Source: a virus
Taxonomy: Duplodnaviria; Caudoviricetes
DNA: 57,593 nucleotides
Reading direction: 5' to 3' (one strand)
Virus record (IMG/VR): IMGVR_UViG_3300033153_010811
Span: 1 to 57,593 of that record
The position numbers and the translations under genes are program-made. Below, piece after piece: positions 1 through 57,593 of the stretch. How positions within the stretch are numbered: the stretch's first letter is position 1; each line of letters starts with the position of its first letter. A model generated the notes under the pieces. It was not told the origin of the DNA. It did no database searches and was given only the letters and a program-made list of their open reading frames with translations.

Positions 1-100
1 TTTCGCCAGCATTTTGGATTGCGTAACGGAAGCCGCCTATGCCAGCAAAAAGGTCAATAAATCGAATGGTTATGTTATTTTTTATTTTTTTCTTTTCCAT
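1..100 (-). CDS. C5 DNA cytosine methyltransferase, N-terminal fragment (runs off left edge)
   Basis: Manual translation MEKKKIKNNITIRFIDLFAGIGGFRYAIQNAGE contains motif I FxDLFAGxGG. Confidence 0.85.
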   Translation of the reverse strand, partial: MEKKKIKNNITIRFIDLFAGIGGFRYAIQNAGE

Positions 101-137
101 ACCAGAAAATATAGTTTAGGGGCAGGCAATTCCTCTG

Positions 138-443
138 TCAGCTAAAGCAGACAGTCTCCTTGCCTGAATTTTTATGAATATACTCGGTAAGATATTCAAT
201 TATTAACTTTTGAATGTCGTAACCCTTCCAAAAGGTGTCTTTGCCGAGTCTATGCCTTGCCTCATGGCATTTCTCGCATAAGGGCATGGTCTCATAGTCT
301 GACGACTTGATACCCATCCCACGACCTGTTACTTGCTCATGATGGGCAACGGCAGGACGGCCGCATATCACACACCCCTTTGATCGTATGAATCTAAGAT
401 ATTTCTCATTCTTATATCTTTTGCGTTTTTGAAAGTTGTGCAT
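138..443 (-). CDS. DUF968-like Zn/His (HNH-like) phage protein
   Basis: CVICG..AHH...PLCEKCH pattern. Confidence 0.7.
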   Translation of the reverse strand: MHNFQKRKRYKNEKYLRFIRSKGCVICGRPAVAHHEQVTGRGMGIKSSDYETMPLCEKCHEARHRLGKDTFWKGYDIQKLIIEYLTEYIHKNSGKETVCFS

Positions 444-462
444 TGTGCTATCTTTGAATTTA

Positions 463-873
463 TTAATTTTGCAAGGCTGTTATTTTTCCATTGTCTGTAT
501 AAACATATTGGCAATCATGGGAATTATAGTAACCATACGGACAGTAAATCCACTGTTTCCTTGTTCCCCGCCTGGTAACTGTTTTATTAATTCGGCGGGG
601 AAGCCCCCACGAACAAACAAGGCCCAGTTCGCTCATACCCAATCGTATTAGCTTTTTTTCTATGAGCGGCCACTCATCATAAGGAATAGCATTCCGCCAG
701 GCCAATTCTAATTTTACCTTTTCTGATCTGGTGAAATAATAATTCTTGCAGAGATCATAAGAATCTTCAGATTTTAAAGCTTCAGGTGACATCATACTAA
801 TACAGCCACTCAAAAACACGATCAAGCCTGACAACGATATGATGACAATATTTCTTAACATAATTTTCATCAT
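463..873 (-). CDS. Putative lipoprotein
   Basis: Hydrophobic N-terminus ending in lipobox LSGC. Confidence 0.6.
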   Translation of the reverse strand: MMKIMLRNIVIISLSGLIVFLSGCISMMSPEALKSEDSYDLCKNYYFTRSEKVKLELAWRNAIPYDEWPLIEKKLIRLGMSELGLVCSWGLPRRINKTVTRRGTRKQWIYCPYGYYNSHDCQYVYTDNGKITALQN

Positions 874-942
874 TATATAAACCTCTTTTTAAGCTAATAT
901 TTATTATAAACGGGCGATTTTTCGATCCGCTGAAACGGATAG

Positions 943-1155
943 CTAACCGCGTCTATCTTGCATCTCATTCCAGGGATTTTTTGATGGTTTTTCAACCCGC
1001 CCATTATTTTTGATATCAGCCCATGACCATGATTCAGCTCCATCTACATGCAATAGAAATTGAATTTCGCCACTTGGTAACTCAGGATGATTTGTATTCC
1101 TAAGTATTTTTTGTACTGCATCCGATATTTCTCTTTTTTGTCGTACTGAAAACAT
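943..1155 (-). CDS. Hypothetical protein
   Basis: ORF with GGAGG RBS in leftward operon. Confidence 0.7.
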   Translation of the reverse strand: MFSVRQKREISDAVQKILRNTNHPELPSGEIQFLLHVDGAESWSWADIKNNGRVEKPSKNPWNEMQDRRG

Positions 1156-1166
1156 TACATACCTCC

Positions 1167-1628
1167 TTATGTAAATGATAATACTTTTTCTATTAATTCG
1201 TTGATCTCGTCTTCTGTCATATTGTTTAATACGGGTATCCGCTTCATTATGACATCCAAGACGTTTTTATATAGATTATTAAAGGTTTCCTGAGACATAG
1301 ATCCGAAAGATAAAGAGTCGGCTTCGATTCTTACGGTACCGTCCAGTCGAACTACGCTGTGGTAATGGCCGGCTAGTATGGTCAGATCTTTTCTGAAGCG
1401 ATCAAAGTTCTTTTCCGGTGTTCCATGCTTGCTTGATACCGTGCCTGGTTGCCAATAATCATATCCCAAGTTAAATAATGCAAAGAGTTTTTTATGAAAG
1501 GCATAATTCCGAACTTGTTTAACTTCTGCAGAAATAACCGAACCTAATTTTTTCTTTCTAAGCCATTTCTCAGCTTCTGAATTGGCTGGTATAAGTCCTG
1601 CTATGGTTTTAATGAGATAGACTTTCAT
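1167..1628 (-). CDS. DUF1367-family phage protein
   Basis: GLIPA...RNYAFHKKLFAL...SLSFGSMSQETF motifs. Confidence 0.75.
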   Translation of the reverse strand: MKVYLIKTIAGLIPANSEAEKWLRKKKLGSVISAEVKQVRNYAFHKKLFALFNLGYDYWQPGTVSSKHGTPEKNFDRFRKDLTILAGHYHSVVRLDGTVRIEADSLSFGSMSQETFNNLYKNVLDVIMKRIPVLNNMTEDEINELIEKVLSFT

Positions 1629-2249
1629 TTAAACCTCATTCAAATAAGCAAATTTCCCAAAATATTCAATAGCTCCCATATTGTATTTTTTAGCGGCTTT
1701 AATCTTATCCTTGAATTGTCCAAGATAAATCTTTTTTTGGTTTATCCTTATTTCCGCTACCCATCTTTTCTTTTTTTTGTTCCAATAAACACCCTTAAAA
1801 CCAGAGCTATTATTCGATGGTTTTCCTCGGTTTTGTTGGTTTTGAGATTGAGTGCTGTACCTTAAATTATCTTTCTGATTATTTAACGTGTCTCGATCTT
1901 TATGGTCAACCATTTGAAGATGGCTTGAATTAAAGTCCATAATTAAGTTTTGCATTCTTAGTGTTTTATTATTTATTTTTGTTATTACATATCCGTTAAG
2001 CGTTAAATGCCATTTATAATCTTTAATTTTTTCAATGTCGTCAACGTCAATTATAGCCCTTGCAACCTCCTGACAATTACGATCATATAGAACAACTTCG
2101 GCAATTTTTTCTTTTATGATTATTTCATTTGGGTCTCTCATGGTTCGTTCTAAAATCTTTCCATGTCTCAATATCTGTGTGTAGTGTTTTATGCAATAGC
2201 CCCTAACATATTTCCTTTTATTGCAACTCTTAATTTTGCATAACTTCAT
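1629..2249 (-). CDS. HNH homing endonuclease with C-terminal AP2 domain
   Basis: VDHKDRDTLNNQKDNLR, then SGFKGVYW..WVAEI..IYLGQF. Confidence 0.9.
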   Translation of the reverse strand: MKLCKIKSCNKRKYVRGYCIKHYTQILRHGKILERTMRDPNEIIIKEKIAEVVLYDRNCQEVARAIIDVDDIEKIKDYKWHLTLNGYVITKINNKTLRMQNLIMDFNSSHLQMVDHKDRDTLNNQKDNLRYSTQSQNQQNRGKPSNNSSGFKGVYWNKKKKRWVAEIRINQKKIYLGQFKDKIKAAKKYNMGAIEYFGKFAYLNEV

Positions 2250-2385
2250 AACATCCCCCTAAAAATAAAAAGCTCCCCCGGCTGACATGAAAAACCATTA
2301 CAATTTTTCACCGGAGGAGCTTGTGTTAATTTTAAGGTTCGGTTTTTCATGTCATTTTATATATATTATTTTCATGGAGTATATG

Positions 2386-2460
2386 TCAAGATATTTTTTC
2401 TTCTGTTTTCGGGTCTGCTGGTATTAACCCCGTTAGCGTCTTTCTTAGAATTATATGCAT
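2386..2460 (-). pseudogene. Truncated 5' remnant of a DUF1367 gene
   Basis: MHIILRKTLTGLIPADPKTEEKIS* resembles the N-terminus MKVYLIKTIAGLIPANSEAEK of 1167..1628. Confidence 0.65.
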
Positions 2461-2544
2461 TCCATTCCTTCCAACTGTTTAATTTTTTCTTGCGCCATTC
2501 CTGATACCAGATCTTGGGATTAATGGGTTCTTCCTTGATTTCGA

Positions 2545-3474
2545 TCATTCCAATAAATCTTTCGCGTTCCTTATAAAATCATTAAAGGGCCTCGTGAATC
2601 TGGCTAAAATTACTGCGCCAGCTCCGGTTGACATTTTTGGCTTATCATTAAAGGCATTTTCAACCTGTTCAATCCAGGATCTAATTTTTTCGACGTCTGG
2701 TTTTAATGCCTCATACCATTCCTTTTTTTCGGCTTCCTGTTTTTCTCTCTCGGCTTTCTCTTTTATCTCGCGCTCGATACGTTCTTTTTCTTCCTGTTCG
2801 GCCCGTTTCTTTGCCTCAAAAGCCTCTAGTTCTCTGGCAAGTTTTTTCTTTTCGGCTTCAATTTTTTCTCTTTCAGCACGTTCTTTGGCTTCCTGTTCCT
2901 CTCTGATTCTGGCAAGACGTTTGGCTTCTGCTTCCTGTTCGGCTTTCTGTTTGGCAAGGCGTTCTTCCTCTGCTTTGCGCTCCGCTTCTTCTTTAGCTTT
3001 ACGCTCCTGTTCTATTTCGTATTGCTGAATTTTATCCTGCAATAATTCAGCATATTCTTCATCGGTCAGGACCGCCACGTCCATGAACGGCAAAACGCAA
3101 TTAACTTTTATTAATTTGTCCAGACGGTCCTGGATTTTTTTGTGCTCCGCTTCTTCCTTTTCTTTTCGGATGCGTTCTTCTTCAGCTTTGACTTTATTTT
3201 CTTCGGTTTGAAGATGTTTTTCAATCGGTTCAAGCAAGCGAAATAAACGCTTTGCCTCGCCATCGACTTTTCTACTCCATTCTAAAGCATCCTTTTTGAG
3301 CTCCTTGCGCTTTTTCTCAATCTCTAACCGTTTACCCTTAACAATCATTCGGGCACTATGAACGGCTTTAAATTGCTCTTTATCGGTCAAATCAGTAATA
3401 GTTAATGCCATAAAACGAGACTCCATTTCCGAAATTGCGGCATTGGTAATATTGTATTCTACGATCTGCTGCAT
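2545..3474 (-). CDS. Long coiled-coil protein of recombination module
   Basis: E/K/A-rich heptads; adjacent to exonuclease and ERF. Confidence 0.75.
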   Translation of the reverse strand: MQQIVEYNITNAAISEMESRFMALTITDLTDKEQFKAVHSARMIVKGKRLEIEKKRKELKKDALEWSRKVDGEAKRLFRLLEPIEKHLQTEENKVKAEEERIRKEKEEAEHKKIQDRLDKLIKVNCVLPFMDVAVLTDEEYAELLQDKIQQYEIEQERKAKEEAERKAEEERLAKQKAEQEAEAKRLARIREEQEAKERAEREKIEAEKKKLARELEAFEAKKRAEQEEKERIEREIKEKAEREKQEAEKKEWYEALKPDVEKIRSWIEQVENAFNDKPKMSTGAGAVILARFTRPFNDFIRNAKDLLE

Positions 3475-3737
3475 TATTTTTCCCCTCCTTTTTCTTTATA
3501 AAAAACAGGATCAATTTTTTCTAACATACCAGCTGCAGTTTTAAGCGTATGGGATATTTTTTTTATTTTATCTTCATGTTCAACAAGAGAGGTTAATTGG
3601 TTGTAGAGAGAATCAATTTTTATTTCATCGCCAATGTTAAAGCGACGCTTGCCATAATAATAGCCTGTTAATTTTTCAATCTCGTAACCTCTAATATCAA
3701 CCATATACCCGTTCTCTGTTTTTGCGAGTATTTTCAT
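3474..3737 (-). CDS. Hypothetical protein
   Basis: Tightly coupled ORF in operon. Confidence 0.65.
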   Translation of the reverse strand: MKILAKTENGYMVDIRGYEIEKLTGYYYGKRRFNIGDEIKIDSLYNQLTSLVEHEDKIKKISHTLKTAAGMLEKIDPVFYKEKGGEK

Positions 3738-3739
3738 TT

Positions 3740-4348
3740 TTACCCCCTTAGTTTTTTAACTATCTTTACAACTTCAAAACAAAACTCGTCCAAAGCCCTG
3801 TCTAATTTCCCAATAAATTTTTCATCTCTTTCAACTGTAATTCTGAGCGGTTCAAGTCTAGGGTAATAACTGTAAAAATCCCACTCATCAAATCCCGTGA
3901 TATACATTGATCCCTGCACTTGTTGAAAATATTCAACAGGGAGCTTATTATTGAGCAAATACTTGACATGAGTTTTAACCATCGGGCACTTTATCTCGAT
4001 CCCCTTATTTTTTCCCTCCAAAAGACCGTCAGGCGAACATAGACGGTCTTTTCTTTCATCCTTATATATCATACCCACCTGCTTGATTTCGACATCGTAA
4101 TCCCAGGAATAGCGATTTCGGGCTTCTTCTTCTCTTTCCATGCCTATTTGCATAGCATGAGAGACATAACCCTGTTCAATAGTTCCCAGGACATATTCGC
4201 CGGCAAGCTGGTAAGCATAGTCTTTGGCTTGTTTGGACAGCTCGCCTTTAGTGGTTACGATCTTACTAAAAGATGATGCACCAGGTTTTCCTGCATGTTC
4301 TCGGAACCATGCCTTGGTTCCTTGTTCTATATCATCAATAACAATCAT
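3740..4348 (-). CDS. YqaJ/lambda-exonuclease family protein
   Basis: QGTKAW, G.E.E, CSPDG, IEIKCP, YFQQVQGSM motifs. Confidence 0.9.
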   Translation of the reverse strand: MIVIDDIEQGTKAWFREHAGKPGASSFSKIVTTKGELSKQAKDYAYQLAGEYVLGTIEQGYVSHAMQIGMEREEEARNRYSWDYDVEIKQVGMIYKDERKDRLCSPDGLLEGKNKGIEIKCPMVKTHVKYLLNNKLPVEYFQQVQGSMYITGFDEWDFYSYYPRLEPLRITVERDEKFIGKLDRALDEFCFEVVKIVKKLRG

Positions 4349-4575
4349 TTTAATTTTAATTTCTTAATAATTTTTTTAGGAGTACAATCTTTACACAAGA
4401 ACGCTACAAGGTCATCCCCACGAAACCATGATTGTCTCGTCTCGCCAATAGCGAACAGTTCACCTTTTTTAAATTTATGACCACAAATTGTGCATCCATT
4501 TTTTGCGCCAGGCCTGTTAAATATTGTTCCCTTGCTCCACTCTGTATTTGTATTGAAGATATAATTTTCGTTCAT
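4345..4575 (-). CDS. Small Zn-finger protein
   Basis: CTIC...CKDC; ATG overlaps the ERF stop. Confidence 0.6.
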   Translation of the reverse strand: MNENYIFNTNTEWSKGTIFNRPGAKNGCTICGHKFKKGELFAIGETRQSWFRGDDLVAFLCKDCTPKKIIKKLKLK

Positions 4576-5378
4576 TTCTTTTTCTTCTCCAACGCTTTCC
4601 ATGCCTCATCAAATCGGGATGCCGGCAAATCAGTCAATGAGCTCACCCTAAGAAATTTACAAAACCTTGTTTCATCAGCTTCGACTTCGTTTATCATGTC
4701 GAGCAGGGATGAGTATTGCTGATCGTTGATAGGCAGAAGCCCTGCCGAATTGCCGTTAGCTGCGTTAGCATCGTCATCATCACCGGTCGGAATATTAAAA
4801 ATCATACAAGTCAAATACCTTCTGCCATATGAAAAAACTGATCCCTCTCCATGTATTTGAGTCATCATAGCCTTGCCTGCAATTCCGGTTGTTTGAACCG
4901 TTAAATCTATGTGACGTTTTTCCGTATGACCTTGAGAATGCATTATATCAACACATATTCTTTTTTGACCTTCTTTGGCAGGCTCCCCTTCATAAAACAT
5001 GAGAGAAAAGCCTTCTTCTGTGTAAATGGGTTTAGCCTGTAAAAGAATGGTTTTTAAATTTGTATAATGACTTTTTGTTTGATCGTTCCATTCCTTAGCC
5101 ACTACAAGATCAATCCTATTCTGAGTCTTTGTCATGGCAACATTAAAAGCCTCTCTTGCATTACGATTAAGAATCTGCTCTTGCATATCAATAATTTGTT
5201 GTAATTTGGCAGGATCAACGTCAGGAATTCTTGCAAGGCGTTCAATAGTTTCTAAAAATGGATTCTGCAATGCTTTTTCTTTTACCCATTTAGGATCTTG
5301 CCCATACGGCACAACTTCAACTGATTCGGCAACACCCCTTTTTTTAAAGTTTTTTACTGTTTTCTCTAAATCGTTCAT
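4572..5378 (-). CDS. erf: ERF-family ssDNA annealing protein
   Basis: GSVFSYGRRYL..IFNI.TGDDDDAN signature. Confidence 0.85.
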   Translation of the reverse strand: MNDLEKTVKNFKKRGVAESVEVVPYGQDPKWVKEKALQNPFLETIERLARIPDVDPAKLQQIIDMQEQILNRNAREAFNVAMTKTQNRIDLVVAKEWNDQTKSHYTNLKTILLQAKPIYTEEGFSLMFYEGEPAKEGQKRICVDIMHSQGHTEKRHIDLTVQTTGIAGKAMMTQIHGEGSVFSYGRRYLTCMIFNIPTGDDDDANAANGNSAGLLPINDQQYSSLLDMINEVEADETRFCKFLRVSSLTDLPASRFDEAWKALEKKKK

Positions 5379-5553
5379 GGTGGTCCTCCATTATATGATC
5401 GGACGGGATTAATCCTTCGTCCTCCAAAAGTTCTTCATAAGCCCTCAAGCATCCCCAACAGACTTGCTTTTTATGGCGCATGATACTACCGTCATCAATA
5501 GGATATAGACGGTCTGCGGGAAGTTCGCATATGTCGCAATAGAGCATTTTCAT
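5344..5553 (-). CDS. Hypothetical protein (CxxC...CxxC)
   Basis: ORF track, operon context. Confidence 0.55.
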   Translation of the reverse strand: MKMLYCDICELPADRLYPIDDGSIMRHKKQVCWGCLRAYEELLEDEGLIPSDHIMEDHHERFRENSKKL

Positions 5554-5831
5554 CCTCCTGTAAACTTCCTGAACAAAATTTCTCGTCTTGAATCCCTATT
5601 TAAAAAGTCTAAAAGATCAAAATAGGTTTTAAATGTTTTTTGATCATAAACTGACAATTTACCAGGCATTCTGGTAAAGCAATAATCGGTTTCTATTGTG
5701 GGATCTTCTCCAATTTTTATGGGGGGATGAATTGTAACACTAAAATCGAGAAAAACAGATGCTTCCCCCCCAATTTTATTATAGTATTTCCATGCCGGTT
5801 TTAATAACAACTCTTTCATTTTATCCCCCAA
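5550..5831 (-). CDS. Hypothetical protein
   Basis: ORF track, operon context. Confidence 0.55.
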   Translation of the reverse strand: MGDKMKELLLKPAWKYYNKIGGEASVFLDFSVTIHPPIKIGEDPTIETDYCFTRMPGKLSVYDQKTFKTYFDLLDFLNRDSRREILFRKFTGG

Positions 5832-6434
5832 TCAATATAGCCAGCAGAGCCGATACTGCGACTATGCCGACCATAGCAAAAAATTCTAATGTTATATCGA
5901 TTAAAGTTTGCATGGCTAATCCTTTTTTGAGAGTGGGAGCCGCCGATTTTGACCGGCAGACTATGCCGAGGCTAACCACAGCCTATTTAAGCGGCTCCCG
6001 GTTTGGCAGACAGTCATATTTGCCTTTGCCGTTAATAAACCACCCCCTTCTAAAAGATCGTAACCTCCCTTTGCCATTCCCGAATGTCAGGCCCAAGATT
6101 TATTTGGTTTTATGCTTGGCGTAAATCGGGTTTTATGGCTTTTTATTTTCCCACTCTCCGTACACTCAAGTCGCAACCTTTGTGCCGTTCGGTGGGATAA
6201 TTCTTTATATATTTATTGCACCATGCGCAAATTCTTATCATCGTTTCACCAGATTGTAATTATTCCAAATACATACGGTATTAATAGTTGTCTTGCCCCC
6301 CAATATCCATTTTCTCATTTTCGGAAAGCAATGAGCTAAAACCGTGACTGCTACTTGAGATGTAATCAGCGTAATTAAGATGTTTAAGATGTAGCGCATT
6401 TGATTTCCCAATGATTTTTGACAACTTCAAACTT

Positions 6435-6518
6435 GAAAATAAAAAAGGCGCACTATCCATATGCAGGATAATACGCCTTTGAGTTGCCAGGTAAACCCTG
6501 GCGGTTCGGTGACGGTTA
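6435..6518 (-). repeat. Dispersed two-hairpin/terminator element, copy 1
   Basis: AGGCGCACTATCC/GGATAATACGCCT hairpin with minus-strand U-run; related copies at 14726 and 16558. Confidence 0.75.
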
Positions 6519-6533
6519 ATTGAAATTTGGGTT

Positions 6534-6618
6534 ATTATAATCACAAACCATATGCGCATGTCAAGAACTTTTTTCATATATTTTTTTCTTGACTTTTGAA
6601 AACTTTTCATATTAATAT
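6534..6618. promoter_or_regulatory. Divergent sigma70-like promoters of the early switch
   Basis: Minus strand: TTGACA (6564-6559) and TATAAT (6539-6534), 19-bp spacer. Plus strand: TTGACT (6589) and TAATAT (6613) just before the ATG at 6626. Confidence 0.5.
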
Positions 6619-6625
6619 TTGAATT

Positions 6626-6808
6626 ATGAAACCAAGAACCGTAAAAATCAAGATAAGTCAACTGGTTAAGATTTTCGGTACACGGAAAGCTGTTGCGGAA
6701 AAATTAGGTGTAACCGAACGGTACATCTATGATTTGCAAAACAACAGAATCCCAGGTAAGCATTTGTACCGATACATTTGCGAGTTGACAGGTCGCAATC
6801 CCTTCTAA
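6626..6808 (+). CDS. Cro-like HTH regulator
   Basis: FGTRKAVAEKLGVTERYIY helix-turn-helix; first gene of rightward operon. Confidence 0.8.
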   Translation: MKPRTVKIKISQLVKIFGTRKAVAEKLGVTERYIYDLQNNRIPGKHLYRYICELTGRNPF

Positions 6809-7557
6809 TCGGGTCATTCCTTCAAACGAACGGCTGGCTTGTCGTGATCAAACAGGCCGACCGATATATTTGCGAAATGGACCAAATGCTAAAAAAAATC
6901 CAGTTTTATTATGGAATAGATTCATCTGATTACGGCGCCCCATCTTTGCCGTACGATTATGAGGAACCGCTCCTATCTAAAAAGCCTCGCAAGTGGCCAC
7001 CGATCACACTGGAAATGCATAAAAAAATTAAACAATTGTACTTAAACAAAAGATATTGCAGTGGAGAAGTAAAAAAATTCGCCAGGCAACACGGCTTGCC
7101 TCGATGGAAAATAACCCGTTATGCTCAACGCATGGGTTGGATTGCCAAACAAAAAAAAGCCCCTGTTTGGACAGATAGAGAAATTAGAATCCTAAAGCAG
7201 AACGCACACCACTCGCCGGAAACCATTCAGAGAAGATTAAAAAGAATTGGTTTCAGGAGAAGCCTCGCCAGTATCATTTTAAAACGAAAACGCATGCGTT
7301 TTATCGCAAATATAGATGGACAGAGCGCAAACTCATTAGCTATGTGTTTAGGTGAAGATGGTCATTTTGTAACAAAAATGATTAAGAACGGCTTACTTAA
7401 GGCTAAAAGGCGAATCCAAAACCGGACGCCTCAACAGGGCGGCAATGTATATATAATTAGAGATAAAGACGTAAAAGACTTCATTGTTAATAATATTCAC
7501 ATGATTGACTTGCGGAAGGTAGATAAATATTGGTTTGTTGATATATTAACCAACTAA
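6778..7557 (+). CDS. Basic putative DNA-binding protein (true start probably downstream)
   Basis: WTDREIRILK SANT/Myb-like segment. Confidence 0.6.
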   Translation: MRVDRSQSLLIGSFLQTNGWLVVIKQADRYICEMDQMLKKIQFYYGIDSSDYGAPSLPYDYEEPLLSKKPRKWPPITLEMHKKIKQLYLNKRYCSGEVKKFARQHGLPRWKITRYAQRMGWIAKQKKAPVWTDREIRILKQNAHHSPETIQRRLKRIGFRRSLASIILKRKRMRFIANIDGQSANSLAMCLGEDGHFVTKMIKNGLLKAKRRIQNRTPQQGGNVYIIRDKDVKDFIVNNIHMIDLRKVDKYWFVDILTN

Positions 7558-7664
7558 AGCTATGACTCTAAAATATTTTTGCAAATGCTGACTTCGCTAT
7601 CTTAATCCTGTGGACAGGTGCGATTGTCGGAAAATATGGCCGGGGGAGCCGTTGAAAGAGGAAT

Positions 7665-7997
7665 ATGAAGAAGAAAATCTATTTAGCGTGTCCTTTCAGC
7701 CACCCAGACCCGAAAGTAAGAGAGTGGAGAGTTGAACAGGCAAGCAAAAAGGCCGCTGAATTAATGGAGTCTGGATATTTAGTTTTCAGCCCTTTAAGTC
7801 ATTCTGTCCCGATTTCTAAATATTGTCGAGTTGACCCTTGTGATAATGATTTTTGGTTAGAGCAGGACCTCTGGATTCTTAGCAGTTGTGATGAGATCCG
7901 TGTTTTGTGTTTACCTGGATGGGAAAGATCTGAAGGTATAAAAGTGGAACTTGAGATTGCTAAGTCTTTAGGAAAAGTTTTATATTTGACATGTTAA
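7665..7997 (+). CDS. DUF1937/nucleoside deoxyribosyltransferase-like protein
   Basis: IYLACPFS...FSPLSHS...GWERSEGIKVE. Confidence 0.8.
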   Translation: MKKKIYLACPFSHPDPKVREWRVEQASKKAAELMESGYLVFSPLSHSVPISKYCRVDPCDNDFWLEQDLWILSSCDEIRVLCLPGWERSEGIKVELEIAKSLGKVLYLTC

Positions 7998-8866
7998 TAC
8001 GAGACCACTATCAAAATTTTAAGAGGTATAATCTTCCGAAAGCACAATTAATTATTGCCGACATCCCTTACAATATTGGTATAAACGCATATGGCTCCAA
8101 CCCGGCATGGTATATTGACGGAGATAACTCAAAAGGCGAAAGTGATCTTGCCGGCAAGAAGTTTTTCGCAACTGATGAGAATTTCAATTCTGCTGAATTT
8201 ATGCATTTTTGCAGCAAGATGATGAGAAAAGAGCCTAAAAAAAAGGGTTGTGCGCCTGCAATGATAATCTTTTGCTCGTTCGAGCAGCAACACGGATTAA
8301 TTGAACTTGCAAAACGGTATAACATAAAGAAATATATAAATTTAATTTTTAGAAAGAATTTTAGCGCGCAAGTTCTAAAGGCAAATATGAGAATTGTAAA
8401 TAACGCTGAATATGGTTTATTATTGTTTAGAGATAAGCTTCCAAAATTCAACAACAACGGAAAAATGATATTTAATATAATTGATTGGGAAAAGGATAAA
8501 AATACCAGCCCGTTATATGAAAAAATTCATCCTAATCAAAAGCCAATCCCTTTGCTCGAAAAACTAATAAATATTTTCACGGATGAGGGTGATGTGGTAG
8601 CCGATCCTGTAGCTGGGAGTGGATCGACAATAATAGCAGCAGAAAATCTTAACCGGAAGGCTTATGGTTTTGAAATAGATAGGAAAATTTATCAAAAAGC
8701 AGAAAAATGGATTAATTATAATAAAAAAGTTCGAGAAGAAATAAACAAAACGCTATTTTCACAAACGCTTCTAAATAAAACAGATCCAGGGCAAATGTAT
8801 TTATGGGGGAATTATGGGAACAAAACTGAAACGCAGAAAAAAGACCCGAAAGCAGAAAATAGCTGA
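7991..8866 (+). CDS. N4C/N6A DNA methyltransferase (beta class)
   Basis: DIPY motif IV before HPNQKP and DPVAGSGST motif I. Confidence 0.9.
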   Translation: MLIRDHYQNFKRYNLPKAQLIIADIPYNIGINAYGSNPAWYIDGDNSKGESDLAGKKFFATDENFNSAEFMHFCSKMMRKEPKKKGCAPAMIIFCSFEQQHGLIELAKRYNIKKYINLIFRKNFSAQVLKANMRIVNNAEYGLLLFRDKLPKFNNNGKMIFNIIDWEKDKNTSPLYEKIHPNQKPIPLLEKLINIFTDEGDVVADPVAGSGSTIIAAENLNRKAYGFEIDRKIYQKAEKWINYNKKVREEINKTLFSQTLLNKTDPGQMYLWGNYGNKTETQKKDPKAENS

Positions 8867-8955
8867 GGGGCATCTAACTTGTAGATCAGAAAAAACGCCA
8901 AGGTCTCTGATTAGGGCGTTAAACAAAATGTCGTTAGAGGAGATACAAATTAAAC

Positions 8956-9159
8956 GTGTCCAAACTATCCATGATGCAGGAACAATCAATACGGGACGAT
9001 AGGGGGAATTGCCGTTGCCCGTATTGTGGGAAATATCGCAAACGATCTGAGTTTGAGGAACAATCCCCTCATGTACCATTGATCGATGCAGACAGTAAAA
9101 TTATGGGCCATCTCCATGTTGCGGCAGCGTGCAAATATTGCTTTGAAGCGAAATATTAA
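8956..9159 (+). CDS. Small Zn-finger protein
   Basis: CPYC...CKYC. Confidence 0.55.
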   Translation: MSKLSMMQEQSIRDDRGNCRCPYCGKYRKRSEFEEQSPHVPLIDADSKIMGHLHVAAACKYCFEAKY

Positions 9160-9161
9160 AA

Positions 9162-9896
9162 ATGGTTAGAACAAATAATATAGTTTCCTTGTCCGGCGGG
9201 AAAGACAGCACGGCCATGCTGTTGATGATGATTGAACATAAAATACCAATACATTCAGTAGTTTTTTTTGATACTGGATGGGAATTTCCACAAATGTATG
9301 GACACATAGATCTTATAGAAGAAAAGACAGGAATAAAAATATGGAGGTTGCACCCAAGATTGCCATTTGAATATTGGATGCTTCACAGACCCATTGTAGC
9401 AAGGAAAGGCAAATTAAAAGGTAAAATACATAGAATTGGTTATGGTTGGCCTTCTATGTCAAGAAGATGGTGCACAACAGAGAAAGTTGGAGCGATTGAA
9501 TATTTTTCCAAACCTATTCCAAATGTAGTTAATTGTATAGGATATGCTTCTAATGAAGATAGAAAGGTTTCTAATCCAAAATATAAAACAAGATTTCCTT
9601 TACAAGAATGGGATATAACAGAAAAAGACGCCTTAGAATATTGTTATAATAAGGGATATAATTGGGGTGGATTATATAAATTATTTAGGAGGGTGTCTTG
9701 TTATTGTTGCCCATTGCAAAGAATTGACGAATTAAGAACATTAAGAAAGCATTTTCCAGATCTTTGGAAAAAAATGTTAGAAATGGATCAAGCAAGACCA
9801 GAACATAACATAGGGTTTAAGGGATATAAAACAGTTAAAGATTTAGAAAGAAGATTTTATTATGAAGATTGTCAAATTAAATTGCCGTTGTCGTAA
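9162..9896 (+). CDS. PAPS-reductase-family protein
   Basis: SLSGGKDS PP-loop, DTGWEF, RWCT, RVSCYCCP. Confidence 0.9.
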   Translation: MVRTNNIVSLSGGKDSTAMLLMMIEHKIPIHSVVFFDTGWEFPQMYGHIDLIEEKTGIKIWRLHPRLPFEYWMLHRPIVARKGKLKGKIHRIGYGWPSMSRRWCTTEKVGAIEYFSKPIPNVVNCIGYASNEDRKVSNPKYKTRFPLQEWDITEKDALEYCYNKGYNWGGLYKLFRRVSCYCCPLQRIDELRTLRKHFPDLWKKMLEMDQARPEHNIGFKGYKTVKDLERRFYYEDCQIKLPLS

Positions 9897-9979
9897 CATG
9901 CAAATATTGCCTTGAAGCGGAATAATCCTTGACATGACGCGGTATCACAGCCGAGCATGTTCCAAGAGGCTTTTGTATT

Positions 9980-10615
9980 TTGGAGGTTGTGTTGCAATAC
10001 TTAAAAATCAAAAATTGGAAAAAATATCAGCATTATAAAGACCGAAACCCACCTTGGATTAAATTTTACCACTCAATTCTTGATGATTATATTTACTCTT
10101 GCTTGCAAGATGATAGCAAATTGCTACTTATAACATTACTTTTATTAGCGGGGAAAACCAATAATAAAATCCCATATGATATCAAATGGATACAAAATAA
10201 ATCTATGATTAAGAAAAAGATAAATTTAAAAGAATTATTAAGTTCTGGCTTTGTTTTTGTTGATGATGGTGATAGCAATTTGATAGCAGATGAATATCAA
10301 GATGCTACCCTTAGAAGAGAAGAGAAGAGTAAGAGAAGAGAAGAGAAGAAATTTGTACCACCCACCGTTGACGATGTAATAAAATATTTTCAAGAAAATG
10401 GGTATTCCGAAAAATTAGGAAAAAACGCTTTTTATTATTATGAAGAAGGTGATTGGAAAGATAGCCGAGGTCAATCCGTCCGAAACTGGAAACAGAAAAT
10501 GCGCGGGGTTTGGTTTAAGCCAGAGAATAAGCAAAATAACGATGCCGGCAGAGTCCAACCAAAGGAATTTAAAACACCTGATTATCTTAAAAATATAACT
10601 AAAGATATAGGTTAG
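9980..10615 (+). CDS. Phage replication initiator-like protein
   Basis: IKNWKKYQHYKDRNPPWIK N-terminus, REEK linker, FVPPTVDDV...WK C-domain. Confidence 0.7.
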   Translation: MEVVLQYLKIKNWKKYQHYKDRNPPWIKFYHSILDDYIYSCLQDDSKLLLITLLLLAGKTNNKIPYDIKWIQNKSMIKKKINLKELLSSGFVFVDDGDSNLIADEYQDATLRREEKSKRREEKKFVPPTVDDVIKYFQENGYSEKLGKNAFYYYEEGDWKDSRGQSVRNWKQKMRGVWFKPENKQNNDAGRVQPKEFKTPDYLKNITKDIG

Positions 10616-10714
10616 ATTTAATCAACTACGAAATGGCGAAAAGTGAAGAAAAAGCAATAAGAAAATCTTTATTGTTTTTTATCAGGCAAAAACACAATAA
10701 ACAGGAGGTTAGGG

Positions 10715-11032
10715 ATGAATGATGAAGCGGGTTGGAAACTAGTTGGGTTTGCGTTGATGTTATTGAGTGCCGCAATAATGGTATTTTCCATTATCGGGGT
10801 GTATGACTCTTTTTGGCATGTCCCGGCAAAAAACGCAGCGATATATCAACTATCTCAAAAAAATGAATTGTTGCAGGCCGAAAACCGTAAAATGAAAATA
10901 GCTATGCGTTTTGAGAATCTTTTCACAACCTTTGCGAACCCTAATCAAATGATCGACTTCAAAGAACTCGAAAATTACATCTGCGAAAAGCGCGGGTTCT
11001 GTTTAGATCCGGTCGATAAGAGGGTAAAATAA
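10715..11032 (+). CDS. Hypothetical membrane-anchored protein
   Basis: N-terminal TM helix; GGAGG RBS. Confidence 0.65.
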   Translation: MNDEAGWKLVGFALMLLSAAIMVFSIIGVYDSFWHVPAKNAAIYQLSQKNELLQAENRKMKIAMRFENLFTTFANPNQMIDFKELENYICEKRGFCLDPVDKRVK

Positions 11033-11496
11033 TGCGCGTGTTAGCAATAGACCCAGGTCCTGTCGAGTCGGCCTATGTTCAATGGGATGGGGAAAATATT
11101 GAAGGGTTTGGCCTGGAAGATAATGAGGCTATGCTTGATTTAGTAAGTTCGGTCGGGGAAGCTCCTAAAAATATGGTTATCGAACAAGTACGCTCATATG
11201 GGATGCCAGTCGGTGCTACCGTTTTCGACACGGTGTTTTGGACAGGCCGATTTTGCCAGGCCTGGCATGGTGATTTTTGGCTGGTGCCGAGAATAGAAAT
11301 CAAGCAACACATTTGCCATGATTCCAGGGCGAAGGATAGCAATATCAGACAGGCCCTTATTGATAGGTTTGAGCCAGATTTAAAACCGCGACAAAGACCT
11401 AAAGGAATTTTAAAGGGTGTTAAAAAAGACATCTGGCAAGCATTTGCCTTAGCGGTTTTTTTTGTGGACGTGCGAAGTAATCAGGTGCGATTGTAA
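11032..11496 (+). CDS. RuvC-like Holliday junction resolvase
   Basis: VLAIDPG, VIEQ, D.WQAFALA RNase H-fold motifs. Confidence 0.8.
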   Translation: MRVLAIDPGPVESAYVQWDGENIEGFGLEDNEAMLDLVSSVGEAPKNMVIEQVRSYGMPVGATVFDTVFWTGRFCQAWHGDFWLVPRIEIKQHICHDSRAKDSNIRQALIDRFEPDLKPRQRPKGILKGVKKDIWQAFALAVFFVDVRSNQVRL

Positions 11497-11501
11497 ATAT
11501 A

Positions 11502-11722
11502 TGCGAGCCAACGAAAAACTGAAACCTACTGGCGGTGTGCGAGCCAATATAAAAATAAAGCCCAGGTATGGATTGCGAGCCATTACATTTTTGAAACCCA
11601 GTGAAAGCATGCGAGCCAACATTGTATTAAAACCCATACGATCTATGCGAGCCATCTCGATATTGAAACCCAAGCCCAATGTGCGAGCCAGCAGATGCTT
11701 GAAATCCACAAAATTGATGCGA
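11502..11722 (+). ncRNA. TIGR-like guide array 1 (6 x 36-nt units)
   Basis: TGCGAGCCA at 11502, 11538, 11574, 11610, 11646, 11682, each followed by N9, a TGAAACCCA-like loop repeat and N9; terminal TGCGA at 11718. Confidence 0.9.
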
Positions 11723-11751
11723 AAACTTAACCCAAAAAAAGGAGAATAATT

Positions 11752-12378
11752 ATGCAATTCAAAATTGAAGAATTAAAAAAACGGTACGACAAAAAGAGTG
11801 TGGGGCAATGTGTCGCTGAAGCGAAAAGCCTTAACGAAAAAATGATCCAGCGAGGGGAGGAACTTGTCAGCTTACTCTGGTATCTCGAAAAAACCAAGCG
11901 ATTTCGCGAGTACAAAGGGTATGAGAAAATTGCTTTCAATGTTTTTGTCTTTGAAGTTTGCCACATTCCATACAACCGCTATAGGCAGCTTGCTTATGCT
12001 TACAATTGGTACCCCGTAGAATCGAGGGAATACGGTCCCCAGACCATTCAGAGGATTAGAAGTAAGGTCGGGGTTGTAAAAATCCCGAAGGTGCTGGGCG
12101 AAATTAAGAAAAAGGTTAGTAAAATAACGGCACCAGAGAAAAAACGAGAGGCGATTGAACAGGTTATTAAAAAATACGCGCCTCCGAAAAAAACTATCCC
12201 ATCGACCGATACGAAAGCATATTGGAAAAGCAAGTATGAGGAATTGTTGGAAAAGTATAAATTTCTCGAAAAAGAGAACGATGAAATGCGCAAACAATTA
12301 GCAAGGCAAAGAGTACCGCTGGAAAATTTCATGAAGATCCGGAACCTCATTCAAGAGGATTCGGTTCTATTACAGTAG
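11752..12378 (+). CDS. Unknown protein embedded between TIGR arrays (possible HTH plus C-terminal coiled coil)
   Basis: AGGAG RBS; GYEKIAFNVFVFEVCHIPYNRYRQL resembles DUF3102-like HTH segments (weak). Confidence 0.75.
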   Translation: MQFKIEELKKRYDKKSVGQCVAEAKSLNEKMIQRGEELVSLLWYLEKTKRFREYKGYEKIAFNVFVFEVCHIPYNRYRQLAYAYNWYPVESREYGPQTIQRIRSKVGVVKIPKVLGEIKKKVSKITAPEKKREAIEQVIKKYAPPKKTIPSTDTKAYWKSKYEELLEKYKFLEKENDEMRKQLARQRVPLENFMKIRNLIQEDSVLLQ

Positions 12379-12383
12379 AGTAG

Positions 12384-12499
12384 CACAAGCCGTCTCAATC
12401 ATAAAACCCAACGGAGCAATGCGAGCCAAAAAAGCCTTACTGAAACCCGTGGGTTACATGCGAGCCAAGGGGTGTTTGAAACCCACCGAATTGATGCGA
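12384..12499 (+). ncRNA. TIGR-like guide array 2 (3 units, one with a 12-nt spacer A)
   Basis: Degenerate first edge CACAAGCCG, edges at 12420 and 12459, terminal TGCGA at 12495; loop repeats at 12402, 12441, 12477. Confidence 0.85.
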
Positions 12500-12528
12500 A
12501 ACCATAACCCAAAAAAAGGAGAAAAATT

Positions 12529-13386
12529 ATGAACACCAAATGGAACGAAATATCGAACGAATTAAACTATGCGATTAAGAATTACAATGGTATAGTAAAA
12601 CAGATCGTACAGATCAAAAACCGAGCACATGCTTATGGGATTGACCCGAAACACGAAGTTCTAATCCATGGCAAGATCGCAAAAGACGGCACTTCCAGAA
12701 TGCAGGGCCTGGAATCATTGAAGGGTGTGGCAGCGCGAAAGATCGGTCGAATCCTGAAGGACTTCCCGATCTGGACCGAATGGCTTGACAATGTTCCGGG
12801 GATCGGTATGGTCATCGGCGGGCAGCTTATAGCACTTTATTATTTTAAGAATATCCCGATCTGCTCTAAATGCGGCGCTGACCTGAACGATAATTTCGAT
12901 TGCCCCATCTGCACAATGAAGGCGAAAGGACAGGGTATCCTTAAGTTCAGAGTGGAGCTTCGAGACTTCCCGACAATATCAAGCTGGTGGCATTTCATGG
13001 GCCGGCACGTAATAAAGGGGAAAATACCAACAAAAGGAAATGTTAAAAAACTAAAGGCCGGCGATTCGGGAAAGCTGGTCGATTGGTCATTCAGTGGTAA
13101 GAAGTTAGGATACGATTTTAAGGAGTCAATCAATAAAATGCCCAGCGACAACAAATACAAAGCATACGCAGAAAAACGAAAGCGGTACCGTGAGGAAACA
13201 CACCCGAACGCCACAAAGGGACACCGCCATAACATGGCATGGAACGAGGCCTGGAAGTTGTTCCTATCGCATTTTTGGCAGGTCGATCATATACTGAGCG
13301 GTGCAGAGATGACTAAGCCGTGGTGTGTTCAACACGGGGGGCATGACCAGAGTTCGATAATCCGACCGTTTTATTTTGAAACTTAA
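12529..13386 (+). CDS. tasA: Nop/IS110-like RNA-binding domain protein, TasA-like (no nuclease domain), with CxxC-CxxC insertion
   Basis: WLDNVPGIGMVIGGQLIA and FPTISSWWHFMG match IS110/Nop-domain motifs; C-terminal GHRHNMAWNEAWKLFLSHFW helix; flanked by 36-nt dual-repeat arrays. Confidence 0.8.
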   Translation: MNTKWNEISNELNYAIKNYNGIVKQIVQIKNRAHAYGIDPKHEVLIHGKIAKDGTSRMQGLESLKGVAARKIGRILKDFPIWTEWLDNVPGIGMVIGGQLIALYYFKNIPICSKCGADLNDNFDCPICTMKAKGQGILKFRVELRDFPTISSWWHFMGRHVIKGKIPTKGNVKKLKAGDSGKLVDWSFSGKKLGYDFKESINKMPSDNKYKAYAEKRKRYREETHPNATKGHRHNMAWNEAWKLFLSHFWQVDHILSGAEMTKPWCVQHGGHDQSSIIRPFYFET

Positions 13387-13396
13387 TTATAAAATA

Positions 13397-13689
13397 TGCG
13401 AGCCACGCCGCGCCTGGAACCCAAAGGAAATGTGCGAGCCATTTTCAATTTGAAACCCACTTGACATATGCGAGCCGGTCGCTAATTGAAGCCCAAAGAT
13501 CGAATGCGAGCCATTACTTCTCTGAAACCCAGCGAAACGGTGCGAGCCAAAGAGCTGTTGAAACCCGTGGGTTACATGCGAGCCATGAGAGGCGTGAAAA
13601 CTACTGAGATGATGCGAGCCAAGAATTGTTTGAAACCCATTGATGTCGTGCGAGCCACCACCATCTTGAAACCCATTGGCGGCATGCGA
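13397..13689 (+). ncRNA. TIGR-like guide array 3 (8 x 36-nt units)
   Basis: Edge repeats at 13397, 13433, 13469, 13505, 13541, 13577, 13613, 13649; terminal TGCGA at 13685. Confidence 0.9.
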
Positions 13690-13695
13690 CCTCAC

Positions 13696-13747
13696 CCCAA
13701 AAACCCCCTGAGAAGCCCTCAGAGGCTTTTCTCGGGGTTTTTTTGGG
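13696..13747. terminator. Bidirectional intrinsic terminator closing the TIGR locus
   Basis: AAAAACCCC-CTGAGAAG...CTTTTCTC-GGGGTTTTTTT hairpin between convergent units. Confidence 0.75.
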
Positions 13748-13799
13748 ATAGGTAAGGGGAGAGATAGGTAAGAGTAAAAGGGTCCTTAAAAAAGCCGCC

Positions 13800-14519
13800 C
13801 TAATTTTTAATAAAAACGCATTCTTTCGGACGGTTTTTCCTAACATTTTTCCCCCGAAGTCCCTGATCAATATCTGTCAGCCTAGTAAATGGCAGCCAAT
13901 TCGCTGATTCATTTTCGCAGCAAATTATTTGGCCGCGCCGAGATTTAACCCATGTGGCGAGTTTATGATAATTTAATTTATTTTCCGTATATAATCTCCC
14001 GGGCGTGTCTTGATACGGAGGATCGATGAACCATGTTGCGGTAATATTTGGAGCATCTTCGTATGATCTATGTAAAATTTTCCAGTGTTGTATTTTTGGA
14101 TGCCAGAATTTTATTTTTAAAATTGTGTTATGATACCAATGTTTTACTGCTATTTTAGTAATTGTATTGACTTTTACATTAAGCCCGCCTGTGCCAATAT
14201 TAGCGGACATTCTGAGGATATTTTTAAGACCTTGAGGGAAATCATCAAAATATTTAATATCATTGATTTTATCCCCAGCATTTACTTTTTTGGGAATTTT
14301 GTTAATATAATTTAACGCATCTTGCGATTTAACGAAATTCCATGCCTCTATTGTTTTTAGGTTCGTATCAAGTAAAATAATATTATGTTTATACCACCGC
14401 AAAGAATAAGCAGCCCCACCGGCAAATGGTTCGATTATAGTTTTATGTTTTGGTGGGGGATATTTGTTTACCAACATTCCTTTCCCCCCGTAATAATTGA
14501 AAACAATTCTATGTTTCAA
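13800..14519 (-). CDS. D12-class (Dam-like) N6-adenine DNA methyltransferase
   Basis: YYGGK, IEPFAGGA, FIDPPY. Confidence 0.9.
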   Translation of the reverse strand: MKHRIVFNYYGGKGMLVNKYPPPKHKTIIEPFAGGAAYSLRWYKHNIILLDTNLKTIEAWNFVKSQDALNYINKIPKKVNAGDKINDIKYFDDFPQGLKNILRMSANIGTGGLNVKVNTITKIAVKHWYHNTILKIKFWHPKIQHWKILHRSYEDAPNITATWFIDPPYQDTPGRLYTENKLNYHKLATWVKSRRGQIICCENESANWLPFTRLTDIDQGLRGKNVRKNRPKECVFIKN

Positions 14520-14520
14520 T

Positions 14521-14712
14521 TTATATCTCCTTCCCCCATTTTTTTAACATTTCCTCTTGCGATAATTCGATGCATCGGTCACAGACACACAGATTAATCG
14601 TCGCCTCTCCATCTGTGAATGATACCCGGTATTTTACTGGGCGTTCCTTGCAAACATAGCAAGTGTCGTTGATGTTTATTTTTTTAATCGTCTTGTTGGT
14701 CATTTCTATCAT
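14521..14712 (-). CDS. Small Zn-finger protein
   Basis: CYVC...CDRC; GGAGG RBS before ATG 14712. Confidence 0.6.
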   Translation of the reverse strand: MIEMTNKTIKKININDTCYVCKERPVKYRVSFTDGEATINLCVCDRCIELSQEEMLKKWGKEI

Positions 14713-14725
14713 AACATCCTCCCTT

Positions 14726-14811
14726 GAAAATAAAAAAGGCGTACTATCCTGCAATATGGACAGTACGCCTGTGATTTGCCAAGATTATTCTTGGCGGTTC
14801 GATGGCGGTTA
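14726..14811 (-). repeat. Dispersed two-hairpin/terminator element, copy 2
   Basis: Homologous to 6435-6518. Confidence 0.75.
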
Positions 14812-15417
14812 GGTTAAGTTAGTCCAGAATTTCCCGCAATTAATGCAGGCCATACAATCTCGGGCCTGCTGCTGTGGTCGACTATTGGAAAAAACCAGTA
14901 CGCCATTTCCTTGGATAATGGCGTGCTGAAAACGTCTCCCGCACCCGCAATACATTGCGGGAGGTACCTCTTTCGGGGCTTGGAAGGATTTGTACTTCCT
15001 CACTCCCAAAAGAGCTGCGACCTCCTCAATAAGTTCAGGGTCGCGACACTTGTTGAGCGCATCTCGGACCTGCCGGATGCGCCTTTTCTGGATAGATTCT
15101 TTTTCAAAAGAGCCTATCCAATCCCAGACCCTTTCGATCAAAGCTTCAGCCTCTTCCAGACTGAGGCTTTGTATCGGGCTGAGGGCCTCGAGCACGATCC
15201 CGTGCCAGATATGGCTCTCCAAATATACTGAGTAATTTGGAAAATCTCTTTTCACGTCCTCACTTCCAAACGGAAGCTGGACGCGTCCCCAACCTTTGGG
15301 ATGACTGGCCTGCCTGATCAGAACAAGCCAGCCATCCTTTCTTGAGACAGAATTGCTGTCTCGTTTTGCCTCGACAGCAATCCCGCCAAAGTTACCGGTA
15401 TTGTTACTCCATTCCAT
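14809..15417 (-). CDS. Hypothetical protein (start MEWSNN)
   Basis: AGGAGG RBS before ATG 15417; Cys-rich C-terminus. Confidence 0.65.
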   Translation of the reverse strand: MEWSNNTGNFGGIAVEAKRDSNSVSRKDGWLVLIRQASHPKGWGRVQLPFGSEDVKRDFPNYSVYLESHIWHGIVLEALSPIQSLSLEEAEALIERVWDWIGSFEKESIQKRRIRQVRDALNKCRDPELIEEVAALLGVRKYKSFQAPKEVPPAMYCGCGRRFQHAIIQGNGVLVFSNSRPQQQARDCMACINCGKFWTNLT

Positions 15418-15429
15418 TCTTGCCTCCTT

Positions 15430-15488
15430 TTGCCCCGGCTTAGGGCTTTCGTTACCCGGTTCAGCGTTCCCCTTGACCGGGTTGAAAT
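15430..15488 (-). repeat. Start-associated leader repeat, diverged copy
   Basis: TGCCCCGGCTTAGGGCTTTCGTTACCCGGTTCAGCGTTCCCCTTGACCGGGTTGAAAT. Confidence 0.8.
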
Positions 15489-15493
15489 AATAA

Positions 15494-15652
15494 TTATGAA
15501 TAATTGGCAATTTCCTCCCCCGTCTCAACATCGACGAGGAGAATGTAGCCGGCATGGCCATACCGGGAATATCGGTAGGCCTCTGCCGCTCTTAAGGTGT
15601 CGCAATCCTTGTAGGATTGCCAGTCCTCACTAAAAACCCTAAACTTTCTCAT
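15494..15652 (-). CDS. Small hypothetical protein (MRKFRVF...)
   Basis: AGGAGG RBS before ATG 15652. Confidence 0.6.
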   Translation of the reverse strand: MRKFRVFSEDWQSYKDCDTLRAAEAYRYSRYGHAGYILLVDVETGEEIANYS

Positions 15653-15674
15653 TAGCCTTCCTCCTGCGAAGTCT

Positions 15675-15872
15675 TCACCGGTTAGATATATATTGTCCTT
15701 TTTCATAATCATATTTTCCAGCGGCGGTATCTTTTGCAACCTGGTCCGCCTCCTCAAAAGTATTGAAAGAACGGAAGCTACTAATTCGCCTAACAATATT
15801 GTGAGGTTTATTCCCGTGAGCCATACCGCAGGCCCACTTATTGCCGTAAGCAATTGCCATATAATATTTCAT
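15675..15872 (-). CDS. Small hypothetical protein (MKYYMAI...)
   Basis: GGAGG RBS directly after leader repeat. Confidence 0.6.
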   Translation of the reverse strand: MKYYMAIAYGNKWACGMAHGNKPHNIVRRISSFRSFNTFEEADQVAKDTAAGKYDYEKGQYISNR

Positions 15873-15882
15873 GGCTCCTCCC

Positions 15883-15941
15883 TTGCCCTGGCTTAAGGCT
15901 TTTGTTCCCGGCCAGCGTTCCCCTTGACCGGGTTGAAATGA
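15883..15941 (-). repeat. Start-associated leader repeat
   Basis: TTGCCCTGGCTTAAGGCTTTTGTTCCCGGCCAGCGTTCCCCTTGACCGG identical to 17040-17088. Confidence 0.85.
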
Positions 15942-15993
15942 TACAATGAGGTGCATGACGTTCAATCGGTTAAACCGACGAAGTCTTCACCTC

Positions 15994-16194
15994 TTATTCT
16001 TCCGCTGACCGGCACATTCCCGACACAGATACTGCCGGATAACCCATACCGGGGTACAGGGTACAGGTTATACAGCCGCACTCCGCGCAACGCTCTGCGC
16101 CACGGGAGTGCAGATATTCCCGATGTTCTCTGGTCGCTTGCGTTACGGCATCTTCCGACCGTGCAACCCCTATTTCATACATCGTCTCATTCAT
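15994..16194 (-). CDS. Small Cys-containing hypothetical protein
   Basis: GGAGG RBS; CAECGC. Confidence 0.55.
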   Translation of the reverse strand: MNETMYEIGVARSEDAVTQATREHREYLHSRGAERCAECGCITCTLYPGMGYPAVSVSGMCRSAEE

Positions 16195-16529
16195 TTTTTT
16201 ACCTCCTTTCCAAAAATAAAAATGCCGCAAATATTTTCAACCTCGATATCTATCGATTTCCCGACGGTATGCCAGGTTCGAGGTCGGTTGTATTTGCGGC
16301 AAATACAATTTTTTGTCCGGTACCAGCCCTGTGTTGATGCCGGACGCTCGATTATAATAATCCCGGTGACGCCCGTACGGGCACCCTCTGCGGCGGTTAT
16401 CCGGGGTACGCCCTCGGAAAAATACACACCAGTACCCTCAGCGCCTTGCGGCCCGGGATTTAATCTAATAACGTCTCCGGGTGAGACGAATTTAAGCTTG
16501 TCCCACCCGGAGACGTGGTACAATTTCAT
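16191..16529 (-). CDS. Hypothetical protein, possible ADP-ribosyltransferase-like fold
   Basis: MKLYHVS...GTGVYFS pattern; GAGG RBS. Confidence 0.5.
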   Translation of the reverse strand: MKLYHVSGWDKLKFVSPGDVIRLNPGPQGAEGTGVYFSEGVPRITAAEGARTGVTGIIIIERPASTQGWYRTKNCICRKYNRPRTWHTVGKSIDIEVENICGIFIFGKEVKK

Positions 16530-16557
16530 ACTACCTCTCCAATGACCGGGTTGAAAT

Positions 16558-16602
16558 GAAAATAAAAAAGGCGCACTATCCATATTGCAGGATAGTGCGC
16601 CT
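16558..16602 (-). terminator. Terminator hairpin, copy 3 of dispersed element
   Basis: Perfect 13-bp stem AGGCGCACTATCC/GGATAGTGCGCCT plus minus-strand U-run. Confidence 0.8.
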
Positions 16603-16606
16603 TGAA

Positions 16607-17023
16607 TTACCTCCCCAATGACCGGCAGCCGACAATTCTGCCGGTCTCATCCCGCACAACTTCTGCCGGGACGAGTAAATCATCCCGATCGGGCAGTGCG
16701 GACTTGACGAGCTGACTGACGATATAATACACGTCAGGCTCGTCAACCGTACCTGCTCCGCAATGGGGGCAGGTATCCGGGCTATGTATGTCCCCCGGAT
16801 CATTCTTTCCGCACTCCAGGCAGCGAGTATGAAAAGAAATATCCGGCAATCCGACGGGATCGCCGAATTTGGTGACGGAGGTTGGAATTCCGTCGATTTC
16901 GGCGGCCGGAACCGTTTCGACCGCCAACCGGATTTGCCCGACGCTTTCAAATCGGGCAAATTCGTTACCCTCCTCATCCAACATGTTTATCGGATGAGGG
17001 GTCATGTTAACTATTTTATGCAT
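16607..17023 (-). CDS. Conserved-type hypothetical protein with Zn-ribbon insert
   Basis: NMTPHPI...YIVSQLV...RDDLLVP...VRD..G.IVGC; CLEC...CPHC insert. Confidence 0.7.
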   Translation of the reverse strand: MHKIVNMTPHPINMLDEEGNEFARFESVGQIRLAVETVPAAEIDGIPTSVTKFGDPVGLPDISFHTRCLECGKNDPGDIHSPDTCPHCGAGTVDEPDVYYIVSQLVKSALPDRDDLLVPAEVVRDETGRIVGCRSLGR

Positions 17024-17039
17024 TTTTCCCCCCTTTTTT

Positions 17040-17088
17040 TTGCCCTGGCTTAAGGCTTTTGTTCCCGGCCAGCGTTCCCCTTGACCGG
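17040..17088 (-). repeat. Start-associated leader repeat
   Basis: 49-bp identity to 15883-15931. Confidence 0.85.
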
Positions 17089-17259
17089 TGCCTGAATCTC
17101 AACCTTTACGTAGGTGTCAGGATTATACCCAACACCTATCTCGTTGAGATAGGCCCTGATCTCGTCTTCCAAGTCACTATCATGGAAGACATTATCGATT
17201 TCAATATTCCTGGGCTCTTTCCCAGGATATTGAATGGTGTAAATGGTGTAACTGGTCAT
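17050..17259 (-). CDS. Hypothetical protein, first gene after the sigma54 promoter
   Basis: AGGAGG RBS. Confidence 0.65.
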   Translation of the reverse strand: MTSYTIYTIQYPGKEPRNIEIDNVFHDSDLEDEIRAYLNEIGVGYNPDTYVKVEIQAPVKGNAGREQKP

Positions 17260-17305
17260 TTTTCCCCTCCTTTTGTGTTGTTGTTTTCATTTGCCTATTT
17301 GATAC

Positions 17306-17322
17306 AGCAAATATCGTGCCAA
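17306..17322 (-). promoter_or_regulatory. sigma54 (-24/-12) promoter, leftward
   Basis: Minus strand TTGGCACGATATTTGCT matches TGGCAC-N5-TTGC. Confidence 0.75.
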
Positions 17323-17346
17323 ACGTAACATATTGAATTTGTTATA

Positions 17347-17362
17347 TGGCATGATATTTGCT
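17347..17362 (+). promoter_or_regulatory. Possible second sigma54 site, rightward
   Basis: TGGCATGATATTTGCT. Confidence 0.55.
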
Positions 17363-17373
17363 TGCATACTTTT

Positions 17374-17410
17374 TGACAAATTTTGTCAGGCGATTGACAT
17401 TAATTGTCAA
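17374..17410. promoter_or_regulatory. Tandem TGACA-N5-TGTCA palindromes (putative activator sites)
   Basis: TGACAAATTTTGTCA and TTGACATTAATTGTCAA, 21 bp apart. Confidence 0.6.
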
Positions 17411-17822
17411 TTACAAGCCATATTTTTGAATCCGGTTTTTCTCTCCTTATTCCAGTCATACCGTTTGCATTTAGGGCAGGCTTTAGGTTGTTTAGTTCGT
17501 GAAATCCAAATATGGCCACATTGTTTACATTGACATTTCATGGCATTACCTCCTTTTTATTAGGGTTATATTAATATAATCATAATAAATAATATTGTCA
17601 AGAAAATAATAATCACAGAAAAGAACCCTTGACAGCCATAATTGTGCTATGATATGCGATAAGCACAAGATATGGTATCGAGGTGAATTATCCTGATACG
17701 GGTTCCGAAGATAATCCTGGCAGCCCCGGTTGGAAAAAGCACCAGGAATTAAGGATAAACAGCCGGCCGGATCACGTCGCGGGTGATACTGGATACTCAA
17801 TCGAGCAATAACAACAAAGAAA

Positions 17823-18269
17823 ATGAAACGTAAAATAGAATTCACGCAAAAACAGATTAATCAAGTGGAAGCATTGGCTTCTGTCTTAACCATCGAACAG
17901 ATATCAGAATATTTTGGTATTTCCTACGTTACCTTTGGGCGTTTGAGAAAAGATAATGAAGCAATTGATATTGCCTACAAAAAAGGCAAGGCAAGGGCTA
18001 TTCGCACTGTGGCTGAAGGATTACTGGATAAGGCTAAAGCAGGAAATTTGTCAGCCATTATTTTCTATTTGAAAACGCAGGCAGGATGGAGGGAAACAAA
18101 CCGCACTGAATTTACAGGACCAGATGGAAAACCTATCGAGGCAAATCTGAGTAGCAAGAAAAAAATCACGATGGACCTGTCTGATAGGACTACAGAGGAA
18201 TTGCTGGCCATCCATGCAGGATTGAAAATAGTAAAAGAGGCTATAGGTGATACAATCACAGAAAAATAA
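17823..18269 (+). CDS. terS: Terminase small subunit
   Basis: N-terminal HTH; AIIFYLKTQAGWRE..E.TGPDGKPI; directly upstream of TerL. Confidence 0.8.
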   Translation: MKRKIEFTQKQINQVEALASVLTIEQISEYFGISYVTFGRLRKDNEAIDIAYKKGKARAIRTVAEGLLDKAKAGNLSAIIFYLKTQAGWRETNRTEFTGPDGKPIEANLSSKKKITMDLSDRTTEELLAIHAGLKIVKEAIGDTITEK

Positions 18270-19806
18270 TAATCAATACAATGATTCTACACTTTTACGA
18301 CGAACCAAATTCACTATTCCTGAAACATATCTTTCTATGATAACCCCTCTCTATAGTCAAACTACTGCTATTCTATGTCGTCGTTCTCTATATTATTTCA
18401 TGCAGGAATTCTGGGATGAAGTGTCTAATGATGTGTTTCAACCAAATTGGCATCTCAAGTTGTTTTGTGATGAATTGCAAACCATAGCAGAAAGGGTGGC
18501 CCAAAATAAACCAAAAAAATATGATTTGATAGTTAATGTTCCTCCGGGAACAACCAAAACAACTACATTCATGATAATGTTTCCGGTATGGTGCTGGTTG
18601 AATTGGTACTGGATGAGATTCATAACAGCATCTTACTCCGCTGCCCTGTCGTTAGAGTCCGCGGAATACAGCAGGGATGTAATACGATCTACGAAATTTA
18701 CTAATGTTTTCAAAGAATTATCAATAAAGCAGGATAAGGATACCAAATCAAATTTTAAGATTATAAAAGAATTGCCTGATAATACTATAAAACTGGGTGG
18801 TAATAGATACAGTACATCAGTAGGAGGGACCCTGACAGGCTTCCATGGTCATATATTGTTAGTGGACGATCCCCTCGATCCAAACAAAGCCGTAAGTGAA
18901 GTGGAAATAGCAAACGCAAACAGATGGATTGATCAGACTTTATCAACCCGGAAGATCGACAAGACAATTACTCCTACCATTATGATTATGCAAAGACTCC
19001 ATGAGAATGATCCATCAGGGCATTTACTTGCGAAACAGAAAACCAATCTCAAACACATCAGTTTACCCGGGGAAATTCGTAATTATAGGAAAAGTCTGAA
19101 ACCGGATAGTTTTGCAAAAAACTATGTGGATGATTTGTTGGACCCGGAACGTATGAGTTGGAATGTATTAAAAGAAATGGAAGCAGATCTGGGACAGTAT
19201 GGTTATGCAGGACAGGTTGGGCAATCCCCTACACCGCCTGAAGGCGGGATGTTTAAAGTGGCTATGCTTTCCATAGTGGAGAACCTCCCGGCGCCTACTA
19301 ATCTTACCGGGATGGTGCGCGCATGGGATAAAGCAGGAACTTTTGGCGGAGGCGCATACACGGTAGGATTGAAATTATACCGTTACTCCTCTGGAAGATA
19401 TATTATTGTGGATATCATTCGTGGGCAGTGGAGCAGTGAGGAACGGGAGAACATCATTCGTACTACGGCAGAAACTGATGGAAAAGATGTTTCTATTGTT
19501 ATTGAACAAGAACCGGGATCAGGCGGGAAAGAGTCAGCAGAGGCTACAATAAGAAATTTGGCAGGGTTTAATTCTTTGGCAGAGCGTCCTACCGGGGATA
19601 AGGCATTTCGGGCTGACCCTGTAAGCGTACAAGTTAATAATGGGAACGTCAGTATGTTACGAGGGGATTGGAATTTTACTTTTACAGAAGAATTACGAAA
19701 TTTTCCATTTAGTACATATAAAGATCAAACAGATGCTTTTTCCATGGCTTTTCATTATTTGACTAAGAAAAAACGGGCGAGGATGCTTTTTAGTAAAAAT
19801 AGATGA
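18247..19806 (+). CDS. terL: Terminase large subunit
   Basis: NVPPGTTKT Walker A, LLVDDP Walker B, QRLHEND, AWDKA, DQTDAFS nuclease motifs. Confidence 0.95.
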   Translation: MIQSQKNNNQYNDSTLLRRTKFTIPETYLSMITPLYSQTTAILCRRSLYYFMQEFWDEVSNDVFQPNWHLKLFCDELQTIAERVAQNKPKKYDLIVNVPPGTTKTTTFMIMFPVWCWLNWYWMRFITASYSAALSLESAEYSRDVIRSTKFTNVFKELSIKQDKDTKSNFKIIKELPDNTIKLGGNRYSTSVGGTLTGFHGHILLVDDPLDPNKAVSEVEIANANRWIDQTLSTRKIDKTITPTIMIMQRLHENDPSGHLLAKQKTNLKHISLPGEIRNYRKSLKPDSFAKNYVDDLLDPERMSWNVLKEMEADLGQYGYAGQVGQSPTPPEGGMFKVAMLSIVENLPAPTNLTGMVRAWDKAGTFGGGAYTVGLKLYRYSSGRYIIVDIIRGQWSSEERENIIRTTAETDGKDVSIVIEQEPGSGGKESAEATIRNLAGFNSLAERPTGDKAFRADPVSVQVNNGNVSMLRGDWNFTFTEELRNFPFSTYKDQTDAFSMAFHYLTKKKRARMLFSKNR

Positions 19807-19831
19807 CCATAGAAAAAGAAGCGGTTGAATC

Positions 19832-21196
19832 ATGACTAAAAAAAGAGACAAAGAATTACAACTACAGGTAAATCGGATCAAGGTTCTTTCTGAGTTAGTG
19901 TCCAGGGCAAAACTTGCTGGAAGATTGGGACAGCAGTATGGAACTGATCGGGATATCTATGAAGCGTTAGGATATCCACTCACGCTTTCTTACAAAGATT
20001 TCATAGCTCGTTACATTCGACAGGACATTGCCCGCGCCGTGATCGATAAACCAGTGGATGCTTCCTGGCATGGTGGATGTCTTATTCAAGAATCTACAGA
20101 AGAAGACACGCCATTGGAAAAAGCCTGGAAAGCTTTGATTCAAAGAGAAGATTTGAATGTTTTAAGCAAACTGAATCGATTGGATAAACTTGTGGGAATA
20201 GGAGAATACGCTGTTCTGTTATTTGGATTAGGAGATATATCAAACAGGGAACAATTCGTTCTACCAGCAGCAAAAGCTTCTCAGCTGGTGTATTTACGAC
20301 CTTTAGGAGAAGATAGTGTTTCTATTGTTCAGTGGGAGGATGATACTTCTAATCCGCGGTATGGGCTTCCTGTGATATACGAATTAAAATTGTTTCAAGC
20401 TGCTTCAGACACAACAGTTACATTACGCGTGCATTATTCTCGCATTCTTCATGTCGCAGGAGAGCTTCTGGAAGGAACAGTTAAAGGCTCTTCTCGGTTA
20501 CTACCTATATATAATAGGTTATTTGATTTGGAAAAACTGGTAGGCGCATCTGCTGAGATGTTCTGGCGAGGAGCAAGACCCGGGTACAAGGGGAAGGTGG
20601 ATAAGGATTACATATTGACTTCTGATGAAAAGGAGGATTTCCGAAATCAGTTGGATGAATATGAGCACAACTTGCGAAGATTCTTGATCAGCACCGGAAT
20701 AGATTTATCTGCCCTGGAAACACAAGTAGCTGATCCAGGTAAACATGTTGATGTTCAGATCCAAATGATAAGTGCTCAAACAGGAATACCAAAACGGATA
20801 CTAACAGGGAGTGAAAGAGGAGAACTCGCCAGCACGCAAGATATTGCTTCATGGTATTCTTTGATACAAGGAAGAAGAGAAGATTATATCGAAGGAACTA
20901 TTCTGCGGCCATTTATTCGGAAATGCCAAGAATTTGGCATTCTTCCTCCTGTGAAAAGCGAAGAAGATGGTTTCTCTATAATTTGGAAACCAGTTTTTGA
21001 AAAATCAGATAAGGAGAAAGCCGAAGTTGGAGAAATAAGAGCCAAAGCACTCAATCAATACGCGGCGCAGCCTATGGCTGAGTCGATTGTTCCACCAGAA
21101 GCTTTTTATAAATACTTCTTAGGATTTGATCAGGATCAAATTGACATGATCACAGTGATGCAAGAATCTGCGATAAAGAAAGAAGAAGAAGCATGA
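19832..21196 (+). CDS. Portal protein (DUF1073-like)
   Basis: Position after TerL; VHYSRILH, SAQTGIPKRILTG motifs. Confidence 0.85.
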   Translation: MTKKRDKELQLQVNRIKVLSELVSRAKLAGRLGQQYGTDRDIYEALGYPLTLSYKDFIARYIRQDIARAVIDKPVDASWHGGCLIQESTEEDTPLEKAWKALIQREDLNVLSKLNRLDKLVGIGEYAVLLFGLGDISNREQFVLPAAKASQLVYLRPLGEDSVSIVQWEDDTSNPRYGLPVIYELKLFQAASDTTVTLRVHYSRILHVAGELLEGTVKGSSRLLPIYNRLFDLEKLVGASAEMFWRGARPGYKGKVDKDYILTSDEKEDFRNQLDEYEHNLRRFLISTGIDLSALETQVADPGKHVDVQIQMISAQTGIPKRILTGSERGELASTQDIASWYSLIQGRREDYIEGTILRPFIRKCQEFGILPPVKSEEDGFSIIWKPVFEKSDKEKAEVGEIRAKALNQYAAQPMAESIVPPEAFYKYFLGFDQDQIDMITVMQESAIKKEEEA

Positions 21197-21927
21197 CATT
21201 GTCCAGCAAGATAACAGAAGTACAGCATCGTATCGGATTATCTACAGATGATAAACCTTCAGGAATGGCCCCTGGGTCTACCATCTATGAATATGATACT
21301 GGGCGGATGATGGAAACCTACGATGGGACAAACTGGGTAGAGAAGTCTAACCCCGGAGTTCCTATCAAAGGGTATCGGTTGTCTGATGAAACATATCAAT
21401 TTTTACGTTTAAGTGCATGTTATAATTCTTTGATAGTTTCTTTGGAGGAATGTACCAAAATTGTAGAAGGAAAGGATTATTATTATCACGATGTTCTCGA
21501 GCCTCTTGGTGCCAGTGCTTCCCAAGATTACTTATTAACTACGCCAAATTCGGATTTGAATATTCACTTTGATTTAATCGCTGTATTTGGTGACGGGGCC
21601 GGATCTCTTGAAGTATATGAAGGTGGTGATAGAATAGGCAGCGTCCTCCAAACAATAATAAATAGGAATCGGAATTCTTCAAACAACACTATAGTTACAA
21701 TTCATAAAGGACAAAGTGGTGGATCAAGTGATGGCACCAGGATGTATTGGAAACGAACAGGCAAGAATGGTGGCAATACAAAATTTGATGTTGGTGGAGA
21801 CGCAGGAGCGGCAAAGTATAGAATATTAAAGAAGAATACTAAATATATCATTCGTGTTACTGATAAATCAGCGACAGAAAATAATGTATCTCTGGAAATG
21901 CGTCTAGTCGAATTTGATCAAGCATAA
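21193..21927 (+). CDS. Hypothetical beta-rich protein (possibly virion)
   Basis: Coupled ORF in head module. Confidence 0.65.
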   Translation: MTLSSKITEVQHRIGLSTDDKPSGMAPGSTIYEYDTGRMMETYDGTNWVEKSNPGVPIKGYRLSDETYQFLRLSACYNSLIVSLEECTKIVEGKDYYYHDVLEPLGASASQDYLLTTPNSDLNIHFDLIAVFGDGAGSLEVYEGGDRIGSVLQTIINRNRNSSNNTIVTIHKGQSGGSSDGTRMYWKRTGKNGGNTKFDVGGDAGAAKYRILKKNTKYIIRVTDKSATENNVSLEMRLVEFDQA

Positions 21928-21941
21928 GGATAACATGTAAC

Positions 21942-22973
21942 ATGAGGTTGCTGGCCAGGAAGATAGAAACAATTATTATTCAGAAAAAGAAAGCAAAAGC
22001 TATTTCGCGGTATGATCCAACAAGGACAACGCATCTGCGAAATGCCTTTGTTCGTGACTTGAATATACGGTTCCGGGCGTTGAGAGGTATAATTCGTAGA
22101 GCCATCATAGAGCAAGATTGTTTTGGTATGCTGGATAAAGAGTTTAAGGTGGTAACGCTGGCGGCTTCTGATTTTTCGCTCCCGGGCAGAAAGGCGTTTG
22201 CGTTTCCTCGATCTGAAGAGAAAGTCAATGCTTTCATGAATTGGTTACAAGAGCAGGAAGCGAAAGGGGTCCTTGAAGTAGGAACAATACAACAAATAGG
22301 CGCGCCTGTTGAGGCTGCATGGATAAATAAATACATCAAGGATTCATATCAAAGAGGAATACAACGAGCACGGGCAGAGATGAGAGGAGCAGGGTATGAA
22401 GTACCCACTCTTTCAGAAACTGGGGGTATTACAGCTTCGATGGCTACTCCTTTCCACATGGATCGTGTAGGAACTTTATATGGCCGTGTTTTCCAAGAAC
22501 TTAAAGGTATTACGAGCCAAATGGATACTCAGATTAGCCGAGTACTCTCCCAGGGTATTGCTGATGGAAAACATCCATTAGAACTTGCTAGATTATTAAC
22601 CAAAACAATATCCGGGCCAGTGGGGGATCTTGGAATAACAGATACACTAGGGAGGTTTATTCCAGCAGAAAGGAGAGCACAAACTTTAGCAAGAACCGAA
22701 ATAATTCGAGCGCACCATCAGGCTAACATACAAGAAATGAAAAATTGGGCTGTAGAAGGAGTTGAAGTTAAGGCAGAATGGGTAACAGCTGGATACAACG
22801 TTTGTGATTTGTGCGCGGCATTGGAAGGAAAAGTTTATGACTTGGATGAAATGATGAATATGTTGCCATATCACCCGAATTGCAGATGTTGTGCAATCCC
22901 CGTGAAGAAGAAGGAGAAAATATCTGCAGAAAATATTGAAGAACAGTATAAAAAATCTGTTAGGAGAAAGTAA
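21942..22973 (+). CDS. Head morphogenesis protein (SPP1 gp7/Mu F-like)
   Basis: RAQTLARTE, VCDLC, PYHPNCRC. Confidence 0.9.
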   Translation: MRLLARKIETIIIQKKKAKAISRYDPTRTTHLRNAFVRDLNIRFRALRGIIRRAIIEQDCFGMLDKEFKVVTLAASDFSLPGRKAFAFPRSEEKVNAFMNWLQEQEAKGVLEVGTIQQIGAPVEAAWINKYIKDSYQRGIQRARAEMRGAGYEVPTLSETGGITASMATPFHMDRVGTLYGRVFQELKGITSQMDTQISRVLSQGIADGKHPLELARLLTKTISGPVGDLGITDTLGRFIPAERRAQTLARTEIIRAHHQANIQEMKNWAVEGVEVKAEWVTAGYNVCDLCAALEGKVYDLDEMMNMLPYHPNCRCCAIPVKKKEKISAENIEEQYKKSVRRK

Positions 22974-22975
22974 AA

Positions 22976-24529
22976 ATGCCATTACCAAAACCACGTAAAG
23001 GTGAAGAGCGAGACGCTTTCATTTCTAGATGTATGGGAGATGACTTGATGAATAAGGAATACCCTGATAATAAACAGCGAGCCGCAGTATGTTACAATCA
23101 ATGGAGGGCTAAGTTGAAAAATCAGCAATATAAGGTATTGACAACTAACAATTATGTAATTCGGACTGAGACACATCAAGGGAGGAAACATCTTGTTGTT
23201 CCAGTGGTTATGATGGTAGAAGGGGTTCATAACGGCAGTGCAGGGCCTTTGCTCCATACTCAGGATGAGTTAGGCAAGTTCCCCGCTGCGTGGAATGGAA
23301 TTCCGGTAGTAATAGGCCACCCGGAAGAGAATGGACAGCTAATATCTGCCAACTCTCCAAAAGTCATTGATCAATCAGTGATTGGCCGGGTATATAATAG
23401 CAGAATGGAGGATGCAAAGTTGAAAGGTGAGGTCTGGGCTGATGTGGAAAAGCTGAAACAAACATCTCCATTAGCATATGCTTACATCATGCAACAAAAG
23501 CCATTGGATGTTAGTGTTGGCGTATTTTCGGATGATGAAACTACTTCCGGTGAGTGGGATGGAAAAGATTATGTGGCTATTGCACGAAATTATCGACCAG
23601 ATCATCTTGCTTTGTTACCAGAGGGAACTGGAGCTTGTAGTTGGTTAGATGGTTGTGGTGTGCGGGTAAATACAGAAGGGCTTTTAGAGGCAGTGAATCT
23701 GGTAAAGGATAAACTTTATTCTTTAGACAGTAATACGAATTCATATTATCTTGAAGAAGTTTATGATGATGGTATTTTTATCTACAAGAAGAGTGGAAAT
23801 GGTAAGGAGAAATATTACAGAGGAACATATCAAATCAAAGACGGGGAGGTGCAATTTGGCAATGATGAAGAAGAAGTGACAAAGGAAGTAAAGTACAAAA
23901 AAGTGATAACTATGCAAGAAACTAAAAACAACAGAGGAGGTATTGTAATGAACAAGGTAAAAGAACTTCTGACCACTGCTCCTTCGATATACACCGAAGA
24001 TGATAATGAGTGGTTAGAAAAATTGGAAGAGGAGCAACTTGATAAGTTGATTACTTGTGCGAAAACAAGTGCAGAAGCAACCGCTGCGAAGGATGCTGTA
24101 GAAGAGGAAAAGGTGAAAGCAAATGAAAGAATCATTGCTTTAGAAAGTGAAGTCACAGAATTAAAAAAAGGTACTCTCCAGATAAATGAGGAGGCGGCCA
24201 TGAAAATTCTGAAGGAGAAGATTTCCGATATGAAGACTTTTGGAGAGCTTCTACCGGATGAATTCAAAAAGCAGTTTGAATATGGGCAGAAGCTATATAC
24301 TGCGCACAGACAGGAGTTGATTCAGCATATTTTGGACAATCAGGCGGAGAAAGTATGGGATGAAGAGTCTCTGAAGAAAAAGGATGATGATGATCTGCAG
24401 AAAACAGCGGAAGCTATTAAGAAACCTGTTGATTATTCCGCTTCAGGTGGAGGAGCAGCCAGTGGATTTTTCGTAAATACCAATGAGGAAATTCTTCTCC
24501 CGCCGGGAGTTGAAACAGAAAAAAAATAA
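22976..24529 (+). CDS. DUF2213-like prohead protease/scaffold
   Basis: PVVIGHP, VSVG, DHLALL..GAC; acidic coiled-coil C-terminus. Confidence 0.8.
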   Translation: MPLPKPRKGEERDAFISRCMGDDLMNKEYPDNKQRAAVCYNQWRAKLKNQQYKVLTTNNYVIRTETHQGRKHLVVPVVMMVEGVHNGSAGPLLHTQDELGKFPAAWNGIPVVIGHPEENGQLISANSPKVIDQSVIGRVYNSRMEDAKLKGEVWADVEKLKQTSPLAYAYIMQQKPLDVSVGVFSDDETTSGEWDGKDYVAIARNYRPDHLALLPEGTGACSWLDGCGVRVNTEGLLEAVNLVKDKLYSLDSNTNSYYLEEVYDDGIFIYKKSGNGKEKYYRGTYQIKDGEVQFGNDEEEVTKEVKYKKVITMQETKNNRGGIVMNKVKELLTTAPSIYTEDDNEWLEKLEEEQLDKLITCAKTSAEATAAKDAVEEEKVKANERIIALESEVTELKKGTLQINEEAAMKILKEKISDMKTFGELLPDEFKKQFEYGQKLYTAHRQELIQHILDNQAEKVWDEESLKKKDDDDLQKTAEAIKKPVDYSASGGGAASGFFVNTNEEILLPPGVETEKK

Positions 24530-24549
24530 CGATAAAGGAGGTTTAAACA

Positions 24550-25008
24550 ATGGCGTATAACACGATTAAGTTGAAGAAATACTCTGATATTGTCGAAGAG
24601 TATGAGGCAGCAGGAACAATCACCCCTGGGATGCTGGTTGAGATGACCAGCGCAGGCAAGGCTCAGGCACATTCCAGCGCAGGACAGTTTGCAGAAAAAA
24701 TATTTGCTCTTGAAAATGAATTAGAGGGCGGGGGAATTGATGATGACTATGCATCTGGTGAACAGGTGCAATGCTGGATTGCCCGTAGAGGCGCTCAGGC
24801 ATACGCCCTTCTTGCTGATGGTGAGAATGTAGTATTTGGTGATATTTTGGAATCACACGGGGATGGTTATCTGCAGAAGGCGGACGCAGAAGCCGCAGGA
24901 AGCGCTACATATCCAGATTCCGTCGTTGGCATAGCACTTGAAGCTGTGGATATGTCAGGTTCTTCTGGTGAGGACCCGAGTGGTAGAATTATAATCAGAG
25001 TTGTATAA
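24550..25008 (+). CDS. Head decoration/capsid-associated protein
   Basis: Position between scaffold and capsid; small beta-rich protein. Confidence 0.65.
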   Translation: MAYNTIKLKKYSDIVEEYEAAGTITPGMLVEMTSAGKAQAHSSAGQFAEKIFALENELEGGGIDDDYASGEQVQCWIARRGAQAYALLADGENVVFGDILESHGDGYLQKADAEAAGSATYPDSVVGIALEAVDMSGSSGEDPSGRIIIRVV

Positions 25009-25034
25009 AATTGAAGTAAGGAGGTAAATGACAA

Positions 25035-26126
25035 ATGATTGATGTAATATTAGGAAATGGACAAGCGCATGGTGATGTGGCGGCATATATGGCAGGAGAA
25101 GGAAGATTGAATCCTGGTAATATGCGCCCGTGGCTTGGGAAAGATGGACGAGCTTATGTTACCGTGTATACAGGTGGGGATTCGAAGAATCCCAAGAATT
25201 ATAAGGCTGTTCAGGTAAATGCAGCCACATTACGTCGAGATGAGTGGAAAACTCTGGATGAAGCCATCCTTAAAGTGAGCGAAACTCGTTTGAGTGGTAT
25301 TGCAGATCTTATTGCAAATGGTCTAACGTACGATCTCGGCAATGCGATGGGTACTACGGTGCTTGAATGGCACGATGTATCAAATGCTATGGAAGCTGAT
25401 TTGACGATGGATGGAGTTTCCCGGGGTAGAGGGGACCGCCCTGTTTATCAGACCAATTATCTTCCGATTCCTATAATCCATGTTGATTATGAAATCAATG
25501 CGAGGGTACTTGAGGCCAGTAGGAAATTAGGTAATCCTTTGGACACCACTTCCGCTGAAAGAGCTGCGCGTAAAGTGAATGAGAAATTGGAGGAGATGTT
25601 GTTCACTGATGTTGATTATGCCTGGGGAACTAAGGATGATAGATCCAGGAATAAGATTTACTCATATCTTAACTACCCGGATATTAACAGCGTGACTCTC
25701 AGCGCAAACTGGGATGCTTCTGGGAAAACGGCGGCTCAGATCCTGACAGATGTTTTGGATATGAAACAAGCCAGTATTGATGCGAAGCATTATGGTCCCT
25801 GGATGTTGTACATTCCAACAGCGTATGAAACTGTACTGGATGAGGATTATGATACCACAACTCCAGGAACTACCATCAGGGAAAGAATCCTTAAGATTGG
25901 TGGTATCAAGGATGTTAAAGTAATTGATACTCTCACAGCGAATAATGTTCTTCTCGTACAAATGACAAGCGATGTTGTCAGACTGGTAAGAGGATTGCCT
26001 ATTCAGAATGTTGAATGGCAGACAGAAGGCAAGTTCATCACAAAATACAAAGTATTAACCATTCAAGTTCCTCAGATTCGTTCTGATCAGGATGGAAATT
26101 GTGGTATTGTATTACTTGCTGCATAG
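25035..26126 (+). CDS. Major capsid protein (HK97 fold, encapsulin-like)
   Basis: Size and position; PIPIIHVDY, HYGPWMLY motifs. Confidence 0.85.
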   Translation: MIDVILGNGQAHGDVAAYMAGEGRLNPGNMRPWLGKDGRAYVTVYTGGDSKNPKNYKAVQVNAATLRRDEWKTLDEAILKVSETRLSGIADLIANGLTYDLGNAMGTTVLEWHDVSNAMEADLTMDGVSRGRGDRPVYQTNYLPIPIIHVDYEINARVLEASRKLGNPLDTTSAERAARKVNEKLEEMLFTDVDYAWGTKDDRSRNKIYSYLNYPDINSVTLSANWDASGKTAAQILTDVLDMKQASIDAKHYGPWMLYIPTAYETVLDEDYDTTTPGTTIRERILKIGGIKDVKVIDTLTANNVLLVQMTSDVVRLVRGLPIQNVEWQTEGKFITKYKVLTIQVPQIRSDQDGNCGIVLLAA

Positions 26127-26145
26127 GCCATGATAAAGATAGGCC

Positions 26146-26526
26146 ATGATAAAGGGGAATGGAATGAATGAAAGTAAAGAAATACAATGGCGAAAAATAG
26201 GTGGGGGCTCCCTCCGGTACATTCGCGGTAAAATTATAAAACCAAATGAGATTTTTACCGCGCGACCGGAGGAAGTTCCACTTTCCTTTCGTAAACACGT
26301 AGTGGCATTAGAAGATATTCCAGAGACAGTAGTTGAACCTGTACAGCCTTTTACAGCCCGCCGGAGAGAACCTTCTTTGGAAGAAGGAGAGAAAGAAGCA
26401 TACAAAGTTCAAAAACGTTCTGCTGGTTGGTGGGATGTTGTTAATTCTGTATCAGGAAAAGTAATCAATGAAAAAGGACTTCGAGAAAAAGCCGCGAAAC
26501 AATTAGTGGAAGAATTAAATACATGA
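26146..26526 (+). CDS. Hypothetical head-module protein
   Basis: N-terminal WRKIGGGSLR domain shared with 27226..29343. Confidence 0.7.
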   Translation: MIKGNGMNESKEIQWRKIGGGSLRYIRGKIIKPNEIFTARPEEVPLSFRKHVVALEDIPETVVEPVQPFTARRREPSLEEGEKEAYKVQKRSAGWWDVVNSVSGKVINEKGLREKAAKQLVEELNT

Positions 26527-27236
26527 TTTGGACAGTTCCTCGATTGTGGGAAGGGGCTACATGTTGGATTATTGGAGGTGGTACTTCTGTACCTTTGCAG
26601 TTTGGAGTTCCTCAAGAGGTGATACGGAAAGTATATGAAGGACGGATTTTTCCTTCTGCTTATTCTGATTATATGTATCCACTCCATAATCAGCATGTGA
26701 TTGGTATTAATAATGCCTATCAGTTAGGAACATGGATTGATATTTTGTTTTTTGGAGATAGTCACTGGTATTTATTACATCGAAAGAAACTGGCAACCTG
26801 GCCAGGATTAAAGGTATGTTGTGATCAGAAATTTGCGAACCGGCCACAAAATAAAATGGAAGGAATTAAATTTCTTGAACGTGATAAAGCAAAAAGAGAA
26901 GGAATAACTTCTGATCCTTCAAAAGTATCCTGGAATGCAAATTCAGGCGCAGCGGCTATCAGTTTGGCTCATCATTTGGGAGTGCGGAGAATAAATCTAT
27001 TGGGATTTGATATGACTATGGACGAAAAAAAATCATACAGCCACTGGCATGGTTCCCATCTACCACCGGGACAGCGGGCAAAAAGGAGTCCTCCATTCCA
27101 GAGACATTTGAAAGCATTTCCTGCAATAGCACAAGACGCAGAAAAATTGGGAATAGAAATATACAATCTCAGTCCCGTTAGTAAAATTGATTGTTTTCCA
27201 AAAATTACATTGGAGGAAGCATTGAATGGATTGTGA
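26523..27236 (+). CDS. Sialyltransferase-/DUF115-like glycan-modifying enzyme
   Basis: IIGGGTS, IGINNAY, NSGAAAISLA..LG...I.LLGFDM. Confidence 0.65.
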   Translation: MIWTVPRLWEGATCWIIGGGTSVPLQFGVPQEVIRKVYEGRIFPSAYSDYMYPLHNQHVIGINNAYQLGTWIDILFFGDSHWYLLHRKKLATWPGLKVCCDQKFANRPQNKMEGIKFLERDKAKREGITSDPSKVSWNANSGAAAISLAHHLGVRRINLLGFDMTMDEKKSYSHWHGSHLPPGQRAKRSPPFQRHLKAFPAIAQDAEKLGIEIYNLSPVSKIDCFPKITLEEALNGL

Positions 27237-29343
27237 TATTGTATCAGCAGAAAAAGAATGGCGGAAGATTGGAGGCGGTTCTCTTCGATGGAAGGGGCAG
27301 ATTATAAAGCCAAATCAAATCTTTCACGCTGTGGAAGAGGATCTGCCTAATGCGTTTCGGAAGCAGATTGAATTGGTTACTCGTATTCCACGTCACAGGA
27401 TGAAGCAGAAGAAGGAAATCTGGTATAATAATTACTTCGGTTTCGGGGATCAGATAAATATGCGCCCTTTTGTGATGGAGGCTACAAAAAGATATGATAA
27501 GGTTTACCTGTCCACGGCTTTTCCTGAGCTATACTATGAGAAACCAAAAAATCTTTTCTTTGTTAAGCCAAGGACACATTTAAGATTACAAATGAAGAAT
27601 TTGATGAAACAATCACGACGGATTTGGGTGACTCCTCCTCCGCGGGTTGAAAAATCTAAATTCAATTATGGAAAGGGGTTGAACATTCTTGATGCGTTGA
27701 ATCACACAATGTTGGGTGAGAGGAATACTAAGATTGATTATGATTTACCAGTTAATCCAGAATGGATTAGACGCGCACAGTCGATTTTGGGCACTATTAA
27801 ATCCACAAAACCAATTTGTATCATCAAGTATCCTACTTTGAGAAAAGAATGGAAAGTGGAAACAAGACTGCCCAAAACAGAATATATTCAATTGTTGATA
27901 GATAGATACAAGAATGATTATTATTTCATTTCTGTTGCAGATATGTTGTCGGGGGTTGATGATTATTATGGTGAATTGAAAGGAATTGATTTGAAGTTAG
28001 ATACAGTAGATATATGGATTACTGTTGGATTGGTGTATCTATCGAATATGGTGATAGCATGGCCTTCCTTCTTTATTCCTCTTTGTATAGCATTGCGTAA
28101 AAAGGCCTTCTTTATTTTTGGTGGATATCATAAGCCTGAAAATTATACTAATCGACGTATGGATTTAAGTAATTATGCCTACGTTGCTCCTATTCCATTT
28201 TGTAATTGTTTGAAATACAAGCATGATTGTAATAAAAATATTGAAGAAGATAGGATAATTACAGAATTTGAGAAACTAAGAAACAGAAAGGAGAATTTGT
28301 TGATTGTCCGTTTGGGGGGCAAACGGAGGGATTTTTATACGCAGATTACAACGAACAAGCACATAGCGAAAAAGTATGCCATTTCAATCATGGATGTCAA
28401 AGGAAACACAGAGGAATATGATAATAATAGAGCGATATTTCAGGATTTGTTTGTTTGGAGGCCTGATAACAATGAGCAGCAAATAGAATTCTTGACAAGA
28501 CGTAATTTTCGCAATGTCATTATTGCGCAGAAACTTCATTCTTCCTCTGATTTTCTGGAAAAGATTTGCCAGGAGTATGGAATTAATTACATCTGGACAG
28601 AGGCTTTCTTTGATAACCGATTATTGTTCGATAAAATAGGATTGCAATATACTCCAGATAATGAAATTGTCAGATACATAGATAAGATTAGGTGTTCCAA
28701 AAAAATAAAATATCCATTAGTTACCCGCACACCACAAGAATCATTCATATCCAAGGAGGCATTATATCAAAAATACGAGTTAAAACAGGGGATGAAATAT
28801 ATTGTCATGTTTGGCCAGACAGTCTTTGATATGAGTCTGAAGTATAGTTTACTTCCAGGGATTGATGAGTTTCAAAAATATGTAGATTTGGTAATTAGAA
28901 GTAATCCAGACGTGATTTTCATATATAAGAATCACCCGCATTACAAAACGTATTTTGCAAAGCGGAAAGAGACAGATGTAGGTTTCATTCGTGACTATCC
29001 AAATGTAATTGAAGTAGATGAGAATATCAATTCCCTTTTCAATGCGTTTGATTACTTCACTGCCTTTTCTTCCACTACTATTTTTGAAGGACTTATTAAA
29101 GGAAAGAAGTTCGCTACGATGGGATACCATTTCTGCAATGATCAAAGAATAGTATATCGAATGAAAGAAAAAGTAATGGTGGAAAACTTGTATGAGAAGC
29201 TAAAGGCATTTCGCATAGATAATGAAACTCGAAAAAGATATATTTACTTTGTTTGTAATTATTATGCCATCCCACTTGGCAGTAAACAATTGATAGATAA
29301 GTTAGAATTATCCCCAGACGAATACTATGGGAGGCGTTATTAG
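27226..29343 (+). CDS. Multidomain glycosyltransferase (GT9-like plus KpsS/KpsC-like)
   Basis: GFGDQI GT9-type motif; YKNHPH and SSTTIFEGLIKGK capsule-synthesis-type motifs. Confidence 0.7.
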   Translation: MDCDIVSAEKEWRKIGGGSLRWKGQIIKPNQIFHAVEEDLPNAFRKQIELVTRIPRHRMKQKKEIWYNNYFGFGDQINMRPFVMEATKRYDKVYLSTAFPELYYEKPKNLFFVKPRTHLRLQMKNLMKQSRRIWVTPPPRVEKSKFNYGKGLNILDALNHTMLGERNTKIDYDLPVNPEWIRRAQSILGTIKSTKPICIIKYPTLRKEWKVETRLPKTEYIQLLIDRYKNDYYFISVADMLSGVDDYYGELKGIDLKLDTVDIWITVGLVYLSNMVIAWPSFFIPLCIALRKKAFFIFGGYHKPENYTNRRMDLSNYAYVAPIPFCNCLKYKHDCNKNIEEDRIITEFEKLRNRKENLLIVRLGGKRRDFYTQITTNKHIAKKYAISIMDVKGNTEEYDNNRAIFQDLFVWRPDNNEQQIEFLTRRNFRNVIIAQKLHSSSDFLEKICQEYGINYIWTEAFFDNRLLFDKIGLQYTPDNEIVRYIDKIRCSKKIKYPLVTRTPQESFISKEALYQKYELKQGMKYIVMFGQTVFDMSLKYSLLPGIDEFQKYVDLVIRSNPDVIFIYKNHPHYKTYFAKRKETDVGFIRDYPNVIEVDENINSLFNAFDYFTAFSSTTIFEGLIKGKKFATMGYHFCNDQRIVYRMKEKVMVENLYEKLKAFRIDNETRKRYIYFVCNYYAIPLGSKQLIDKLELSPDEYYGRRY

Positions 29344-29345
29344 AT

Positions 29346-29945
29346 ATGGATTATAATTTTCTGATGCAATCCACAATGCAGATATTCAATAGATATTGCA
29401 TTTATCATATGGTTATGAGTAAGGAGGTGAAGGGCGATGTGATTGAATTAGGTGTTGGAACAGGGAAGAATTCTTTTCACCTGGCACGCGTGGTGAATGA
29501 TCTATCGCTCAACAAGAAAGTGTATGCTTGTGATACTTTTCAGGGTCTTCCATATACAGATGAGGGAACAGGAATAGAAAGTTCCCTGAAAAAAGGGGAG
29601 TGGTTTTACATAACTTTGGAACAATTCAGATTGGAAATTGCTAAAGAAAAATTGAATGGCGTTTTGATTCCTATTCAGGGGTTAATAGAAAAAACGCTTC
29701 CAGCGCAATTGAAGGATAAGAGGTTCTGTTTTGCCTGGTTGGATATGGATTTGTACAAATCCACTGTTTCAGGTTATAAATTCTTAGAAGACCGAATTTC
29801 GGTAGGCGGTATTCTGGGATTCCATGATTACAAAAATAAAATGTGCCCTGGAATTGTGAAGGCGGTGGATGAAGAAGTGAATAAGAATAAGTTCAAACAA
29901 ATCTTTTGCAGGGGAAGTAGTATCTTTTTCAGAAGGGCGGGATAA
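29346..29945 (+). CDS. TylF/MycF-family O-methyltransferase
   Basis: GDVIELGV, DTFQGLP, LDMDLYKS, GGILGFHDY. Confidence 0.85.
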   Translation: MDYNFLMQSTMQIFNRYCIYHMVMSKEVKGDVIELGVGTGKNSFHLARVVNDLSLNKKVYACDTFQGLPYTDEGTGIESSLKKGEWFYITLEQFRLEIAKEKLNGVLIPIQGLIEKTLPAQLKDKRFCFAWLDMDLYKSTVSGYKFLEDRISVGGILGFHDYKNKMCPGIVKAVDEEVNKNKFKQIFCRGSSIFFRRAG

Positions 29946-29949
29946 GAAT

Positions 29950-30585
29950 ATGGATGTGAGTTTGCTGGAGTATTTGGGGGATACATTACATTGGTTCCCG
30001 GAGAAGGGTATAGGATACTATCCAGTGAGTAATGGAAAGAAATATGATCAAGATTATTTCAATAAATACGTAAGGTATGAAAAAACTGAAATGGGTCGAG
30101 GGATCAATACTTTTAGAAAGGAATTAGTAAGTAAATATACACAAGGAAAAGTTTTAGATATTGGGATAGGGTGTGGTTCTTTCTTGAAAACATATAAGAA
30201 TGGTTTTGGATATGATATAAATCCAGTTGCAAAAGAATGGTTAGTTAAAAACAAACTTTGGTATGATCCATACAAACAAGATATTGAAATGTTTGCTGGA
30301 ATTGCTTTCTTCGATAGCTTGGAGCATATAGAAGATTTCAGTTCCCTGTTGCGACGCATGAAAAATCAGTTCTTGTTTGTTTCGATCCCAATATTCAGGG
30401 ATTTGCCTCATCTGTTACAATCGAAGCACCTTCGAAAGGATGAGCATTATTATTACTTTACTCAGACTTCTTTTATAGATTTCATGACGAAAGGATTGGG
30501 TTTCTCTTTATTTGAAGTTCGCGATGATGAGATTGGATTAGGCAGAGAAGATATTTGGACATTCGTATTCAAAGGAAGGGCGTAG
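29950..30585 (+). CDS. Class I SAM-dependent methyltransferase
   Basis: VLDIGIGCG, FDSLEHI. Confidence 0.85.
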   Translation: MDVSLLEYLGDTLHWFPEKGIGYYPVSNGKKYDQDYFNKYVRYEKTEMGRGINTFRKELVSKYTQGKVLDIGIGCGSFLKTYKNGFGYDINPVAKEWLVKNKLWYDPYKQDIEMFAGIAFFDSLEHIEDFSSLLRRMKNQFLFVSIPIFRDLPHLLQSKHLRKDEHYYYFTQTSFIDFMTKGLGFSLFEVRDDEIGLGREDIWTFVFKGRA

Positions 30586-30587
30586 TA

Positions 30588-31358
30588 ATGGGATATGGCG
30601 ATGAAATAATGGCTTTGGGCAGGGCGGAGACTGTCTATGGCATACTTAAAAGGCCTGTGGCAATCTATGGAGTGAGTGGGAGACCGCGTAATCATCCAGT
30701 ATGGAAGAACCATCCTGCGATAGATATTAATTCTCCATTGCATATTGTTGATGGTCCTTCTGCTCGCCCACATATACTTCGATGGAAACGTAATCCAGGA
30801 TTGACAACTATATGGAATATGAAATATCGCGCTCGTGCAGGTCGCATGCGTTTAACCACCCGAGAACAAAATGAAGCCCGATACTTGACTCCAAAGAAAC
30901 CTTTTGTAATTGTGGAGCCGATTGTGCGAAAACCCGGCAGTCGGAACAAGGATTGGGGATTTAATCGTTGGAAAGAAGTAATTAAAGATTTTCCACTTCC
31001 TGTGTATCAATTTGATCTGGATGGGGAAACTAAAATTCTTCCCGGGGTAACGGCGATACATTCTCCAGGTTTTAGAATTGCTGCTGGGATAGTCAAGCAT
31101 TCTACATTAGTAATGACAATAGATGGGGGCATGCATCATATGGCGGCCAGTATGAAAACTCCTGCAGTGGTGATATTTGGAGGTTTTGCTAATCCAAAGA
31201 TTACGGGATATGCATATCAGAGAAATTTTTATATTGATCTTCCAGAATCACCCTGTGGACGATATGCTCCATGCAAACATTGTGAAAAGGCAATGTCTAT
31301 GATTTCTCCAGAAGAAGTTCGGCAGGCGGCGTTAGAGATGTTGGAGAAAGTTTCATAG
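30588..31358 (+). CDS. GT9-family glycosyltransferase
   Basis: MGYGDEIM, KDWGFNRW, DGGMHHMAA...PAVVIFG. Confidence 0.8.
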   Translation: MGYGDEIMALGRAETVYGILKRPVAIYGVSGRPRNHPVWKNHPAIDINSPLHIVDGPSARPHILRWKRNPGLTTIWNMKYRARAGRMRLTTREQNEARYLTPKKPFVIVEPIVRKPGSRNKDWGFNRWKEVIKDFPLPVYQFDLDGETKILPGVTAIHSPGFRIAAGIVKHSTLVMTIDGGMHHMAASMKTPAVVIFGGFANPKITGYAYQRNFYIDLPESPCGRYAPCKHCEKAMSMISPEEVRQAALEMLEKVS

Positions 31359-31390
31359 GTAAATACAGCGTATCAAAAAAGGAGGATAAA

Positions 31391-31765
31391 ATGTATGTCG
31401 TTTCTGCTGAGGATGTGAAGAAAATTATTGATACTGATCTTACAGATACTATAATAGATGCTTATATCTTAAGTGCCAATTATGCTGTTACTGAAATTCT
31501 TGGATCTGATACAACTCTTTCTGATGGACATAAAGAAACTATTGTTCAATGGCTCGCAGCGCATTTGATTGCAGCGACAAGAGAGCAGCAAATTCAAAAG
31601 GCTGGCGCAGGTGGAGCAAATGTAACCTACCAGGGCATGACAGGAAAAGGATTGGAGGCTACTTTATACGGGCAGCAGGTGTTAGCGCTTGATACGACTG
31701 GAAAAATGATAACAACTATGACAAAACGGAAAGCATCTTTGACTGCCGTAACGAGTTTTGAGTGA
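31391..31765 (+). CDS. Head-tail adaptor
   Basis: WLAAHL, L..T.YGQQ; position. Confidence 0.7.
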   Translation: MYVVSAEDVKKIIDTDLTDTIIDAYILSANYAVTEILGSDTTLSDGHKETIVQWLAAHLIAATREQQIQKAGAGGANVTYQGMTGKGLEATLYGQQVLALDTTGKMITTMTKRKASLTAVTSFE

Positions 31766-31895
31766 AAAAGGGGAGATAAAAGGTACTAAATTTTCCTAAA
31801 AAAACATATGTTAAGTCGGGTTTTTCTTGTCTAAAATCGATTTTCCTTGAGGGAAGTATATATTAGTATGAGGAAGGAAAAATAACACTTTTAAA

Positions 31896-32264
31896 ATGGC
31901 GAAACCAATAGAAAAATTTTTGAGAAAACTCAGTGTACAAACGGCCGTATATTGGGGATCTCCTGTAAATGATGGATATGGAGGATGTACTTACGCCACT
32001 CCGATTGAAATAGCTGTGCGTTGGGAAGGCTCAACAAAAGTAATTACTACCTCTAAAGGAGTAGAGTATGTCAGTCGAGCAGAAGTCATCGTAAATCAAG
32101 ATATAGACGAAGAAGGATATCTATATTTGGGAACATTATCAGATTTGACGGATGAACAGAAAGCTGATCCACAATTAGTAGATGGCGCATGGAAGATTAT
32201 AAGATTTGATAAGATTCCTATGATTTTTAAGACTGATGAGTGGGTGCGCAAATGTTACCTGTAA
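31896..32264 (+). CDS. Head closure/neck protein
   Basis: Position and size. Confidence 0.6.
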   Translation: MAKPIEKFLRKLSVQTAVYWGSPVNDGYGGCTYATPIEIAVRWEGSTKVITTSKGVEYVSRAEVIVNQDIDEEGYLYLGTLSDLTDEQKADPQLVDGAWKIIRFDKIPMIFKTDEWVRKCYL

Positions 32265-33061
32265 GTGGCGTTTACAGTATAAAAAATAATATTGATGGGA
32301 AACAGTATATTGGCAGTTCAATCAATATTAAGAGACGATTTTTATATCATCAGGAATATCTACGTAGAAAGGAACATTTTAATTGTCATTTGCAAAATGC
32401 TTGGAATAAATATGGAGAAGAAAACTTTGAATTTAAGATTCTTCTCTATTGTGATAAGGAGAATTTACTTTTTTATGAACAACGTGCCATTGATGTTTAC
32501 GCTGCCTTTGGAAGTGGTGGGTATAATTTACGTCCAAAAGCAGAAAATCAATTAGGCTTCAAGCTTTCTGAAGAAGCAAAATCAAAAATTTCAGAAGGGA
32601 ATAAAGGAAAAGTAATTTCAAAAGAACATAGAGAAAAAACAAGTAAAGCTTTAAGAGGAAGAAAGGTTTCAAACGAAACAAGAGAGAAAATAAGGAAAGC
32701 ACTTTCTGGGCGTCCTATTTCTGAGCATCAAAAGGAAGTTCTAAATCATGTTAGATATGGGATGCTTGGTAAGAAACATTCAGAGGCAACAAAATTAAAA
32801 ATGTCAAAGAGTGCTAAAGGAAGAATAATATCGGAGGAAACGAGAAAGAAATTATCAGAAGCACATAAAGGACAAGTAGCATGGAATAAGGGAAAGCCTT
32901 TTTCTGAAGAAATAAGACGTAAAATGCTGGGGCCTGTTTCCATAGAACACCGGCAGAGAATTTCTGCAGCTAATATGGGAAGGAAAGATTCAGAAATAAC
33001 ACGACAAAGAAAATCTGTAGCAGCAAAAAAGGGATGGATTAAAAGGAGGGCTTCCTTATAA
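32240..33061 (+). CDS. GIY-YIG homing endonuclease with NUMOD3 repeats
   Basis: GVYSI...YIGSS.N.KRR; repeated SEETRKKLS motifs. Confidence 0.9.
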   Translation: MGAQMLPVSGVYSIKNNIDGKQYIGSSINIKRRFLYHQEYLRRKEHFNCHLQNAWNKYGEENFEFKILLYCDKENLLFYEQRAIDVYAAFGSGGYNLRPKAENQLGFKLSEEAKSKISEGNKGKVISKEHREKTSKALRGRKVSNETREKIRKALSGRPISEHQKEVLNHVRYGMLGKKHSEATKLKMSKSAKGRIISEETRKKLSEAHKGQVAWNKGKPFSEEIRRKMLGPVSIEHRQRISAANMGRKDSEITRQRKSVAAKKGWIKRRASL

Positions 33062-33555
33062 TGAGCACTGCTATAGAAAGAGAAAGTCTTCAAGAAGTAA
33101 TGAAAAATCTCAATAGGGAGATTAAAGGAATTGAGGAACGTACTCTGAAAGGCATGATTGAAGGGGTGATTGATGTTCGCCGTGATATGAAAGAAACACC
33201 CCCCGTGATTCCTGTATTTACAGGCAATCTCAGGCAAAGTTGGTTCACGGTTACTTCAAAAGGGACCACTCTTCATGGAAAATCTCCAACATTTAAAGGC
33301 CGTGAAGCTGGAAAATTGGGGGCGGAGCATTCTGCAGTAAAAACTGTTATAGCTGGGAGAGCGGAGGCAAAATCTCGAAAAGGACCTGTGGTAGCCTTTG
33401 GCTTTTCTGCGTATTATGCGATGTATGTACATGAAATGTATGGAGCAAACTTTCAACGTCCGGGGGCAGGTGCCGGGTTCTTTGTAGCATCAATAAAACG
33501 AAACAAAAAAAAGATTCTGGACGCGATCAAAGAGAATGCAAAGGTGAAGAAATGA
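33061..33555 (+). CDS. HK97 gp10-like neck/tail completion protein
   Basis: PVFTGNLRQS, YAMYVHE. Confidence 0.75.
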   Translation: MSTAIERESLQEVMKNLNREIKGIEERTLKGMIEGVIDVRRDMKETPPVIPVFTGNLRQSWFTVTSKGTTLHGKSPTFKGREAGKLGAEHSAVKTVIAGRAEAKSRKGPVVAFGFSAYYAMYVHEMYGANFQRPGAGAGFFVASIKRNKKKILDAIKENAKVKK

Positions 33556-33953
33556 ATCCGACATCTAAGGATGTATGCTCATTGTTAGAAGCAGATTCCA
33601 GTCTTGGATTGGTAATCGCTACTAATCTATTTGTTGGAAAAGAACCGGCATCCCCGGATGATTGCGTGACTGTGTTTGATATTCCAGGGGATTCCCCATC
33701 ACTTACATTAACAGGGAAAGGGGGCGGTGTTTATTATCAACCTTCTATTCAAATACGAGTTAGAAATAACAATTATGTGACAGGATGGGAATTAATGCAT
33801 GACATCCGGGAATTTTTACATGGTATGAATAACATAACAGAAGATGGAACAGAGTATCTGTTAATCAGAAGTGTGGATGAACCAGCTTTGCTTGATTGGG
33901 ATGAGAATAATCGTGCAAGATTCATAACAACATTCTCAATACAGCGAAGATAA
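33552..33953 (+). CDS. Tail terminator (minor capsid-type)
   Basis: PSIQIRVR, L..DENNR; position. Confidence 0.7.
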   Translation: MNPTSKDVCSLLEADSSLGLVIATNLFVGKEPASPDDCVTVFDIPGDSPSLTLTGKGGGVYYQPSIQIRVRNNNYVTGWELMHDIREFLHGMNNITEDGTEYLLIRSVDEPALLDWDENNRARFITTFSIQRR

Positions 33954-33983
33954 CATAAAAATAAAATTTGGAGGTGAACAGTT

Positions 33984-34427
33984 ATGGGGGCAGTAGATGG
34001 AATTACAGGAGTTGGAACAGTATTTCGCAGATGGAATACTACCAACAGTACATGGGAAACAATAGCTGGGATCACTAACATCGGTGGCCCTTCGGCATCA
34101 CGAGAAACTCATGATACCACAGCATTGGACACAGAAGGTGGATACAGAACATTCATTACTGGATTCAGAGATGCTGGAGAAATCACACTCTCAATGATTT
34201 TCAATCGAACAGAGTATGATATTATGGTTAATGATTTTGAATCTGATGATGTTCAAAACTATGAAATAGTTCTCCCAGATGACGATCAAACATCTTTGGA
34301 GTTTGAGGGATTAGTCACAGGTGTTCCGTTAACTATTCCAGATACTCCTGTAACATTGGAAGTTACAATCAAGCTTACAGGAGCAATTACAATAAATTCG
34401 GGTAGTTATTCAGGATCGCCAGCATAA
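33984..34427 (+). CDS. Major tail tube protein
   Basis: GP...ETHDTT.LD...FITG.RDAG lambda gpV-like. Confidence 0.85.
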   Translation: MGAVDGITGVGTVFRRWNTTNSTWETIAGITNIGGPSASRETHDTTALDTEGGYRTFITGFRDAGEITLSMIFNRTEYDIMVNDFESDDVQNYEIVLPDDDQTSLEFEGLVTGVPLTIPDTPVTLEVTIKLTGAITINSGSYSGSPA

Positions 34428-34453
34428 ACTATCATAAACAGGGGGATTGTATC

Positions 34454-34876
34454 GTGAAAGTATTAACAAGAGAAGATTTACTGAAAAAGGAAAAACTGAG
34501 AACGGAGAGAGTTAACCTTGGAAAAGGAGAATTTGTGTATGTTCGTCAGATGACAGGAAGAGAAAGGGATCAATTCGAGCAAAGCTTGGTGAAAGAAGTT
34601 AAAGATTCTGATGGACAATTAGAATTTGAACGATCTCTGGATGACTTCCGGGCGAAATTGGCAGTGCACACCATCTGTGATGAAAAAGGAAACAATCTTT
34701 TGAAACCAGGGGATGTGGCAATACTCTCACAGAATATGAGTGCGGCACGGTTAGAATTGATTGTAAATGCAGCACAAAAATTAAATAGAATTTCGGAGGA
34801 GGATAAGAAAAACCTAGTAAAAAACTCCGAAGCCGTCCAGAACGCCGATTCTACTTCCGACTTTGTCAAGAGTTAG
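34454..34876 (+). CDS. Tail assembly chaperone (gpG-like)
   Basis: Between tail tube and tape measure; ends near slippery site. Confidence 0.8.
   Translation: MKVLTREDLLKKEKLRTERVNLGKGEFVYVRQMTGRERDQFEQSLVKEVKDSDGQLEFERSLDDFRAKLAVHTICDEKGNNLLKPGDVAILSQNMSAARLELIVNAAQKLNRISEEDKKNLVKNSEAVQNADSTSDFVKS
34819..34825 (+). other. Programmed -1 frameshift site A AAA AAC (gpG/gpGT)
   Basis: XXXYYYZ in frame (V-K-N); the -1 frame is open (LRSRPERRFYFRLCQELGYPHPDYL) into ORF 34897..35211. Confidence 0.85.
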
Positions 34877-34896
34877 GATATCCTCATCCAGATTAT

Positions 34897-35211
34897 TTGT
34901 TGGAAATACTAACGTCGGAACAGATTGGCGAATGGATGGCTTATGACAGTATTGATCCTATTGGAAAACGTCGAGATGATTACGGTTGGGCAATGGTGTG
35001 CTCAGTGGTTTATAATCTGGCGCTTGATATCCATGCAAAGAAAGGAACGCGTCCAAAACGAACAACCCCCAGTGACTTCATGCCTGATTGGGATGGTACA
35101 GGAAAGAAAATGCGAAAGACGCAATCAATAGAGGAACAGAAGTCTATTTTATTAAATTTGGCAAGAAGGCATAACAAGATGCATAGTAGAAAGAGAAAAA
35201 AACATGGCTGA
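34897..35211 (+). CDS. Tail chaperone gpT part (expressed by frameshift)
   Basis: In the -1 frame of the upstream chaperone. Confidence 0.75.
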   Translation: MLEILTSEQIGEWMAYDSIDPIGKRRDDYGWAMVCSVVYNLALDIHAKKGTRPKRTTPSDFMPDWDGTGKKMRKTQSIEEQKSILLNLARRHNKMHSRKRKKHG

Positions 35212-37744
35212 TTTAGGAACCTTATATACCTCGTTTGGAGCTGACCTCGGTCCGTTGAAGCGATCTGCGACTGCTGCGGAAGCACAGTTTCGTAAGTTTC
35301 AGAAAGGAGGTGTTGCGGCATTAACTACTGTGCGAAAAGAAGTAGTTAATTTGCGCAATTCTATGATTGCTCTTAGCGCCATTGCCATTGCCGCGAAATT
35401 GGTGAAGGAAGCTGCAGAGTATGAAGAGGCATTAGTTGATATGCACAAAGTCACTTCTCGCTCGTTCAAAGCGATTAACAAAGACATTATGTCTCTTGAC
35501 TCCAGTCTTGGAAAATCTACCGACTTAATGAGGGGCTATTATCAAACAATCTCAGCTGGGGTAACGGAACCGAAAAAGGCAATGGATTTGTTAGTTACCG
35601 CTTCTAAATTGGCGAAGGTTGCCCATATTGACCAGGCAACTGCCGTGAAAACCCTGGCTGTTATGATGGGCTCTTATGGGGATGAATTGAAAAGTACTAC
35701 AGATGTCGCAAATTTACTCCTTGCCATTGAAGCAAAAGGGATAACAACTACAGGGGAAATGGCTGCACAGATAGGCCTGGTGGCCAACCTGTCACGTGAA
35801 ACCGGTTTGGCTGCAAATGAAATGGGCGCCGCATTAGCACAAATAACAAAAAGTGGAATAGGAACCGCGGAGAGTGTGACGCAATTACGATCATTATTAA
35901 CAGCATTGACCAAGAATTTTGATGAACTTCCTCCTTCTATTAAGAAATATGGTTCCGTTACGAATGCAATACAGAAATTGAGTTTTATAGAAACGCTGCA
36001 AGAAATAATGACTGCCACTGGGGACAACGCGCAAGCTCTAACAAAAATGTTAGGACGACAGGAAGCTTTTCTTGCGATGCTGCAATTATTGAAAAGGGAT
36101 GGAAAAGAATACGAAGATGTCCTGTCGGGAATGATAGATAAAACAGGTGGGCTAACTAAGGCATGGAAGGAATATGAAGAGACTTACAAGGCAATGAAAG
36201 AAGCTGTGCTTGCTGACCTGAATAAAATCATGATTGAATTAGGAATGAGAACTCTTCCAACGGTTAAGGAGGCATTGAAAGGTATTCGTGATAATATGGA
36301 TTTGATTTCCACAGCAGTTAATAATCTTTTGAAGATAGCTGGTGTGTCTATTAAAATTTTGACAGGTTGGTTAGTACACAAGTCTTTCAGAGCATTTCTT
36401 GTTTGGACATCATTGGCTACTGCCGGAGTAGGCAAAGTAGCTACTGCTGTTAATCTGCTTCGTATTTCCATCAAGGCGTTGGGACGGGCCGCGCTTTATG
36501 GTCTGATCGTAGAAGGTATCTCGCGAGTAGTATCTGAATTTAGGAAGATGAATAAATTTGTGAAAGAAACTCCTGCGGCATGGGGGGCTGCAATACGTTT
36601 GGCAATGGATAACATTGTGAACACTGTGATTAATAGTTTTGTGGCTCTTGGTAATTTGATGCCAAACTTATTACGCTTAATTACTGATCCAATAATTGCC
36701 GCGTTCACATCTTTTAACATTCTGAATTTGATATTTGGTGATTTGACAAAAGAAGAAGCATGGACAGCAGTGATATCATCAATGAAAACAGCCTTTACGG
36801 ATGCTTTAACACGCATTGGGGATACTTTTCAAGCGGATATGTCGCGACGAATTGTTTCAATTGCTTCTGAGATTGATAAAGTACTTTTACGAGATTGGTC
36901 GAAATTGCCAAAGGAAGTTACTGACGGAATGAACGAGAAAAAGGGTCTCAGCAATGTAAGTGAAGGTCTCAGCAATGTAAGTGAAGGTCTCAGCAATGTA
37001 AATAGAGAACTTCAGCAATATTACGGCTGGTGGTCTGCATACGGCGAGACCATGGAAGATTTTTATACGACAAATTCAGAGGTAATGCTTGATTTTGCGA
37101 AAGAGAATTTTTCTACTCTTGAAAATTTATCCCAACGAACCGCCGAGGCTATGGAACAGAACTTTTCTGATTTTTATTTTGACGCCATGCGAGGAGAATT
37201 TGATTCTTTGCGAGATTATGCCAATGCCGCGCTCAGAAGTATTCAACGTGCTACTGCCGATATCCTGGGGCAGATGACTAAGGAGCTTATATTTGGAGAA
37301 GGCTCTGGGGGTGGTGGACTGATACAAAGCGCTGGAAAATGGCTTGGGTCTTTATTTGGCGGTGGTAGTTCTGGGTATAATCCAGCAGATTGGGCCGAAA
37401 CGTTGTGGGCGAAAGGGGGAGTGTTTGAAAAAGGTCGTGTCCATGCTTTTGCGCGTGGAAGCGTTATAAATCGTCCCACACTTTTCCCCATGGCCCGTGG
37501 CGCCGGCCTTATGGGCGAGGCTGGTCCAGAGGCTATTATGCCACTAACCAGAACGTCATCGGGAGACCTGGGAGTTAGAGCAGAAGGGGCTGGTAGAGGA
37601 GTTACGAATATTAATATATATGCCTGGGACAGTCAGAGCATGGAGCAGTTTGTTCGGCGCCATAAAGACATATTTGTTGGGATTAATGTTGAAAACATTG
37701 AGCGCAATGGCGATCTCAGGCAGGCGATAGGAGCAACAATCTGA
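35204..37744 (+). CDS. Tape measure protein
   Basis: 846 aa, helical, Ala-rich; C-terminal AKGG...MGEAGPEAIMPL. Confidence 0.9.
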   Translation: MADLGTLYTSFGADLGPLKRSATAAEAQFRKFQKGGVAALTTVRKEVVNLRNSMIALSAIAIAAKLVKEAAEYEEALVDMHKVTSRSFKAINKDIMSLDSSLGKSTDLMRGYYQTISAGVTEPKKAMDLLVTASKLAKVAHIDQATAVKTLAVMMGSYGDELKSTTDVANLLLAIEAKGITTTGEMAAQIGLVANLSRETGLAANEMGAALAQITKSGIGTAESVTQLRSLLTALTKNFDELPPSIKKYGSVTNAIQKLSFIETLQEIMTATGDNAQALTKMLGRQEAFLAMLQLLKRDGKEYEDVLSGMIDKTGGLTKAWKEYEETYKAMKEAVLADLNKIMIELGMRTLPTVKEALKGIRDNMDLISTAVNNLLKIAGVSIKILTGWLVHKSFRAFLVWTSLATAGVGKVATAVNLLRISIKALGRAALYGLIVEGISRVVSEFRKMNKFVKETPAAWGAAIRLAMDNIVNTVINSFVALGNLMPNLLRLITDPIIAAFTSFNILNLIFGDLTKEEAWTAVISSMKTAFTDALTRIGDTFQADMSRRIVSIASEIDKVLLRDWSKLPKEVTDGMNEKKGLSNVSEGLSNVSEGLSNVNRELQQYYGWWSAYGETMEDFYTTNSEVMLDFAKENFSTLENLSQRTAEAMEQNFSDFYFDAMRGEFDSLRDYANAALRSIQRATADILGQMTKELIFGEGSGGGGLIQSAGKWLGSLFGGGSSGYNPADWAETLWAKGGVFEKGRVHAFARGSVINRPTLFPMARGAGLMGEAGPEAIMPLTRTSSGDLGVRAEGAGRGVTNINIYAWDSQSMEQFVRRHKDIFVGINVENIERNGDLRQAIGATI
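36944..37001 (+). repeat. 21-nt in-frame tandem repeat in tape measure
   Basis: GGTCTCAGCAATGTAAGTGAA x2.8 (GLSNVSE). Confidence 0.9.
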
Positions 37745-38322
37745 TGGCAGAATTTCCGTTAATGTCAAGGGCTATTCACCCACTGGTTGAGCAAATCCAG
37801 TTTAAAACGTTAGTATCACGGTTTGATGATCTGGGGGAGGAAACGCGTAAGAAAAAATGGTTATACCCGCGCCGGCGCATTTCGCTTGCTTTCAAAGGTT
37901 TGTCTCTCGCAGATGCGAAAACACTGTGGGCTTTCTATATTGCCCGCGGAGGCTCGTTCGAGGCATTCAACTGGTTTCATCTATTTAGCAATACTTATGT
38001 TGGTGAATATGTTGGTACTGGGGACGGATCAACTACTAATTTCAATTTGCCATCTAAAGATGCTTCTTCGAGAAAATTATACATTGATGGTGAGGAACAA
38101 ACTGAAGGCGTAAACTGGACATTCACTGCCGAAGGTGGGGCCGATAGCGCCGATCTTTGTGAATTAACCACCGCAGCGGCATCAGGGCAGCGAATTACTT
38201 TTGATTTCACAGGTTATCTTAAAGTGCGCTGCCGATTTGACGAAGATTATGCGGATTTTAGAATTTTTGTAAGAACATTGACGGAAGCGGGTATTAAATT
38301 ACAGGGGTTACTTAATGCGTAA
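37744..38322 (+). CDS. Distal tail protein (DUF2460-like)
   Basis: F.IARGG.FEAF, GTGDGSTTNF, VRCRFD. Confidence 0.7.
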   Translation: MAEFPLMSRAIHPLVEQIQFKTLVSRFDDLGEETRKKKWLYPRRRISLAFKGLSLADAKTLWAFYIARGGSFEAFNWFHLFSNTYVGEYVGTGDGSTTNFNLPSKDASSRKLYIDGEEQTEGVNWTFTAEGGADSADLCELTTAAASGQRITFDFTGYLKVRCRFDEDYADFRIFVRTLTEAGIKLQGLLNA

Positions 38323-38941
38323 TATAGATTCCAGTATCATAGCCGAATTAGAAAGCAGCGAGTTCAGGCCTTTTCTCCTGATTGATTTAGAGATTGATTC
38401 AACTCATTATCGATATACAAATTGTGATGTTCCCATTGAATACAATGGAAATATATATACTCCCAGAGGATTCAGCGTCAGTGAAATTCAATACTCACTT
38501 TCAAAAATTGTGGATCAGGCAACTATAGAGATGGACAACTTAGATAGTGTTTTTACATCTCTATTTGTTGGTGGTGATCCTCGGGGCAGCCTGGTGATTT
38601 TGTCTCTCGTGGTTCTGAATTCAAATGGTCAAATCATTGATGAACCAGTGACTCTGTTTGAAGGAGATCTGGACACGTGGGATTTAGATGAGAAAAAACT
38701 AAGATTGATCCTGGCCAGTGAGGCGGCTCGATGGCCGAAGAAAACCCTCGTGAAGCAAGCGTCGAGTTGCCGATGGAAAGTATTTAAGGGCACTGAATGC
38801 GGATATTCAGGAAGTGAAACCTGGTGTGATCGGTCTTATACTCGGTGTGAATATCTAAACAATACCGATAACTTTGGCGGGGAAAGATGGCTGCCATCTA
38901 TTGTAGATAAGGAAATTTGGTGGGGTAGAAAACCTAAATGA
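38315..38941 (+). CDS. Tail tip/hub protein (gpL/DUF2163-like)
   Basis: C-terminal CRW...ECGY...CDRS..RC..NFGG Cys cluster. Confidence 0.7.
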   Translation: MRNIDSSIIAELESSEFRPFLLIDLEIDSTHYRYTNCDVPIEYNGNIYTPRGFSVSEIQYSLSKIVDQATIEMDNLDSVFTSLFVGGDPRGSLVILSLVVLNSNGQIIDEPVTLFEGDLDTWDLDEKKLRLILASEAARWPKKTLVKQASSCRWKVFKGTECGYSGSETWCDRSYTRCEYLNNTDNFGGERWLPSIVDKEIWWGRKPK

Positions 38942-39354
38942 ATTTAGCGAAAATATCATCACGATTTATCGGCATTCCTTATGAATTAGGCAGGATGGAT
39001 TGTTTTATGGCTGTTGTCAGATATTTACAGGAAAAGGGTTGTGCTCCAAATATTAACGAGTATCAGGGCATAACATTGGAGACCTATGCAGAAGTTTTCC
39101 TGAATGACCCTGAGCGAGCGAAAAATATTATGGTGCAATTAATGGATGACTATTTTTCAGTTATAGAATCCAAAAAAGCCGCTCCTGGTGATATTGCACT
39201 TCTGAAACTAAGAGGTAATTCCGCGCCGCCATTTTTAGGGATTATAGCAGGCAATGCTATAATTATTATCGCAACCGAGCAAGATGGTGTGACAACTTAT
39301 CCATTAAAACATTATAAAATATTGAGGGCGTGGAGATGCCAGCGGCAGCAGTAG
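38938..39354 (+). CDS. NlpC/P60-like tail protein
   Basis: GIPYELGRMDC, PGDIALL. Confidence 0.65.
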   Translation: MNLAKISSRFIGIPYELGRMDCFMAVVRYLQEKGCAPNINEYQGITLETYAEVFLNDPERAKNIMVQLMDDYFSVIESKKAAPGDIALLKLRGNSAPPFLGIIAGNAIIIIATEQDGVTTYPLKHYKILRAWRCQRQQ

Positions 39355-41831
39355 CACCATTTGTTGCAAAAGTATTTGCTTCGTTTGTCGTGTCCAGGAT
39401 AGCAACGGGGCTTTTGAGCCGTGACAAGGACCCGAAATCCAGGCTTGAAGATCTGACTCGTGGCATACGGGCTAACACTCGGTCAACCAGCGTACTGCTG
39501 CCCATAGTCTACGGTCAGATGAAAAAAGGTGGTAATGATGTTTTTATGGAATCGCAAGGATCAAATAATAATATTCTTTGGATCGTTCAAAACCTGGCAG
39601 AAGGGGAATGCGAGGGGATCGCCCAGGTAGGAGGAGTTGATCAATTATTTTTAGGAGACAAACTCTGGAACACATTTGGTGGAAATGTTTCATACTGGTT
39701 TCATTCAGGAACAGCGTCACAGACAGTGAATTCCAGTCTCCACAGCGCTATATCAAAATGGACCGACTGTAAGCATTACACAACATATATTGTCTGGAAA
39801 TTGACGTATAGTCAGGATTATTTTCAAAATCTACCGGACCGTATGGCTCTTTTGAAAGGGCGAAAACTTTATGATTTTAGAGATGAATCTACTGCCTGGT
39901 CTCAGAACCCTGTTTTGGCGCTTTACGATTTTATGACAAATACACGTTATGGAGAGGGCATAGATAGTTCAAAGATTGACGTCACGTCCTGGACATCGGC
40001 GGCTAATTATTGTGATACTGCGGGCTGGAAAATTAATATGATTATTAAGCAGCACGATATGCATGCAGATAAAATTCGAGAAAACATCTTAAGTTCATTT
40101 CGAGGGCATCTTGTCTGGTATGATGGAAAATATTATCTTAGGTATTCCGATCTGAATTATGAGTCATCGGTTATGACATTGCAAGACAATCATATATTTC
40201 AGGATGATGATGGCAGGGCGCAAGTGCGCATATCAGAGCCCAGTAGATTTCATTATCCGGACGGCATGAAGGTAACATTCATAAATGCGGATAAAAACTA
40301 TACAGAGGATACTGTGATTATTGGCGACAGTCTTGGGGTTCTGGAACAAATCCATCTTGAAGCAATTACTGATCGAGAAACTGCGTCCAATATAGGAACA
40401 TATCTTCTGGAACGCAAACAGTTAGATCGGATGATCCGCGGAACATTTAGGGATGATGCGCTGAAATTGGAACCGCATGACATTGTGACTTTCAATTCGA
40501 CAGCACTGTCTATATCGGATCAACTCATGCGGGTAAAAGAAGAAAGAATTATGCCAGATGGTTTGATCGATCTGGTATTGATGTATGAGAGCGATGTTTT
40601 GTATAATGATGACTATGATTATACAGCAGAAGATGCCTTTGAATGTGATTTGCCCAGTCCTGAAGATGAACCGCCCAATGTTACAAACGTGAATTTTACG
40701 GAGGAGACTTATCATTATAGACTGCGAACATTTACGCGGCTTAAAATTACTTTTGATCCGCCTTCTAATTATGCCTGGTTTGACCGGGTGGCTGTCTGGT
40801 TTTCTCTGGGCGCAATAGGAAGCACAAGAATTACAGAAGCAGGGGATACAAGAGTTACAGAAGCAGGGGATACAAGAGTTACAGACGCTCCTGGCGTATG
40901 GAAGTATTTATACGATGTTAATACAGACTTCAACATAGACAACCTTGAAGAAGGTCAGCGTTACCTGATAAAATTACAGACAGTTTCCATCTGGGATACT
41001 AAGACAAAATTTGATAATGCTTATTTACTGGATACGACTATTCTTGGTAAAACATCAAGCCCTGCATCAGTAGCCGATTTATCCGCAATCATGAACGCTA
41101 ATTCTATTAATTTGTATTCATACAAGGTGTCAGATCCCGATGTTGAATTATATGAGTTTCGTTTGGGAACATCCTGGTCCGGTGCTATATTTCTGGGCGC
41201 TTATCGCAGTCCAAATTTATCTCTTTATGGTGTGAAACCAGGCAGTCATACATTCTATATCAATACGTTGGCCAATAATAATCAATATGGCGATACCCCA
41301 AGAAGCACAACTGTATCTCTGCCAGAGCCCCCTATAGGATGGACGATTCAGAATACTGAAACCTGCGATTATGATGGGGTGGGATCTCACGACAATACGG
41401 AACACACAACTTATAATAGTGAGGATTACCTTAAATGTTCCCATACCAGCGGAGTTCTGGTTGGCACATATATATCGCCGATTTATGACCGGGGATCTTC
41501 TGCGGAATACCTGGTTTATCTTTTAGCCGACATTGTTGTAACAGGGGCGGGAACAGACTGGGACAGTGTCATCCCATCTCCTAATACCTGGGAAAGTATA
41601 AGTATAGACACCAGATCATGGACAGAAATATTTGAATTGGCAGCAGGCCCTAAAGTAGAAACCAAATTAAAATATGGAGAAACCAGCCCGCCTACCAACG
41701 AAGTAGAAAGGATGGAGATATTGGGAACAGTGGTAACCGGGCGATATTTTCAGGCTGAGATTACGATTACTGATCCGTCTGACGCTGTTAACGCGTTGGT
41801 GGAACATTTTGAATTAAAATTCTGTCAATAA
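39330..41831 (+). CDS. Central tail tip/host specificity protein (gpJ-like)
   Basis: LPIVYG, AWSQNPVLALYD, FN3-like C-terminal region. Confidence 0.8.
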   Translation: MEMPAAAVAPFVAKVFASFVVSRIATGLLSRDKDPKSRLEDLTRGIRANTRSTSVLLPIVYGQMKKGGNDVFMESQGSNNNILWIVQNLAEGECEGIAQVGGVDQLFLGDKLWNTFGGNVSYWFHSGTASQTVNSSLHSAISKWTDCKHYTTYIVWKLTYSQDYFQNLPDRMALLKGRKLYDFRDESTAWSQNPVLALYDFMTNTRYGEGIDSSKIDVTSWTSAANYCDTAGWKINMIIKQHDMHADKIRENILSSFRGHLVWYDGKYYLRYSDLNYESSVMTLQDNHIFQDDDGRAQVRISEPSRFHYPDGMKVTFINADKNYTEDTVIIGDSLGVLEQIHLEAITDRETASNIGTYLLERKQLDRMIRGTFRDDALKLEPHDIVTFNSTALSISDQLMRVKEERIMPDGLIDLVLMYESDVLYNDDYDYTAEDAFECDLPSPEDEPPNVTNVNFTEETYHYRLRTFTRLKITFDPPSNYAWFDRVAVWFSLGAIGSTRITEAGDTRVTEAGDTRVTDAPGVWKYLYDVNTDFNIDNLEEGQRYLIKLQTVSIWDTKTKFDNAYLLDTTILGKTSSPASVADLSAIMNANSINLYSYKVSDPDVELYEFRLGTSWSGAIFLGAYRSPNLSLYGVKPGSHTFYINTLANNNQYGDTPRSTTVSLPEPPIGWTIQNTETCDYDGVGSHDNTEHTTYNSEDYLKCSHTSGVLVGTYISPIYDRGSSAEYLVYLLADIVVTGAGTDWDSVIPSPNTWESISIDTRSWTEIFELAAGPKVETKLKYGETSPPTNEVERMEILGTVVTGRYFQAEITITDPSDAVNALVEHFELKFCQ
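40824..40885 (+). repeat. 24-nt in-frame tandem repeat (TRI/VTEAGD x2.6)
   Basis: ACAAGARTTACAGAAGCAGGGGAT repeated. Confidence 0.9.
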
Positions 41832-41855
41832 ATTTATCAGTAAAAAGGAGTTGTT

Positions 41856-42941
41856 ATGAGTCAGAATTATACAGATAATTGTTTTGCTCCTGGCCATGTC
41901 GGCCAGACAGATTTACAAAATATGGAAAATAATTTTGCCGCTTTGAAGTCGGGGTTTTCCGGTGCTTCGGCCCCGTCTAATCCAGTGGCCGGCATGATCT
42001 GGATTGATACAACCAATGATTTACTCAAACGTTATTATGACGGGTCGTGGATTTCTATATGGGATTTGGCGAACAACAAACCCATAATTACTAATCTGAG
42101 CAATGAAATTACAAGCAGTATGATTTCGTCAGCTATCAAGGATGCAGCAGCGGGAACGGCTTCTTTACGGACTTTAGGAACAGGGGCTAATCAAGCTGCC
42201 GCTGGAAACCAACCGCCACCTGACGGATCGGTTACCGAAGCAAAATTGGCGTCAAGCGTGATTTCTCAAGCCAAATTAAAAACTTCAACACAAAGTCAGA
42301 GTTATGATATAACAGCATACGCGACTCATAAATTCGTATTAACAGGAGGGCAGTATTGTTTTAGTCCACTTGTGAAGGGTGAGAGTAATGATATAATTCT
42401 TGGTTTTGCAGAAGAAGTGGGAACATCATACATTAATCTTGTTATGCTAAAAAATGATAGTGATAGTAATCGTTATGGCTACGTGCAGCATCGGTATGTG
42501 ACGTCTTCCGGCGAAGTTTATTGGATATTCATTTTAAAAGATAAAGCGACCGGAAAAATTATTGGGACAAGTGCTTGTGATGATCATCCTTCTTTCGGAT
42601 ATAATGGAAATCATGAAATGTTTCCTCACCCGTTTACGGAATCCTATGATTCTACAAAACATGAGATAGTGGTGATTAATCCGGCCAGAGAAGAAATTCA
42701 CGAATTAAAGAAAAAGACAAGTTACGATAGATGTCTTACTCAAGTAATTGGTGAAGATTATGATATTGATGATACAATAAAACCACCCTGGCCTACAACG
42801 CCAGTTACAGTCGGTTTGCCACCGGAATGGGAAGAAAAATCCACAGGTTCTATAATAAAACCCATTAGAAAAGTAATACCAAAACCATCTATGGTTAAGA
42901 CTGCGAGGCTGAGACTAAAAAGACAAAACAGGAGAATATGA
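41856..42941 (+). CDS. Tail fibre-like protein
   Basis: APSNPVAGMIWIDT, DGSVTEAKLA motifs. Confidence 0.65.
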   Translation: MSQNYTDNCFAPGHVGQTDLQNMENNFAALKSGFSGASAPSNPVAGMIWIDTTNDLLKRYYDGSWISIWDLANNKPIITNLSNEITSSMISSAIKDAAAGTASLRTLGTGANQAAAGNQPPPDGSVTEAKLASSVISQAKLKTSTQSQSYDITAYATHKFVLTGGQYCFSPLVKGESNDIILGFAEEVGTSYINLVMLKNDSDSNRYGYVQHRYVTSSGEVYWIFILKDKATGKIIGTSACDDHPSFGYNGNHEMFPHPFTESYDSTKHEIVVINPAREEIHELKKKTSYDRCLTQVIGEDYDIDDTIKPPWPTTPVTVGLPPEWEEKSTGSIIKPIRKVIPKPSMVKTARLRLKRQNRRI

Positions 42942-43393
42942 AAGCAGTCCTTGAAAATGATATTATTGTTCACATCACTGAGCGCGGAGATACCGAAATC
43001 GGGCAAATACCTAAAGGTGTCGGTCTTGAGCGATTAAGATGGGATGGAAAGAAGGTTGTGGATCTGGCCGATCTTGATCAAATATGGGTAGAAGAACGAA
43101 ACGGGGTTTTCATTCTCCATGCTGTCGAGGTTCCGGGAGCGCAAAAAGTGTCCATGACTTATGCGGATCGGAAAAAATTGACACGGGATGCTGATTTGAT
43201 ACGATTAAAGTCTGTGAACGAAATTGAGGTTGATAGTCGAGAACAGGAATTGAAAGGCAAGATAAGTGCATTAACCTTAGATGATATGAGGATATTGTTG
43301 GTTCATATGGCTAAAAAAATGGGAGTGATTGATAAAGCTCCTGCTTTGAATCAGGAAAAGCTTAGTAAAATTCAATCAAAAATAATGGAGTAA
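42938..43393 (+). CDS. Hypothetical tail-module protein
   Basis: Coupled ORF. Confidence 0.6.
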   Translation: MKAVLENDIIVHITERGDTEIGQIPKGVGLERLRWDGKKVVDLADLDQIWVEERNGVFILHAVEVPGAQKVSMTYADRKKLTRDADLIRLKSVNEIEVDSREQELKGKISALTLDDMRILLVHMAKKMGVIDKAPALNQEKLSKIQSKIME

Positions 43394-43397
43394 CAAA

Positions 43398-44186
43398 ATG
43401 GCAAGTATAAAAATAACTGATCTGCCGGAAATTGACACTCTTGCAGACGCAGATTTGATTGAGGTCGTTGATGATGTGGGAGGGACACCCACGTCAAAAA
43501 AATCAACATGGACGGAAATCAAGTCATTCCTGAAATCTTACTTTGACGGGATTTATGCGGAGTCAGGAGTTAATAGTGATATAACTTCAATGACAGGGCT
43601 TGATGATGACGGGATACCCGTTGCTAAAGTAGATAAGGCTGTTAGTGCTAATGCTAATATTGGGGATAATAAGCTTGTCAGGGGAGATGGCGGAGCTGAA
43701 GGTGTTCAGGAATGTTCTACCATTACAGTGTCTGATAATGGGGAGATGGTTAATACTGGGCAACCTTGTTTTAATGTTGTTTTGACCTCCGATCAAGATA
43801 ACGTCACCGGCGATGATACTTTATATTCAATTACTGGGGCTATATGGACAGAAATCATAGATCAGGGAAATAACTTTTCCAATGGAACATACACTGCCCC
43901 TGTTGATGGACAGCACCAGTTGTCTGGTGTTGTCAGCATAGCTGGTTTGCTTGCTGCTCATTCATTTGGAGAAATTAGATTAGAAACTTCTAATAGATCA
44001 TACATGTTATTTTATGGCGATCCATATACATTACAAGATGGTAATTGGAAGATTCTTATTAACTTTTCACTTACAGTAGACATGGATGAAAGCGATACAG
44101 CATATTTAACTGTAAAAATTTATAATGGTACTAAAGTGATCGATGTTGATCACGAAACTCGATTCACTGGAGCACTAATTTGCTAA
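43398..44186 (+). CDS. Tail fibre with C1q-like head
   Basis: KITDLP N-terminus; DQGNNFSNGTYTAPVDG...FTGALI. Confidence 0.65.
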   Translation: MASIKITDLPEIDTLADADLIEVVDDVGGTPTSKKSTWTEIKSFLKSYFDGIYAESGVNSDITSMTGLDDDGIPVAKVDKAVSANANIGDNKLVRGDGGAEGVQECSTITVSDNGEMVNTGQPCFNVVLTSDQDNVTGDDTLYSITGAIWTEIIDQGNNFSNGTYTAPVDGQHQLSGVVSIAGLLAAHSFGEIRLETSNRSYMLFYGDPYTLQDGNWKILINFSLTVDMDESDTAYLTVKIYNGTKVIDVDHETRFTGALIC

Positions 44187-44200
44187 AGGAGAAAACATAA

Positions 44201-44446
44201 ATGAAAACAATTCAAGTTCAAATTACAGATCTCGAATATGAAATCTTAGAGTCATGGTTAGGTGTTGGTCAAGTCGAAGCATGGCTTCAACATGCGATAG
44301 ATAATAAAGTTCGTCAACGGACTGATGCCTCTGTTCTCGAACACACTGACCGTAATCCTAAGAAACTGAATAAACAAACTAAACTTGATCTGCTTAAGGA
44401 TGTTCAACTTCCTTCGCGGGAAGAGCGAGATCAGTTGACAAAGTAA
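44201..44446 (+). CDS. Hypothetical protein
   Basis: AGGAG RBS. Confidence 0.6.
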   Translation: MKTIQVQITDLEYEILESWLGVGQVEAWLQHAIDNKVRQRTDASVLEHTDRNPKKLNKQTKLDLLKDVQLPSREERDQLTK

Positions 44447-44458
44447 TGGAGAATCAAA

Positions 44459-44842
44459 ATGAGTGATTATCATGTTTTAGAACAATCCGCTGACAAGAAA
44501 ACCGTTCGGGTGGCGCTGCATTATACGATTCCGGCAGATAGCCAAAACCAGGTAAATCAAAACCATCGGAACTTGATTGCTATCGTGCGGAAAAATGCAG
44601 AATCCGGCACGGTCAAATCCCAGGTACCCTACTTAGCGGACGAATTCTCAACTGAGCTGGCCAAGATGCAGACCGGGGAAATAATCGAGGAAGTAGTGAC
44701 GGTTCGCTTTTCTTCTCTGGGCTTGAGCAATGCCCAGAAAAAGGCCGAGATCGAAGCTGCCTGGGAAGCTAAGCGTGCTGAGATTTTTGACAGATTGCAG
44801 ACGCAACTAGAATATTATCACTACGATAATGATATAGTTTAA
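44459..44842 (+). CDS. Hypothetical protein
   Basis: RBS, operon context. Confidence 0.6.
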   Translation: MSDYHVLEQSADKKTVRVALHYTIPADSQNQVNQNHRNLIAIVRKNAESGTVKSQVPYLADEFSTELAKMQTGEIIEEVVTVRFSSLGLSNAQKKAEIEAAWEAKRAEIFDRLQTQLEYYHYDNDIV

Positions 44843-44852
44843 GGAGTGAGTT

Positions 44853-45302
44853 ATGAGTACTGAAAAACGATTTACGGAGTATGACTCGCTACAGACGTAT
44901 TTGACTACCGAGTTGGATAGCCTGGCTGATGGTGCCAATAAGTTAGGCGCGGCCATTGATTTTGCGGCGGGTGGAACGGATAGGAAGTTGTTCATGGATA
45001 TCGAAGTTTATTTGGCCAGCGTTAATCTGTCGGCTCAGACCAATCCGGCATTGTATATCTGGCTAATCCGCAGAACTGACGGCACAAATTTTGAGGACGG
45101 CGGCGATAGTATTACCCCTGCCCGAGCGCCAGATAAGATTATTCCGTTGCGAGAAGTCAATGGCGCTCAAAGAGTATCCGCCCGAATGTTGATGCTCATG
45201 CCGGATCAGGGCAAATTATTGATCGGTAATCGAGCAGGAGCCGCTTTAGCATCGTCTGGCAACACCGTGAAATACAACATCTACAGCGTGCAGGACGTGT
45301 AA
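44853..45302 (+). CDS. Hypothetical virion protein
   Basis: AGGAG RBS, beta-rich. Confidence 0.6.
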   Translation: MSTEKRFTEYDSLQTYLTTELDSLADGANKLGAAIDFAAGGTDRKLFMDIEVYLASVNLSAQTNPALYIWLIRRTDGTNFEDGGDSITPARAPDKIIPLREVNGAQRVSARMLMLMPDQGKLLIGNRAGAALASSGNTVKYNIYSVQDV

Positions 45303-46819
45303 TGTATAGATTTATCCGAAATCCTGATCCCAGGGAAAAGCCTCCGTATGGCTCTATTCTTGATCCGCATCATCCGATGTCACAGGGGTTGGTGGCATCT
45401 TGGTTGATGAATGAGGGCGGCGGGAATAAGGTTTTTGATATATCTAAGAGCAATAATCATGGAAGCATTGTCTTAGGGCAATGGGAGACACCTGATGGTG
45501 TGCGCTTTGTTTCCGGCACTGTTGATTATATAGAAATTGATCCGATCTTAAACCCTGCTGTGTCTGATTTCACTTTTGGACTCATTCTTAAATTCCTTGC
45601 AGTGCCTTCCTCGCAAGTACATCTTTTGCAGCAAATGGGAACAGATGGTCGCGCCTGGATTTACTTAAATGAAAGTAGTCTTCAATTATATTCATTTTTG
45701 GGCAAAGAAACAACAGATAGCAATTTTACTGCCACTGTAAACAAATGGCATCATATAATTCTAAGAAAAACTGGCTCAACGCTTCAATTTTATATTGATG
45801 GGCAACCAAAAGGTAGCAATACTATTACTGCCGAATCAAGTTCCGATGGCTTTTTATTTGGTACTGATAAAGACAAGATTGAAAGTGCGACTAATGCTAA
45901 TATTTTAGCGAGTCATTTTTATAATTCCGCTATCACTTCCGCAGAAATCGCCCAACTCTACGCCGAACCTTATGCCAACATCTTAGTGCCGCAATATTGG
46001 TTTATGGCGGATTTCGGGGCGGCGGCAGTAATTGAAGATGTTTCTATCATTCTATCAAACGTTTTGAGTGTTTCTCAAACCGGCGGAGCGGTTTCCGGCG
46101 CTGGAATTTCATTAGGGCAGGGATTGGGGGTGTCTGATGGGGGTGATGCAAATGCGGATGGATTGTTAACAATGCAAAAAATTGTTGGATTATTGCAGTC
46201 TGGGTATAAGTCAGTACAAAGCACCATTGATTTGGCAAATCATTTCACTCTCAGCCTGTCTTCAGATGCGATCTCTGAGGCAACATTAGCTACTGCAGTA
46301 CATTTGGCCACAACTACTGATAGGCAGGCTTCTATCGAAACGTCAATATCTCTCGATCAGTTTTTCGGTGCTTCTTTACAGGCCCAGGCAGAAGCATATT
46401 CGGCATTAGTTTTTGCGTATCAGAATAGTATGTTATTATCTGGGCAGACCAGTTCGGAAAGTTTAATATCATTAGCCGTTAAACTTGGTATCTCCATTAA
46501 TTGGATTTTAGAAACAGATGTGTCTATTATGCTGGCGCAAAAATTTGGCGTATCTCATCTATCACAAGTATCAGCCTTTGGCAATCTAACTATTTCGCAG
46601 ATATTGGGGATTTCGACATTGGCTTCTGTTTTTGCTGATGCGGGTATATCATTATCCATGATACAATCTGTTACGATTACAGAGGATACTATAATTGCAG
46701 CAATAACAACTCCAGATGCCAGGACCTTTACAATAAGTGTTGAAGTTAGGGCTTTTGCAATTAACACTGATGCCAGGACTTTTACAATTAACATTGAAGA
46801 TCGAACATATAAAATATAG
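45302..46819 (+). CDS. LamG/concanavalin-like domain virion protein
   Basis: GLVASWLMNEGGG, WHHI, FYIDG, AEIAQLY; Ser/Ala-rich repeat stalk. Confidence 0.75.
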   Translation: MYRFIRNPDPREKPPYGSILDPHHPMSQGLVASWLMNEGGGNKVFDISKSNNHGSIVLGQWETPDGVRFVSGTVDYIEIDPILNPAVSDFTFGLILKFLAVPSSQVHLLQQMGTDGRAWIYLNESSLQLYSFLGKETTDSNFTATVNKWHHIILRKTGSTLQFYIDGQPKGSNTITAESSSDGFLFGTDKDKIESATNANILASHFYNSAITSAEIAQLYAEPYANILVPQYWFMADFGAAAVIEDVSIILSNVLSVSQTGGAVSGAGISLGQGLGVSDGGDANADGLLTMQKIVGLLQSGYKSVQSTIDLANHFTLSLSSDAISEATLATAVHLATTTDRQASIETSISLDQFFGASLQAQAEAYSALVFAYQNSMLLSGQTSSESLISLAVKLGISINWILETDVSIMLAQKFGVSHLSQVSAFGNLTISQILGISTLASVFADAGISLSMIQSVTITEDTIIAAITTPDARTFTISVEVRAFAINTDARTFTINIEDRTYKI

Positions 46820-46828
46820 GAGGGAAAA

Positions 46829-47332
46829 ATGGAATTCAATATGGGTTTCAAAGATGTATTCAAGGTTGAATGTTTCGACAAAAATGGTCAATTGAAATGG
46901 GTTGATTATATTGAAAATCTGGTAGTTAACGAGGGCCTTGATGATGCGCTAGACAAATATTTCAAAGGATCATCATATTCTGCAGCGCATTATGTGGGTT
47001 TAACAGATGGTACTCCAACCTTCGCTGCCGGTGATACTATGTCATCTCATGCCGGCTGGACTGAGGTAACCGCGTACGATGAGGCTGATCGCCAGACTGT
47101 AACCTGGGGATCGGTATCCAGTCAATCTGTTGATAATAGTGCATCTAAGGCTACTTTTACGATCAGTTCTAATTCGACAACAATCGGCGGTGCATTCTTG
47201 TCCACGAATTCAACCAAGGGTGGCTCTACTGGTACGCTATACGGCGGTGGTGCGTTCAATGCAGGCGATAAAAGCCTGGATGACGATGATGTACTTAATG
47301 TTACTGTGACCGCCACAGCTTCAGCGTCTTAA
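46829..47332 (+). CDS. Putative tail fibre/structural protein
   Basis: ENLVVNEG...YVGL...WTEVTAY. Confidence 0.6.
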   Translation: MEFNMGFKDVFKVECFDKNGQLKWVDYIENLVVNEGLDDALDKYFKGSSYSAAHYVGLTDGTPTFAAGDTMSSHAGWTEVTAYDEADRQTVTWGSVSSQSVDNSASKATFTISSNSTTIGGAFLSTNSTKGGSTGTLYGGGAFNAGDKSLDDDDVLNVTVTATASAS

Positions 47333-47344
47333 GGAGGATAATTC

Positions 47345-47617
47345 ATGGCCGGCTCATTCTTAAAAGATCCTGATGCGGTCCTTGATTACGTATTTGATTG
47401 GTCAGACTGGCTGGATTCTGACGAGACTATTTCTAGCTATATTATTACAGAAGAGACCGGGATTACTGTCGATAGTGACAGCGAGTCTGATGGGCTTGTT
47501 ACTGTATGGCTTTCTGGAGGTTCCGCTGGAGAAAAATATAATGTAGCATGCAAGATTACTACGTCACTCGGTCGAACTGACGAACGAACAATGATAATCC
47601 ATGTAAGGAACAGGTAG
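47345..47617 (+). CDS. Putative fibre adaptor protein
   Basis: KDPDAVLDYVFDW...VWLSGG...GRTDER. Confidence 0.65.
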   Translation: MAGSFLKDPDAVLDYVFDWSDWLDSDETISSYIITEETGITVDSDSESDGLVTVWLSGGSAGEKYNVACKITTSLGRTDERTMIIHVRNR

Positions 47618-47628
47618 GAGATCAATTA

Positions 47629-47940
47629 ATGCAACTTACATCAGAGATGACTGTCGGGCTGATAGCACTGTTTGGAATATCCGTGCTGACTATTTTGATG
47701 ATGCTGAAACGGTTCGGAGTTATCAGATTTGCAAATGGAGATCGTTGCCCTGATCACGAATCTTTCTGTAATGCATTCAAGGCTTTGAAAGAGGAACACA
47801 TTGTTCAAGGGGAGGTTTTAAAACAGCATGGGAAACAGCTTGATGAAGGCAAAGAGATATTTAATCAAATCAGGAATGACATTGCTCAAATCAATATTAA
47901 TGTAGCTCTGATAATGCAGGAGTTAAAAATACAAAAATGA
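47629..47940 (+). CDS. Holin-like membrane protein
   Basis: N-terminal TM plus coiled coil; overlaps endolysin start. Confidence 0.5.
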   Translation: MQLTSEMTVGLIALFGISVLTILMMLKRFGVIRFANGDRCPDHESFCNAFKALKEEHIVQGEVLKQHGKQLDEGKEIFNQIRNDIAQININVALIMQELKIQK

Positions 47941-48323
47941 GAACATGGGTGATAAATCCTCGTAATTTTAGGCGTGAGGAGTTCGACTGTAAATGCTGCG
48001 GATGGAACAATATAAAAGAGGAGTTTGTTTGGAGACTCCAACTTGCGCGCACAGAGGCTAAGATCCGCTTTACTGTTCTGTCTGGTTGTCGATGTCGAGA
48101 GCACAATAAAGCTGTCGGAGGTGCAGAAAATTCCGATCATTTGACAGGAGAAGGTGCTGATATCAAATGTAAGGATGCTCGATCAAGATTTTTAATAATT
48201 GATGCTGCTCTTAAAGCAAACATAACACGTATTGGAATTGCAGAAACGTTTATACACTTGGGAGTTGCGAGAAGGAATCCTCAACGAGTTATATGGACAT
48301 ATCCAAAAGGAGAAAAAAGATAA
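47937..48323 (+). CDS. Endolysin, peptidase M15 family
   Basis: EFDCKCCG, SGCRC..HN..VGG..NSDH..G..AD, FIHL. Confidence 0.85.
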   Translation: MRTWVINPRNFRREEFDCKCCGWNNIKEEFVWRLQLARTEAKIRFTVLSGCRCREHNKAVGGAENSDHLTGEGADIKCKDARSRFLIIDAALKANITRIGIAETFIHLGVARRNPQRVIWTYPKGEKR

Positions 48324-48664
48324 AACAGTTCCTAATGACAATTATAATGTTCTTTGTGTTAATTGGAGTCGCTTGCGCTGGTACTACTGTAACTCTTCAA
48401 TGGAATCCAAACAGTGAACCTGATCTTGCAGGCTATAGGATTTATCAGGACGGTATTCAGGTAGCTGAAATTCCCTGCACCGCCAATGATAACTCATGCT
48501 GTGAATGGACCAGTGAGGAGTTACCCGAGCCGCATAAATGGTATGTCACGGCCTATGATACGGACGGTTTTGAATCTAAGCCCTCGAACATGGTAGATTC
48601 GTATCCGCCGAATGCACCAAAGATTAATATTATAGTAAATTTACAGGTCACGGTTAATCCATGA
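48293..48664 (+). CDS. Secreted FN3-like domain protein (start probably downstream)
   Basis: Signal peptide; VTLQWNPNSEPDLAGYRIY...VTAYD. Confidence 0.7.
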   Translation: MDISKRRKKIKQFLMTIIMFFVLIGVACAGTTVTLQWNPNSEPDLAGYRIYQDGIQVAEIPCTANDNSCCEWTSEELPEPHKWYVTAYDTDGFESKPSNMVDSYPPNAPKINIIVNLQVTVNP

Positions 48665-48882
48665 GTAAAAAACCCGAAACCATGCCATTATATATAGCGA
48701 TTGCTCCTATCGGGGTATATTTGCAATCCTGTGTAAAATGCAAACATGATCAGTTTGTTTTGATCAGCAATAACAAATATCTGGCTTGCGCAAAGTGTAA
48801 GGCTAAAATTGCTGAGTTCAATCCGACCTTTACCAAAGCATTGAGCCAGGGGGGAGAGTGTGGGGATCACACATTACATTAA
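48661..48882 (+). CDS. Small Zn-ribbon protein
   Basis: CVKC...CAKC. Confidence 0.5.
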   Translation: MSKKPETMPLYIAIAPIGVYLQSCVKCKHDQFVLISNNKYLACAKCKAKIAEFNPTFTKALSQGGECGDHTLH

Positions 48883-49100
48883 TGGATATTTGGAAAATCA
48901 AAGATAGATCTTTACGAATGTTAATGGACCGGCTGTATTGTAAAACAGTCATGCTTAATAAATTAAAATCATTCACACATTTTGATTGGTCTGATGAAAT
49001 CGTCAGGCTTACTACCGAAATCGGACAGATTAAAATGGGGTTCACAGATTATGAAAAGAATCTCTGGGAGAGAATATGGAAGAAAAACAAGGACAAATAG
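48858..49100 (+). CDS. Hypothetical protein
   Basis: Overlapping ORF chain. Confidence 0.45.
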   Translation: MWGSHITLMDIWKIKDRSLRMLMDRLYCKTVMLNKLKSFTHFDWSDEIVRLTTEIGQIKMGFTDYEKNLWERIWKKNKDK

Positions 49101-49474
49101 TCGAAAAGTTTTATCAATTTCTTGGAGTAATATTTGGGAAAGATGATATGAGCGACCTTGAAGCTAAAGAACGATTATATTTGATCCAGTATATTAGAGA
49201 GGTCGTAAGCAATTGTCTCGAAGCCCAAGAAATAAACCAAATACCTATCCTTGAATTGACAGTTTGGGCAACGTATAACGGCAAAACAAATGTTACAATT
49301 AATCCAAATAAAAACTCCCAGATACTGCGAGGCTGGGAGCTGTCAAAATTAACCAAACGCCTTATGGATGCCATTAATAAGTGGGACGCCAAGGACATCG
49401 GCCAAAAAGATGGTAAGGTGATTGATATGATGTCCGGCCTGGGCTGGGTTGGAAAGACTGGCAAAACTGATTAA
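49076..49474 (+). CDS. Hypothetical protein
   Basis: ORF chain. Confidence 0.55.
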   Translation: MEEKQGQIVEKFYQFLGVIFGKDDMSDLEAKERLYLIQYIREVVSNCLEAQEINQIPILELTVWATYNGKTNVTINPNKNSQILRGWELSKLTKRLMDAINKWDAKDIGQKDGKVIDMMSGLGWVGKTGKTD

Positions 49475-49483
49475 AGGGGAAAA

Positions 49484-49675
49484 ATGGATAAAATAACAGC
49501 TATTTTAGCAGGATTGGCAATCGTATGCGCCACAGCAATCACGGTGGCATGTTTGTATAAACTAACAGGAAGTAATCCTGCTGCCAAAGAAGTCGCAATA
49601 CTGGCGATTACAGCCATGTTTTCTGCGATTTCTGGGGGCGGCATGGGATATCTTGCCGGGAAAAAGAATGAATGA
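49484..49675 (+). CDS. Two-TM small membrane protein (holin-like)
   Basis: Two hydrophobic helices. Confidence 0.55.
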   Translation: MDKITAILAGLAIVCATAITVACLYKLTGSNPAAKEVAILAITAMFSAISGGGMGYLAGKKNE

Positions 49676-50198
49676 TTTACATGATTATTATAAAGTACGG
49701 CCATTAATAAAAACGGGCGATCATCTTGGGTGGAAATCCAATGGTATTATAGGTCGGTTAATCCGGGTATTCGCTCCCGGGCCGATTAATCACAGCGAGA
49801 TTGTTATCAAGATACCGTTTGAGGGCCTCGATGACCGGAGATTTAACATAGGGGCATTGGGAAGTGGTGTGTCTTTGCATTTATTATCCAGACAACTCGA
49901 AAATTATAATGGTAAGGTTTACTGGTATCCGCTCAAAGACGAGTTCGATGAATTAAGACCTGCCATTGCAGCATTTATTTTGCAAAAAATAGATATCAAA
50001 TATGATTTTTACAGTCTTTTTAAAAACGCTTTCGGTAGGGTTTCAACCGAAGCAAGTAAATTATTTTGCTCGGAGGTGTGTAATTGGGCATGGGCCAGTG
50101 CAGGGATAGACACAGGATTTCCATTAAATGGAAAGGCTCCGACTCCGGCTGATATTGATCGGTTTACGATCTTCAAAGAGAAAGTACAAATTTTGTAA
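49668..50198 (+). CDS. Permuted papain-like (YiiX/YebB-like) protein
   Basis: IKTGD, NHSEI, YDF, LFCSE..., PTPAD. Confidence 0.75.
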   Translation: MNDLHDYYKVRPLIKTGDHLGWKSNGIIGRLIRVFAPGPINHSEIVIKIPFEGLDDRRFNIGALGSGVSLHLLSRQLENYNGKVYWYPLKDEFDELRPAIAAFILQKIDIKYDFYSLFKNAFGRVSTEASKLFCSEVCNWAWASAGIDTGFPLNGKAPTPADIDRFTIFKEKVQIL

Positions 50199-50218
50199 CT
50201 GCTTTTGAGGAGAACCCA

Positions 50219-50512
50219 ATGAAACAAATATCATCTTCAAACCTGATATTAAGGTGTTATGCCCACGGAATATATGGTGGGAGATGGTATGGGGTGTGTT
50301 TAGATTTAAACCTGGCCGCTGAAGCTGATTCTTTTAATGAGTTAAAACAAAAACTACATGAAATGACTTCAAGTTATTTTTCATGTGTTTTAGATACAAA
50401 TGACAAAGATTCTATTCCAGGTCTTCTGTCGAAAAAAGCACCTCTAATGGATTGGATTAAATATTATTTAATTTGCCTGCGGATTTCTATTAAGAAACTA
50501 TTTAAATTTTGA
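50219..50512 (+). CDS. HicB-like fold protein
   Basis: WYGVCLDLNLAAEADSFNELKQKL. Confidence 0.55.
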   Translation: MKQISSSNLILRCYAHGIYGGRWYGVCLDLNLAAEADSFNELKQKLHEMTSSYFSCVLDTNDKDSIPGLLSKKAPLMDWIKYYLICLRISIKKLFKF

Positions 50513-50555
50513 ATACAGTCCCTTTTGGGGAAAATGCCTGAAAGTAAGAAATCCC

Positions 50556-50585
50556 TGGGGGTCTAAAATAATTTTAGATCCCCCA
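50556..50585. terminator. Hairpin between convergent late and accessory operons
   Basis: TGGGGGTCTAAAAT-A-ATTTTAGATCCCCCA. Confidence 0.6.
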
Positions 50586-50598
50586 ATCCTCTCTTTGT

Positions 50599-50991
50599 CT
50601 ACTTCATAACGCCTTCTATTATTTGTTTGGCTTTGCTTAAAATGCCCAAAGCCAAGTCCTTATCAATTTTATATCTTAATTTTTCGTCAGGCACTTCAAT
50701 TATTTCTAACAGCGAAGATGCCACATGGATCTTAGCATACAAAGCTTTAAGATCATTTTTTGATATGAGCTTATACCCTTTAATTTCTTTCCTAAACTTA
50801 ATCAAACCAGGGCTAATCTTCCTTACAAATCTTAGCGCCTTGCTGGGTTGGCTTTGGTTCATTTTTAACACCGCAGGAAAATAGCTGGTGTCAAGTCGGT
50901 ATTCGTAGTATGCATTATCAACCTGAAAGCCTATGCGGCCTTCTTTAGAAGTGTATATAAGATCTATCTTTTCAGTCATTTTGGTCCCCAC
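50599..50991 (-). CDS. Hypothetical protein
   Basis: ORF track. Confidence 0.6.
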   Translation of the reverse strand: MGTKMTEKIDLIYTSKEGRIGFQVDNAYYEYRLDTSYFPAVLKMNQSQPSKALRFVRKISPGLIKFRKEIKGYKLISKNDLKALYAKIHVASSLLEIIEVPDEKLRYKIDKDLALGILSKAKQIIEGVMK

Positions 50992-51259
50992 TGGATTTGT
51001 TTTTAAATTCAGCCAATTCTTTTTTTAGCTGACTCAGTAATTCCTCATATGTTTTCAATTCAGGTGCGTCTTTACAATAACTCCAAGTTATCACCCATTC
51101 ATCTGGAAAACATTGAACACAAATATTACCCTTCTTCTCGTCAAAAGTAAACCACACTCTGTGGCCTAAAATATCACTTAGAGAACAACCTGCCTCTTGT
51201 ACAGCTAATGCTGCAAGAGCAACTTGCGGCCTTATATCTTCTCTATATTTTATTCTCAT
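50972..51259 (-). CDS. Hypothetical protein
   Basis: GGAGG RBS. Confidence 0.6.
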   Translation of the reverse strand: MRIKYREDIRPQVALAALAVQEAGCSLSDILGHRVWFTFDEKKGNICVQCFPDEWVITWSYCKDAPELKTYEELLSQLKKELAEFKNKSSGDQND

Positions 51260-51447
51260 GTAATTTCCTCCGCTTTCAGTTTTTTGAGTAGATTTAGATT
51301 GCTATCACGTTTAGTGTTAATTTCATCCAAGTAGTTTTTGAGTCTCTTTCTGGCATCCATACCAGCCTTTATGGTTTTTTCCACTTGTCGTTGTTCCTTC
51401 TTTGATAGCAGCTCAGCTTCATTTTCTGCATAATCTTCTTTTGTCAT
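51256..51447 (-). CDS. Hypothetical protein
   Basis: AGGAG RBS. Confidence 0.55.
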   Translation of the reverse strand: MTKEDYAENEAELLSKKEQRQVEKTIKAGMDARKRLKNYLDEINTKRDSNLNLLKKLKAEEIT

Positions 51448-51615
51448 AGTCTCCTTCCCTATTTAAAGTATCGAATAACCCAACAAAAAACGGTTAGCTC
51501 ATATCCAAGAACTTCCTCACGTTGGCTTCTCATTCTTCGTAGCATTAATATCCATTTAAACTTTGGCGACCATCTATAAAATTGAATTCCTCTCATTTTG
51601 ATCCTCCTTTTTGCT

Positions 51616-51850
51616 TTACAGCATTCCACTCTCAGCCATTATTCTAATTACCTCTTCTTCTGGAAGAACCCAACAGGGATATATTACAGCTTTCCCGTGA
51701 AGAGAATAACAACGTGTTCGGTACTCCTTAAATGTGAGGGTGCTTAGACTTCTTTTGTACTCATCTTGTACCCAGCTGTCGTATATTAGTAACAGCTCTG
51801 GAAACAAGAAATAATACATCCACATTTATTTCCTTAGTTATACTATTCAT
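51616..51850 (-). pseudogene. Paralog 1 of the MWxYYFLFPE family, internally deleted/frameshifted
   Basis: MNSITKEI start joins MWMYYFLFPE out of frame. Confidence 0.6.
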
Positions 51851-51862
51851 TAGCTTTCCTCC

Positions 51863-52135
51863 CTATATTATCCCACTCTCAGCCATTATCCTCAACACCT
51901 CCTCTTCTGGAAGAACCCAGCAAGGAAATATTATAGCCTCTCCGCTACAAGCGACCAGATTAAATACTTTATATTCCTTCGCCGCCCACTCATCGTATAT
52001 GATGAGCAGCTCAGGAAATAGAAAGTAGTATACCCACATCGGAGAGAACGGTAATGATCTGCATACCGAGCTATGCGGATCATTCTTTTTGAATTCCTCA
52101 TAAGTTTGTTTTATTTCTTTAGTTATGCTGTTCAT
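51863..52135 (-). CDS. Paralog 2 of the MWxYYFLFPE family
   Basis: Shared motifs with 51616 and 52561 ORFs. Confidence 0.7.
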   Translation of the reverse strand: MNSITKEIKQTYEEFKKNDPHSSVCRSLPFSPMWVYYFLFPELLIIYDEWAAKEYKVFNLVACSGEAIIFPCWVLPEEEVLRIMAESGII

Positions 52136-52560
52136 TAGCTTTCCTCCCTATATTTCATCTCTTATGAATTCAAGCATTCTTTTGTGAGCTTTTAACCAAC
52201 ACGGAAGCCATATTTTATCTTCTTCCACGTAATTGTGCGGATTTCCTTTTTGTTCCATCTCATTGATACAATCCTGTGCCCACTCGATTTCCTCCTCACA
52301 TTTTTTTCTAATCTCATCTATCACTTTATTATCTCACTTGGTTATAAGGATCTATTAGATGAATTCTGTATCTTCCTACAATTTGGACAATACAATCGTC
52401 TAATAGTCTCGTCCTCTAATTTATATTGTTCCATTAATGTAGGCCATCCGCATCTTTCACAACATTTCCACCCATCAACAAAATAAGGCTCAGATCATAC
52501 TTTAGGCGGAAACATCCGATTAATAAAACGTTTTATCATTTTAATCTCCCCTCTGTCTCC

Positions 52561-52878
52561 CTATAATATCCTACTTTCCTTCATAATCCTAAGAACTTCC
52601 TCCTTTGAAAGAACCTTACATGGATATAGTAGGGCTTCACCTCTTGCCGTGCTGAATATAAATTTTCTATATCCCTCAATAAAATAAATGCTCGGATACT
52701 TTTCATATTCCGCTAATGTATAATCATCATACACTTGCAACACCTCTGGGAATAAGAAGTAATACATCCACATTTGATCTATTATTGAGAACGGCGCTGA
52801 AGCATATACTGGTCTTGGAGGGCTGGTCTTTTTAAATTGATCGAAGACTTTTTTTATTTCCTTAGTTATGTTGTGCAC
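52561..52878 (-). CDS. Paralog 3 of the MWxYYFLFPE family
   Basis: NITKEIK...MWMYYFLFPE...EEVLRIM.ES. Confidence 0.7.
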   Translation of the reverse strand: MHNITKEIKKVFDQFKKTSPPRPVYASAPFSIIDQMWMYYFLFPEVLQVYDDYTLAEYEKYPSIYFIEGYRKFIFSTARGEALLYPCKVLSKEEVLRIMKESRIL

Positions 52879-53408
52879 TGCTCCCCCTCGATTTTAATCC
52901 GGTGCTCACCTGTGTAATGGTGATTAAGGTTTTCTATGCCTATTTCTTTTTGATAATGATTTGCCTCAAAATCAAGCATATCGCATTTGTGACAATTCAT
53001 TGGCTGATTTGCATATGCCGCTGCGTCCCTGCATTCCTTGTATCTTCTACAATGCAATGCCGCAAACGCTCGCTTTTCGCGAGCGTTTTTCCTTTCGGAT
53101 TTTTTGTTGTGTCGAGTGCTCCATCCTTGAGAATGGGCATACTTGGATATCCTTGCGTCAGAAATACCCAGTTCTAAGGCCAGGGCTTTAACGCGTCCAT
53201 GACCGACATCATGATTATAGACCTCGAAAATTCTATTGTGTATGTCTGGTGTAATCCTTCGGACTTTGGTGCGGCCTTTTCGACTGATGGGATGGCCGCT
53301 TTTTTTCTGACATGCTCGGCTACAGAAACGGGGAGGTCCTTGTTCTTCCGATCTCCATGCTTGACCTGCATGGCCGCATGTTTCACAGATGAAACTATAT
53401 ACGGGCAT
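52866..53408 (-). CDS. Zn-finger/HTH hypothetical protein
   Basis: MPVYSFICETCG, FCSRAC, LALELGISDARI. Confidence 0.6.
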   Translation of the reverse strand: MPVYSFICETCGHAGQAWRSEEQGPPRFCSRACQKKSGHPISRKGRTKVRRITPDIHNRIFEVYNHDVGHGRVKALALELGISDARISKYAHSQGWSTRHNKKSERKNAREKRAFAALHCRRYKECRDAAAYANQPMNCHKCDMLDFEANHYQKEIGIENLNHHYTGEHRIKIEGEQCTT

Positions 53409-53586
53409 TGTTTTCCTTACAATGGTTTGTTACACCCCTCACCTGGATTTATGTTCATTATAGCTAAGGTGTGATTTGCATGGCCTCTGCCCCATGCTCG
53501 TACCCTGTGAGTGGAGTTAATCCTCACGCCATCAAATTAAGCTCACAGACTCCATTTGTACTACTCAAAACACCAGTTTCTTAGGG

Positions 53587-53698
53587 GTATAACGAAATTA
53601 TTCATAATATTCACATTCTGGTTTATGAAATACTGTGAGTCCTTGAATAGGACAATTGCACCGACCTTCGCCGTCCGAGTGCATGATGCTGGTTAGAT
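53587..53698 (-). repeat. attC-like site (right arm degenerate)
   Basis: ATCTAAC-CAGCATCATGCACTCGGAC...GTTATAC. Confidence 0.55.
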
Positions 53699-53849
53699 AA
53701 TGGCGAAGCGCAGAGATAATAAGTGGTATTTCAATCTCTGGCTCTTTTATAGCAATAGATGCCCACTGATACCCATTATGGGTTACAGATAGATAAATAT
53801 CTTTTCCGTTTCTTTCGGTTTTAACCTCAACTTTATATTTTTTATTCAT
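53598..53849 (-). CDS. Cassette ORF, hypothetical
   Basis: Reads into its attC. Confidence 0.6.
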   Translation of the reverse strand: MNKKYKVEVKTERNGKDIYLSVTHNGYQWASIAIKEPEIEIPLIISALRHYLTSIMHSDGEGRCNCPIQGLTVFHKPECEYYE

Positions 53850-53854
53850 AAGTC

Positions 53855-53987
53855 ACCTAACGATTAGCTCACTGATAGCGAACCTATACCTGCTCTCCAC
53901 ATAAGCCACAAATACGAACTGATTTAATGTAACCCTTTGGATGAACGCACCGACCTTCGCCGTCCGAGTGCATGGCGCTGGTTAGGG
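53855..53987 (-). repeat. attC-like site
   Basis: CCCTAAC-CAGCGCCATGCACTCGGAC...GTGAGCTAATC-GTTAGGT. Confidence 0.7.
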
Positions 53988-54144
53988 TGGCGTCTTCGAG
54001 TTCTACAGATACGACATTATAAGGGCCAACTATCTCAAAACCAGGCGACCCTCCATTCATTTCATCTGCCAGCTCTTGCATTTTGCGGCCATCTATTGAA
54101 GCTCTTTCAATATTGTCTTCAAACATTAAAATATGTACTTGCAT
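53884..54144 (-). CDS. Cassette ORF, hypothetical
   Basis: GGAGG RBS in the core site; reads into attC. Confidence 0.6.
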   Translation of the reverse strand: MQVHILMFEDNIERASIDGRKMQELADEMNGGSPGFEIVGPYNVVSVELEDATLTSAMHSDGEGRCVHPKGYIKSVRICGLCGEQV

Positions 54145-54151
54145 CTAAGCC

Positions 54152-54209
54152 TCCTAACGATTAGCTGAGCCGCTCGGCTTTTCGAGTCGGCTCAAGCGGC
54201 TTGCTAGAT
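54152..54209 (-). repeat. attC-like site (58 bp)
   Basis: ATCTAGC-AAGCCGCTTGAGCCGACTCGAAAAGCCGAGCGGCTCAGCTAATC-GTTAGGA. Confidence 0.8.
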
Positions 54210-54481
54210 TGTTTGTTAATTAATGACTCTAAGTCTGCCGCACAAGCATATAACCACGCTTGTTCGGAGGTGTTGTGTGATTTATCTGCTTGGTCTTTCC
54301 ATTTATTAGCCAATAACCGATATTTGTTTTTCATATTACCTCCAGTAGTTGGTTGTATATCTTCTTCCATATCCAAAAGCCAATTAGCGCATTCTTCACA
54401 TAAAGATTCATCTGTGCCACAATTTTCACTATCTACAAAAAACTCCTCTCCACACTCTTTACAAATACCTCTGATTTGCAT
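54161..54481 (-). CDS. Cassette ORF, probable fusion of two ORFs
   Basis: Internal GGAGG-ATG at 54334. Confidence 0.55.
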   Translation of the reverse strand: MQIRGICKECGEEFFVDSENCGTDESLCEECANWLLDMEEDIQPTTGGNMKNKYRLLANKWKDQADKSHNTSEQAWLYACAADLESLINKQSSKPLEPTRKAERLS

Positions 54482-54500
54482 CTTGCTACCTCCTCAAGAA

Positions 54501-54559
54501 ATATAACGATTTAGCTGAACGGCGCAGTTTTTGGCGTCCGCTCCAGCGCCTGGTTATAT
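54501..54559 (-). repeat. attC-like site (59 bp)
   Basis: ATATAAC-CAGGCGCTGGAGCGGAC...CCGTTCAGCTAAATC-GTTATAT. Confidence 0.85.
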
Positions 54560-54765
54560 TTTTTCGTACAATTTACAATATGATCGATCAATTTAACCAT
54601 GTTATCATACAACTTACCATGTGATTCCATCATGTGGGGCCCCAGGTAAAATTCTCCGAAAATAATAGACATGTCTCCAGATTTAATTCCCAGAGATATG
54701 ACTTCGGCTGGCCCACAACTACCCATATATTCAGGCTTTATTGCTTTTATTTTTTCTATAATCAT
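54511..54765 (-). CDS. Cassette ORF, hypothetical
   Basis: GGAGG RBS. Confidence 0.6.
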   Translation of the reverse strand: MIIEKIKAIKPEYMGSCGPAEVISLGIKSGDMSIIFGEFYLGPHMMESHGKLYDNMVKLIDHIVNCTKKYNQALERTPKTAPFS

Positions 54766-54780
54766 TCAATTTCCTCCAAA

Positions 54781-54822
54781 ATATAACAGTGTTAATAAAC
54801 AGGAATCTGCGGCTTGTTATAA
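54781..54822 (-). repeat. Short/deleted attC-like site (42 bp)
   Basis: TTATAAC...GTTATAT. Confidence 0.55.
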
Positions 54823-54954
54823 AACCGAGATATGTTGTTTAACAACTTTAATATGTATTTGATTTTTTATATCGTCATACTCGATTTCTTTTATCTCTCG
54901 TTCTTCTGACAAAATTTTTATAATTTCTCTTATTTCCTTTTCTGGTATAATCAT
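54817..54954 (-). CDS. Cassette ORF, 45 aa
   Basis: AGGAG RBS; stop TAA within the AAC box. Confidence 0.55.
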   Translation of the reverse strand: MIIPEKEIREIIKILSEEREIKEIEYDDIKNQIHIKVVKQHISVL

Positions 54955-54976
54955 AATATTTACTCCTTTAGTAGTT

Positions 54977-55034
54977 TTATAACGATAAGTTAAGTCGCCC
55001 GGTTTTTCGAGTCGGCTCAAGCGGCTTGTTATGC
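54977..55034 (-). repeat. attC-like site (58 bp)
   Basis: GCATAAC-AAGCCGCTTGAGCCGACTCGAAAAACCGGGCGACTTAACTTATC-GTTATAA. Confidence 0.8.
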
Positions 55035-55699
55035 CATAGTCGATTGAGATTTTTCTTAATTTTGACTTTGGTAATTTTTTTAAGCTCAAATATCAGTTCT
55101 TGCACTTTTTTTAGTTCTGGCTCACACAATTTGACCTTATGATTTGTATTAGCTCCGATATTTACCCATTCGGGTTCTATATCCGCAATCCATTTAACCA
55201 TTGATTTTATATCAAAGTCCATGATGGGTTCTATTGTGACCATTAGAGCAAGAGGAAAACCACAGCCTCGAATGACAGCCATTTGCTCAAAACGATCTAT
55301 TGTTTTTGGCGCATGCCCCATTTCTGGATAATAACGGTTGGTTTCAATCGTTGTACCAATAACACTTTTACTTGGCAGATATTCAGCATAAGCATTGAAT
55401 CGGGCTGGATTTTTCGATTGAAAAAGATATTTATTTTTAAAACGGTCACATACATTTAGTGTGCGATCTATCCATGCTTTAGGTATTTTATCGGCCCACA
55501 TATCACAGGATGACCCAACGAATATGTAATTGCTCTCGCCTAGATCGGTTTTAAGTTCTAATTCATCGAGTCGAACCGGTTTTTGTTCTCCCCACCGTTT
55601 CATATAGCAATACGTGCAATCGTGAGGACATTTACCTTTTACGGTATTCCATGTGTGAGTCAAAAATGAGTACATATTTCCTTTTACTATATTAAGCAC
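54977..55699 (-). CDS. DUF5131 (Gp37/Gp68-like) radical-SAM-type protein
   Basis: TWNTVKGKCPHDCTYCY CxxxCxxC; IFVGSSCDMW; TIEPI; WVNIGA. Confidence 0.8.
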   Translation of the reverse strand: MLNIVKGNMYSFLTHTWNTVKGKCPHDCTYCYMKRWGEQKPVRLDELELKTDLGESNYIFVGSSCDMWADKIPKAWIDRTLNVCDRFKNKYLFQSKNPARFNAYAEYLPSKSVIGTTIETNRYYPEMGHAPKTIDRFEQMAVIRGCGFPLALMVTIEPIMDFDIKSMVKWIADIEPEWVNIGANTNHKVKLCEPELKKVQELIFELKKITKVKIKKNLNRLWHNKPLEPTRKTGRLNLSL

Positions 55700-55823
55700 T
55701 TGTTACGGTTTAGTCAGCGGTGCGATTGGCGCATTTATCACATACCCATCGTTTAACGGTAACACAATTTTGCCCACATAAAGCACACGGCATCATAGCA
55801 TCCGCTTCAACGACTGGTTGGGA
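55700..55823 (-). repeat. attC-like site (long, core GTT mutated to GTA)
   Basis: TCCCAAC-CAGTCGTTGAAGCGGAT...ACCGCTGACTAAACC-GTAACAA. Confidence 0.65.
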
Positions 55824-55964
55824 GGCACTTGGGTAGTAGCAACCGATTGAGTCCCATAATACTTTCAAGATGTGCTTTCTTTCTAAGCTGTTCTTGGTAT
55901 TATCAACTAACCATCTTGCATCATTATTTATTAATTCTCTATATTTCTCATATTTAACTTTCAT
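55710..55964 (-). CDS. Cassette ORF, hypothetical
   Basis: GGAGG RBS; reads through attC. Confidence 0.6.
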   Translation of the reverse strand: MKVKYEKYRELINNDARWLVDNTKNSLERKHILKVLWDSIGCYYPSASQPVVEADAMMPCALCGQNCVTVKRWVCDKCANRTAD

Positions 55965-55974
55965 TCTCTTAGCC

Positions 55975-56074
55975 TCCCAACATCCAAATAACCTACAAGA
56001 AAAGCCACTATAAAAATAACGCTCATTTTAAAACGGCTTGGCTTTTCTTGTCAGAGTTAATTTTATTGTTATCT
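55975..56074 (-). repeat. attC-like site (100 bp)
   Basis: AGATAAC-AATAAAATTAACTCTGAC-AAGAAAAGCCA...TGGCTTTTCTT-GTAGGTTATTTGGAT-GTTGGGA. Confidence 0.8.
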
Positions 56075-56343
56075 GCTTTTTGAAAATCTTTTTTCATGGT
56101 GGTGAATAAAAGTATAAATTTGTCTAAATCTTCTTCGCGCATCAACCATGTATCCCAATGTCCATATTTACACTTATATCCAAATAAGTATTTTATAGCT
56201 ATCCAAAGCCTTTTGTACCATTTCCGCCAATCATTTAGAAATATACTTGCATAAATTTCTCGATCTTCTCTGTCATATACAAATTTCAGGATATGTTCAT
56301 CGGAATAACAAGCACATTCAAAAAAATAAGTTCCATCAAGCAT
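56023..56343 (-). CDS. Cassette ORF, hypothetical
   Basis: AGGAG RBS. Confidence 0.65.
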   Translation of the reverse strand: MLDGTYFFECACYSDEHILKFVYDREDREIYASIFLNDWRKWYKRLWIAIKYLFGYKCKYGHWDTWLMREEDLDKFILLFTTMKKDFQKADNNKINSDKKSQAVLK

Positions 56344-56360
56344 TGTTAATTTCTCCTTGC

Positions 56361-56495
56361 AGATAACGTTCTAATAACCTGCGTGTAGGGTTTGCACACC
56401 CCTTAAAAGAGCACTCCCGCCCGTCATCCCCTGGCAATTATCGACTCTTACCGACAAGCCGACCCTACACGTCAGAGTTAATTTGTTTGTTAGCG
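56361..56495 (-). repeat. attC-like site (135 bp)
   Basis: CGCTAAC-AAACAAATTAACTCTGAC-GTGTAGGGT...ACCCTACAC-GCAGGTTATTAGAAC-GTTATCT. Confidence 0.8.
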
Positions 56496-56579
56496 GGCCA
56501 TGCCGTCCCCGCCTCTTTCGAGGTTCGCTGTACCACCCGACCGTATTTATTCGACATGGAGTATTTTCCACTTCCCACC

Positions 56580-56637
56580 CGCTAACGATTAGCTGAGCCG
56601 CCCGGTTTTTCGAGTCGGCTCAAGCGGCTGGTTAGAT
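56580..56637 (-). repeat. attC-like site (58 bp)
   Basis: ATCTAAC-CAGCCGCTTGAGCCGAC...CGGCTCAGCTAATC-GTTAGCG. Confidence 0.85.
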
Positions 56638-56832
56638 ACTTAAATTGTCATTATACCATATGCCGTATTCATAGCGTCTTTCTGCTTCCCTCTCTTCCCG
56701 GCACATACAATCATCACATATCGCCCACTTAACGCCGCCCTCCGAATACACTCCATCGGTATCATTCCCACATTTAGGACATTTGTGCACTTTAAGTTCT
56801 TCCTTACCTAAATAAGTAATTGTCTTTTTCAT
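56632..56832 (-). CDS. Cassette ORF, Zn-finger
   Basis: CPKC...CDDC; stop TAA within the AAC box. Confidence 0.65.
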   Translation of the reverse strand: MKKTITYLGKEELKVHKCPKCGNDTDGVYSEGGVKWAICDDCMCREEREAERRYEYGIWYNDNLSI

Positions 56833-56849
56833 GATTTATCCTCCTTTAG

Positions 56850-56907
56850 GGCTAACGATTAGCTGAGCCGCTCGGCTTTTCGAGTCGGCTCAAGCGGCTG
56901 GTTATCT
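56850..56907 (-). repeat. attC-like site (58 bp)
   Basis: AGATAAC-CAGCCGCTTGAGCCGAC...CGGCTCAGCTAATC-GTTAGCC. Confidence 0.85.
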
Positions 56908-57147
56908 AATTTCCATTACCCATCCCTTTGATTTCACTTGTGCAATTATGCCTGTTAATTGTGGAAATTTTTTATTTGAATATAATCTGCCCTCGGAATT
57001 AACAGGTGCTGTTGCAAATACACAAGCACGATCTTTCTTGCGAATTAATCGGTACGCCCCTTTTGAGAGTTCCCACTCTACTATATCTCCTACCTCTGCA
57101 TGAGGGCAATTTTCGTGTACTGGGTATGTATTGCGTATTATTTTCAT
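56902..57147 (-). CDS. Cassette ORF, hypothetical
   Basis: GAGGAGG RBS; stop TAA within the AAC box. Confidence 0.65.
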   Translation of the reverse strand: MKIIRNTYPVHENCPHAEVGDIVEWELSKGAYRLIRKKDRACVFATAPVNSEGRLYSNKKFPQLTGIIAQVKSKGWVMEIR

Positions 57148-57164
57148 ATATAGCCTCCTCTTAC

Positions 57165-57218
57165 AGATAACGATTAAGTCAGCCGCCGTTATCGATCGGC
57201 TGGACTGGCTGGTTATAT
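57165..57218 (-). repeat. attC-like site (54 bp)
   Basis: ATATAAC-CAGCCAGTCCAGCCGAT...CGGCTGACTTAATC-GTTATCT. Confidence 0.8.
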
Positions 57219-57593
57219 GTTAGCACGGACGGCCTAAACACCACAACGGCAGAGGGAAATGGAGCGCTATTTTTACTGCCGCCAAATTTTAATCGCCCTG
57301 GAACAAACCATATATCTCCCTTGCTTGCATATCTCTGCCACCACTTTGTGTCTGTCCGAGCAGGGACAAGACAAACTACAAGATGTCCTTGTAATGCTGT
57401 CTCATAAGCTTTTTTCATCCACTTGCCTATCTCTCGGCCATAGGGCGGATTTATCCAACATCGACTATCCCATTCTTTTTCAAATAATCTTAATTGACCA
57501 TCAATTATCAATTTGTCTGTTTCGCAAAAATAATCCGTATAAGCCCAACCACAAGCTTTAAAAACGTTTTCAATAATGGCTTGCGCCACAGGC
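57179..57593 (-). CDS. Phage N6-adenine methyltransferase domain (5' end beyond right edge)
   Basis: CWINPPYGREIGKW, LVPARTDTKWW, GRLKF, APFPS. Confidence 0.85.
   Translation of the reverse strand, partial: PVAQAIIENVFKACGWAYTDYFCETDKLIIDGQLRLFEKEWDSRCWINPPYGREIGKWMKKAYETALQGHLVVCLVPARTDTKWWQRYASKGDIWFVPGRLKFGGSKNSAPFPSAVVVFRPSVLTYNQPVQPIDNGG

What the first reader, a model, noticed from the sequence alone, without database searches (positions are those of the whole stretch)
11502..13747. Phage-encoded TIGR-Tas-like RNA-guided system: three dual-repeat arrays around a nuclease-less Nop-domain protein
Seen: 17 units (6+3+8) of TGCGAGCCA-[9-nt A]-TGAAACCCA-[9-nt B] with a strict 36-nt period, except one 39-nt unit. 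Spacers vary while both repeats are conserved, with CCA before and TG after nearly every spacer. The adjacent 285-aa protein has IS110/Nop-domain motifs (VPGIG...LIA; FPTISSWWHFMG) and a strong terminator ends the locus. Known: TIGR arrays have this edge/loop/two-spacer design, are processed into ~36-nt tigRNAs, and guide Tas proteins to DNA with the two spacers pairing to opposite strands. Inferred: with no RuvC or HNH domain visible, this is a TasA-type binder that may repress or mark DNA of competing elements or the host instead of cutting it.
Basis: partly seen in the sequence, partly recalled or inferred. Interest (0 to 1): 0.95.

Follow-up and report, generated by a model that had tools for sequence, protein, structure and literature searches.

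The report
Phage TIGR-TasA guide-RNA locus
A tailed-phage genome carries three arrays of short dual-repeat guide RNAs around a nuclease-free Tas protein and a conserved partner gene, a genuine but already described kind of RNA-guided DNA-binding system (TIGR-Tas) whose natural targets are still unknown.

Summary
There are 17 units (6+3+8) of TGCGAGCCA-N9-TGAAACCCA-N9, with a 36-nt period and one 39-nt unit. Fifteen composite matches compare with 0.01 expected by chance.

The 285-aa protein matches the solved TIGR-TasR structure 9MTY by sequence (E 5e-16; family profile 7e-42). Its ten best fold matches are all TasR or TasH chains. It has no RuvC or HNH domain, so it is a TasA.

The two repeats are letter-for-letter those of the studied TaTasR and ParTasR arrays. 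The contig is a siphovirus-like phage.

Its family sits beside TasA in 48 of 56 related loci. It is probably the "TasParB" of Faure et al. 2025, but I could not reproduce any ParB likeness.

No target of any guide was found above chance.

Verdict: a new member of a known kind. Relatives of this TasA are already in the 2025 discovery data set. Interest is moderate to low. The open questions are the partner protein and the natural targets.

The parts
11502..11722 (+). TIGR array 1: six 36-nt units (edge TGCGAGCCA, spacer A, loop TGAAACCCA, spacer B) and a 3'-truncated edge TGCGA
   Evidence: It starts 6 nt after the stop of the upstream gene.
11723..11751 (+). Array-to-gene junction with the Shine-Dalgarno AAGGAG. 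It is nearly identical to the junction before tasA.
   Evidence: TGCGAAAACTTAACCCAAAAAAAGGAGAATAATTATG compared with TGCGAAACCATAACCCAAAAAAAGGAGAAAAATTATG.
11752..12378 (+). 208-aa TIGR-associated accessory gene ('p208'). It is all-helical, with a 54-residue C-terminal helix and a possible helix-turn-helix near residues 52-79. It is probably the 'TasParB' of Faure et al. 2025.
   Evidence: ORF. AlphaFold2 pLDDT 87.7. A member of its family lies beside TasA in 48 of 56 related loci. ParB likeness was not reproduced.
12384..12499 (+). TIGR array 2: three units (first edge degenerate, second unit 39 nt) and a 3'-truncated edge TGCGA
12500..12528 (+). Second array-to-gene junction with AAGGAG
12529..13386 (+). 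tasA: a 285-aa Tas protein with an N-terminal long helix and a Nop domain, no nuclease domain, and a CxxC...CxxC zinc-ribbon insertion at residues about 106-144
13397..13689 (+). TIGR array 3: eight 36-nt units and a 3'-truncated edge TGCGA
13699..13744 (+). Intrinsic-terminator-like hairpin with an A-run before it and a U-run after it. It lies between the locus and the convergent methyltransferase gene.
   Evidence: -34.7 kcal/mol; 3 of 200 shuffles folded as well. One search lists its inner stem on both strands.

Best explanation
This is a dual-repeat TIGR-TasA system carried as a cassette in a siphovirus-like phage.

Shown here:
- Three same-strand arrays hold 17 guide units whose repeats carry box D (UG) and box C (CCA).
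- A Tas-family Nop protein without a nuclease domain lies between arrays 2 and 3.
- A conserved 208-aa partner gene lies between arrays 1 and 2.
- Each array ends in a 3'-truncated edge repeat, and one terminator closes the locus.

Inferred from the published family:
- The block is transcribed as one precursor. A TasA dimer binds each unit through the UG and CCA anchors.
- The precursor is cut in the middle of the edge repeats into 36-nt tigRNAs (one of 39 nt). The same cuts would leave the two mRNAs with short leaders that start just before AAGGAG.
- Having no nuclease, the complex binds and blocks (transcription, replication or another protein) instead of cutting. The likely targets are DNA of the host or of rival mobile elements.

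The histidine of the published processing dyad is present (H272), but the tyrosine is a tryptophan (W265), as in TaTasR. Processing may therefore need a host RNase. The partner protein probably acts with TasA at DNA; how it does so is not known.
For: Array:
- 15 composite matches against 0.01 expected by chance; unit table.
- The repeats are identical to those of the TaTIGR and ParTIGR arrays printed in Table S1 of PMC12045711. The paper's text says both repeats start with UG and end with CCA, the loop is A-rich, and arrays end in a 3'-truncated edge followed by a terminator.
- Terminator.

Protein:
- phmmer hit to 9mty_A, E 5.1e-16. 9MTY is the TasR ribonucleoprotein of that paper.
- The 50-sequence family profile gives E 7.1e-42 to TasR and 1.5e-13 to TasH.
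- AlphaFold2 model: pLDDT 88.7, pTM 0.86.
- Foldseek ranks 1-10 are all TasR or TasH chains (E 2.2e-7 to 4.8e-4), followed by IS621 and ISCro4 (E 0.047-0.066).
- Only TasR residues 141-325 are matched, not its RuvC part.
- Conserved positions (of 50 sequences): H272 is H in 46; the aromatic at 195 in 50; the basic residue at 191 in 50.

Family context:
- 53 of 56 related loci have at least one 36-nt-lag array.
- Every anchored array lies on the TasA strand.
- The 235 unique guides are shared only among four sets of loci with nearly the same arrays (L014/L015; L030-L035; L017/L018; L003/L004), while the repeats stay constant.
- The edge variant TGTGAACCA changes positions 3 and 6 together, C-G to U-A. 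CTA replaces CCA in both the edge and the loop of L021 and L023. The paper reports the same kind of covariation.

Non-cutting role: a TasA and catalytically dead TasR proteins repress reporter and chromosomal genes in a guide-dependent way (preprint 10.64898/2026.09.09.750476, section read).

Phage: terminase, portal, head, tape-measure, tail-fibre and endolysin families. It is a virus record with an estimated completeness of 79%.
Against: - There is no RNA evidence of any kind for this locus.
- Pfam's Nop and IS110 models do not match the protein at E up to 1.
- No Nop5 or Nop56 structure appears among the rows.
- The tyrosine of the SpTasH processing dyad (Y289) is W265 here. In the family that column is Y in 31 and W in 19 of 50.
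- No target was found. The window has none at 0 or 1 mismatch. The 677 kb of related loci have no exact match, and 1-mismatch hits are at shuffle level. Exact hits of two 18-mers in the viral collection are few and not homologous to each other.
- The experimental demonstration of repression was for a stem-loop-type TasA, not a dual-repeat one.
- The promoter scan found no more sites than shuffles did.
Confidence: 0.88

Rival explanations
1. Two-protein system. In this TasA clade the 208-aa protein is an obligate second component and the real effector. TasA with its tigRNA finds the 18-bp site. The coiled-coil dimer of p208 then binds or bridges DNA there, for example to silence, exclude or segregate a replicon. 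This extends the best explanation and does not exclude it.
For: - A p208-family ORF lies next to tasA in 48 of 56 related loci by profile search, and in 40 of 57 sources by tblastn with the single protein.
- The pair is kept although the gene order flips: p208 is upstream in the window, L001 and L053, and downstream in 36.
- None of four flanking genes of the window (the RuvC-like gene, the 105-aa ORF, the replication-protein gene and the convergent methyltransferase) has a tblastn match in any of the 56 loci. A fifth, the PAPS-reductase-like gene, matches in L007 and L029, about 2.3 and 8.8 kb from tasA.
- Both genes carry the same array-end/AAGGAG junction.
- The model has a 54-residue C-terminal helix.
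- Faure et al. describe tasParB-tasA operons with arrays upstream, downstream and between the genes.
Against: - No DNA-binding family was confirmed for p208.
- FpTasA, which Faure et al. describe as having no accessory domains and no clear association with other proteins, still binds 36-nt RNAs. MbTasA ribonucleoprotein binds DNA and represses a reporter.
- 8 of 56 loci show no p208-family ORF. L043 has 2 bases and L006 159 bases of contig left downstream of tasA, and L056 holds only a 50-residue tasA fragment.
Confidence: 0.3
2. The repeats act as DNA, not RNA: arrays of protein-binding sites (centromere-like or iteron-like) for p208 or for the nearby replication protein.
For: - Partition and replication loci often carry arrays of short direct repeats (general knowledge).
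- A replication-protein family gene lies 0.9 kb upstream.
- p208 gave weak leads to plasmid-partition-like families.
Against: - The same two repeats are transcribed and processed into guide RNAs in the TaTasR system, which has no such partner.
- The arrays always lie on the TasA strand.
- The spacers are hypervariable while the UG and CCA anchors are fixed.
- Paired changes within the edge repeat fit an RNA pair.
Confidence: 0.03
3. Split nuclease system. The RuvC-like resolvase gene that ends 6 nt before array 1 (11032..11496) supplies in trans the nuclease that TasR carries as a fusion, so the system cuts its targets.
For: - The two are adjacent and on the same strand.
- The gene matches a PHROG Holliday-junction-resolvase family, E 2.5e-15.
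- TasR is a RuvC-Nop fusion.
Against: - No relative of this gene is present in any of the 56 related loci.
- It has no sequence match to any solved chain, 9MTY included, at E up to 1.
- Such resolvases are ordinary members of phage recombination modules. Erf, exonuclease and NinB genes are present in this phage.
Confidence: 0.03
4. A decaying relic: the arrays and genes are inherited but no longer functional.
For: - Array 2 has a degenerate first edge and a 39-nt unit.
- The processing tyrosine is replaced.
- No targets were found.
Against: - Both ORFs are intact with strong ribosome-binding sites.
- 15 of 17 edge repeats are exact.
- Invariant family residues are kept, including the four cysteines and H248-F249-W250.
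- W at the tyrosine position is shared by 19 of 50 relatives and by the active TaTasR.
Confidence: 0.05

Closest known systems
TaTIGR-TasR (Thermoproteota archaeon; PDB 9MTY) and ParTIGR-TasR, Faure et al. 2025 (PMC12045711)
   Same: - The same edge (TGCGAGCCA) and loop (TGAAACCCA) repeats, 9-nt spacers and 36-nt unit.
- A homologous coiled-coil and Nop part (E 5e-16; profile 7e-42).
- W, not Y, at the SpTasH Y289 position, and the same HGGH motif.
   Different: - No RuvC domain.
- A roughly 40-residue zinc-ribbon insertion where TaTasR has 5 residues.
- A partner gene and three arrays instead of the two (one upstream, one downstream) listed for TaTIGR.
- A phage, not an archaeal or CPR genome.
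TIGR-TasA systems (FpTasA; MbTasA, PlTasA and BlTasA of the 2026 preprints)
   Same: - A Tas protein made of the Nop domain alone, with guide arrays.
- FpTasA binds 36-nt RNAs from a dual-repeat array.
- A TasA represses genes under guide control.
   Different: - FpTIGR has other repeats.
- MbTasA, PlTasA and BlTasA use stem-loop guides.
- No experiment exists for this clade.
tasParB-tasA operons (Faure et al. 2025, Methods section and Discussion; fig. S14 not readable here)
   Same: - A second gene in an operon with tasA.
- Dual-repeat arrays upstream, downstream and between the two genes.
- The partner is predicted to dimerise through its C-terminal region.
- The flanks are diverse (compared).
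   Different: - The paper speaks of 10-nt repeats and of HHpred matches to ParB domains. Here the repeats are 9 nt.
- No ParB match was obtained by Pfam, PDB profile search, Foldseek, VIA-align or hhalign against 30 ParB proteins.
- Identity with TasParB is therefore probable, not shown.
SpTIGR-TasH (Salicola phage CGphi29)
   Same: - Phage-borne, with a dual-repeat array.
- A homologous Nop domain (profile E 1.5e-13).
- The H296 equivalent is present (H272).
   Different: - No HNH domain.
- The Y289 equivalent is W265.
- 9-nt heteroduplexes here against 8-nt ones in SpTasH.
IS110-family bridge-RNA recombinases and archaeal/eukaryotic box C/D snoRNPs
   Same: - An RNA-binding fold of the Nop type and a two-part guide flanked by box C/D-like motifs.
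- PHROGs labels the nearest phage family 'transposase'.
   Different: - No DEDD/RuvC recombinase domain and no fibrillarin partner.
- Guides come in arrays.
- Fold matches to IS621 are weak (E 0.047-0.066).
- No Nop5 row was listed.
CRISPR-Cas, especially the non-cutting type IV and V-M systems
   Same: Arrays of repeats and variable spacers that are processed into guides. The paper itself proposes interference without cleavage as an analogy.
   Different: - The repeats are 9 nt and of two kinds, and the guide is split over both DNA strands.
- No cas genes turned up in the two gene scans, which were PHROGs on 65 ORFs and Pfam on 40. No dedicated cas or defence library was searched.

Membership tests
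TIGR-Tas, dual-repeat type | Array of two distinct alternating 8-12-nt repeats separated by spacers of about 9 nt, with a unit of about 36 nt repeated several times | tested here: met
   17 units: 16 of 36 nt and 1 of 39 nt. The repeats and spacers are 9 nt. There are 15 composite matches against 0.01 expected by chance. Definition from the paper.
TIGR-Tas, dual-repeat type | Both repeats begin with box D (UG) and end with box C (CCA). The loop repeat is A-rich between them. | tested here: met
   Edge TG...CCA in 15 of 17 units. Loop begins with TG in 14 of 17 and ends with CCA in 13 of 17. Loop consensus is TG-AAAC-CCA. Definition from the paper.
TIGR-Tas, dual-repeat type | An extra base pair in the edge repeat, supported by covariation; box motifs covary between edge and loop | tested here: met
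   Among relatives, edge TGCGAGCCA becomes TGTGAACCA (positions 3 and 6, C-G to U-A) in L007, L024 and L054. CTA ends both repeats in L021 and L023. The window itself has only the common form.
TIGR-Tas, dual-repeat type | [quoted passage not shown] | tested here: met
   All three arrays end in TGCGA. A hairpin with a U-run lies at 13699-13744 after the last one.
TIGR-Tas, dual-repeat type | An adjacent gene for a Tas protein (Nop domain homologous to TasA, TasR or TasH) | tested here: met
   9mty E 5.1e-16. Family profile 7.1e-42 to TasR and 1.5e-13 to TasH. Foldseek ranks 1-10 are TasR or TasH chains. Relatives are in Data S1 of the discovery paper.
TIGR-Tas, dual-repeat type | The array is transcribed and processed into tigRNAs of about 36 nt that are bound by the Tas protein | not testable with these tools
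   No RNA data could be obtained for this locus.
TIGR-Tas, dual-repeat type | The Y/H dyad on the C-terminal loop that cuts the precursor (SpTasH Y289 and H296) | tested here: inconclusive
   H272 aligns with H296; that column is H in 46 of 50. W265 aligns with Y289; that column is Y in 31 and W in 19 of 50. TaTasR also has W there, and it is required for processing.
TIGR-Tas, dual-repeat type | Guide-dependent binding of an 18-bp DNA site, with the two spacers pairing to opposite strands | not testable with these tools
   Only indirect evidence. The residues aligned with the TaTasR junction pair are an aromatic at 195 (50 of 50) and a basic residue at 191 (50 of 50). No natural target was found.
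TasA subtype (Nop domain only) | No HNH or RuvC domain fused to the Nop domain | tested here: met
   - 285 aa.
- No nuclease family in Pfam at E up to 1.
- Only TasR residues 141-325 are matched.
- The model is an N-terminal long helix plus the Nop part.
- The inserted zinc ribbon (residues 106-144) contains no histidine.
tasParB-tasA operon | A second gene in an operon with tasA, with arrays upstream, downstream and between | tested here: met
   The window order is array, p208, array, tasA, array. A p208-family ORF is beside tasA in 48 of 56 loci.
tasParB-tasA operon | The partner is homologous to ParB | tested here: inconclusive
   - No ParB family among the Pfam matches listed for p208 itself or among the 25 most-shared families of 31 and 138 relatives.
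- No ParB family in PDB profile searches.
- No ParB_N match in the window.
- Foldseek and VIA-align gave only coiled-coil rows.
- hhalign against 30 ParB proteins: probability 0.2-0.9%.
- Weak leads to DUF3102 and Plasmid_parti_N.
- HHpred with full libraries was not available.
CRISPR-Cas | A single repeat of 25-36 nt, spacers of similar size, and cas genes | tested here: not met
   There are two alternating 9-nt repeats. No cas family appeared among 65 ORFs scanned in PHROGs and 40 scanned in Pfam.
IS110-family transposase | A DEDD/RuvC-like catalytic domain plus the RNA-binding C-terminal domain, and a single bridge RNA | tested here: not met
   No PF01548 or PF02371 match at E up to 1. Only weak fold matches to IS621 (E 0.047-0.066). 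There is no N-terminal catalytic domain.

The most novel reading that the evidence does not exclude
In this large TasA clade, the 208-aa helical, coiled-coil protein is an obligate second subunit. The unit would then be a two-protein, RNA-programmed DNA-handling machine. TasA with its tigRNA chooses an 18-bp address. The partner dimer acts there by bridging, silencing or segregating a replicon. That would be a programmable, centromere-like or exclusion function carried by phages as a portable cassette. The one guide whose spacer B is nearly the reverse complement of the loop repeat occurs twice. It could then be a self-addressed guide that regulates the locus itself.
Probability: 0.2. Interest if true: 0.7.

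Novelty: new member of a known kind. Interest (0 to 1): 0.35.

Why it matters
TIGR-Tas is a recently described family (2025) of compact, motif-free RNA-guided DNA binders and cutters. Two main questions about it remain open: what the guides target in nature, and what the nuclease-free TasA forms do.

This locus does not add a new principle. It is, however, a clean and largely complete (about 79%) phage example with 17 native guides and the exact repeats of the best-studied TasR. TaTasR and ParTasR tigRNA designs carry these same repeats, though no cross-use with this TasA was tested.

It also shows that in this clade a second, unannotated protein travels with TasA in 48 of 56 loci. The discovery paper mentions such a partner only briefly, as "occasional".

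If the host genome of this phage were known, the 17 guides would allow a direct test for natural targets.

Tried and rejected
**Targets**
- Window against its own 17 guides, both half-orders: nothing at 0 or 1 mismatch. The best hit had 2 mismatches, for an AT-rich guide at 33813.
- 235 guides from all loci against 677,240 bases of loci plus the window: no exact match and four 1-mismatch hits.
- I then dropped 10 near-duplicate loci (L004, L015, L018, L027, L031-L035, L044). The 1-mismatch hits were 1 and 2, against a shuffle mean of 0.4 each. The control order A+B gave one exact hit.
They gave 6 hits (4 independent sites) and 2 hits, with flanks not homologous to each other, so chance level.
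An 18-mer is expected several times by chance in collections of that size.
- The order of the two half-sites is not stated in the text I read, and a search of the supplements did not give it. Both orders were therefore always tested.

**Partner protein**
- Pfam, PHROGs, PDB profile searches, Foldseek (PDB and BFVD), VIA-align wide, two ESM Atlas look-ups, hhalign against a DUF3102-like family (probability 3.3% over 26 columns) and hhalign against 30 ParB proteins gave no family.
- The VIA-align rows cover only the C-terminal helix.
- Complex prediction of TasA with p208 gave no verdict.

**RNA and expression**
- The look-up of sequencing runs listed no run, so no reads could be laid.
- Rfam gave no match at E up to 1.
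- The promoter scan was equal to shuffles.

**Other checks**
- GenBank phages have no tblastn match to TasA or p208.
- The split-TasR idea, with the upstream RuvC-like gene as the nuclease, was rejected.
- The reading that the 36-nt repeats encode a 12-residue protein repeat was rejected. ORFs are open over the arrays on both strands. The conserved letters are the RNA anchors, and the arrays match characterised TIGR arrays.
- Spacer B nearly complementary to the loop repeat occurs only in the window, as one spacer present twice. 20 of 500 shuffles reached that count. It remains unexplained.

**Supplements**
- Fig. S14 and the supplementary PDF of PMC12045711 could not be read.
- Table S1 is held only up to about 4.0 million characters, so I could not check whether this exact protein or p208 is listed there.


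Full report
**1. What is in the sequence**

Between 11502 and 13689 on the + strand lie three arrays of a composite unit: TGCGAGCCA, 9 variable bases, TGAAACCCA, 9 variable bases.
- Array 1 has six units (11502-11717).
- Array 2 has three (12384-12494). Its first edge is degenerate (CACAAGCCG) and its second unit is 39 nt long, with a 12-nt first spacer.
- Array 3 has eight (13397-13684).
- Each array ends with the first five letters of the edge repeat, TGCGA.

The exact edge repeat occurs 15 times on the + strand, all inside the arrays, and once elsewhere in the window on the other strand. The composite pattern with up to two mismatches matches 15 times, against a mean of 0.01 in 100 shuffles. 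CCA precedes 28 of 34 spacers and TG follows 31 of 34 (counted by hand). Spacer columns vary freely. Tandem Repeats Finder did not list the arrays.

After array 3 comes a hairpin with a U-run at 13699-13744 (-34.7 kcal/mol; 3 of 200 shuffles fold as well). It faces a convergent adenine-methyltransferase gene.

**2. The genes**

Two ORFs lie between the arrays, both on the + strand. One encodes 208 aa (11752..12378) and sits between arrays 1 and 2. The other encodes 285 aa (12529..13386) and sits between arrays 2 and 3.

Both are preceded by almost the same junction: truncated edge, TAACCCAAAAAAAGGAGAA, then ATG. If the precursor is cut in the edge repeats, each mRNA would be left with a short leader and a strong ribosome-binding site. 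This is an inference.

**3. The 285-aa protein is a TasA**

Library searches:
- Pfam gives nothing at E up to 1 apart from noise.
- PHROGs gives a family labelled 'transposase' (E 5.7e-10).

Sequence searches:
- Against all solved chains, the single sequence hits 9mty_A with E 5.1e-16. Residues 70-103 and 146-273 align with TasR 159-192 and 198-313.
- 9MTY is the TasR-tigRNA-DNA complex of Faure et al. 2025.
- A profile of 50 relatives hits TasR at 7.1e-42 and TasH at 1.5e-13.

Structure:
- The AlphaFold2 model is confident (pLDDT 88.7, pTM 0.86).
- Its ten best Foldseek matches in the PDB are all TasR or TasH chains (E 2.2e-7 to 4.8e-4). IS621 and ISCro4 recombinases follow at E 0.047-0.066.
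- No Nop5 or Nop56 entry was among the listed rows.

Subtype and clade features:
- Only the coiled-coil and Nop part of TasR (141-325) is matched, and there is no nuclease domain. The protein is therefore a TasA.
- A clade-specific feature is a CxxC...CxxC zinc ribbon (C112, C115, C125 and C128, each invariant in 50 of 50). It is inserted where TaTasR has five residues.
- The residues aligned with the aromatic-basic pair at the unwinding junction of TaTasR are conserved: an aromatic at 195 in 50 of 50 and R or K at 191 in 50 of 50.

Processing dyad:
- The two residues that cut the precursor in SpTasH are Y289 and H296 (passages of PMC13421893; section 10 of the preprint 10.64898/2026.09.09.750476).
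- The histidine is present here as H272 (H in 46 of 50).
- The tyrosine is W265 (that column is Y in 31 and W in 19 of 50).
- TaTasR has the same tryptophan.

**4. The array is a canonical dual-repeat TIGR array**

The discovery paper defines these arrays as two alternating 8-12-nt repeats with 9-nt spacers. [quoted passage not shown] Both repeats start with UG (box D) and end with CCA (box C). The loop is A-rich, and the edge repeat has an extra pair (section read). All of this is met here.

In addition, the arrays of the studied TaTasR and ParTasR systems are printed in Table S1 (first part read). They use the same TGCGAGCCA and TGAAACCCA repeats.

Data S1 of that paper is the seed alignment of the clade without RuvC. 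It holds sequences with the motifs of this very family, such as LNY..KTYDG, VPGIG, RDFP.IS.W and KLFLSHFWQVARTL.

**5. Relatives**

I fetched 46 viral contigs and 10 contigs of bacterial or archaeal genome bins that encode relatives (25-69% identity over the best segment). The bins are Desulfobacterota bins, Smithella, Methanoperedens, a 'Pseudomonadota' bin and two more distant ones.
- At least one array with a 36-nt lag was found in 53 of the 56. L043, L045 and L050 had none.
- Every array found with the UG/CCA anchors lies on the TasA strand.
- The loop repeat is almost constant. The edge repeat has variants. TGTGAACCA changes positions 3 and 6 together (C-G to U-A). CTA replaces CCA in both repeats of L021 and L023. 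The paper describes covariation of this kind.
- The 235 unique guides are shared only among four sets of loci with nearly the same arrays (L014/L015; L030-L035; L017/L018; L003/L004). None is shared with the window.
- GenBank phages have no match to either protein.

**6. The 208-aa partner**

- It has 30 close relatives and 311 representative clusters at E up to 0.001.
- Contig lengths repeated in the two hit lists already hinted that the two proteins co-occur.
- By tblastn with the single protein, a relative lies beside tasA in 40 of 57 sources: 36 downstream, 3 upstream (window, L001, L053) and 1 on the other strand.
- With a profile of 138 relatives, 48 of 56 loci have one. Of the 8 without one, L043 has 2 bases and L006 159 bases of contig left downstream of tasA, and L056 holds only a 50-residue tasA fragment.
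- Four flanking genes of the window (the RuvC-like gene, the 105-aa ORF, the replication-protein gene and the methyltransferase) have no tblastn match in any of the 56 loci. The PAPS-reductase-like gene matches in L007 and L029 only. The unit of arrays, tasA and partner therefore behaves as a portable cassette.
- The model is entirely helical and ends in a 54-residue helix (pLDDT 87.7, pTM 0.58).

Faure et al. report a parB-like gene, tasParB, in operons with tasA. [quoted passage not shown] TasParB is named in no other paper of the library. The architecture is the same, so this protein is probably TasParB.

I could not reproduce a ParB likeness:
- No ParB family among the Pfam matches listed for the protein itself or among the 25 most-shared families of its 31 or 138 relatives.
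- None in PDB profile searches.
- No ParB_N in the window.
- Foldseek and VIA-align returned only coiled-coil rows.
- hhalign against 30 ParB proteins gave a probability of 0.2-0.9%.

The weak leads all point to DUF3102 and the Borrelia plasmid-partition family:
- ESM Atlas, scores 0.90-0.92.
- BFVD Foldseek, E 0.05-2, with three DUF3102 rows.
- hhalign against a DUF3102-like family, 3.3% over 26 columns at a helix-turn-helix-like stretch, residues 52-79.

**7. Context**

The window is a whole virus record, linear, with an estimated completeness of 79%. It carries terminase, portal, head, tape-measure, tail-fibre and endolysin genes, a recombination module, and several DNA methyltransferases and homing or HNH endonucleases. 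No integrase or repressor family was seen among the ORFs scanned. The locus closes a block of same-strand genes that starts near 9160.

**8. How it most likely works**

Shown: the anatomy and the family membership.

Inferred from the family:
- One precursor RNA is bound unit by unit by TasA dimers and cut in the edge repeats into 36-nt guides.
- Each guide addresses an 18-bp site through two 9-nt duplexes on opposite strands.
- Without a nuclease, the complex blocks instead of cutting, as shown for a TasA and for dead TasR proteins in a 2026 preprint.

Because W replaces the catalytic Y, a host RNase may be needed for processing. The discovery paper proposed this for TaTasR.

The target class is unknown. 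Searches in the phage itself, in 677 kb of related loci and, for one guide, in the viral collection gave nothing above chance.

**9. Verdict**

This is a genuine TIGR-TasA locus and a new member of a known kind. The features that go beyond the published description are:
- near-constant linkage to the partner gene in this clade;
- the zinc-ribbon insertion;
- the identity of its repeats with those of the TasR systems used for editing.

What remains open is what the guides address and what the partner does.

Noticed in passing
window 12441-12458 and 13559-13576: The same loop variant plus spacer B (TGAAACCCG TGGGTTACA) occurs in array 2 unit 2 and array 3 unit 5. This spacer B is the reverse complement of the loop consensus with one mismatch, so in one half-order each of these guides lies 2 mismatches from its own array DNA. 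None of the other 233 guides from related loci shows this. It could be a trace of recombination between arrays or a self-addressed guide.
   Followed up: partly
window 11032-11496: A RuvC-like Holliday-junction-resolvase gene (phrog_1770, E 2.5e-15) ends 6 nt before array 1. It is not found in any of the 56 related TIGR loci, so it is probably the phage's own resolvase and not part of the system.
   Followed up: yes
window 11462-11749, 13486-13755 (+) and 11449-11757, 13387-13695 (-): ORFs of 89-102 aa are open across the arrays on both strands and translate into 12-residue repeats. They are by-products of stop-free repeats and could be miscalled as genes.
   Followed up: partly
window 7991-8866, 13800-14519 (-), 29346-30585, 57179-57589 (-): There are at least four or five methyltransferase-family genes, one of them a D12-class adenine methylase convergent with the TIGR locus. 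This suggests heavy investment in evading host restriction.
   Followed up: no
window 26523-27236, 30555-31358 and 32240-33061: Sialyltransferase-like and glycosyltransferase-9-like genes, and a homing-endonuclease gene, sit inside the structural module between the head and connector genes.
   Followed up: no
window 36944-37001 and 40824-40885: Perfect or near-perfect tandem repeats (21 nt x 2.8 copies; 24 nt x 2.6 copies) lie inside the tape-measure and tail-fibre genes.
   Followed up: no
genome handle G006: One Desulfobacterota-phylum genome has 29 separate matches to the ParB_N domain, mostly in ORFs of 310-345 aa. The other 58 matching genomes have 1-4. It may be a multiplied mobile element.
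   Followed up: no
L010 guide against L008:10139; L001 guide against L003:2987 and L004:8600: Among the few 1-mismatch guide hits between related loci, one falls inside the tasA gene of another locus. The total count is at shuffle level, so this is a lead only.
   Followed up: partly

Follow-up and report, generated by a model that had tools for sequence, protein, structure and literature searches.

Organization of the TIGR Locus

The window, a stretch of 57,593 nt from a virus of the Caudoviricetes, carries on its + strand a TIGR locus in which two genes, ORF208 and tas, are interleaved with three arrays in the order array 1, ORF208, array 2, tas, array 3 and terminator (Table 1). Immediately upstream lies a RuvC-like resolvase gene, whose stop codon is found 6 nt before the start of array 1. 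All three arrays share the same unit of 36 nt, consisting of the edge repeat TGCGAGCCA, a 9-nt spacer A, the loop repeat TGAAACCCA and a 9-nt spacer B, and display the edge and loop repeats of 8–12 nt, the ~9-nt spacers and the 36-nt units of dual-repeat TIGR arrays. Sixteen regular units (15 of 36 nt and one of 39 nt) and one degenerate unit are distributed over the arrays, and a 3' truncated edge repeat TGCGA(A/C) closes each of the three. The arrays were parsed by script, as Tandem Repeats Finder returned 0 rows, the similarity between units being below 70%. Arrays 2 and 3 have half-units in common, and the sequence of one spacer repeats the neighboring loop repeat in inverted orientation, which shows copying within the arrays.

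Table 1. Features of the ORF208–tas locus (positions in the window).
Feature	Position	Strand	Description
TIGR array 1	11502..11717	+	six dual-repeat units of 36 nt with edge TGCGAGCCA and loop TGAAACCCA
Array-end leader 1	11718..11751	+	truncated edge repeat TGCGAAAAC, TTAACCCA, A-run, GGAG; abuts the ORF208 ATG
ORF208	11752..12378	+	208 aa, ATG start, GGAG 8 nt 5' of the start
TIGR array 2	12383..12494	+	degenerate unit at ~12383–12419, 39-nt unit at 12420, 36-nt unit at 12459
Array-end leader 2	12495..12528	+	TGCGAAACC, ATAACCCA, A-run, GGAG; abuts the tas ATG
tas	12529..13386	+	285-aa nuclease-free Tas, TasA type
TIGR array 3	13397..13691	+	eight 36-nt units (13397–13684), then terminal truncated edge repeat TGCGACC
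Rho-independent terminator	13695..13747	+	hairpin followed by U-run; closes the operon

A terminator directly follows array 3 only, whereas arrays 1 and 2 continue into the leaders of the genes. Its hairpin is predicted at −32.4 kcal/mol (z −4.5), 0 of 200 shuffled sequences fold as well, and no internal terminator is present between array 1 and array 3. The entire succession of arrays and genes is probably made as one transcript. The promoter scan of the locus yielded 11 sites against 9.5 expected, which does not exceed shuffled sequences, and none was placed; an Rfam scan of positions 10500–14500 recovered no family. When spacer pairs were compared with the whole window, 6 matches at ≤3 mismatches were obtained as opposed to ~8 in shuffled controls, giving no target in the phage, and matches of single 9-mer spacers within the locus were at chance level.

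The Tas Protein

The Nop domain of Tas is recognized by the NCBIfam profile NF052498 (TIGR_Tas_endo; E 2.2e-19), which is matched over its positions 10–213 of 215 beginning at residue 21 of the 285-aa protein, with a score of 70 bits that lies under the equivalog cut-off of 100. The protein is also matched by phrog_4285 (5.7e-10), and Pfam revealed no nuclease domain of the HNH or RuvC type. In an alignment of relatives, a CxxC..CxxC insertion formed by C112, C115, C125, and C128 is invariant, and the C-terminal residues His272 and Tyr282 are conserved.

Array-End Leaders

The first-pass annotation of this DNA had described arrays 1 and 2 as ending nearly alike and the locus as a series of modules, each composed of array, terminal repeat, ribosome-binding site and gene, that share a duplicated array end. 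The likeness is confirmed by the 41-nt strings at 11713–11753 and 12490–12530, which agree at 38 of their 41 positions and whose similarity reaches ~20 nt further 5' into the final loop repeat as well as spacer B, and the modular arrangement with a truncated edge repeat is found ahead of both ORF208 and tas. The module is thus common to the two genes; local duplication, however, does not account for it, since the leader is conserved across the close clade, where the pattern TGCGAAA..AACCCAAA..GGAG..ATG is kept ahead of both genes. Judged from these sequences, the near-identical leaders are one case of a clade-wide leader design that has been homogenized in this subclade.

In related loci, the motif AACCCA occurs within 40 nt 5' of the start codon in 13/14 ORF208 homologues and 7/11 tas genes, as opposed to 8 out of 2000 windows of 40 nt drawn at random from this phage, an enrichment that places the leader module beyond chance. 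Leader 1 is predicted to be unstructured. One related locus (L012) retains the canonical leader despite diverged array repeats.

Sequence and Predicted Fold of ORF208

A word-indexed search retrieved 31 relatives of ORF208, a profile search extended the family to 281 clusters (E ≤ 1e-3), and comparison with the homologue of locus L001 revealed 76 synonymous and 42 non-synonymous codon differences; the relatives, the clusters and the synonymous excess together indicate that ORF208 is a real gene. Two database homologues carry N-terminal extensions which correspond to translated arrays (MRA..LKP). The protein is basic (pI 9.7), and its predicted model (pLDDT 88 for the full length and 93 for the N-domain) is all-helical without beta strands, comprising a helical N-domain (residues 1–145) and a C-terminal helix of ~55 residues (154–207). 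The first-pass annotation had suggested a possible HTH plus coiled coil, in keeping with the helical make-up and the long C-terminal helix.

A fold search with the N-domain against 48,161 chains placed ParB-family DNA-binding domains at six of the top 24 positions, the best matches to residues 29–145 being the DNA-binding (HTH) domains of ParB, KorB, Spo0J, and VirB. The highest-scoring of the six was 6s6h_B (Z 5.7, rmsd 3.8 over 94 residues), followed by 1zx4 (Z 5.2), 1vz0 (5.1), 8qa8 (5.1), 1r71 (4.6), and 3vwb (4.6), where values of 5–5.7 fall, on the tool's own scale, in a range common for helical proteins. The resemblance to a ParB-type HTH is a weak one of fold (Z 4.6–5.7 to six domains), with no sequence or profile signal: hhalign of ORF208 against sets of 5 and 33 ParBs gave probabilities of ≤1.5%, and HMMER profiles found no meaningful match among PDB sequences. 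Foldseek against the PDB, with either the full model or the N-domain, returned nothing at E ≤ 0.001, VIA-align of the full model produced coiled-coil matches to the C-terminal helix only, and two unnamed BFVD matches (probability 0.97–0.99) were uninformative. Pfam, PHROGs, and NCBIfam contain no family for ORF208, and scanning 29 close relatives and 79 distant ones with Pfam gave coiled-coil noise only. DUF3102 and Plasmid_parti_N, raised as leads by the ESM Atlas (0.90–0.91), were rejected as these Pfam scans gave them no backing. Based on the predicted model, ORF208 would be a DNA-binding and dimerizing protein.

Association of ORF208 With TIGR Arrays and Tas

The first-pass annotation had regarded the 208-aa protein as either a dedicated partner of a nuclease-less Tas or cargo captured by recombination between repeats, and had pointed to the co-occurrence of its homologues with arrays and Tas as a way of telling. 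A survey starting from ORF208 confirmed 17 metagenome loci out of 73 pattern matches. In all 17, a 36-nt-periodic TIGR-type array adjoins the ORF208 homologue, and Tas was detected by tblastn in 11, the remaining six being contigs of 1.0–1.7 kb. When the survey was started from Tas, 23 of the 27 viral loci had a same-strand ORF of the ORF208 family adjoining tas (~16/20 after collapsing near-identical loci), and so did 6/8 loci from genomes. In phages, in bacterial MAGs and in one Methanoperedens MAG, the two genes remain side by side over a range of 35–84% Tas identity. Moreover, the identity matrices of Tas and ORF208 across 34 loci are closely correlated (Pearson 0.95), a value reached in 0 of 2000 Mantel permutations. 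Searching GenBank phages by tblastn gave no match to ORF208 or Tas, and scanning IMG/VR with the ORF208 alignment retrieved 0 loci.

The arrangement itself varies. ORF208 is the first gene of the operon in the clade of the window, some relatives have the genes in a permuted order, and a distant clade has ORF208 downstream of both tas and an array. In one case, the tas locus L042, whose two flanks are both visible, ORF208 is missing and a MarR-like ORF takes its place. In the genomic sense, then, the proposed partnership stands: judging by these surveys, ORF208 is likely a helper of nuclease-free TasA, and its gene accompanies that of TasA across dozens of related phages and prophages.

Comparison With TasParB, ParB, and Stand-Alone TasA

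Nuclease-free TasA is the commonest type of Tas and is mostly phage-borne. As far as the available text of the original description extends, the closest known case is the tasParB–tasA operon, in which arrays are also found between the genes, and the architecture of the present locus is accordingly not new in kind (Faure et al., 2025; PMC12045711). According to the same text, the two systems share a second gene that is operonic with a nuclease-free tasA in a phage context, dual-repeat arrays (~10-nt repeats) upstream, downstream and between both genes, a predicted dimerization via the C-terminal region, and a conserved operon within variable flanks. ORF208 thus has the genomic setting of TasParB, being operonic with tasA and having arrays around and between the genes, but not its detectable ParB homology including the ParB/Srx CTPase fold. 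TasParB is described through HHpred matches to ParB domains including ParB-like CTPases, whereas ORF208 is without profile-level ParB similarity, the comparison being one with the published description (Faure et al., 2025). PF02195 and PF17762 have no match in ORF208 or in its 29 close and 79 distant relatives, PF02195 is likewise absent from five phage records carrying the ORF208–TasA system, and ORF208 lacks the ParB/Srx CTP-binding N-domain with its GERR motif. Membership of ORF208 in the TasParB family is a real possibility, which we nevertheless hold to be somewhat short of probable. A search of the available literature revealed no further paper on Tas accessory genes, and among the available papers TasParB is named in PMC12045711 alone.

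ParB proteins dimerize through a C-terminal element. Unlike ParB, ORF208 has neither sequence similarity to this family nor the CTP-binding N-domain, without which no sliding clamp is possible, and neither a ParA-like partner nor a parS-like site was identified for its system in this phage.

A further point of comparison is TasA alone, which has been reported to act as an RNA-guided transcriptional repressor and which similarly combines a nuclease-free Tas with TIGR arrays flanking the tas gene on either side (Xu et al., 2026 preprint; 10.64898/2026.09.09.750476). The TasA proteins of this preprint act alone, and those of other clades function partner-free in published assays, whereas the ORF208 module has a second protein as a fixed component. 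In its accessible text, the preprint discusses no partner gene, and the words “ParB” and “accessory” occur 0 times.

Proposed Mechanism and Alternatives

The reading which we favor, and to which we attach moderate confidence, is that ORF208 is a dimer-prone, basic, nucleic-acid-binding accessory protein and, within the operon, the fixed partner of a single large clade of nuclease-free TasA. Published work, in the text available, assigns the processing of dual-repeat precursors to a Tyr/His loop of Tas and mentions a possible link of guide maturation and Tas translation where arrays abut or enter coding sequence (Xu et al., 2026). By analogy, Tas with its C-terminal His/Tyr pair would cut the precursor within each edge repeat and free 36-nt tigRNAs, and cuts in the truncated edge repeats at the array ends may also free two mRNAs, which would start with a common leader that is short, unstructured and rich in A (..AACCCAAAAA-GGAG-ATG). 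ORF208 and Tas would thus be made together with the guides. ORF208 may then join the TasA–tigRNA complex on DNA, where its N-domain, ParB/KorB HTH-like in the predicted fold, would contact DNA while the C-terminal helix would pair two copies. With these two elements, ORF208 could strengthen the RNA-guided roadblock by which TasA represses transcription, stabilizing, bridging or extending it, a role that the published text proposes for the ParB-like partner TasParB (Faure et al., 2025). Co-folding of Tas with ORF208 gave a score of 0.00, which counts neither for nor against binding.

In a more far-reaching version, which we consider possible but rather improbable, ORF208 would found a partner family apart from TasParB and define a two-protein TIGR-TasA subtype. 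Here one transcript would give rise to guides and two leader-matched mRNAs via Tas cleavage at conserved terminal pseudo-repeats, and a clamp-less dimer resembling the ParB DNA-binding domain would itself act as the effector or bridge on DNA bound by TasA and may also recognize the arrays.

Small regulators set the expression of many defense and mobile-element modules, and ORF208 might accordingly be an HTH transcriptional autoregulator of the array–tas operon without a role in targeting. Its HTH-like fold and basic charge, its place within the operon (as first gene in the clade of the window) and the MarR-like HTH ORF at the equivalent position in L042 would suit such a function. However, a protein of 208 aa with a 55-residue coiled coil is far bigger than typical operon regulators, the translation leader which it shares with tas suggests matched output and not regulator-level expression, and in the distant clade the gene lies downstream of tas and of an array, so that this explanation appears unlikely. 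We give still less weight to an RNA-side factor that binds the leader or repeats of the precursor and aids the processing, loading or stability of tigRNA or mRNA. The leader is better conserved than the array repeats, as seen in L012, the N-domain contains many aromatic and Arg residues that are invariant, and published work leaves a role of the array boundary open, but the nearest folds to ORF208 are DNA-binding domains and dual-repeat Tas proteins, in the published text available, process arrays in E. coli without any partner (Faure et al., 2025; Xu et al., 2026).

A further explanation concerns the arrays as DNA. ParB-type proteins use iterated binding sites, and arrays flank the ORF208 gene in every locus; the array-internal copying described above would also fit a protein that serves maintenance, guide acquisition or centromere-like repeat binding. 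For TIGR systems, the available text knows of no adaptation machinery (Faure et al., 2025). Yet ORF208 is without a recombinase, nuclease or polymerase domain, most TIGR systems carry arrays without it, and no ParA-like partner was seen in this phage, making this proposal a marginal one. Unrelated cargo that landed between array halves through repeat recombination, the other origin offered in the first-pass annotation, is close to refuted. The near-identical array ends of the window could be recombination scars and some relatives show a permuted gene order, but ORF208 is fixed beside tas across the full range of Tas divergence and from phages to bacterial and Methanoperedens MAGs, the two proteins diverge in a correlated manner, and none of the 17 loci retrieved with ORF208 has a homologue away from arrays.

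Significance

If ORF208 corresponds to the published TasParB, the locus is of smaller value, providing a documented example, a domain description and the observation that a CTPase domain is absent from the protein. Since it is inherited with TasA in phages, in bacterial MAGs and in one archaeal MAG, ORF208 is the evident candidate to consider first for the second component that is missing, and its small size (208 aa) makes it easy to test in the repression and pull-down assays already published. The array-end leader, being conserved, offers a concrete and testable link from guide maturation to the expression of the system's own genes. Should the reading as a separate family and two-protein subtype prove true, it would provide a first handle on how phages use nuclease-free TIGR systems.

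Organization of the TIGR Block

The window, an IMG/VR virus record, is linear and rated 79% complete by CheckV. Its genes mark it as a tailed phage, with terminase, portal, tape measure, Erf/exonuclease/NinB recombination genes and several DNA methyltransferases. Its DNA-modification gene cluster (7665–9896, 13800–14519, 29346–30582, and 57182–57589), made up of at least four methyltransferase-like genes (DNA or other) and genes for PAPS-reductase-like and nucleoside 2-deoxyribosyltransferase-like proteins, points to a heavily modified genome. Arrays, leaders and both genes of the TIGR block, ORF208 (encoding 208 aa) and tas, all lie on the plus strand between a resolvase and a methyltransferase gene, with a single terminator at the block end and none within it.

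Features of the TIGR block and its flanking genes
Feature	Position	Strand	Remarks
RuvC-like resolvase gene	11032–11496		phrog_1770; 5′ boundary of block
Array 1	11502–11717	+	six 36-nt units
Leader 1	between array 1 and ORF208	+	34 nt
ORF208	11752–12378	+	
Array 2	from ~12383	+	degenerate unit from ~12383, units at 12420 and 12459
Leader 2	between array 2 and 285-aa ORF	+	34 nt
285-aa ORF (tas)	12529–13386	+	
Array 3	13397–13684	+	eight units, then truncated edge repeat
Hairpin terminator, strong	after array 3		3′ end of block; −32.4 kcal/mol, z −4.5
Dam-type methyltransferase gene	13800–14519		convergent to block; 3′ boundary

The array unit, TGCGAGCCA-N9-TGAAACCCA-N9, is of a type matching the published dual-repeat TIGR design (Faure et al., 2025; PMC12045711). 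No target for the spacers was found in the phage's own sequence, and the system therefore points outward. A 27-nt stretch, TGAAACCCG-TGGGTTACA-TGCGAGCCA, is identical in array 2 (12441–12467) and array 3 (13559–13585); since 8 of the 9 positions of its spacer B, TGGGTTACA, match the loop repeat TGAAACCCA read in reverse complement, this guide looks copied from the array DNA itself.

The 285-aa protein matches the NCBIfam profile NF052498 (“TIGR-Tas system RNA-guided endonuclease”) at E 2.2e-19 over profile positions 10–213 of 215, with a score below the equivalog cut-off. As no nuclease domain was found in it, the protein is identified as TasA. A CxxC..CxxC insertion at residues 112–128 (window 12862–12912), invariant across 46 aligned homologues, is probably a zinc ribbon within the Nop domain; one homologue carries the source annotation Zn-finger protein. 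Near the C-terminus, His272 and Tyr282 are near-invariant in the family alignment.

Conservation of ORF208 and Its Tie to TIGR-Tas

Judged from its sequence relatives, ORF208 is a real, conserved gene. Comparison with its closest relative, in locus L001, over 201 codons revealed 76 synonymous and 42 non-synonymous codon differences. A word-indexed search returned 31 proteins of 134–276 aa, the query included, none of which bears a functional name, and a profile of the N-terminal domain matched 281 clusters (50% identity) at E ≤ 1e-3 and 139 at E ≤ 1e-10, most of 190–260 aa.

The first-pass annotation had regarded the protein as either a candidate dedicated partner or effector of Tas or cargo captured by recombination between repeats, to be judged by co-occurrence among homologues. 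All 17 metagenome loci found with ORF208 have a 36-nt-periodic array beside the gene, and 11 of them encode Tas on the same strand (tblastn); the other six are contigs of 1.0–1.7 kb ending in or near arrays. The N-terminal extensions of two database homologues are translated arrays. Conversely, a search of IMG/VR with the Tas profile yielded 27 loci (33–69% identity); in 23 of them the ORF208-family HMM recognizes a same-strand gene adjoining tas. Of the remaining four, L022 and L043 stop at tas, L024 is cut upstream and L042 is a true miss. With the near-duplicates L034–L039, L020/L021 and L027/L028 collapsed, about 16 of 20 independent loci have the gene. In L042, tas and an array are followed by a 135-aa ORF (2411–2815) that weakly matches a MarR-type HTH (E 1.4e-4) and whose occupation of the expected ORF208-family position suggests partner replacement.

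Among species-representative genomes, six of eight Tas loci carry the family (a Pseudomonadota MAG, Smithella sp. SCADC, two Deltaproteobacteria MAGs, a Desulfobacteraceae MAG and a Candidatus Methanoperedens MAG), while the other two have no more than remote relatives of Tas (25% identity, or a partial match). The tas-array-ORF208 module of L046–L051 lies on contigs binned to Desulfobacterota-type bacteria, a Pseudomonadota MAG and an archaeal Methanoperedens MAG (L050, a Candidatus Methanoperedens contig), which may reflect either a carrier-element host range across domains or binning noise. ORF208 precedes tas in the window's clade; the order is reversed in L003, L013, L046 and the distant clade, where an array usually separates the two genes. 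In L041 (3190–4855 of a 97-kb IMG/VR record), the ORF208-family gene lies directly upstream of tas, no array intervenes, and the array comes after tas.

Across 34 loci, the matrices of pairwise identity for ORF208 and Tas correlate (Pearson 0.95, reached by 0 of 2000 Mantel permutations; Spearman 0.70), which shows co-inheritance, not contact. Mean pairwise identity is 0.30 for ORF208 vs. 0.48 for Tas, so that ORF208 is the faster-evolving of the two. Because co-occurrence holds from both sides and divergence is correlated, the captured-cargo reading is rejected: the gene travels with tas and arrays across the loci retrieved.

A Conserved Leader Upstream of Both Genes

Arrays 1 and 2 had been noted to end in nearly the same sequence, and both quoted strings are found in the window, identical at 38 of 41 positions; the locus is correctly described as repeated modules of array, terminal repeat, RBS and gene. 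The idea of a local duplication did not survive comparison of the 75 nt upstream of 14 ORF208-homologue and 11 tas-homologue loci, as the same leader design precedes both genes in related loci. Almost all comprise a truncated edge repeat (TGCG plus A-/T-rich bases), 3–9 nt, AACCCA, an A-rich run, GGAG and ATG. AACCCA lies within 40 nt of the start in 13 of 14 ORF208 homologues and 7 of 11 tas genes, compared with 8 of 2000 random 40-nt phage windows, and the remaining four tas starts have one-base variants or AAACCA. Ahead of the ORF208 homologue in L012, the array (40–290) has diverged repeats, TACGAGTCA / CATAACCCA, while the last unit and the leader before ATG stay canonical (TGAAACCCA / TGCGAAAC..AACCCAAAGGAG).

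In L004, L005, L015, and L016, the tas leader starts with TGCGTTT and the ORF208 leader with TGCGAA or TGCGCA. The two leaders are almost alike in the window and L001, and the window's leader type recurs in L002 (tas leader only) and L003, where the edge part before tas is degenerate. With the design conserved across relatives and like leaders within the window's subclade, the near-identity is a homogenisation at subclade level on top of that design. No structure is predicted for the leaders. To our knowledge, the literature searched holds no description of this conserved leader.

Predicted Fold of ORF208

ORF208 has no match in Pfam, PHROGs or NCBIfam, and when 29 close and 79 distant relatives were scanned with Pfam, coiled-coil noise was all that appeared. 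Its AlphaFold2 model is confident and all-helical (pLDDT 88 in full, 92.7 for the N-domain alone), with a compact domain (residues 1–145), a short linker and a single long helix (154–207). The protein is basic (pI 9.7; K+R 32 vs. D+E 17 in the N-domain). Foldseek found no match in the PDB. An exhaustive structural aligner ranked a ParB DNA-binding domain first (6s6h_B; Z 5.7, 94 residues, rmsd 3.8) and placed five more of this family within the top 24 of 48,161 chains (P1 ParB 1zx4, Spo0J 1vz0, KorB 8qa8 and 1r71, VirB 3vwb), all covering residues ~29–145. For a helical protein, Z scores of this size are low, and the argument lies in one family recurring rather than in the score. Profile-profile comparison with 5, then 33 genome-drawn ParBs gave probabilities of at most 1.5%. 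The ParB N-terminal (CTPase) domain is absent from ORF208 and from the whole of five phage records carrying the system.

Discussion

The TasParB-tasA operon architecture (Faure et al., 2025) is that of the present locus, with ORF208 in the partner's place, so this kind of system is already known. TasParB is predicted to dimerise through its C-terminal region, and its annotation is based on HHpred matches to “various ParB domains ... including ParB-like CTPases,” with cited references dealing with the ParB/Srx fold (PMC12045711). Compared with this published description, ORF208 differs in having no ParB/Srx domain by all tests run; the supplementary files of that paper that were searched contain no ParB or ORF208-like sequence. 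Membership of ORF208 in the TasParB family, as known from its description, is a serious though minority prospect, and the remaining probability goes to a partner that is distinct but analogous.

Processing of dual-repeat precursors into 36-nt tigRNAs proceeds by cleavage midway through each edge repeat (PMC12045711). This cleavage is carried out by a Tyr/His pair that sits on a C-terminal loop in the Nop domain, and TasA-tigRNA binds DNA and represses transcription (10.64898/2026.09.09.750476). Cuts at the terminal truncated repeats would leave both mRNAs starting with the same short leader of ~30 nt, which would link the production of guides to that of both proteins. ORF208 itself would be a dimeric DNA binder working with TasA at the latter's targets. 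That it instead autoregulates the operon is unlikely; a role as an RNA-side factor is more doubtful still, and one as an array- or DNA-side factor is the least probable of the three.

The window locus is a genuine, well-conserved two-gene TIGR-TasA module of an architecture already in print. Within it, ORF208 may represent a second, clamp-less partner family, and the module is open to direct testing.

Follow-up and report, generated by a model that had tools for sequence, protein, structure and literature searches.

Positions 53587-57593 of a phage contig probably hold an integron-type gene-cassette array without a visible integrase (a CALIN, or cluster of attC sites lacking an integron-integrase), which lies in a phage early operon, would have been built by an integrase acting in trans and has since partly decayed. 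The entry of its cassettes as circles through recombination at G/TT, proposed in a first-pass annotation, is well supported by a class 1 attC model, covariation in the site structure, complementarity between the two ends of each cassette and the recurrence of the same cassettes elsewhere with breakpoints at the core. Phage CALINs have been known since 2023 (Qi, Rajabal, Ghaly, Tetu and Gillings, 2023, Front Microbiol, PMC9892861; below, Qi et al., 2023), and this array is a large, clean further case.

Phage setting and cassette cargo

The window analysed is a whole IMG/VR virus record, linear, 57,593 nt long and of 79% CheckV completeness (∼21% of the genome is missing). The phage is siphovirus-like and comes from an environmental metagenome. 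Its record encodes terminase, portal, capsid, tape measure and tail fibre; the left arm carries the recombination genes Erf, exonuclease and NinB, with methyltransferases also on the left end. The array (53587-57218, minus strand) consists of small co-oriented ORFs with attC-type sites between them. It sits in a tightly packed leftward early/accessory operon, adjoins a zinc-ribbon protein gene and has a GC content similar to that of the phage arms (0.37-0.40). On its upstream side the contig end cuts into the array, and the record contains no phage gene beyond that point. Promoter-like sites are not enriched on the gene strand (19 found, 21 expected). Each unit appears to be a promoterless cassette in which a ribosome-binding site is followed by a single small ORF with its attC, and expression may come about through read-through of the phage operon. 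The cassettes are as follows, where L007 is a metagenome contig and X1 to X4 are runs represented by short assembled contigs that may be phage or bacterial:

57179-57592, minus: Dam-type N6-adenine DNA methyltransferase ORF (PF05869, E 1.9e-10; phrog_111, E 3.8e-29)
56902-57147, minus: cassette ORF, 81 aa, no Pfam or PHROG match; ∼98% identical cassette with another neighbour in X1 and X4
56632-56832, minus: cassette ORF, 66 aa, zinc ribbon, weakly Lar-like (PF14354, 17.5 bits, under the 28.6-bit cut-off)
56496-56579, minus: ORF-less cassette body, start GTTAGCGGG, end CCCGCTAAC; own-end run 9 nt
56023-56343, minus: cassette ORF, 106 aa (phrog_12660, E 8.9e-9)
55710-55964, minus: cassette ORF, 84 aa, reads through its own decayed attC; ∼97% identical in L007 behind another attC
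55690-55706, minus: deletion joint fusing the preceding cassette to the DUF5131 cassette, from comparison with X2
54977-55675, minus: DUF5131/radical-SAM-like ORF (PF07505, E 3e-8; phrog_2045, E 8.3e-12), 3′ end reads through W6
54820-54957, minus: cassette ORF, 45 aa, from the ORF list; no Pfam match
54511-54765, minus: cassette ORF, 84 aa, no family found (Pfam, PHROG)
54161-54481, minus: cassette ORF, 106 aa, zinc-ribbon-like N-terminus, reads through W9; no family found (Pfam, PHROG)
53884-54144, minus: cassette ORF, 86 aa, runs into W10; no family found (Pfam, PHROG)
53598-53849, minus: cassette ORF, 83 aa, runs into W11; no family found (Pfam, PHROG)

The methyltransferase ORF is the first visible cassette; the end of the contig cuts off its N-terminus, and its 3′ end enters site W1. 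Together with the phrog_12660 and DUF5131 ORFs it makes up the three of ten searched cassette ORFs with a PHROG match at E < 1e-8, and the DUF5131 and adenine methylase genes named earlier as phage-type cargo are thereby borne out. Homologues of the DUF5131 protein (46-54% identity) occur in five other viral contigs, none of which has an attC match at E < 1. The 66-aa zinc-ribbon protein aligns with a Lar protein of L007 (BLASTP E 0.019). Pieces of the ORF-less cassette are present in X1, X3 and X4; it has no Rfam match, and its RNA fold reaches z -2.25. What can be recognised of the cargo is phage-type (Dam methyltransferase, the DUF5131 protein and, in a sister array, Lar-type anti-restriction), as might be expected of a reserve of accessory and counter-defence genes.

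attC sites and their structure

The sites are imperfect AAC...GTT palindromes of 42-135 nt, each followed directly by a Shine-Dalgarno sequence and an ATG. They are ordered as an R″ core, a 5-nt unpaired spacer, an L″ arm with two unpaired bases, a variable loop, an L′ arm, a spacer and an R′ core GTT. The first-pass annotation had counted 12 attC-like sites, and the inventory agrees with 11 sites and one half-site: six short canonical, two long well-folded, one weak 42-nt site, two long decayed and the decayed half-site. Its statement that every small ORF ends in a palindrome has two exceptions: the DUF5131 gene is not separated by a complete site from the 84-aa ORF (55710-55964), and four of the sites (W6, W10, W11 and 6a) fold poorly, as given below. 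Two covariance models were used. R3 was built solely from seven attC sites in the class 1 integron of the published E. coli P1 isolate MH445380, and R2 solely from phage and metagenome sites, its strong matches in the array being its own training rows.

57165-57218, minus: attC W1, short canonical; R3 E 5.6e-5; bottom-strand fold z -2.7 with R box, unpaired spacer and bulged L box
56850-56907, minus: attC W2, short canonical; R3 E 2.5e-6; fold z -3.1; R″ contains the 81-aa ORF's stop codon
56580-56637, minus: attC W3, short canonical; R3 E 5.6e-6; canonical fold, z only -1.0
56361-56495, minus: attC W4, long, 135 nt; R3 full-length at exact ends, E only 0.47; R-box-closed fold z -1.9
55975-56077, minus: attC W5, long, ∼100 nt; R′ GTTGGGA at 55981-55975; fold z -4.5; weak R3 match at 55975-56074, E 2.1
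55795-55826, minus: half-site 6a, R″ (GCCTCCCAAC), spacer and L″ arm only, 3′ arm lost; 10-nt own-end match; fold z +0.3; no R3 match
54977-55034, minus: attC W6, short, L′ mismatches; R3 E 1.9e-3; fold z -0.1
54781-54822, minus: attC W7, 42 nt, weak or shortened; R2 E 0.16; no R3 match; 10-nt own-end matches on both sides
54501-54559, minus: attC W8, short canonical, compensatory L-box changes (covariation); R3 E 1.2e-6; canonical fold z -1.5
54152-54209, minus: attC W9, short, R″ core mutated (AGC for AAC); R3 E 1e-6; own-end run only 1
53855-53987, minus: attC W10, long hybrid/decayed, 5′ arm of the long family and 3′ arm short-family-like; aligned with L001c and L001f; fold z +0.5; no R3 match
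53587-53698, minus: attC W11, long, decayed, last visible cassette boundary, without cognate 3′ arm; fold z -1.2; no R3 match

In the 57.6-kb record, R3 recovers all six short sites with their boundaries exact (E 1e-6 to 1.9e-3), a result that is not fully independent of R2, since the R3 rows were picked and aligned using R2. Beyond these it finds W4 and W5 weakly and nothing else below E 3.6. Reciprocally, R2 finds seven sites in 11 kb of the MH445380 integron, six of them directly 3′ of annotated cassette genes (aadA, cmlA, dfr), and returns a single match at E ≤ 1 in 821,028 bases from 58 other phage loci and three bacterial loci. The two unpaired bases occupy the same model positions in the phage sites and in aadA-type class 1 attC sites.

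An alignment of 12 short sites (six from the array, three from L001, two from L007, one from the related contig G002) pairs in 92.5% of cells of the R-box/L-box structure, with double, compensatory changes in 9 of 17 pairs. None of 500 shuffles reaches any of five measures, and slid registers pair at only 16-40%. Single-site folding is less uniform. Bottom-strand folds give z -1.9 to -4.5 for W1, W2, W4 and W5; W6, W10, W11 and 6a fold as single-stranded DNA no better than shuffles, and energies are unremarkable across W3, W6, W7, W8, W10, W11 and 6a (z -1.5 to +0.5).

The start of each cassette complements its own 3′ inverse core. Summed exact runs reach 72 against 43.0 ± 4.8 for permuted pairings, a value attained in 0 of 200,000 permutations, which agrees with the earlier claim that the match is to the cassette's own end and not to its neighbour's. 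Compared with the in-situ partner in nine comparable cassettes, the own-end run is longer in six, equal in three and shorter in none. The six core/inverse-core pairs quoted in the first-pass annotation were all found as written; the pair GTTGGGAGGC/GCCTCCCAAC is real, with its inverse core falling within ORF 55710-55964. In G001, an unrelated phage contig with an array of the same attC family, all six cassettes have own-end runs of 7-10 nt, summing to 51 against 30.5 ± 4.5 when permuted.

About half of the sites in the array are mutated, hybrid or truncated, and the upstream ones are best preserved. Both arms of W4 are common to W5, with homologous 3′ arms, and the 39-nt 5′ arm of W11 is 95% identical to that of W10 (family D5). 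The first attC of L007 reads as a longer relative of W7. W2 and W9 have 48 identical bases in common, so the cassette order could partly be an assembly product.

Recurrence of the cassettes in other contigs

The 84-aa cassette at 55710-55964 recurs in L007, where homology begins at the GTT of R′ behind a different attC and stops at 55981, the R′ core of W5. Its pieces in X1, X2 and X4, three of the four runs and from three studies, also stop at 55981 and continue into sequence unlike the array. The 81-aa cassette adjoins a W4-type site in X1. An intact attC precedes the DUF5131 gene in X2, where the piece 55148-55701 connects, across 14 letters that differ, with the 3′ end of a W9/W2-type site. 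Some pieces from the runs break inside an attC and not at the core. That the same cassettes have other neighbours, with breakpoints at G/TT, indicates cassette-precise mobility, as judged from these contig comparisons.

Sites of this attC family are co-oriented and lie downstream of phage recombination genes in three contigs: the present record, G001 (exonuclease, helicases, RusA) and the relative G002 (UvsX, RuvC, SbcCD-like). The G001 array reaches the contig end; its start is visible, adjoins phage genes and lacks an integrase. G002 has one lone site, 728 nt from a contig end, and reading of the sequence upstream of the lone-site cassette ORF finds no 5′ core. Both this lone attC, which follows a small ORF, and the non-attC site ahead of the first G001 cassette resemble the SALIN/attG insertions described by Loot et al. 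(bioRxiv 10.1101/2022.09.11.507474) and may reflect insertion by an integrase away from att sites. Searching genome contigs for exact 20-mers returned three unrelated loci, none matched by the model. No host, cognate integrase or bacterial integron of this attC family was found.

Origin of the array

The 57.6-kb record contains no tyrosine recombinase, as stated earlier: TIGR02249 has no match, and PF00589 none even at E ≤ 1. A complete phage-borne integron, with intI, attI and Pc just past the contig end at 57593, would let the phage shuffle its own cassettes. Integrons carry their integrase directly upstream of the first cassette, and the contig is cut at exactly this position in a record that is only 79% complete; the well-preserved upstream sites are also what an active attI nearby would lead one to expect. 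Such elements are published for temperate phages (Qi et al., 2023, Table 1). Against them, neither profile matches in the record, G001 or four further related records, and if the genome is read as a circle, what comes next at the contig's left end is phage recombination genes and methyltransferases, not an integrase, so that this arrangement is unlikely.

It is improbable, too, that the array is bacterial DNA, whether a chromosomal integron or CALIN flanking a prophage or one misassembled onto the contig via a shared repeat, the phage itself being without cassettes. IMG/VR records can carry host flanks, the arrays here and in G001 run to contig ends with no phage gene upstream in this record, the attC family is as homogeneous as those of sedentary chromosomal integrons, and exact repeats of up to 48 nt lie between sites. 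Vibrio prophages have acquired pieces of host integrons (Qi et al., 2023). The record, however, shows no integrase or att-like boundary, the array continues into the packed operon at the zinc-ribbon gene with phage-like GC and phage-family genes among its cargo, and in three different phage contigs the sites occupy the same niche, co-oriented with recombination genes. All five related records, one of them with direct terminal repeats, lack a PF00589 match, which points to a non-integrating lineage.

Ordinary intergenic hairpins (terminators, REP-like repeats or regulatory stem-loops) that resemble attC by chance are strongly disfavoured: the AAC/GTT cores are short and shuffled sequence folds as well as several of the sites, but the class 1 model, the aadA-like unpaired bases, the own-end permutations and the G/TT breakpoints of recurring cassettes all speak against them, and none of the sites is called as an intrinsic terminator on the gene strand.

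An integrase-less array filled in trans best accounts for these features. The circles would have gone in singly, through cleavage of R′ between G and TT by an integron integrase. Since the recovered 79% of the genome encodes no integrase, the enzyme most likely belongs to an integron of the host and acts in trans while the phage infects it. The first-pass annotation had a host integrase gaining and shuffling genes; the cassette array stands, while the host as source does not follow from a contig that ends upstream with ∼21% of the genome missing, and the shuffling may have preceded capture by the phage. Present activity is made doubtful by the share of mutated, hybrid or truncated sites. Decay would have spared the upstream sites and altered those downstream, and one deletion would have fused two cassettes, which makes the array partly a fossil.

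A survey of 10,705 NCBI phage genomes reports 17 CALINs and 3 complete integrons, with methyltransferase cassettes among their cargo, and five of six tested phage attC sites recombined with attI1 (Qi et al., 2023). Those CALINs likewise have co-oriented ORF-attC units, no integrase nearby and DNA methyltransferase cargo, and a bacterial integrase in trans was proposed for them. They have at least two sites among the examples described, three in phage TJE1, compared with 11 and a half-site here. The present phage is uncultured and its array known from sequence alone; it differs further in an attC family that is homogeneous and recurs in an unrelated phage contig, and in cassettes that have other neighbours across samples. 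Sedentary chromosomal integrons of the Vibrio type share the many small cassettes without annotated function, the single conserved attC family per array, ORFs that end in or read into attC and own-end core complementarity. Here, in contrast, intI, attI and Pc are not in view, the setting is a phage operon, there are only ∼11 cassettes and about half of the sites are decayed. Class 1 mobile integron cassettes (aadA, cmlA, dfr) have the same attC geometry, including the two unpaired-base positions and an AGCCGAC stretch in L″, and models from either set find the other; their cargo is antibiotic resistance, unlike that of the present array, and their carriers are transposons or plasmids, where here the carrier is an environmental phage.

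The sequences themselves show the site architecture, the attC family membership, the cassette boundaries, the recurrence of cassettes beside other neighbours and the lack of an integrase in cis within the record; we infer the source of the integrase and the expression, function and present activity of the array. The phage looks able to swap accessory genes one cassette at a time.

Layout of the array and identity of its sites

Small leftward ORFs alternate from window position 57218 down to 53587 with imperfect palindromes that, read on the gene strand, start with ..AAC and end with GTT.., and a strong Shine-Dalgarno sequence and an ATG follow within a few bases of each palindrome. The succession of palindrome-separated leftward ORFs described in the first-pass annotation is confirmed: over 3.6 kb there are 11 sites and one half-site, which share the minus-strand orientation and lie 3′ of ORFs. 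Most cassettes hold one ORF; one is ORF-less, and one pair is fused through a deletion.

Sites of the cassette array
Window 53587-57218, minus strand: array of attC-type sites, numbered from W1 (upstream-most) to W11 (last)
W1, W2, W3, W6, W8 and W9, minus strand: short sites of 54-59 nt with a nearly identical plan
W4 (135 nt) and W5 (~100 nt), minus strand: long sites, both arms common to the two
W7, minus strand: weak site of 42 nt
W10 and W11, minus strand: sites with a 39-nt 5′ arm common to both (95% identical) and to two long sites of another phage contig, without a matching 3′ arm
6a, minus strand: half-site, 5′ half only, within ORF 55710-55964

The 5′ arm of the short sites consists of a 7-nt R″ box with a terminal AAC, a spacer of 5 nt, and stems of 3 and 6 bp, the first followed by one unpaired base and the second by one unpaired A. 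After a short stem-loop come the mirror arm, which has no unpaired bases, a spacer of 5-6 nt and GTTA. In the short-site alignment, the only departure from the TAAC and GTTA cores is one A-to-G change in W9, and the unpaired columns comprise two single ones (16 and 23 of the site alignment A3) and the 5-6-nt unpaired spacers. With at least two co-oriented attC sites close together 3′ of ORFs, and no integron integrase in a record whose upstream side is cut at the contig end, the array is best read as a cluster of attC sites lacking an integrase (CALIN).

The alignment used to assess covariation combines the six short sites of the window with three sites of L001 (a stretch of the unrelated phage contig G001), two of the metagenome contig L007 and one of the related phage contig G002, 12 short sites in all. 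In this alignment 92.5% of cells are paired and double changes occur in 9 of 17 pairs; none of 500 shuffles reaches any of five covariation measures, and slid registers give 16-40% pairing.

Escherichia coli phage P1 isolate MH445380 is reported to carry class 1 integrons (PMC9892861). The covariance model R2, built from phage and metagenome sites only and having its own training rows as its strongest window matches, yields seven matches at E ≤ 1 in this genome (126.5 kb), five of them at E ≤ 2e-4, all on one strand at 79278-83109; the intI1 matches (84.9-87.6 kb) lie a few kb away. With filters off, R2 finds seven sites across 11 kb of MH445380, six directly 3′ of annotated cassette genes (aadA-type, cmlA-type and dfr) and the seventh in an unannotated gap of the array. 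They align along the full model with an AGCCGAC stretch in common, and the aadA and cmlA attC sites have two unpaired bases at the same model positions as the phage sites. In 821,028 bases from 58 other phage loci and 3 bacterial loci, R2 gives a single match at E ≤ 1.

Recognition also works in the other direction. A model made from the seven class 1 sites of MH445380 alone (R3), its rows having been picked and aligned with R2, recovers all six short sites of the window at their exact ends with filters off (E 1e-6 to 1.9e-3). The claim that the palindromes are attC-like is thereby upheld for the short sites, is borderline for W4 (E 0.47) and W5 (E 2.1), which match weakly at ends derived beforehand, and falls short for W7, W10, W11 and 6a, which R3 does not find; the whole record holds nothing further below E 3.6. 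A weak match of another attC model, R1, at window 892-948 (E 1.4) was dropped, being absent with R2 and R3.

Folded as bottom-strand DNA, the sites range in z from -4.5 to +0.5, with z ≤ -1.9 for W1, W2, W4, W5 and W9 and -1.5 to +0.5 for W3, W6, W7, W8, W10, W11 and 6a; W6, W10, W11 and 6a fold no better than shuffled sequence. The canonical fold of R box, spacer and bulged L box appears in W1, W3, W4, W5 and W8, and W2 and W9 show the L box alone. These fold energies are only moderately convincing. Intrinsic terminators or generic hairpins are rejected, as no site is called on the minus strand and two partial plus-strand calls overlap W2 and W8; an Rfam search over 50000-57593 returned nothing beyond a chance U6 match (E 0.54). 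Covariation, cross-recognition both ways with class 1 sites, and specificity agree that the sites are attC.

Cassette boundaries, cargo and occurrence elsewhere

The integron crossover lies between G and TT of the R′ box. The first bases of a cassette therefore derive from its own attC, and are expected to be complementary to its own R″ box rather than to that of the preceding site. Exact complementary runs in the 10 window cassettes measure 7, 5, 9, 9, 10, 10, 10, 1, 6 and 5 nt, a sum of 72 reached by none of 200,000 permuted pairings (43.0 ± 4.8). Compared with the in-situ partner, the own run is longer in six of nine cases, equal in three and never shorter, and all six pairs of core and inverse core quoted in the first-pass annotation are present in the window. 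The G001 array behaves likewise, with runs of 7-10 nt in 6/6 cassettes and a sum of 51 against 30.5 ± 4.5, which 73 of 50,000 shuffles reach, about the share expected for the true order.

Cassettes of the array recur in other contexts. L007 (1,585 nt) consists solely of cassettes of the window's attC family, and its last cassette carries the 84-aa gene of the window at ~97% identity, preceded up to the GTT of R′ by sequence unrelated to the window, that is, by a different attC. Further copies come from four public metagenome runs (X1-X4) of sediment and hydrothermal vents, which belong to four studies, do not include the source sample and each hold at most 10% of the sampled words of window 52000-57593, so that window parts without cover carry no meaning. 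In three of the four runs, pieces of the 84-aa cassette stop at 55981 and then diverge from the window; the loose end past this point in X2 is an attC of the L007 type. In X2, an intact short attC precedes the DUF5131 gene (55148-55701), its 3′ end being separated from the gene by 14 other letters, and the gene is therefore a separate cassette elsewhere. In the window, a deletion has taken away the upstream site of the DUF5131 cassette and fused this cassette to the 84-aa one, which explains the half-site 6a. The 81-aa cassette is joined in X1 to a site of the W4 type, a different cassette order. The contigs of these runs are short and may come from phages or from bacteria, and some pieces break within attC rather than at the core. 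Across samples, individual cassettes thus seem to move between contexts.

Exact scans are sparser in their returns. A 20-mer scan found one other viral contig and three bacterial loci, the latter not matched by the model, a 27-mer scan one metagenome contig, and a scan with one 25-mer of the long type G001 only; blastn of the array found nothing among 50,697 cultured phage records. Origin by recombination at G|TT, as the first-pass annotation had proposed for an integron-type array, is well supported by R3, covariation, own-end complementarity and breakpoints at GTT, the recombination itself being deduced from the homology breakpoints at the GTT of R′ together with own-end complementarity. The first-pass interpretation is upheld in part, a host source of the integrase being probable and present activity no more than possible. 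Because W2 and W9 share 48 identical bases, the cassette order in the contig may be partly an assembly product.

Phage-family matches at E < 1e-8 were obtained for 3 of 10 cassette ORFs searched, namely a Dam methyltransferase (phrog_111), phrog_12660 and DUF5131 (phrog_2045), and one L007 cassette encodes a Lar restriction-alleviation protein above the Pfam cut-off. Homologues of DUF5131 occur in five other viral contigs, none of which has an attC match at E < 1. Promoter-like sites are not enriched in the cassettes (19 against 21 expected) and terminator-like sites are lacking on the gene strand, which suggests read-through from a phage promoter.

Several features of the cassette bodies are recorded here in their own right. 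The ORF-less body at 56496-56579 (~85 nt) has 0-3 differences per 100 nt in X1, X3 and X4, an RNA fold z of -2.25 and no Rfam match; candidate readings are a small RNA, a promoter cassette and a remnant. A C-terminal tail, ..KPLEPTRK..RL.., is shared by window ORFs 54161-54481 and 54977-55675 and by L007 1029-1298, such tails being alike in unrelated proteins because translation of ORFs lacking an in-frame stop continues through the conserved 5′ arm of attC. A second tail, ..LTSxMHSDGEG.., comes from the long attC family and ends window ORFs 53598-53849 and 53884-54144 and, by eye, two L001 ORFs.

Phage setting of the array and source of the integrase

The window covers an entire IMG/VR record, which is linear and has a CheckV completeness of 79%. 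It belongs to a tailed phage whose structural module, with genes for the terminase large subunit, portal, capsid, tape measure and central tail fibre, is oriented rightward and extends from 17.8 to ~50 kb. An early arm at 1-5.4 kb runs leftward and encodes an Erf-like annealing protein, an exonuclease, NinB and HNH endonucleases. The array occupies the upstream half of a second leftward block, from 57.6 down to 50.6 kb. The closest cultured terminase, from a Croceibacter phage, is only 39% identical, strong Shine-Dalgarno use argues against a Bacteroidota host, and a query of a protein atlas with the capsid returned viral clusters only. The 180-aa gene adjoining the array has no relative among the viral contigs searched.

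Other parts of the record deserve mention. DNA methyltransferase-like genes number at least four: phrog_67 (7991-8866), phrog_56 (13800-14519), Dam (57179-57592) and a minus-strand gene at window 1-100 whose N-terminus is truncated by the left contig end, and which we take by eye to be a C5-cytosine DNA methyltransferase (FxGxG-type motif I). This set looks like a heavy investment in restriction escape; a PAPS-reductase-like gene is also present at 9162-9896. The block at 12000-18000 is richer in GC (0.44-0.46 against 0.36-0.40 on both sides), includes a transposase-like ORF at 12529-13386 (phrog_4285, E 5.7e-10) and perhaps represents the insertion of a mobile element. Next to the array on its downstream side, leftward ORFs 51863-52135 and 52561-52878 look like paralogues, alike in their N- and C-terminal stretches, and have no attC sites around them. 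Non-cassette genes of 52000-53410 also occur in X1-X4 as short pieces at roughly 87-100% identity (mostly 88-94%), so that relatives of the phage, or of these genes, exist in several sediment and vent samples.

The lack of a tyrosine recombinase was borne out: neither TIGR02249 nor PF00589 (even at E ≤ 1) matched in the 57,593-nt record, and all control genomes matched. An integrase borne by the phage itself could lie upstream of the array, on the side cut off by the contig end, and the set of intI, attI and Pc would be expected beyond base 57593. This set is absent from all sequence at hand, and since the related records also lack intI, such a gene is unlikely.

It is quite unlikely that the array is a host flank or an assembly join rather than phage DNA, even though the contig ends inside the array and no sequence is seen upstream of the Dam cassette. 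G001 is a myovirus-like contig of 26.5 kb that encodes baseplate proteins, helicases and RusA. It has one gene only in common with the window, and its end is formed by an array of at least six sites belonging to the window's attC family; the visible start of that array directly follows co-oriented phage genes without an integrase. G002, a 58-kb relative with a syntenic structural module (75-90% amino-acid identity), bears one lone site at the end of an operon of UvsX/RuvC/SbcCD-like genes, where it follows a small zinc-ribbon ORF. PF00589 is found in none of five related records, one of which has direct terminal repeats, and the lineage is therefore without sign of integrating. The phage-family cassette ORFs, the Lar cassette of L007, the attC-less DUF5131 homologues of other viral contigs and a GC content like that of the phage arms also speak against a host flank or join. 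Residence of the array in phage DNA is the favoured reading.

Some observations concern the start of the G001 array. At L001 6685-6773, right after a 464-aa ORF, a palindromic stretch of ~80 nt ends in GTT where the first G001 cassette starts, a cassette with an own-end match of 9 nt. The stretch has no match with R2 or R3 and may have acted as an attI-like site, or as a secondary target for insertion, in phage DNA. An AT-rich leader precedes two ORFs (113 and 59 aa) in one G001 cassette (L001 7650-8442); in chromosomal integrons, cassettes that hold several genes and a promoter often encode toxin-antitoxin pairs. Pfam returned nothing for eight G001 cassette ORFs or for the 464-aa ORF.

For an array resident in the phage, an integron integrase made in the infected cell would insert circular cassettes at a site in the phage early operon and later at existing attC sites. 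This integrase would most likely be that of the host and less likely the phage's own, encoded in the fifth of the genome that the record lacks. Loot et al. (10.1101/2022.09.11.507474) report insertion by the integrase outside att sites, and the non-attC palindrome before the first G001 cassette and the lone G002 site fit the insertions described there. In the distal half of the window array, mismatches affect L′ of W6 and a mutation the core of W9; W10 and W11 are of hybrid type, and 6a is a truncated site. Such distal decay would be in keeping with cassettes that are older the farther they lie from the insertion point, and with the absence of steady selection on the sites.

Phage cassette arrays as possible accessory stores

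Integrons are best known for assembling antibiotic-resistance genes. A screen of 10,705 NCBI phage genomes reported 3 complete integrons, 1 lone integrase and 17 CALINs, noted methyltransferase cassettes in phage arrays, and found that five of six attC sites of virulent phages recombine with attI1 (Qi et al., 2023, PMC9892861). Phage cassette arrays are therefore already known, and the examples described in that text have two to three sites, against 11 here. What is new is the size and regularity of the array, one attC family in unrelated phages, the apparent movement of cassettes across samples, and visible decay and fusion. A literature search for work on phage cassette arrays later than Qi et al. 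(2023) found none.

Chromosomal and mobile integrons are described in preprints as holding anti-phage defence cassettes (10.1101/2024.07.02.601686, 10.1101/2024.07.02.601719). A tentative and rather doubtful possibility is that sediment and vent phages keep arrays as exchangeable accessory or counter-defence stores (methyltransferases, Lar-type anti-restriction), with unrelated phages that share a host trading cassettes via the host integrase during infection, and phage genes such as DUF5131 being caught as cassettes. If true, such arrays would mirror, on the viral side, the role of chromosomal integrons as banks of anti-phage defence, and DUF5131, a plain gene in other phages caught here as a cassette, would offer a handle on cassette birth. 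Five other phage contigs have this gene without attC, and the contrast with the attC-bearing copy here is a natural comparison, of a rare kind, bearing on the unsolved origin of cassettes. W1, W2, W3 and W8, together with the defined cassettes, are material for direct recombination and anti-restriction tests. A long canonical array in a phage would show integron machinery serving the other side of the conflict between phages and bacteria, and would also show that cassettes can travel between bacteria in phages.
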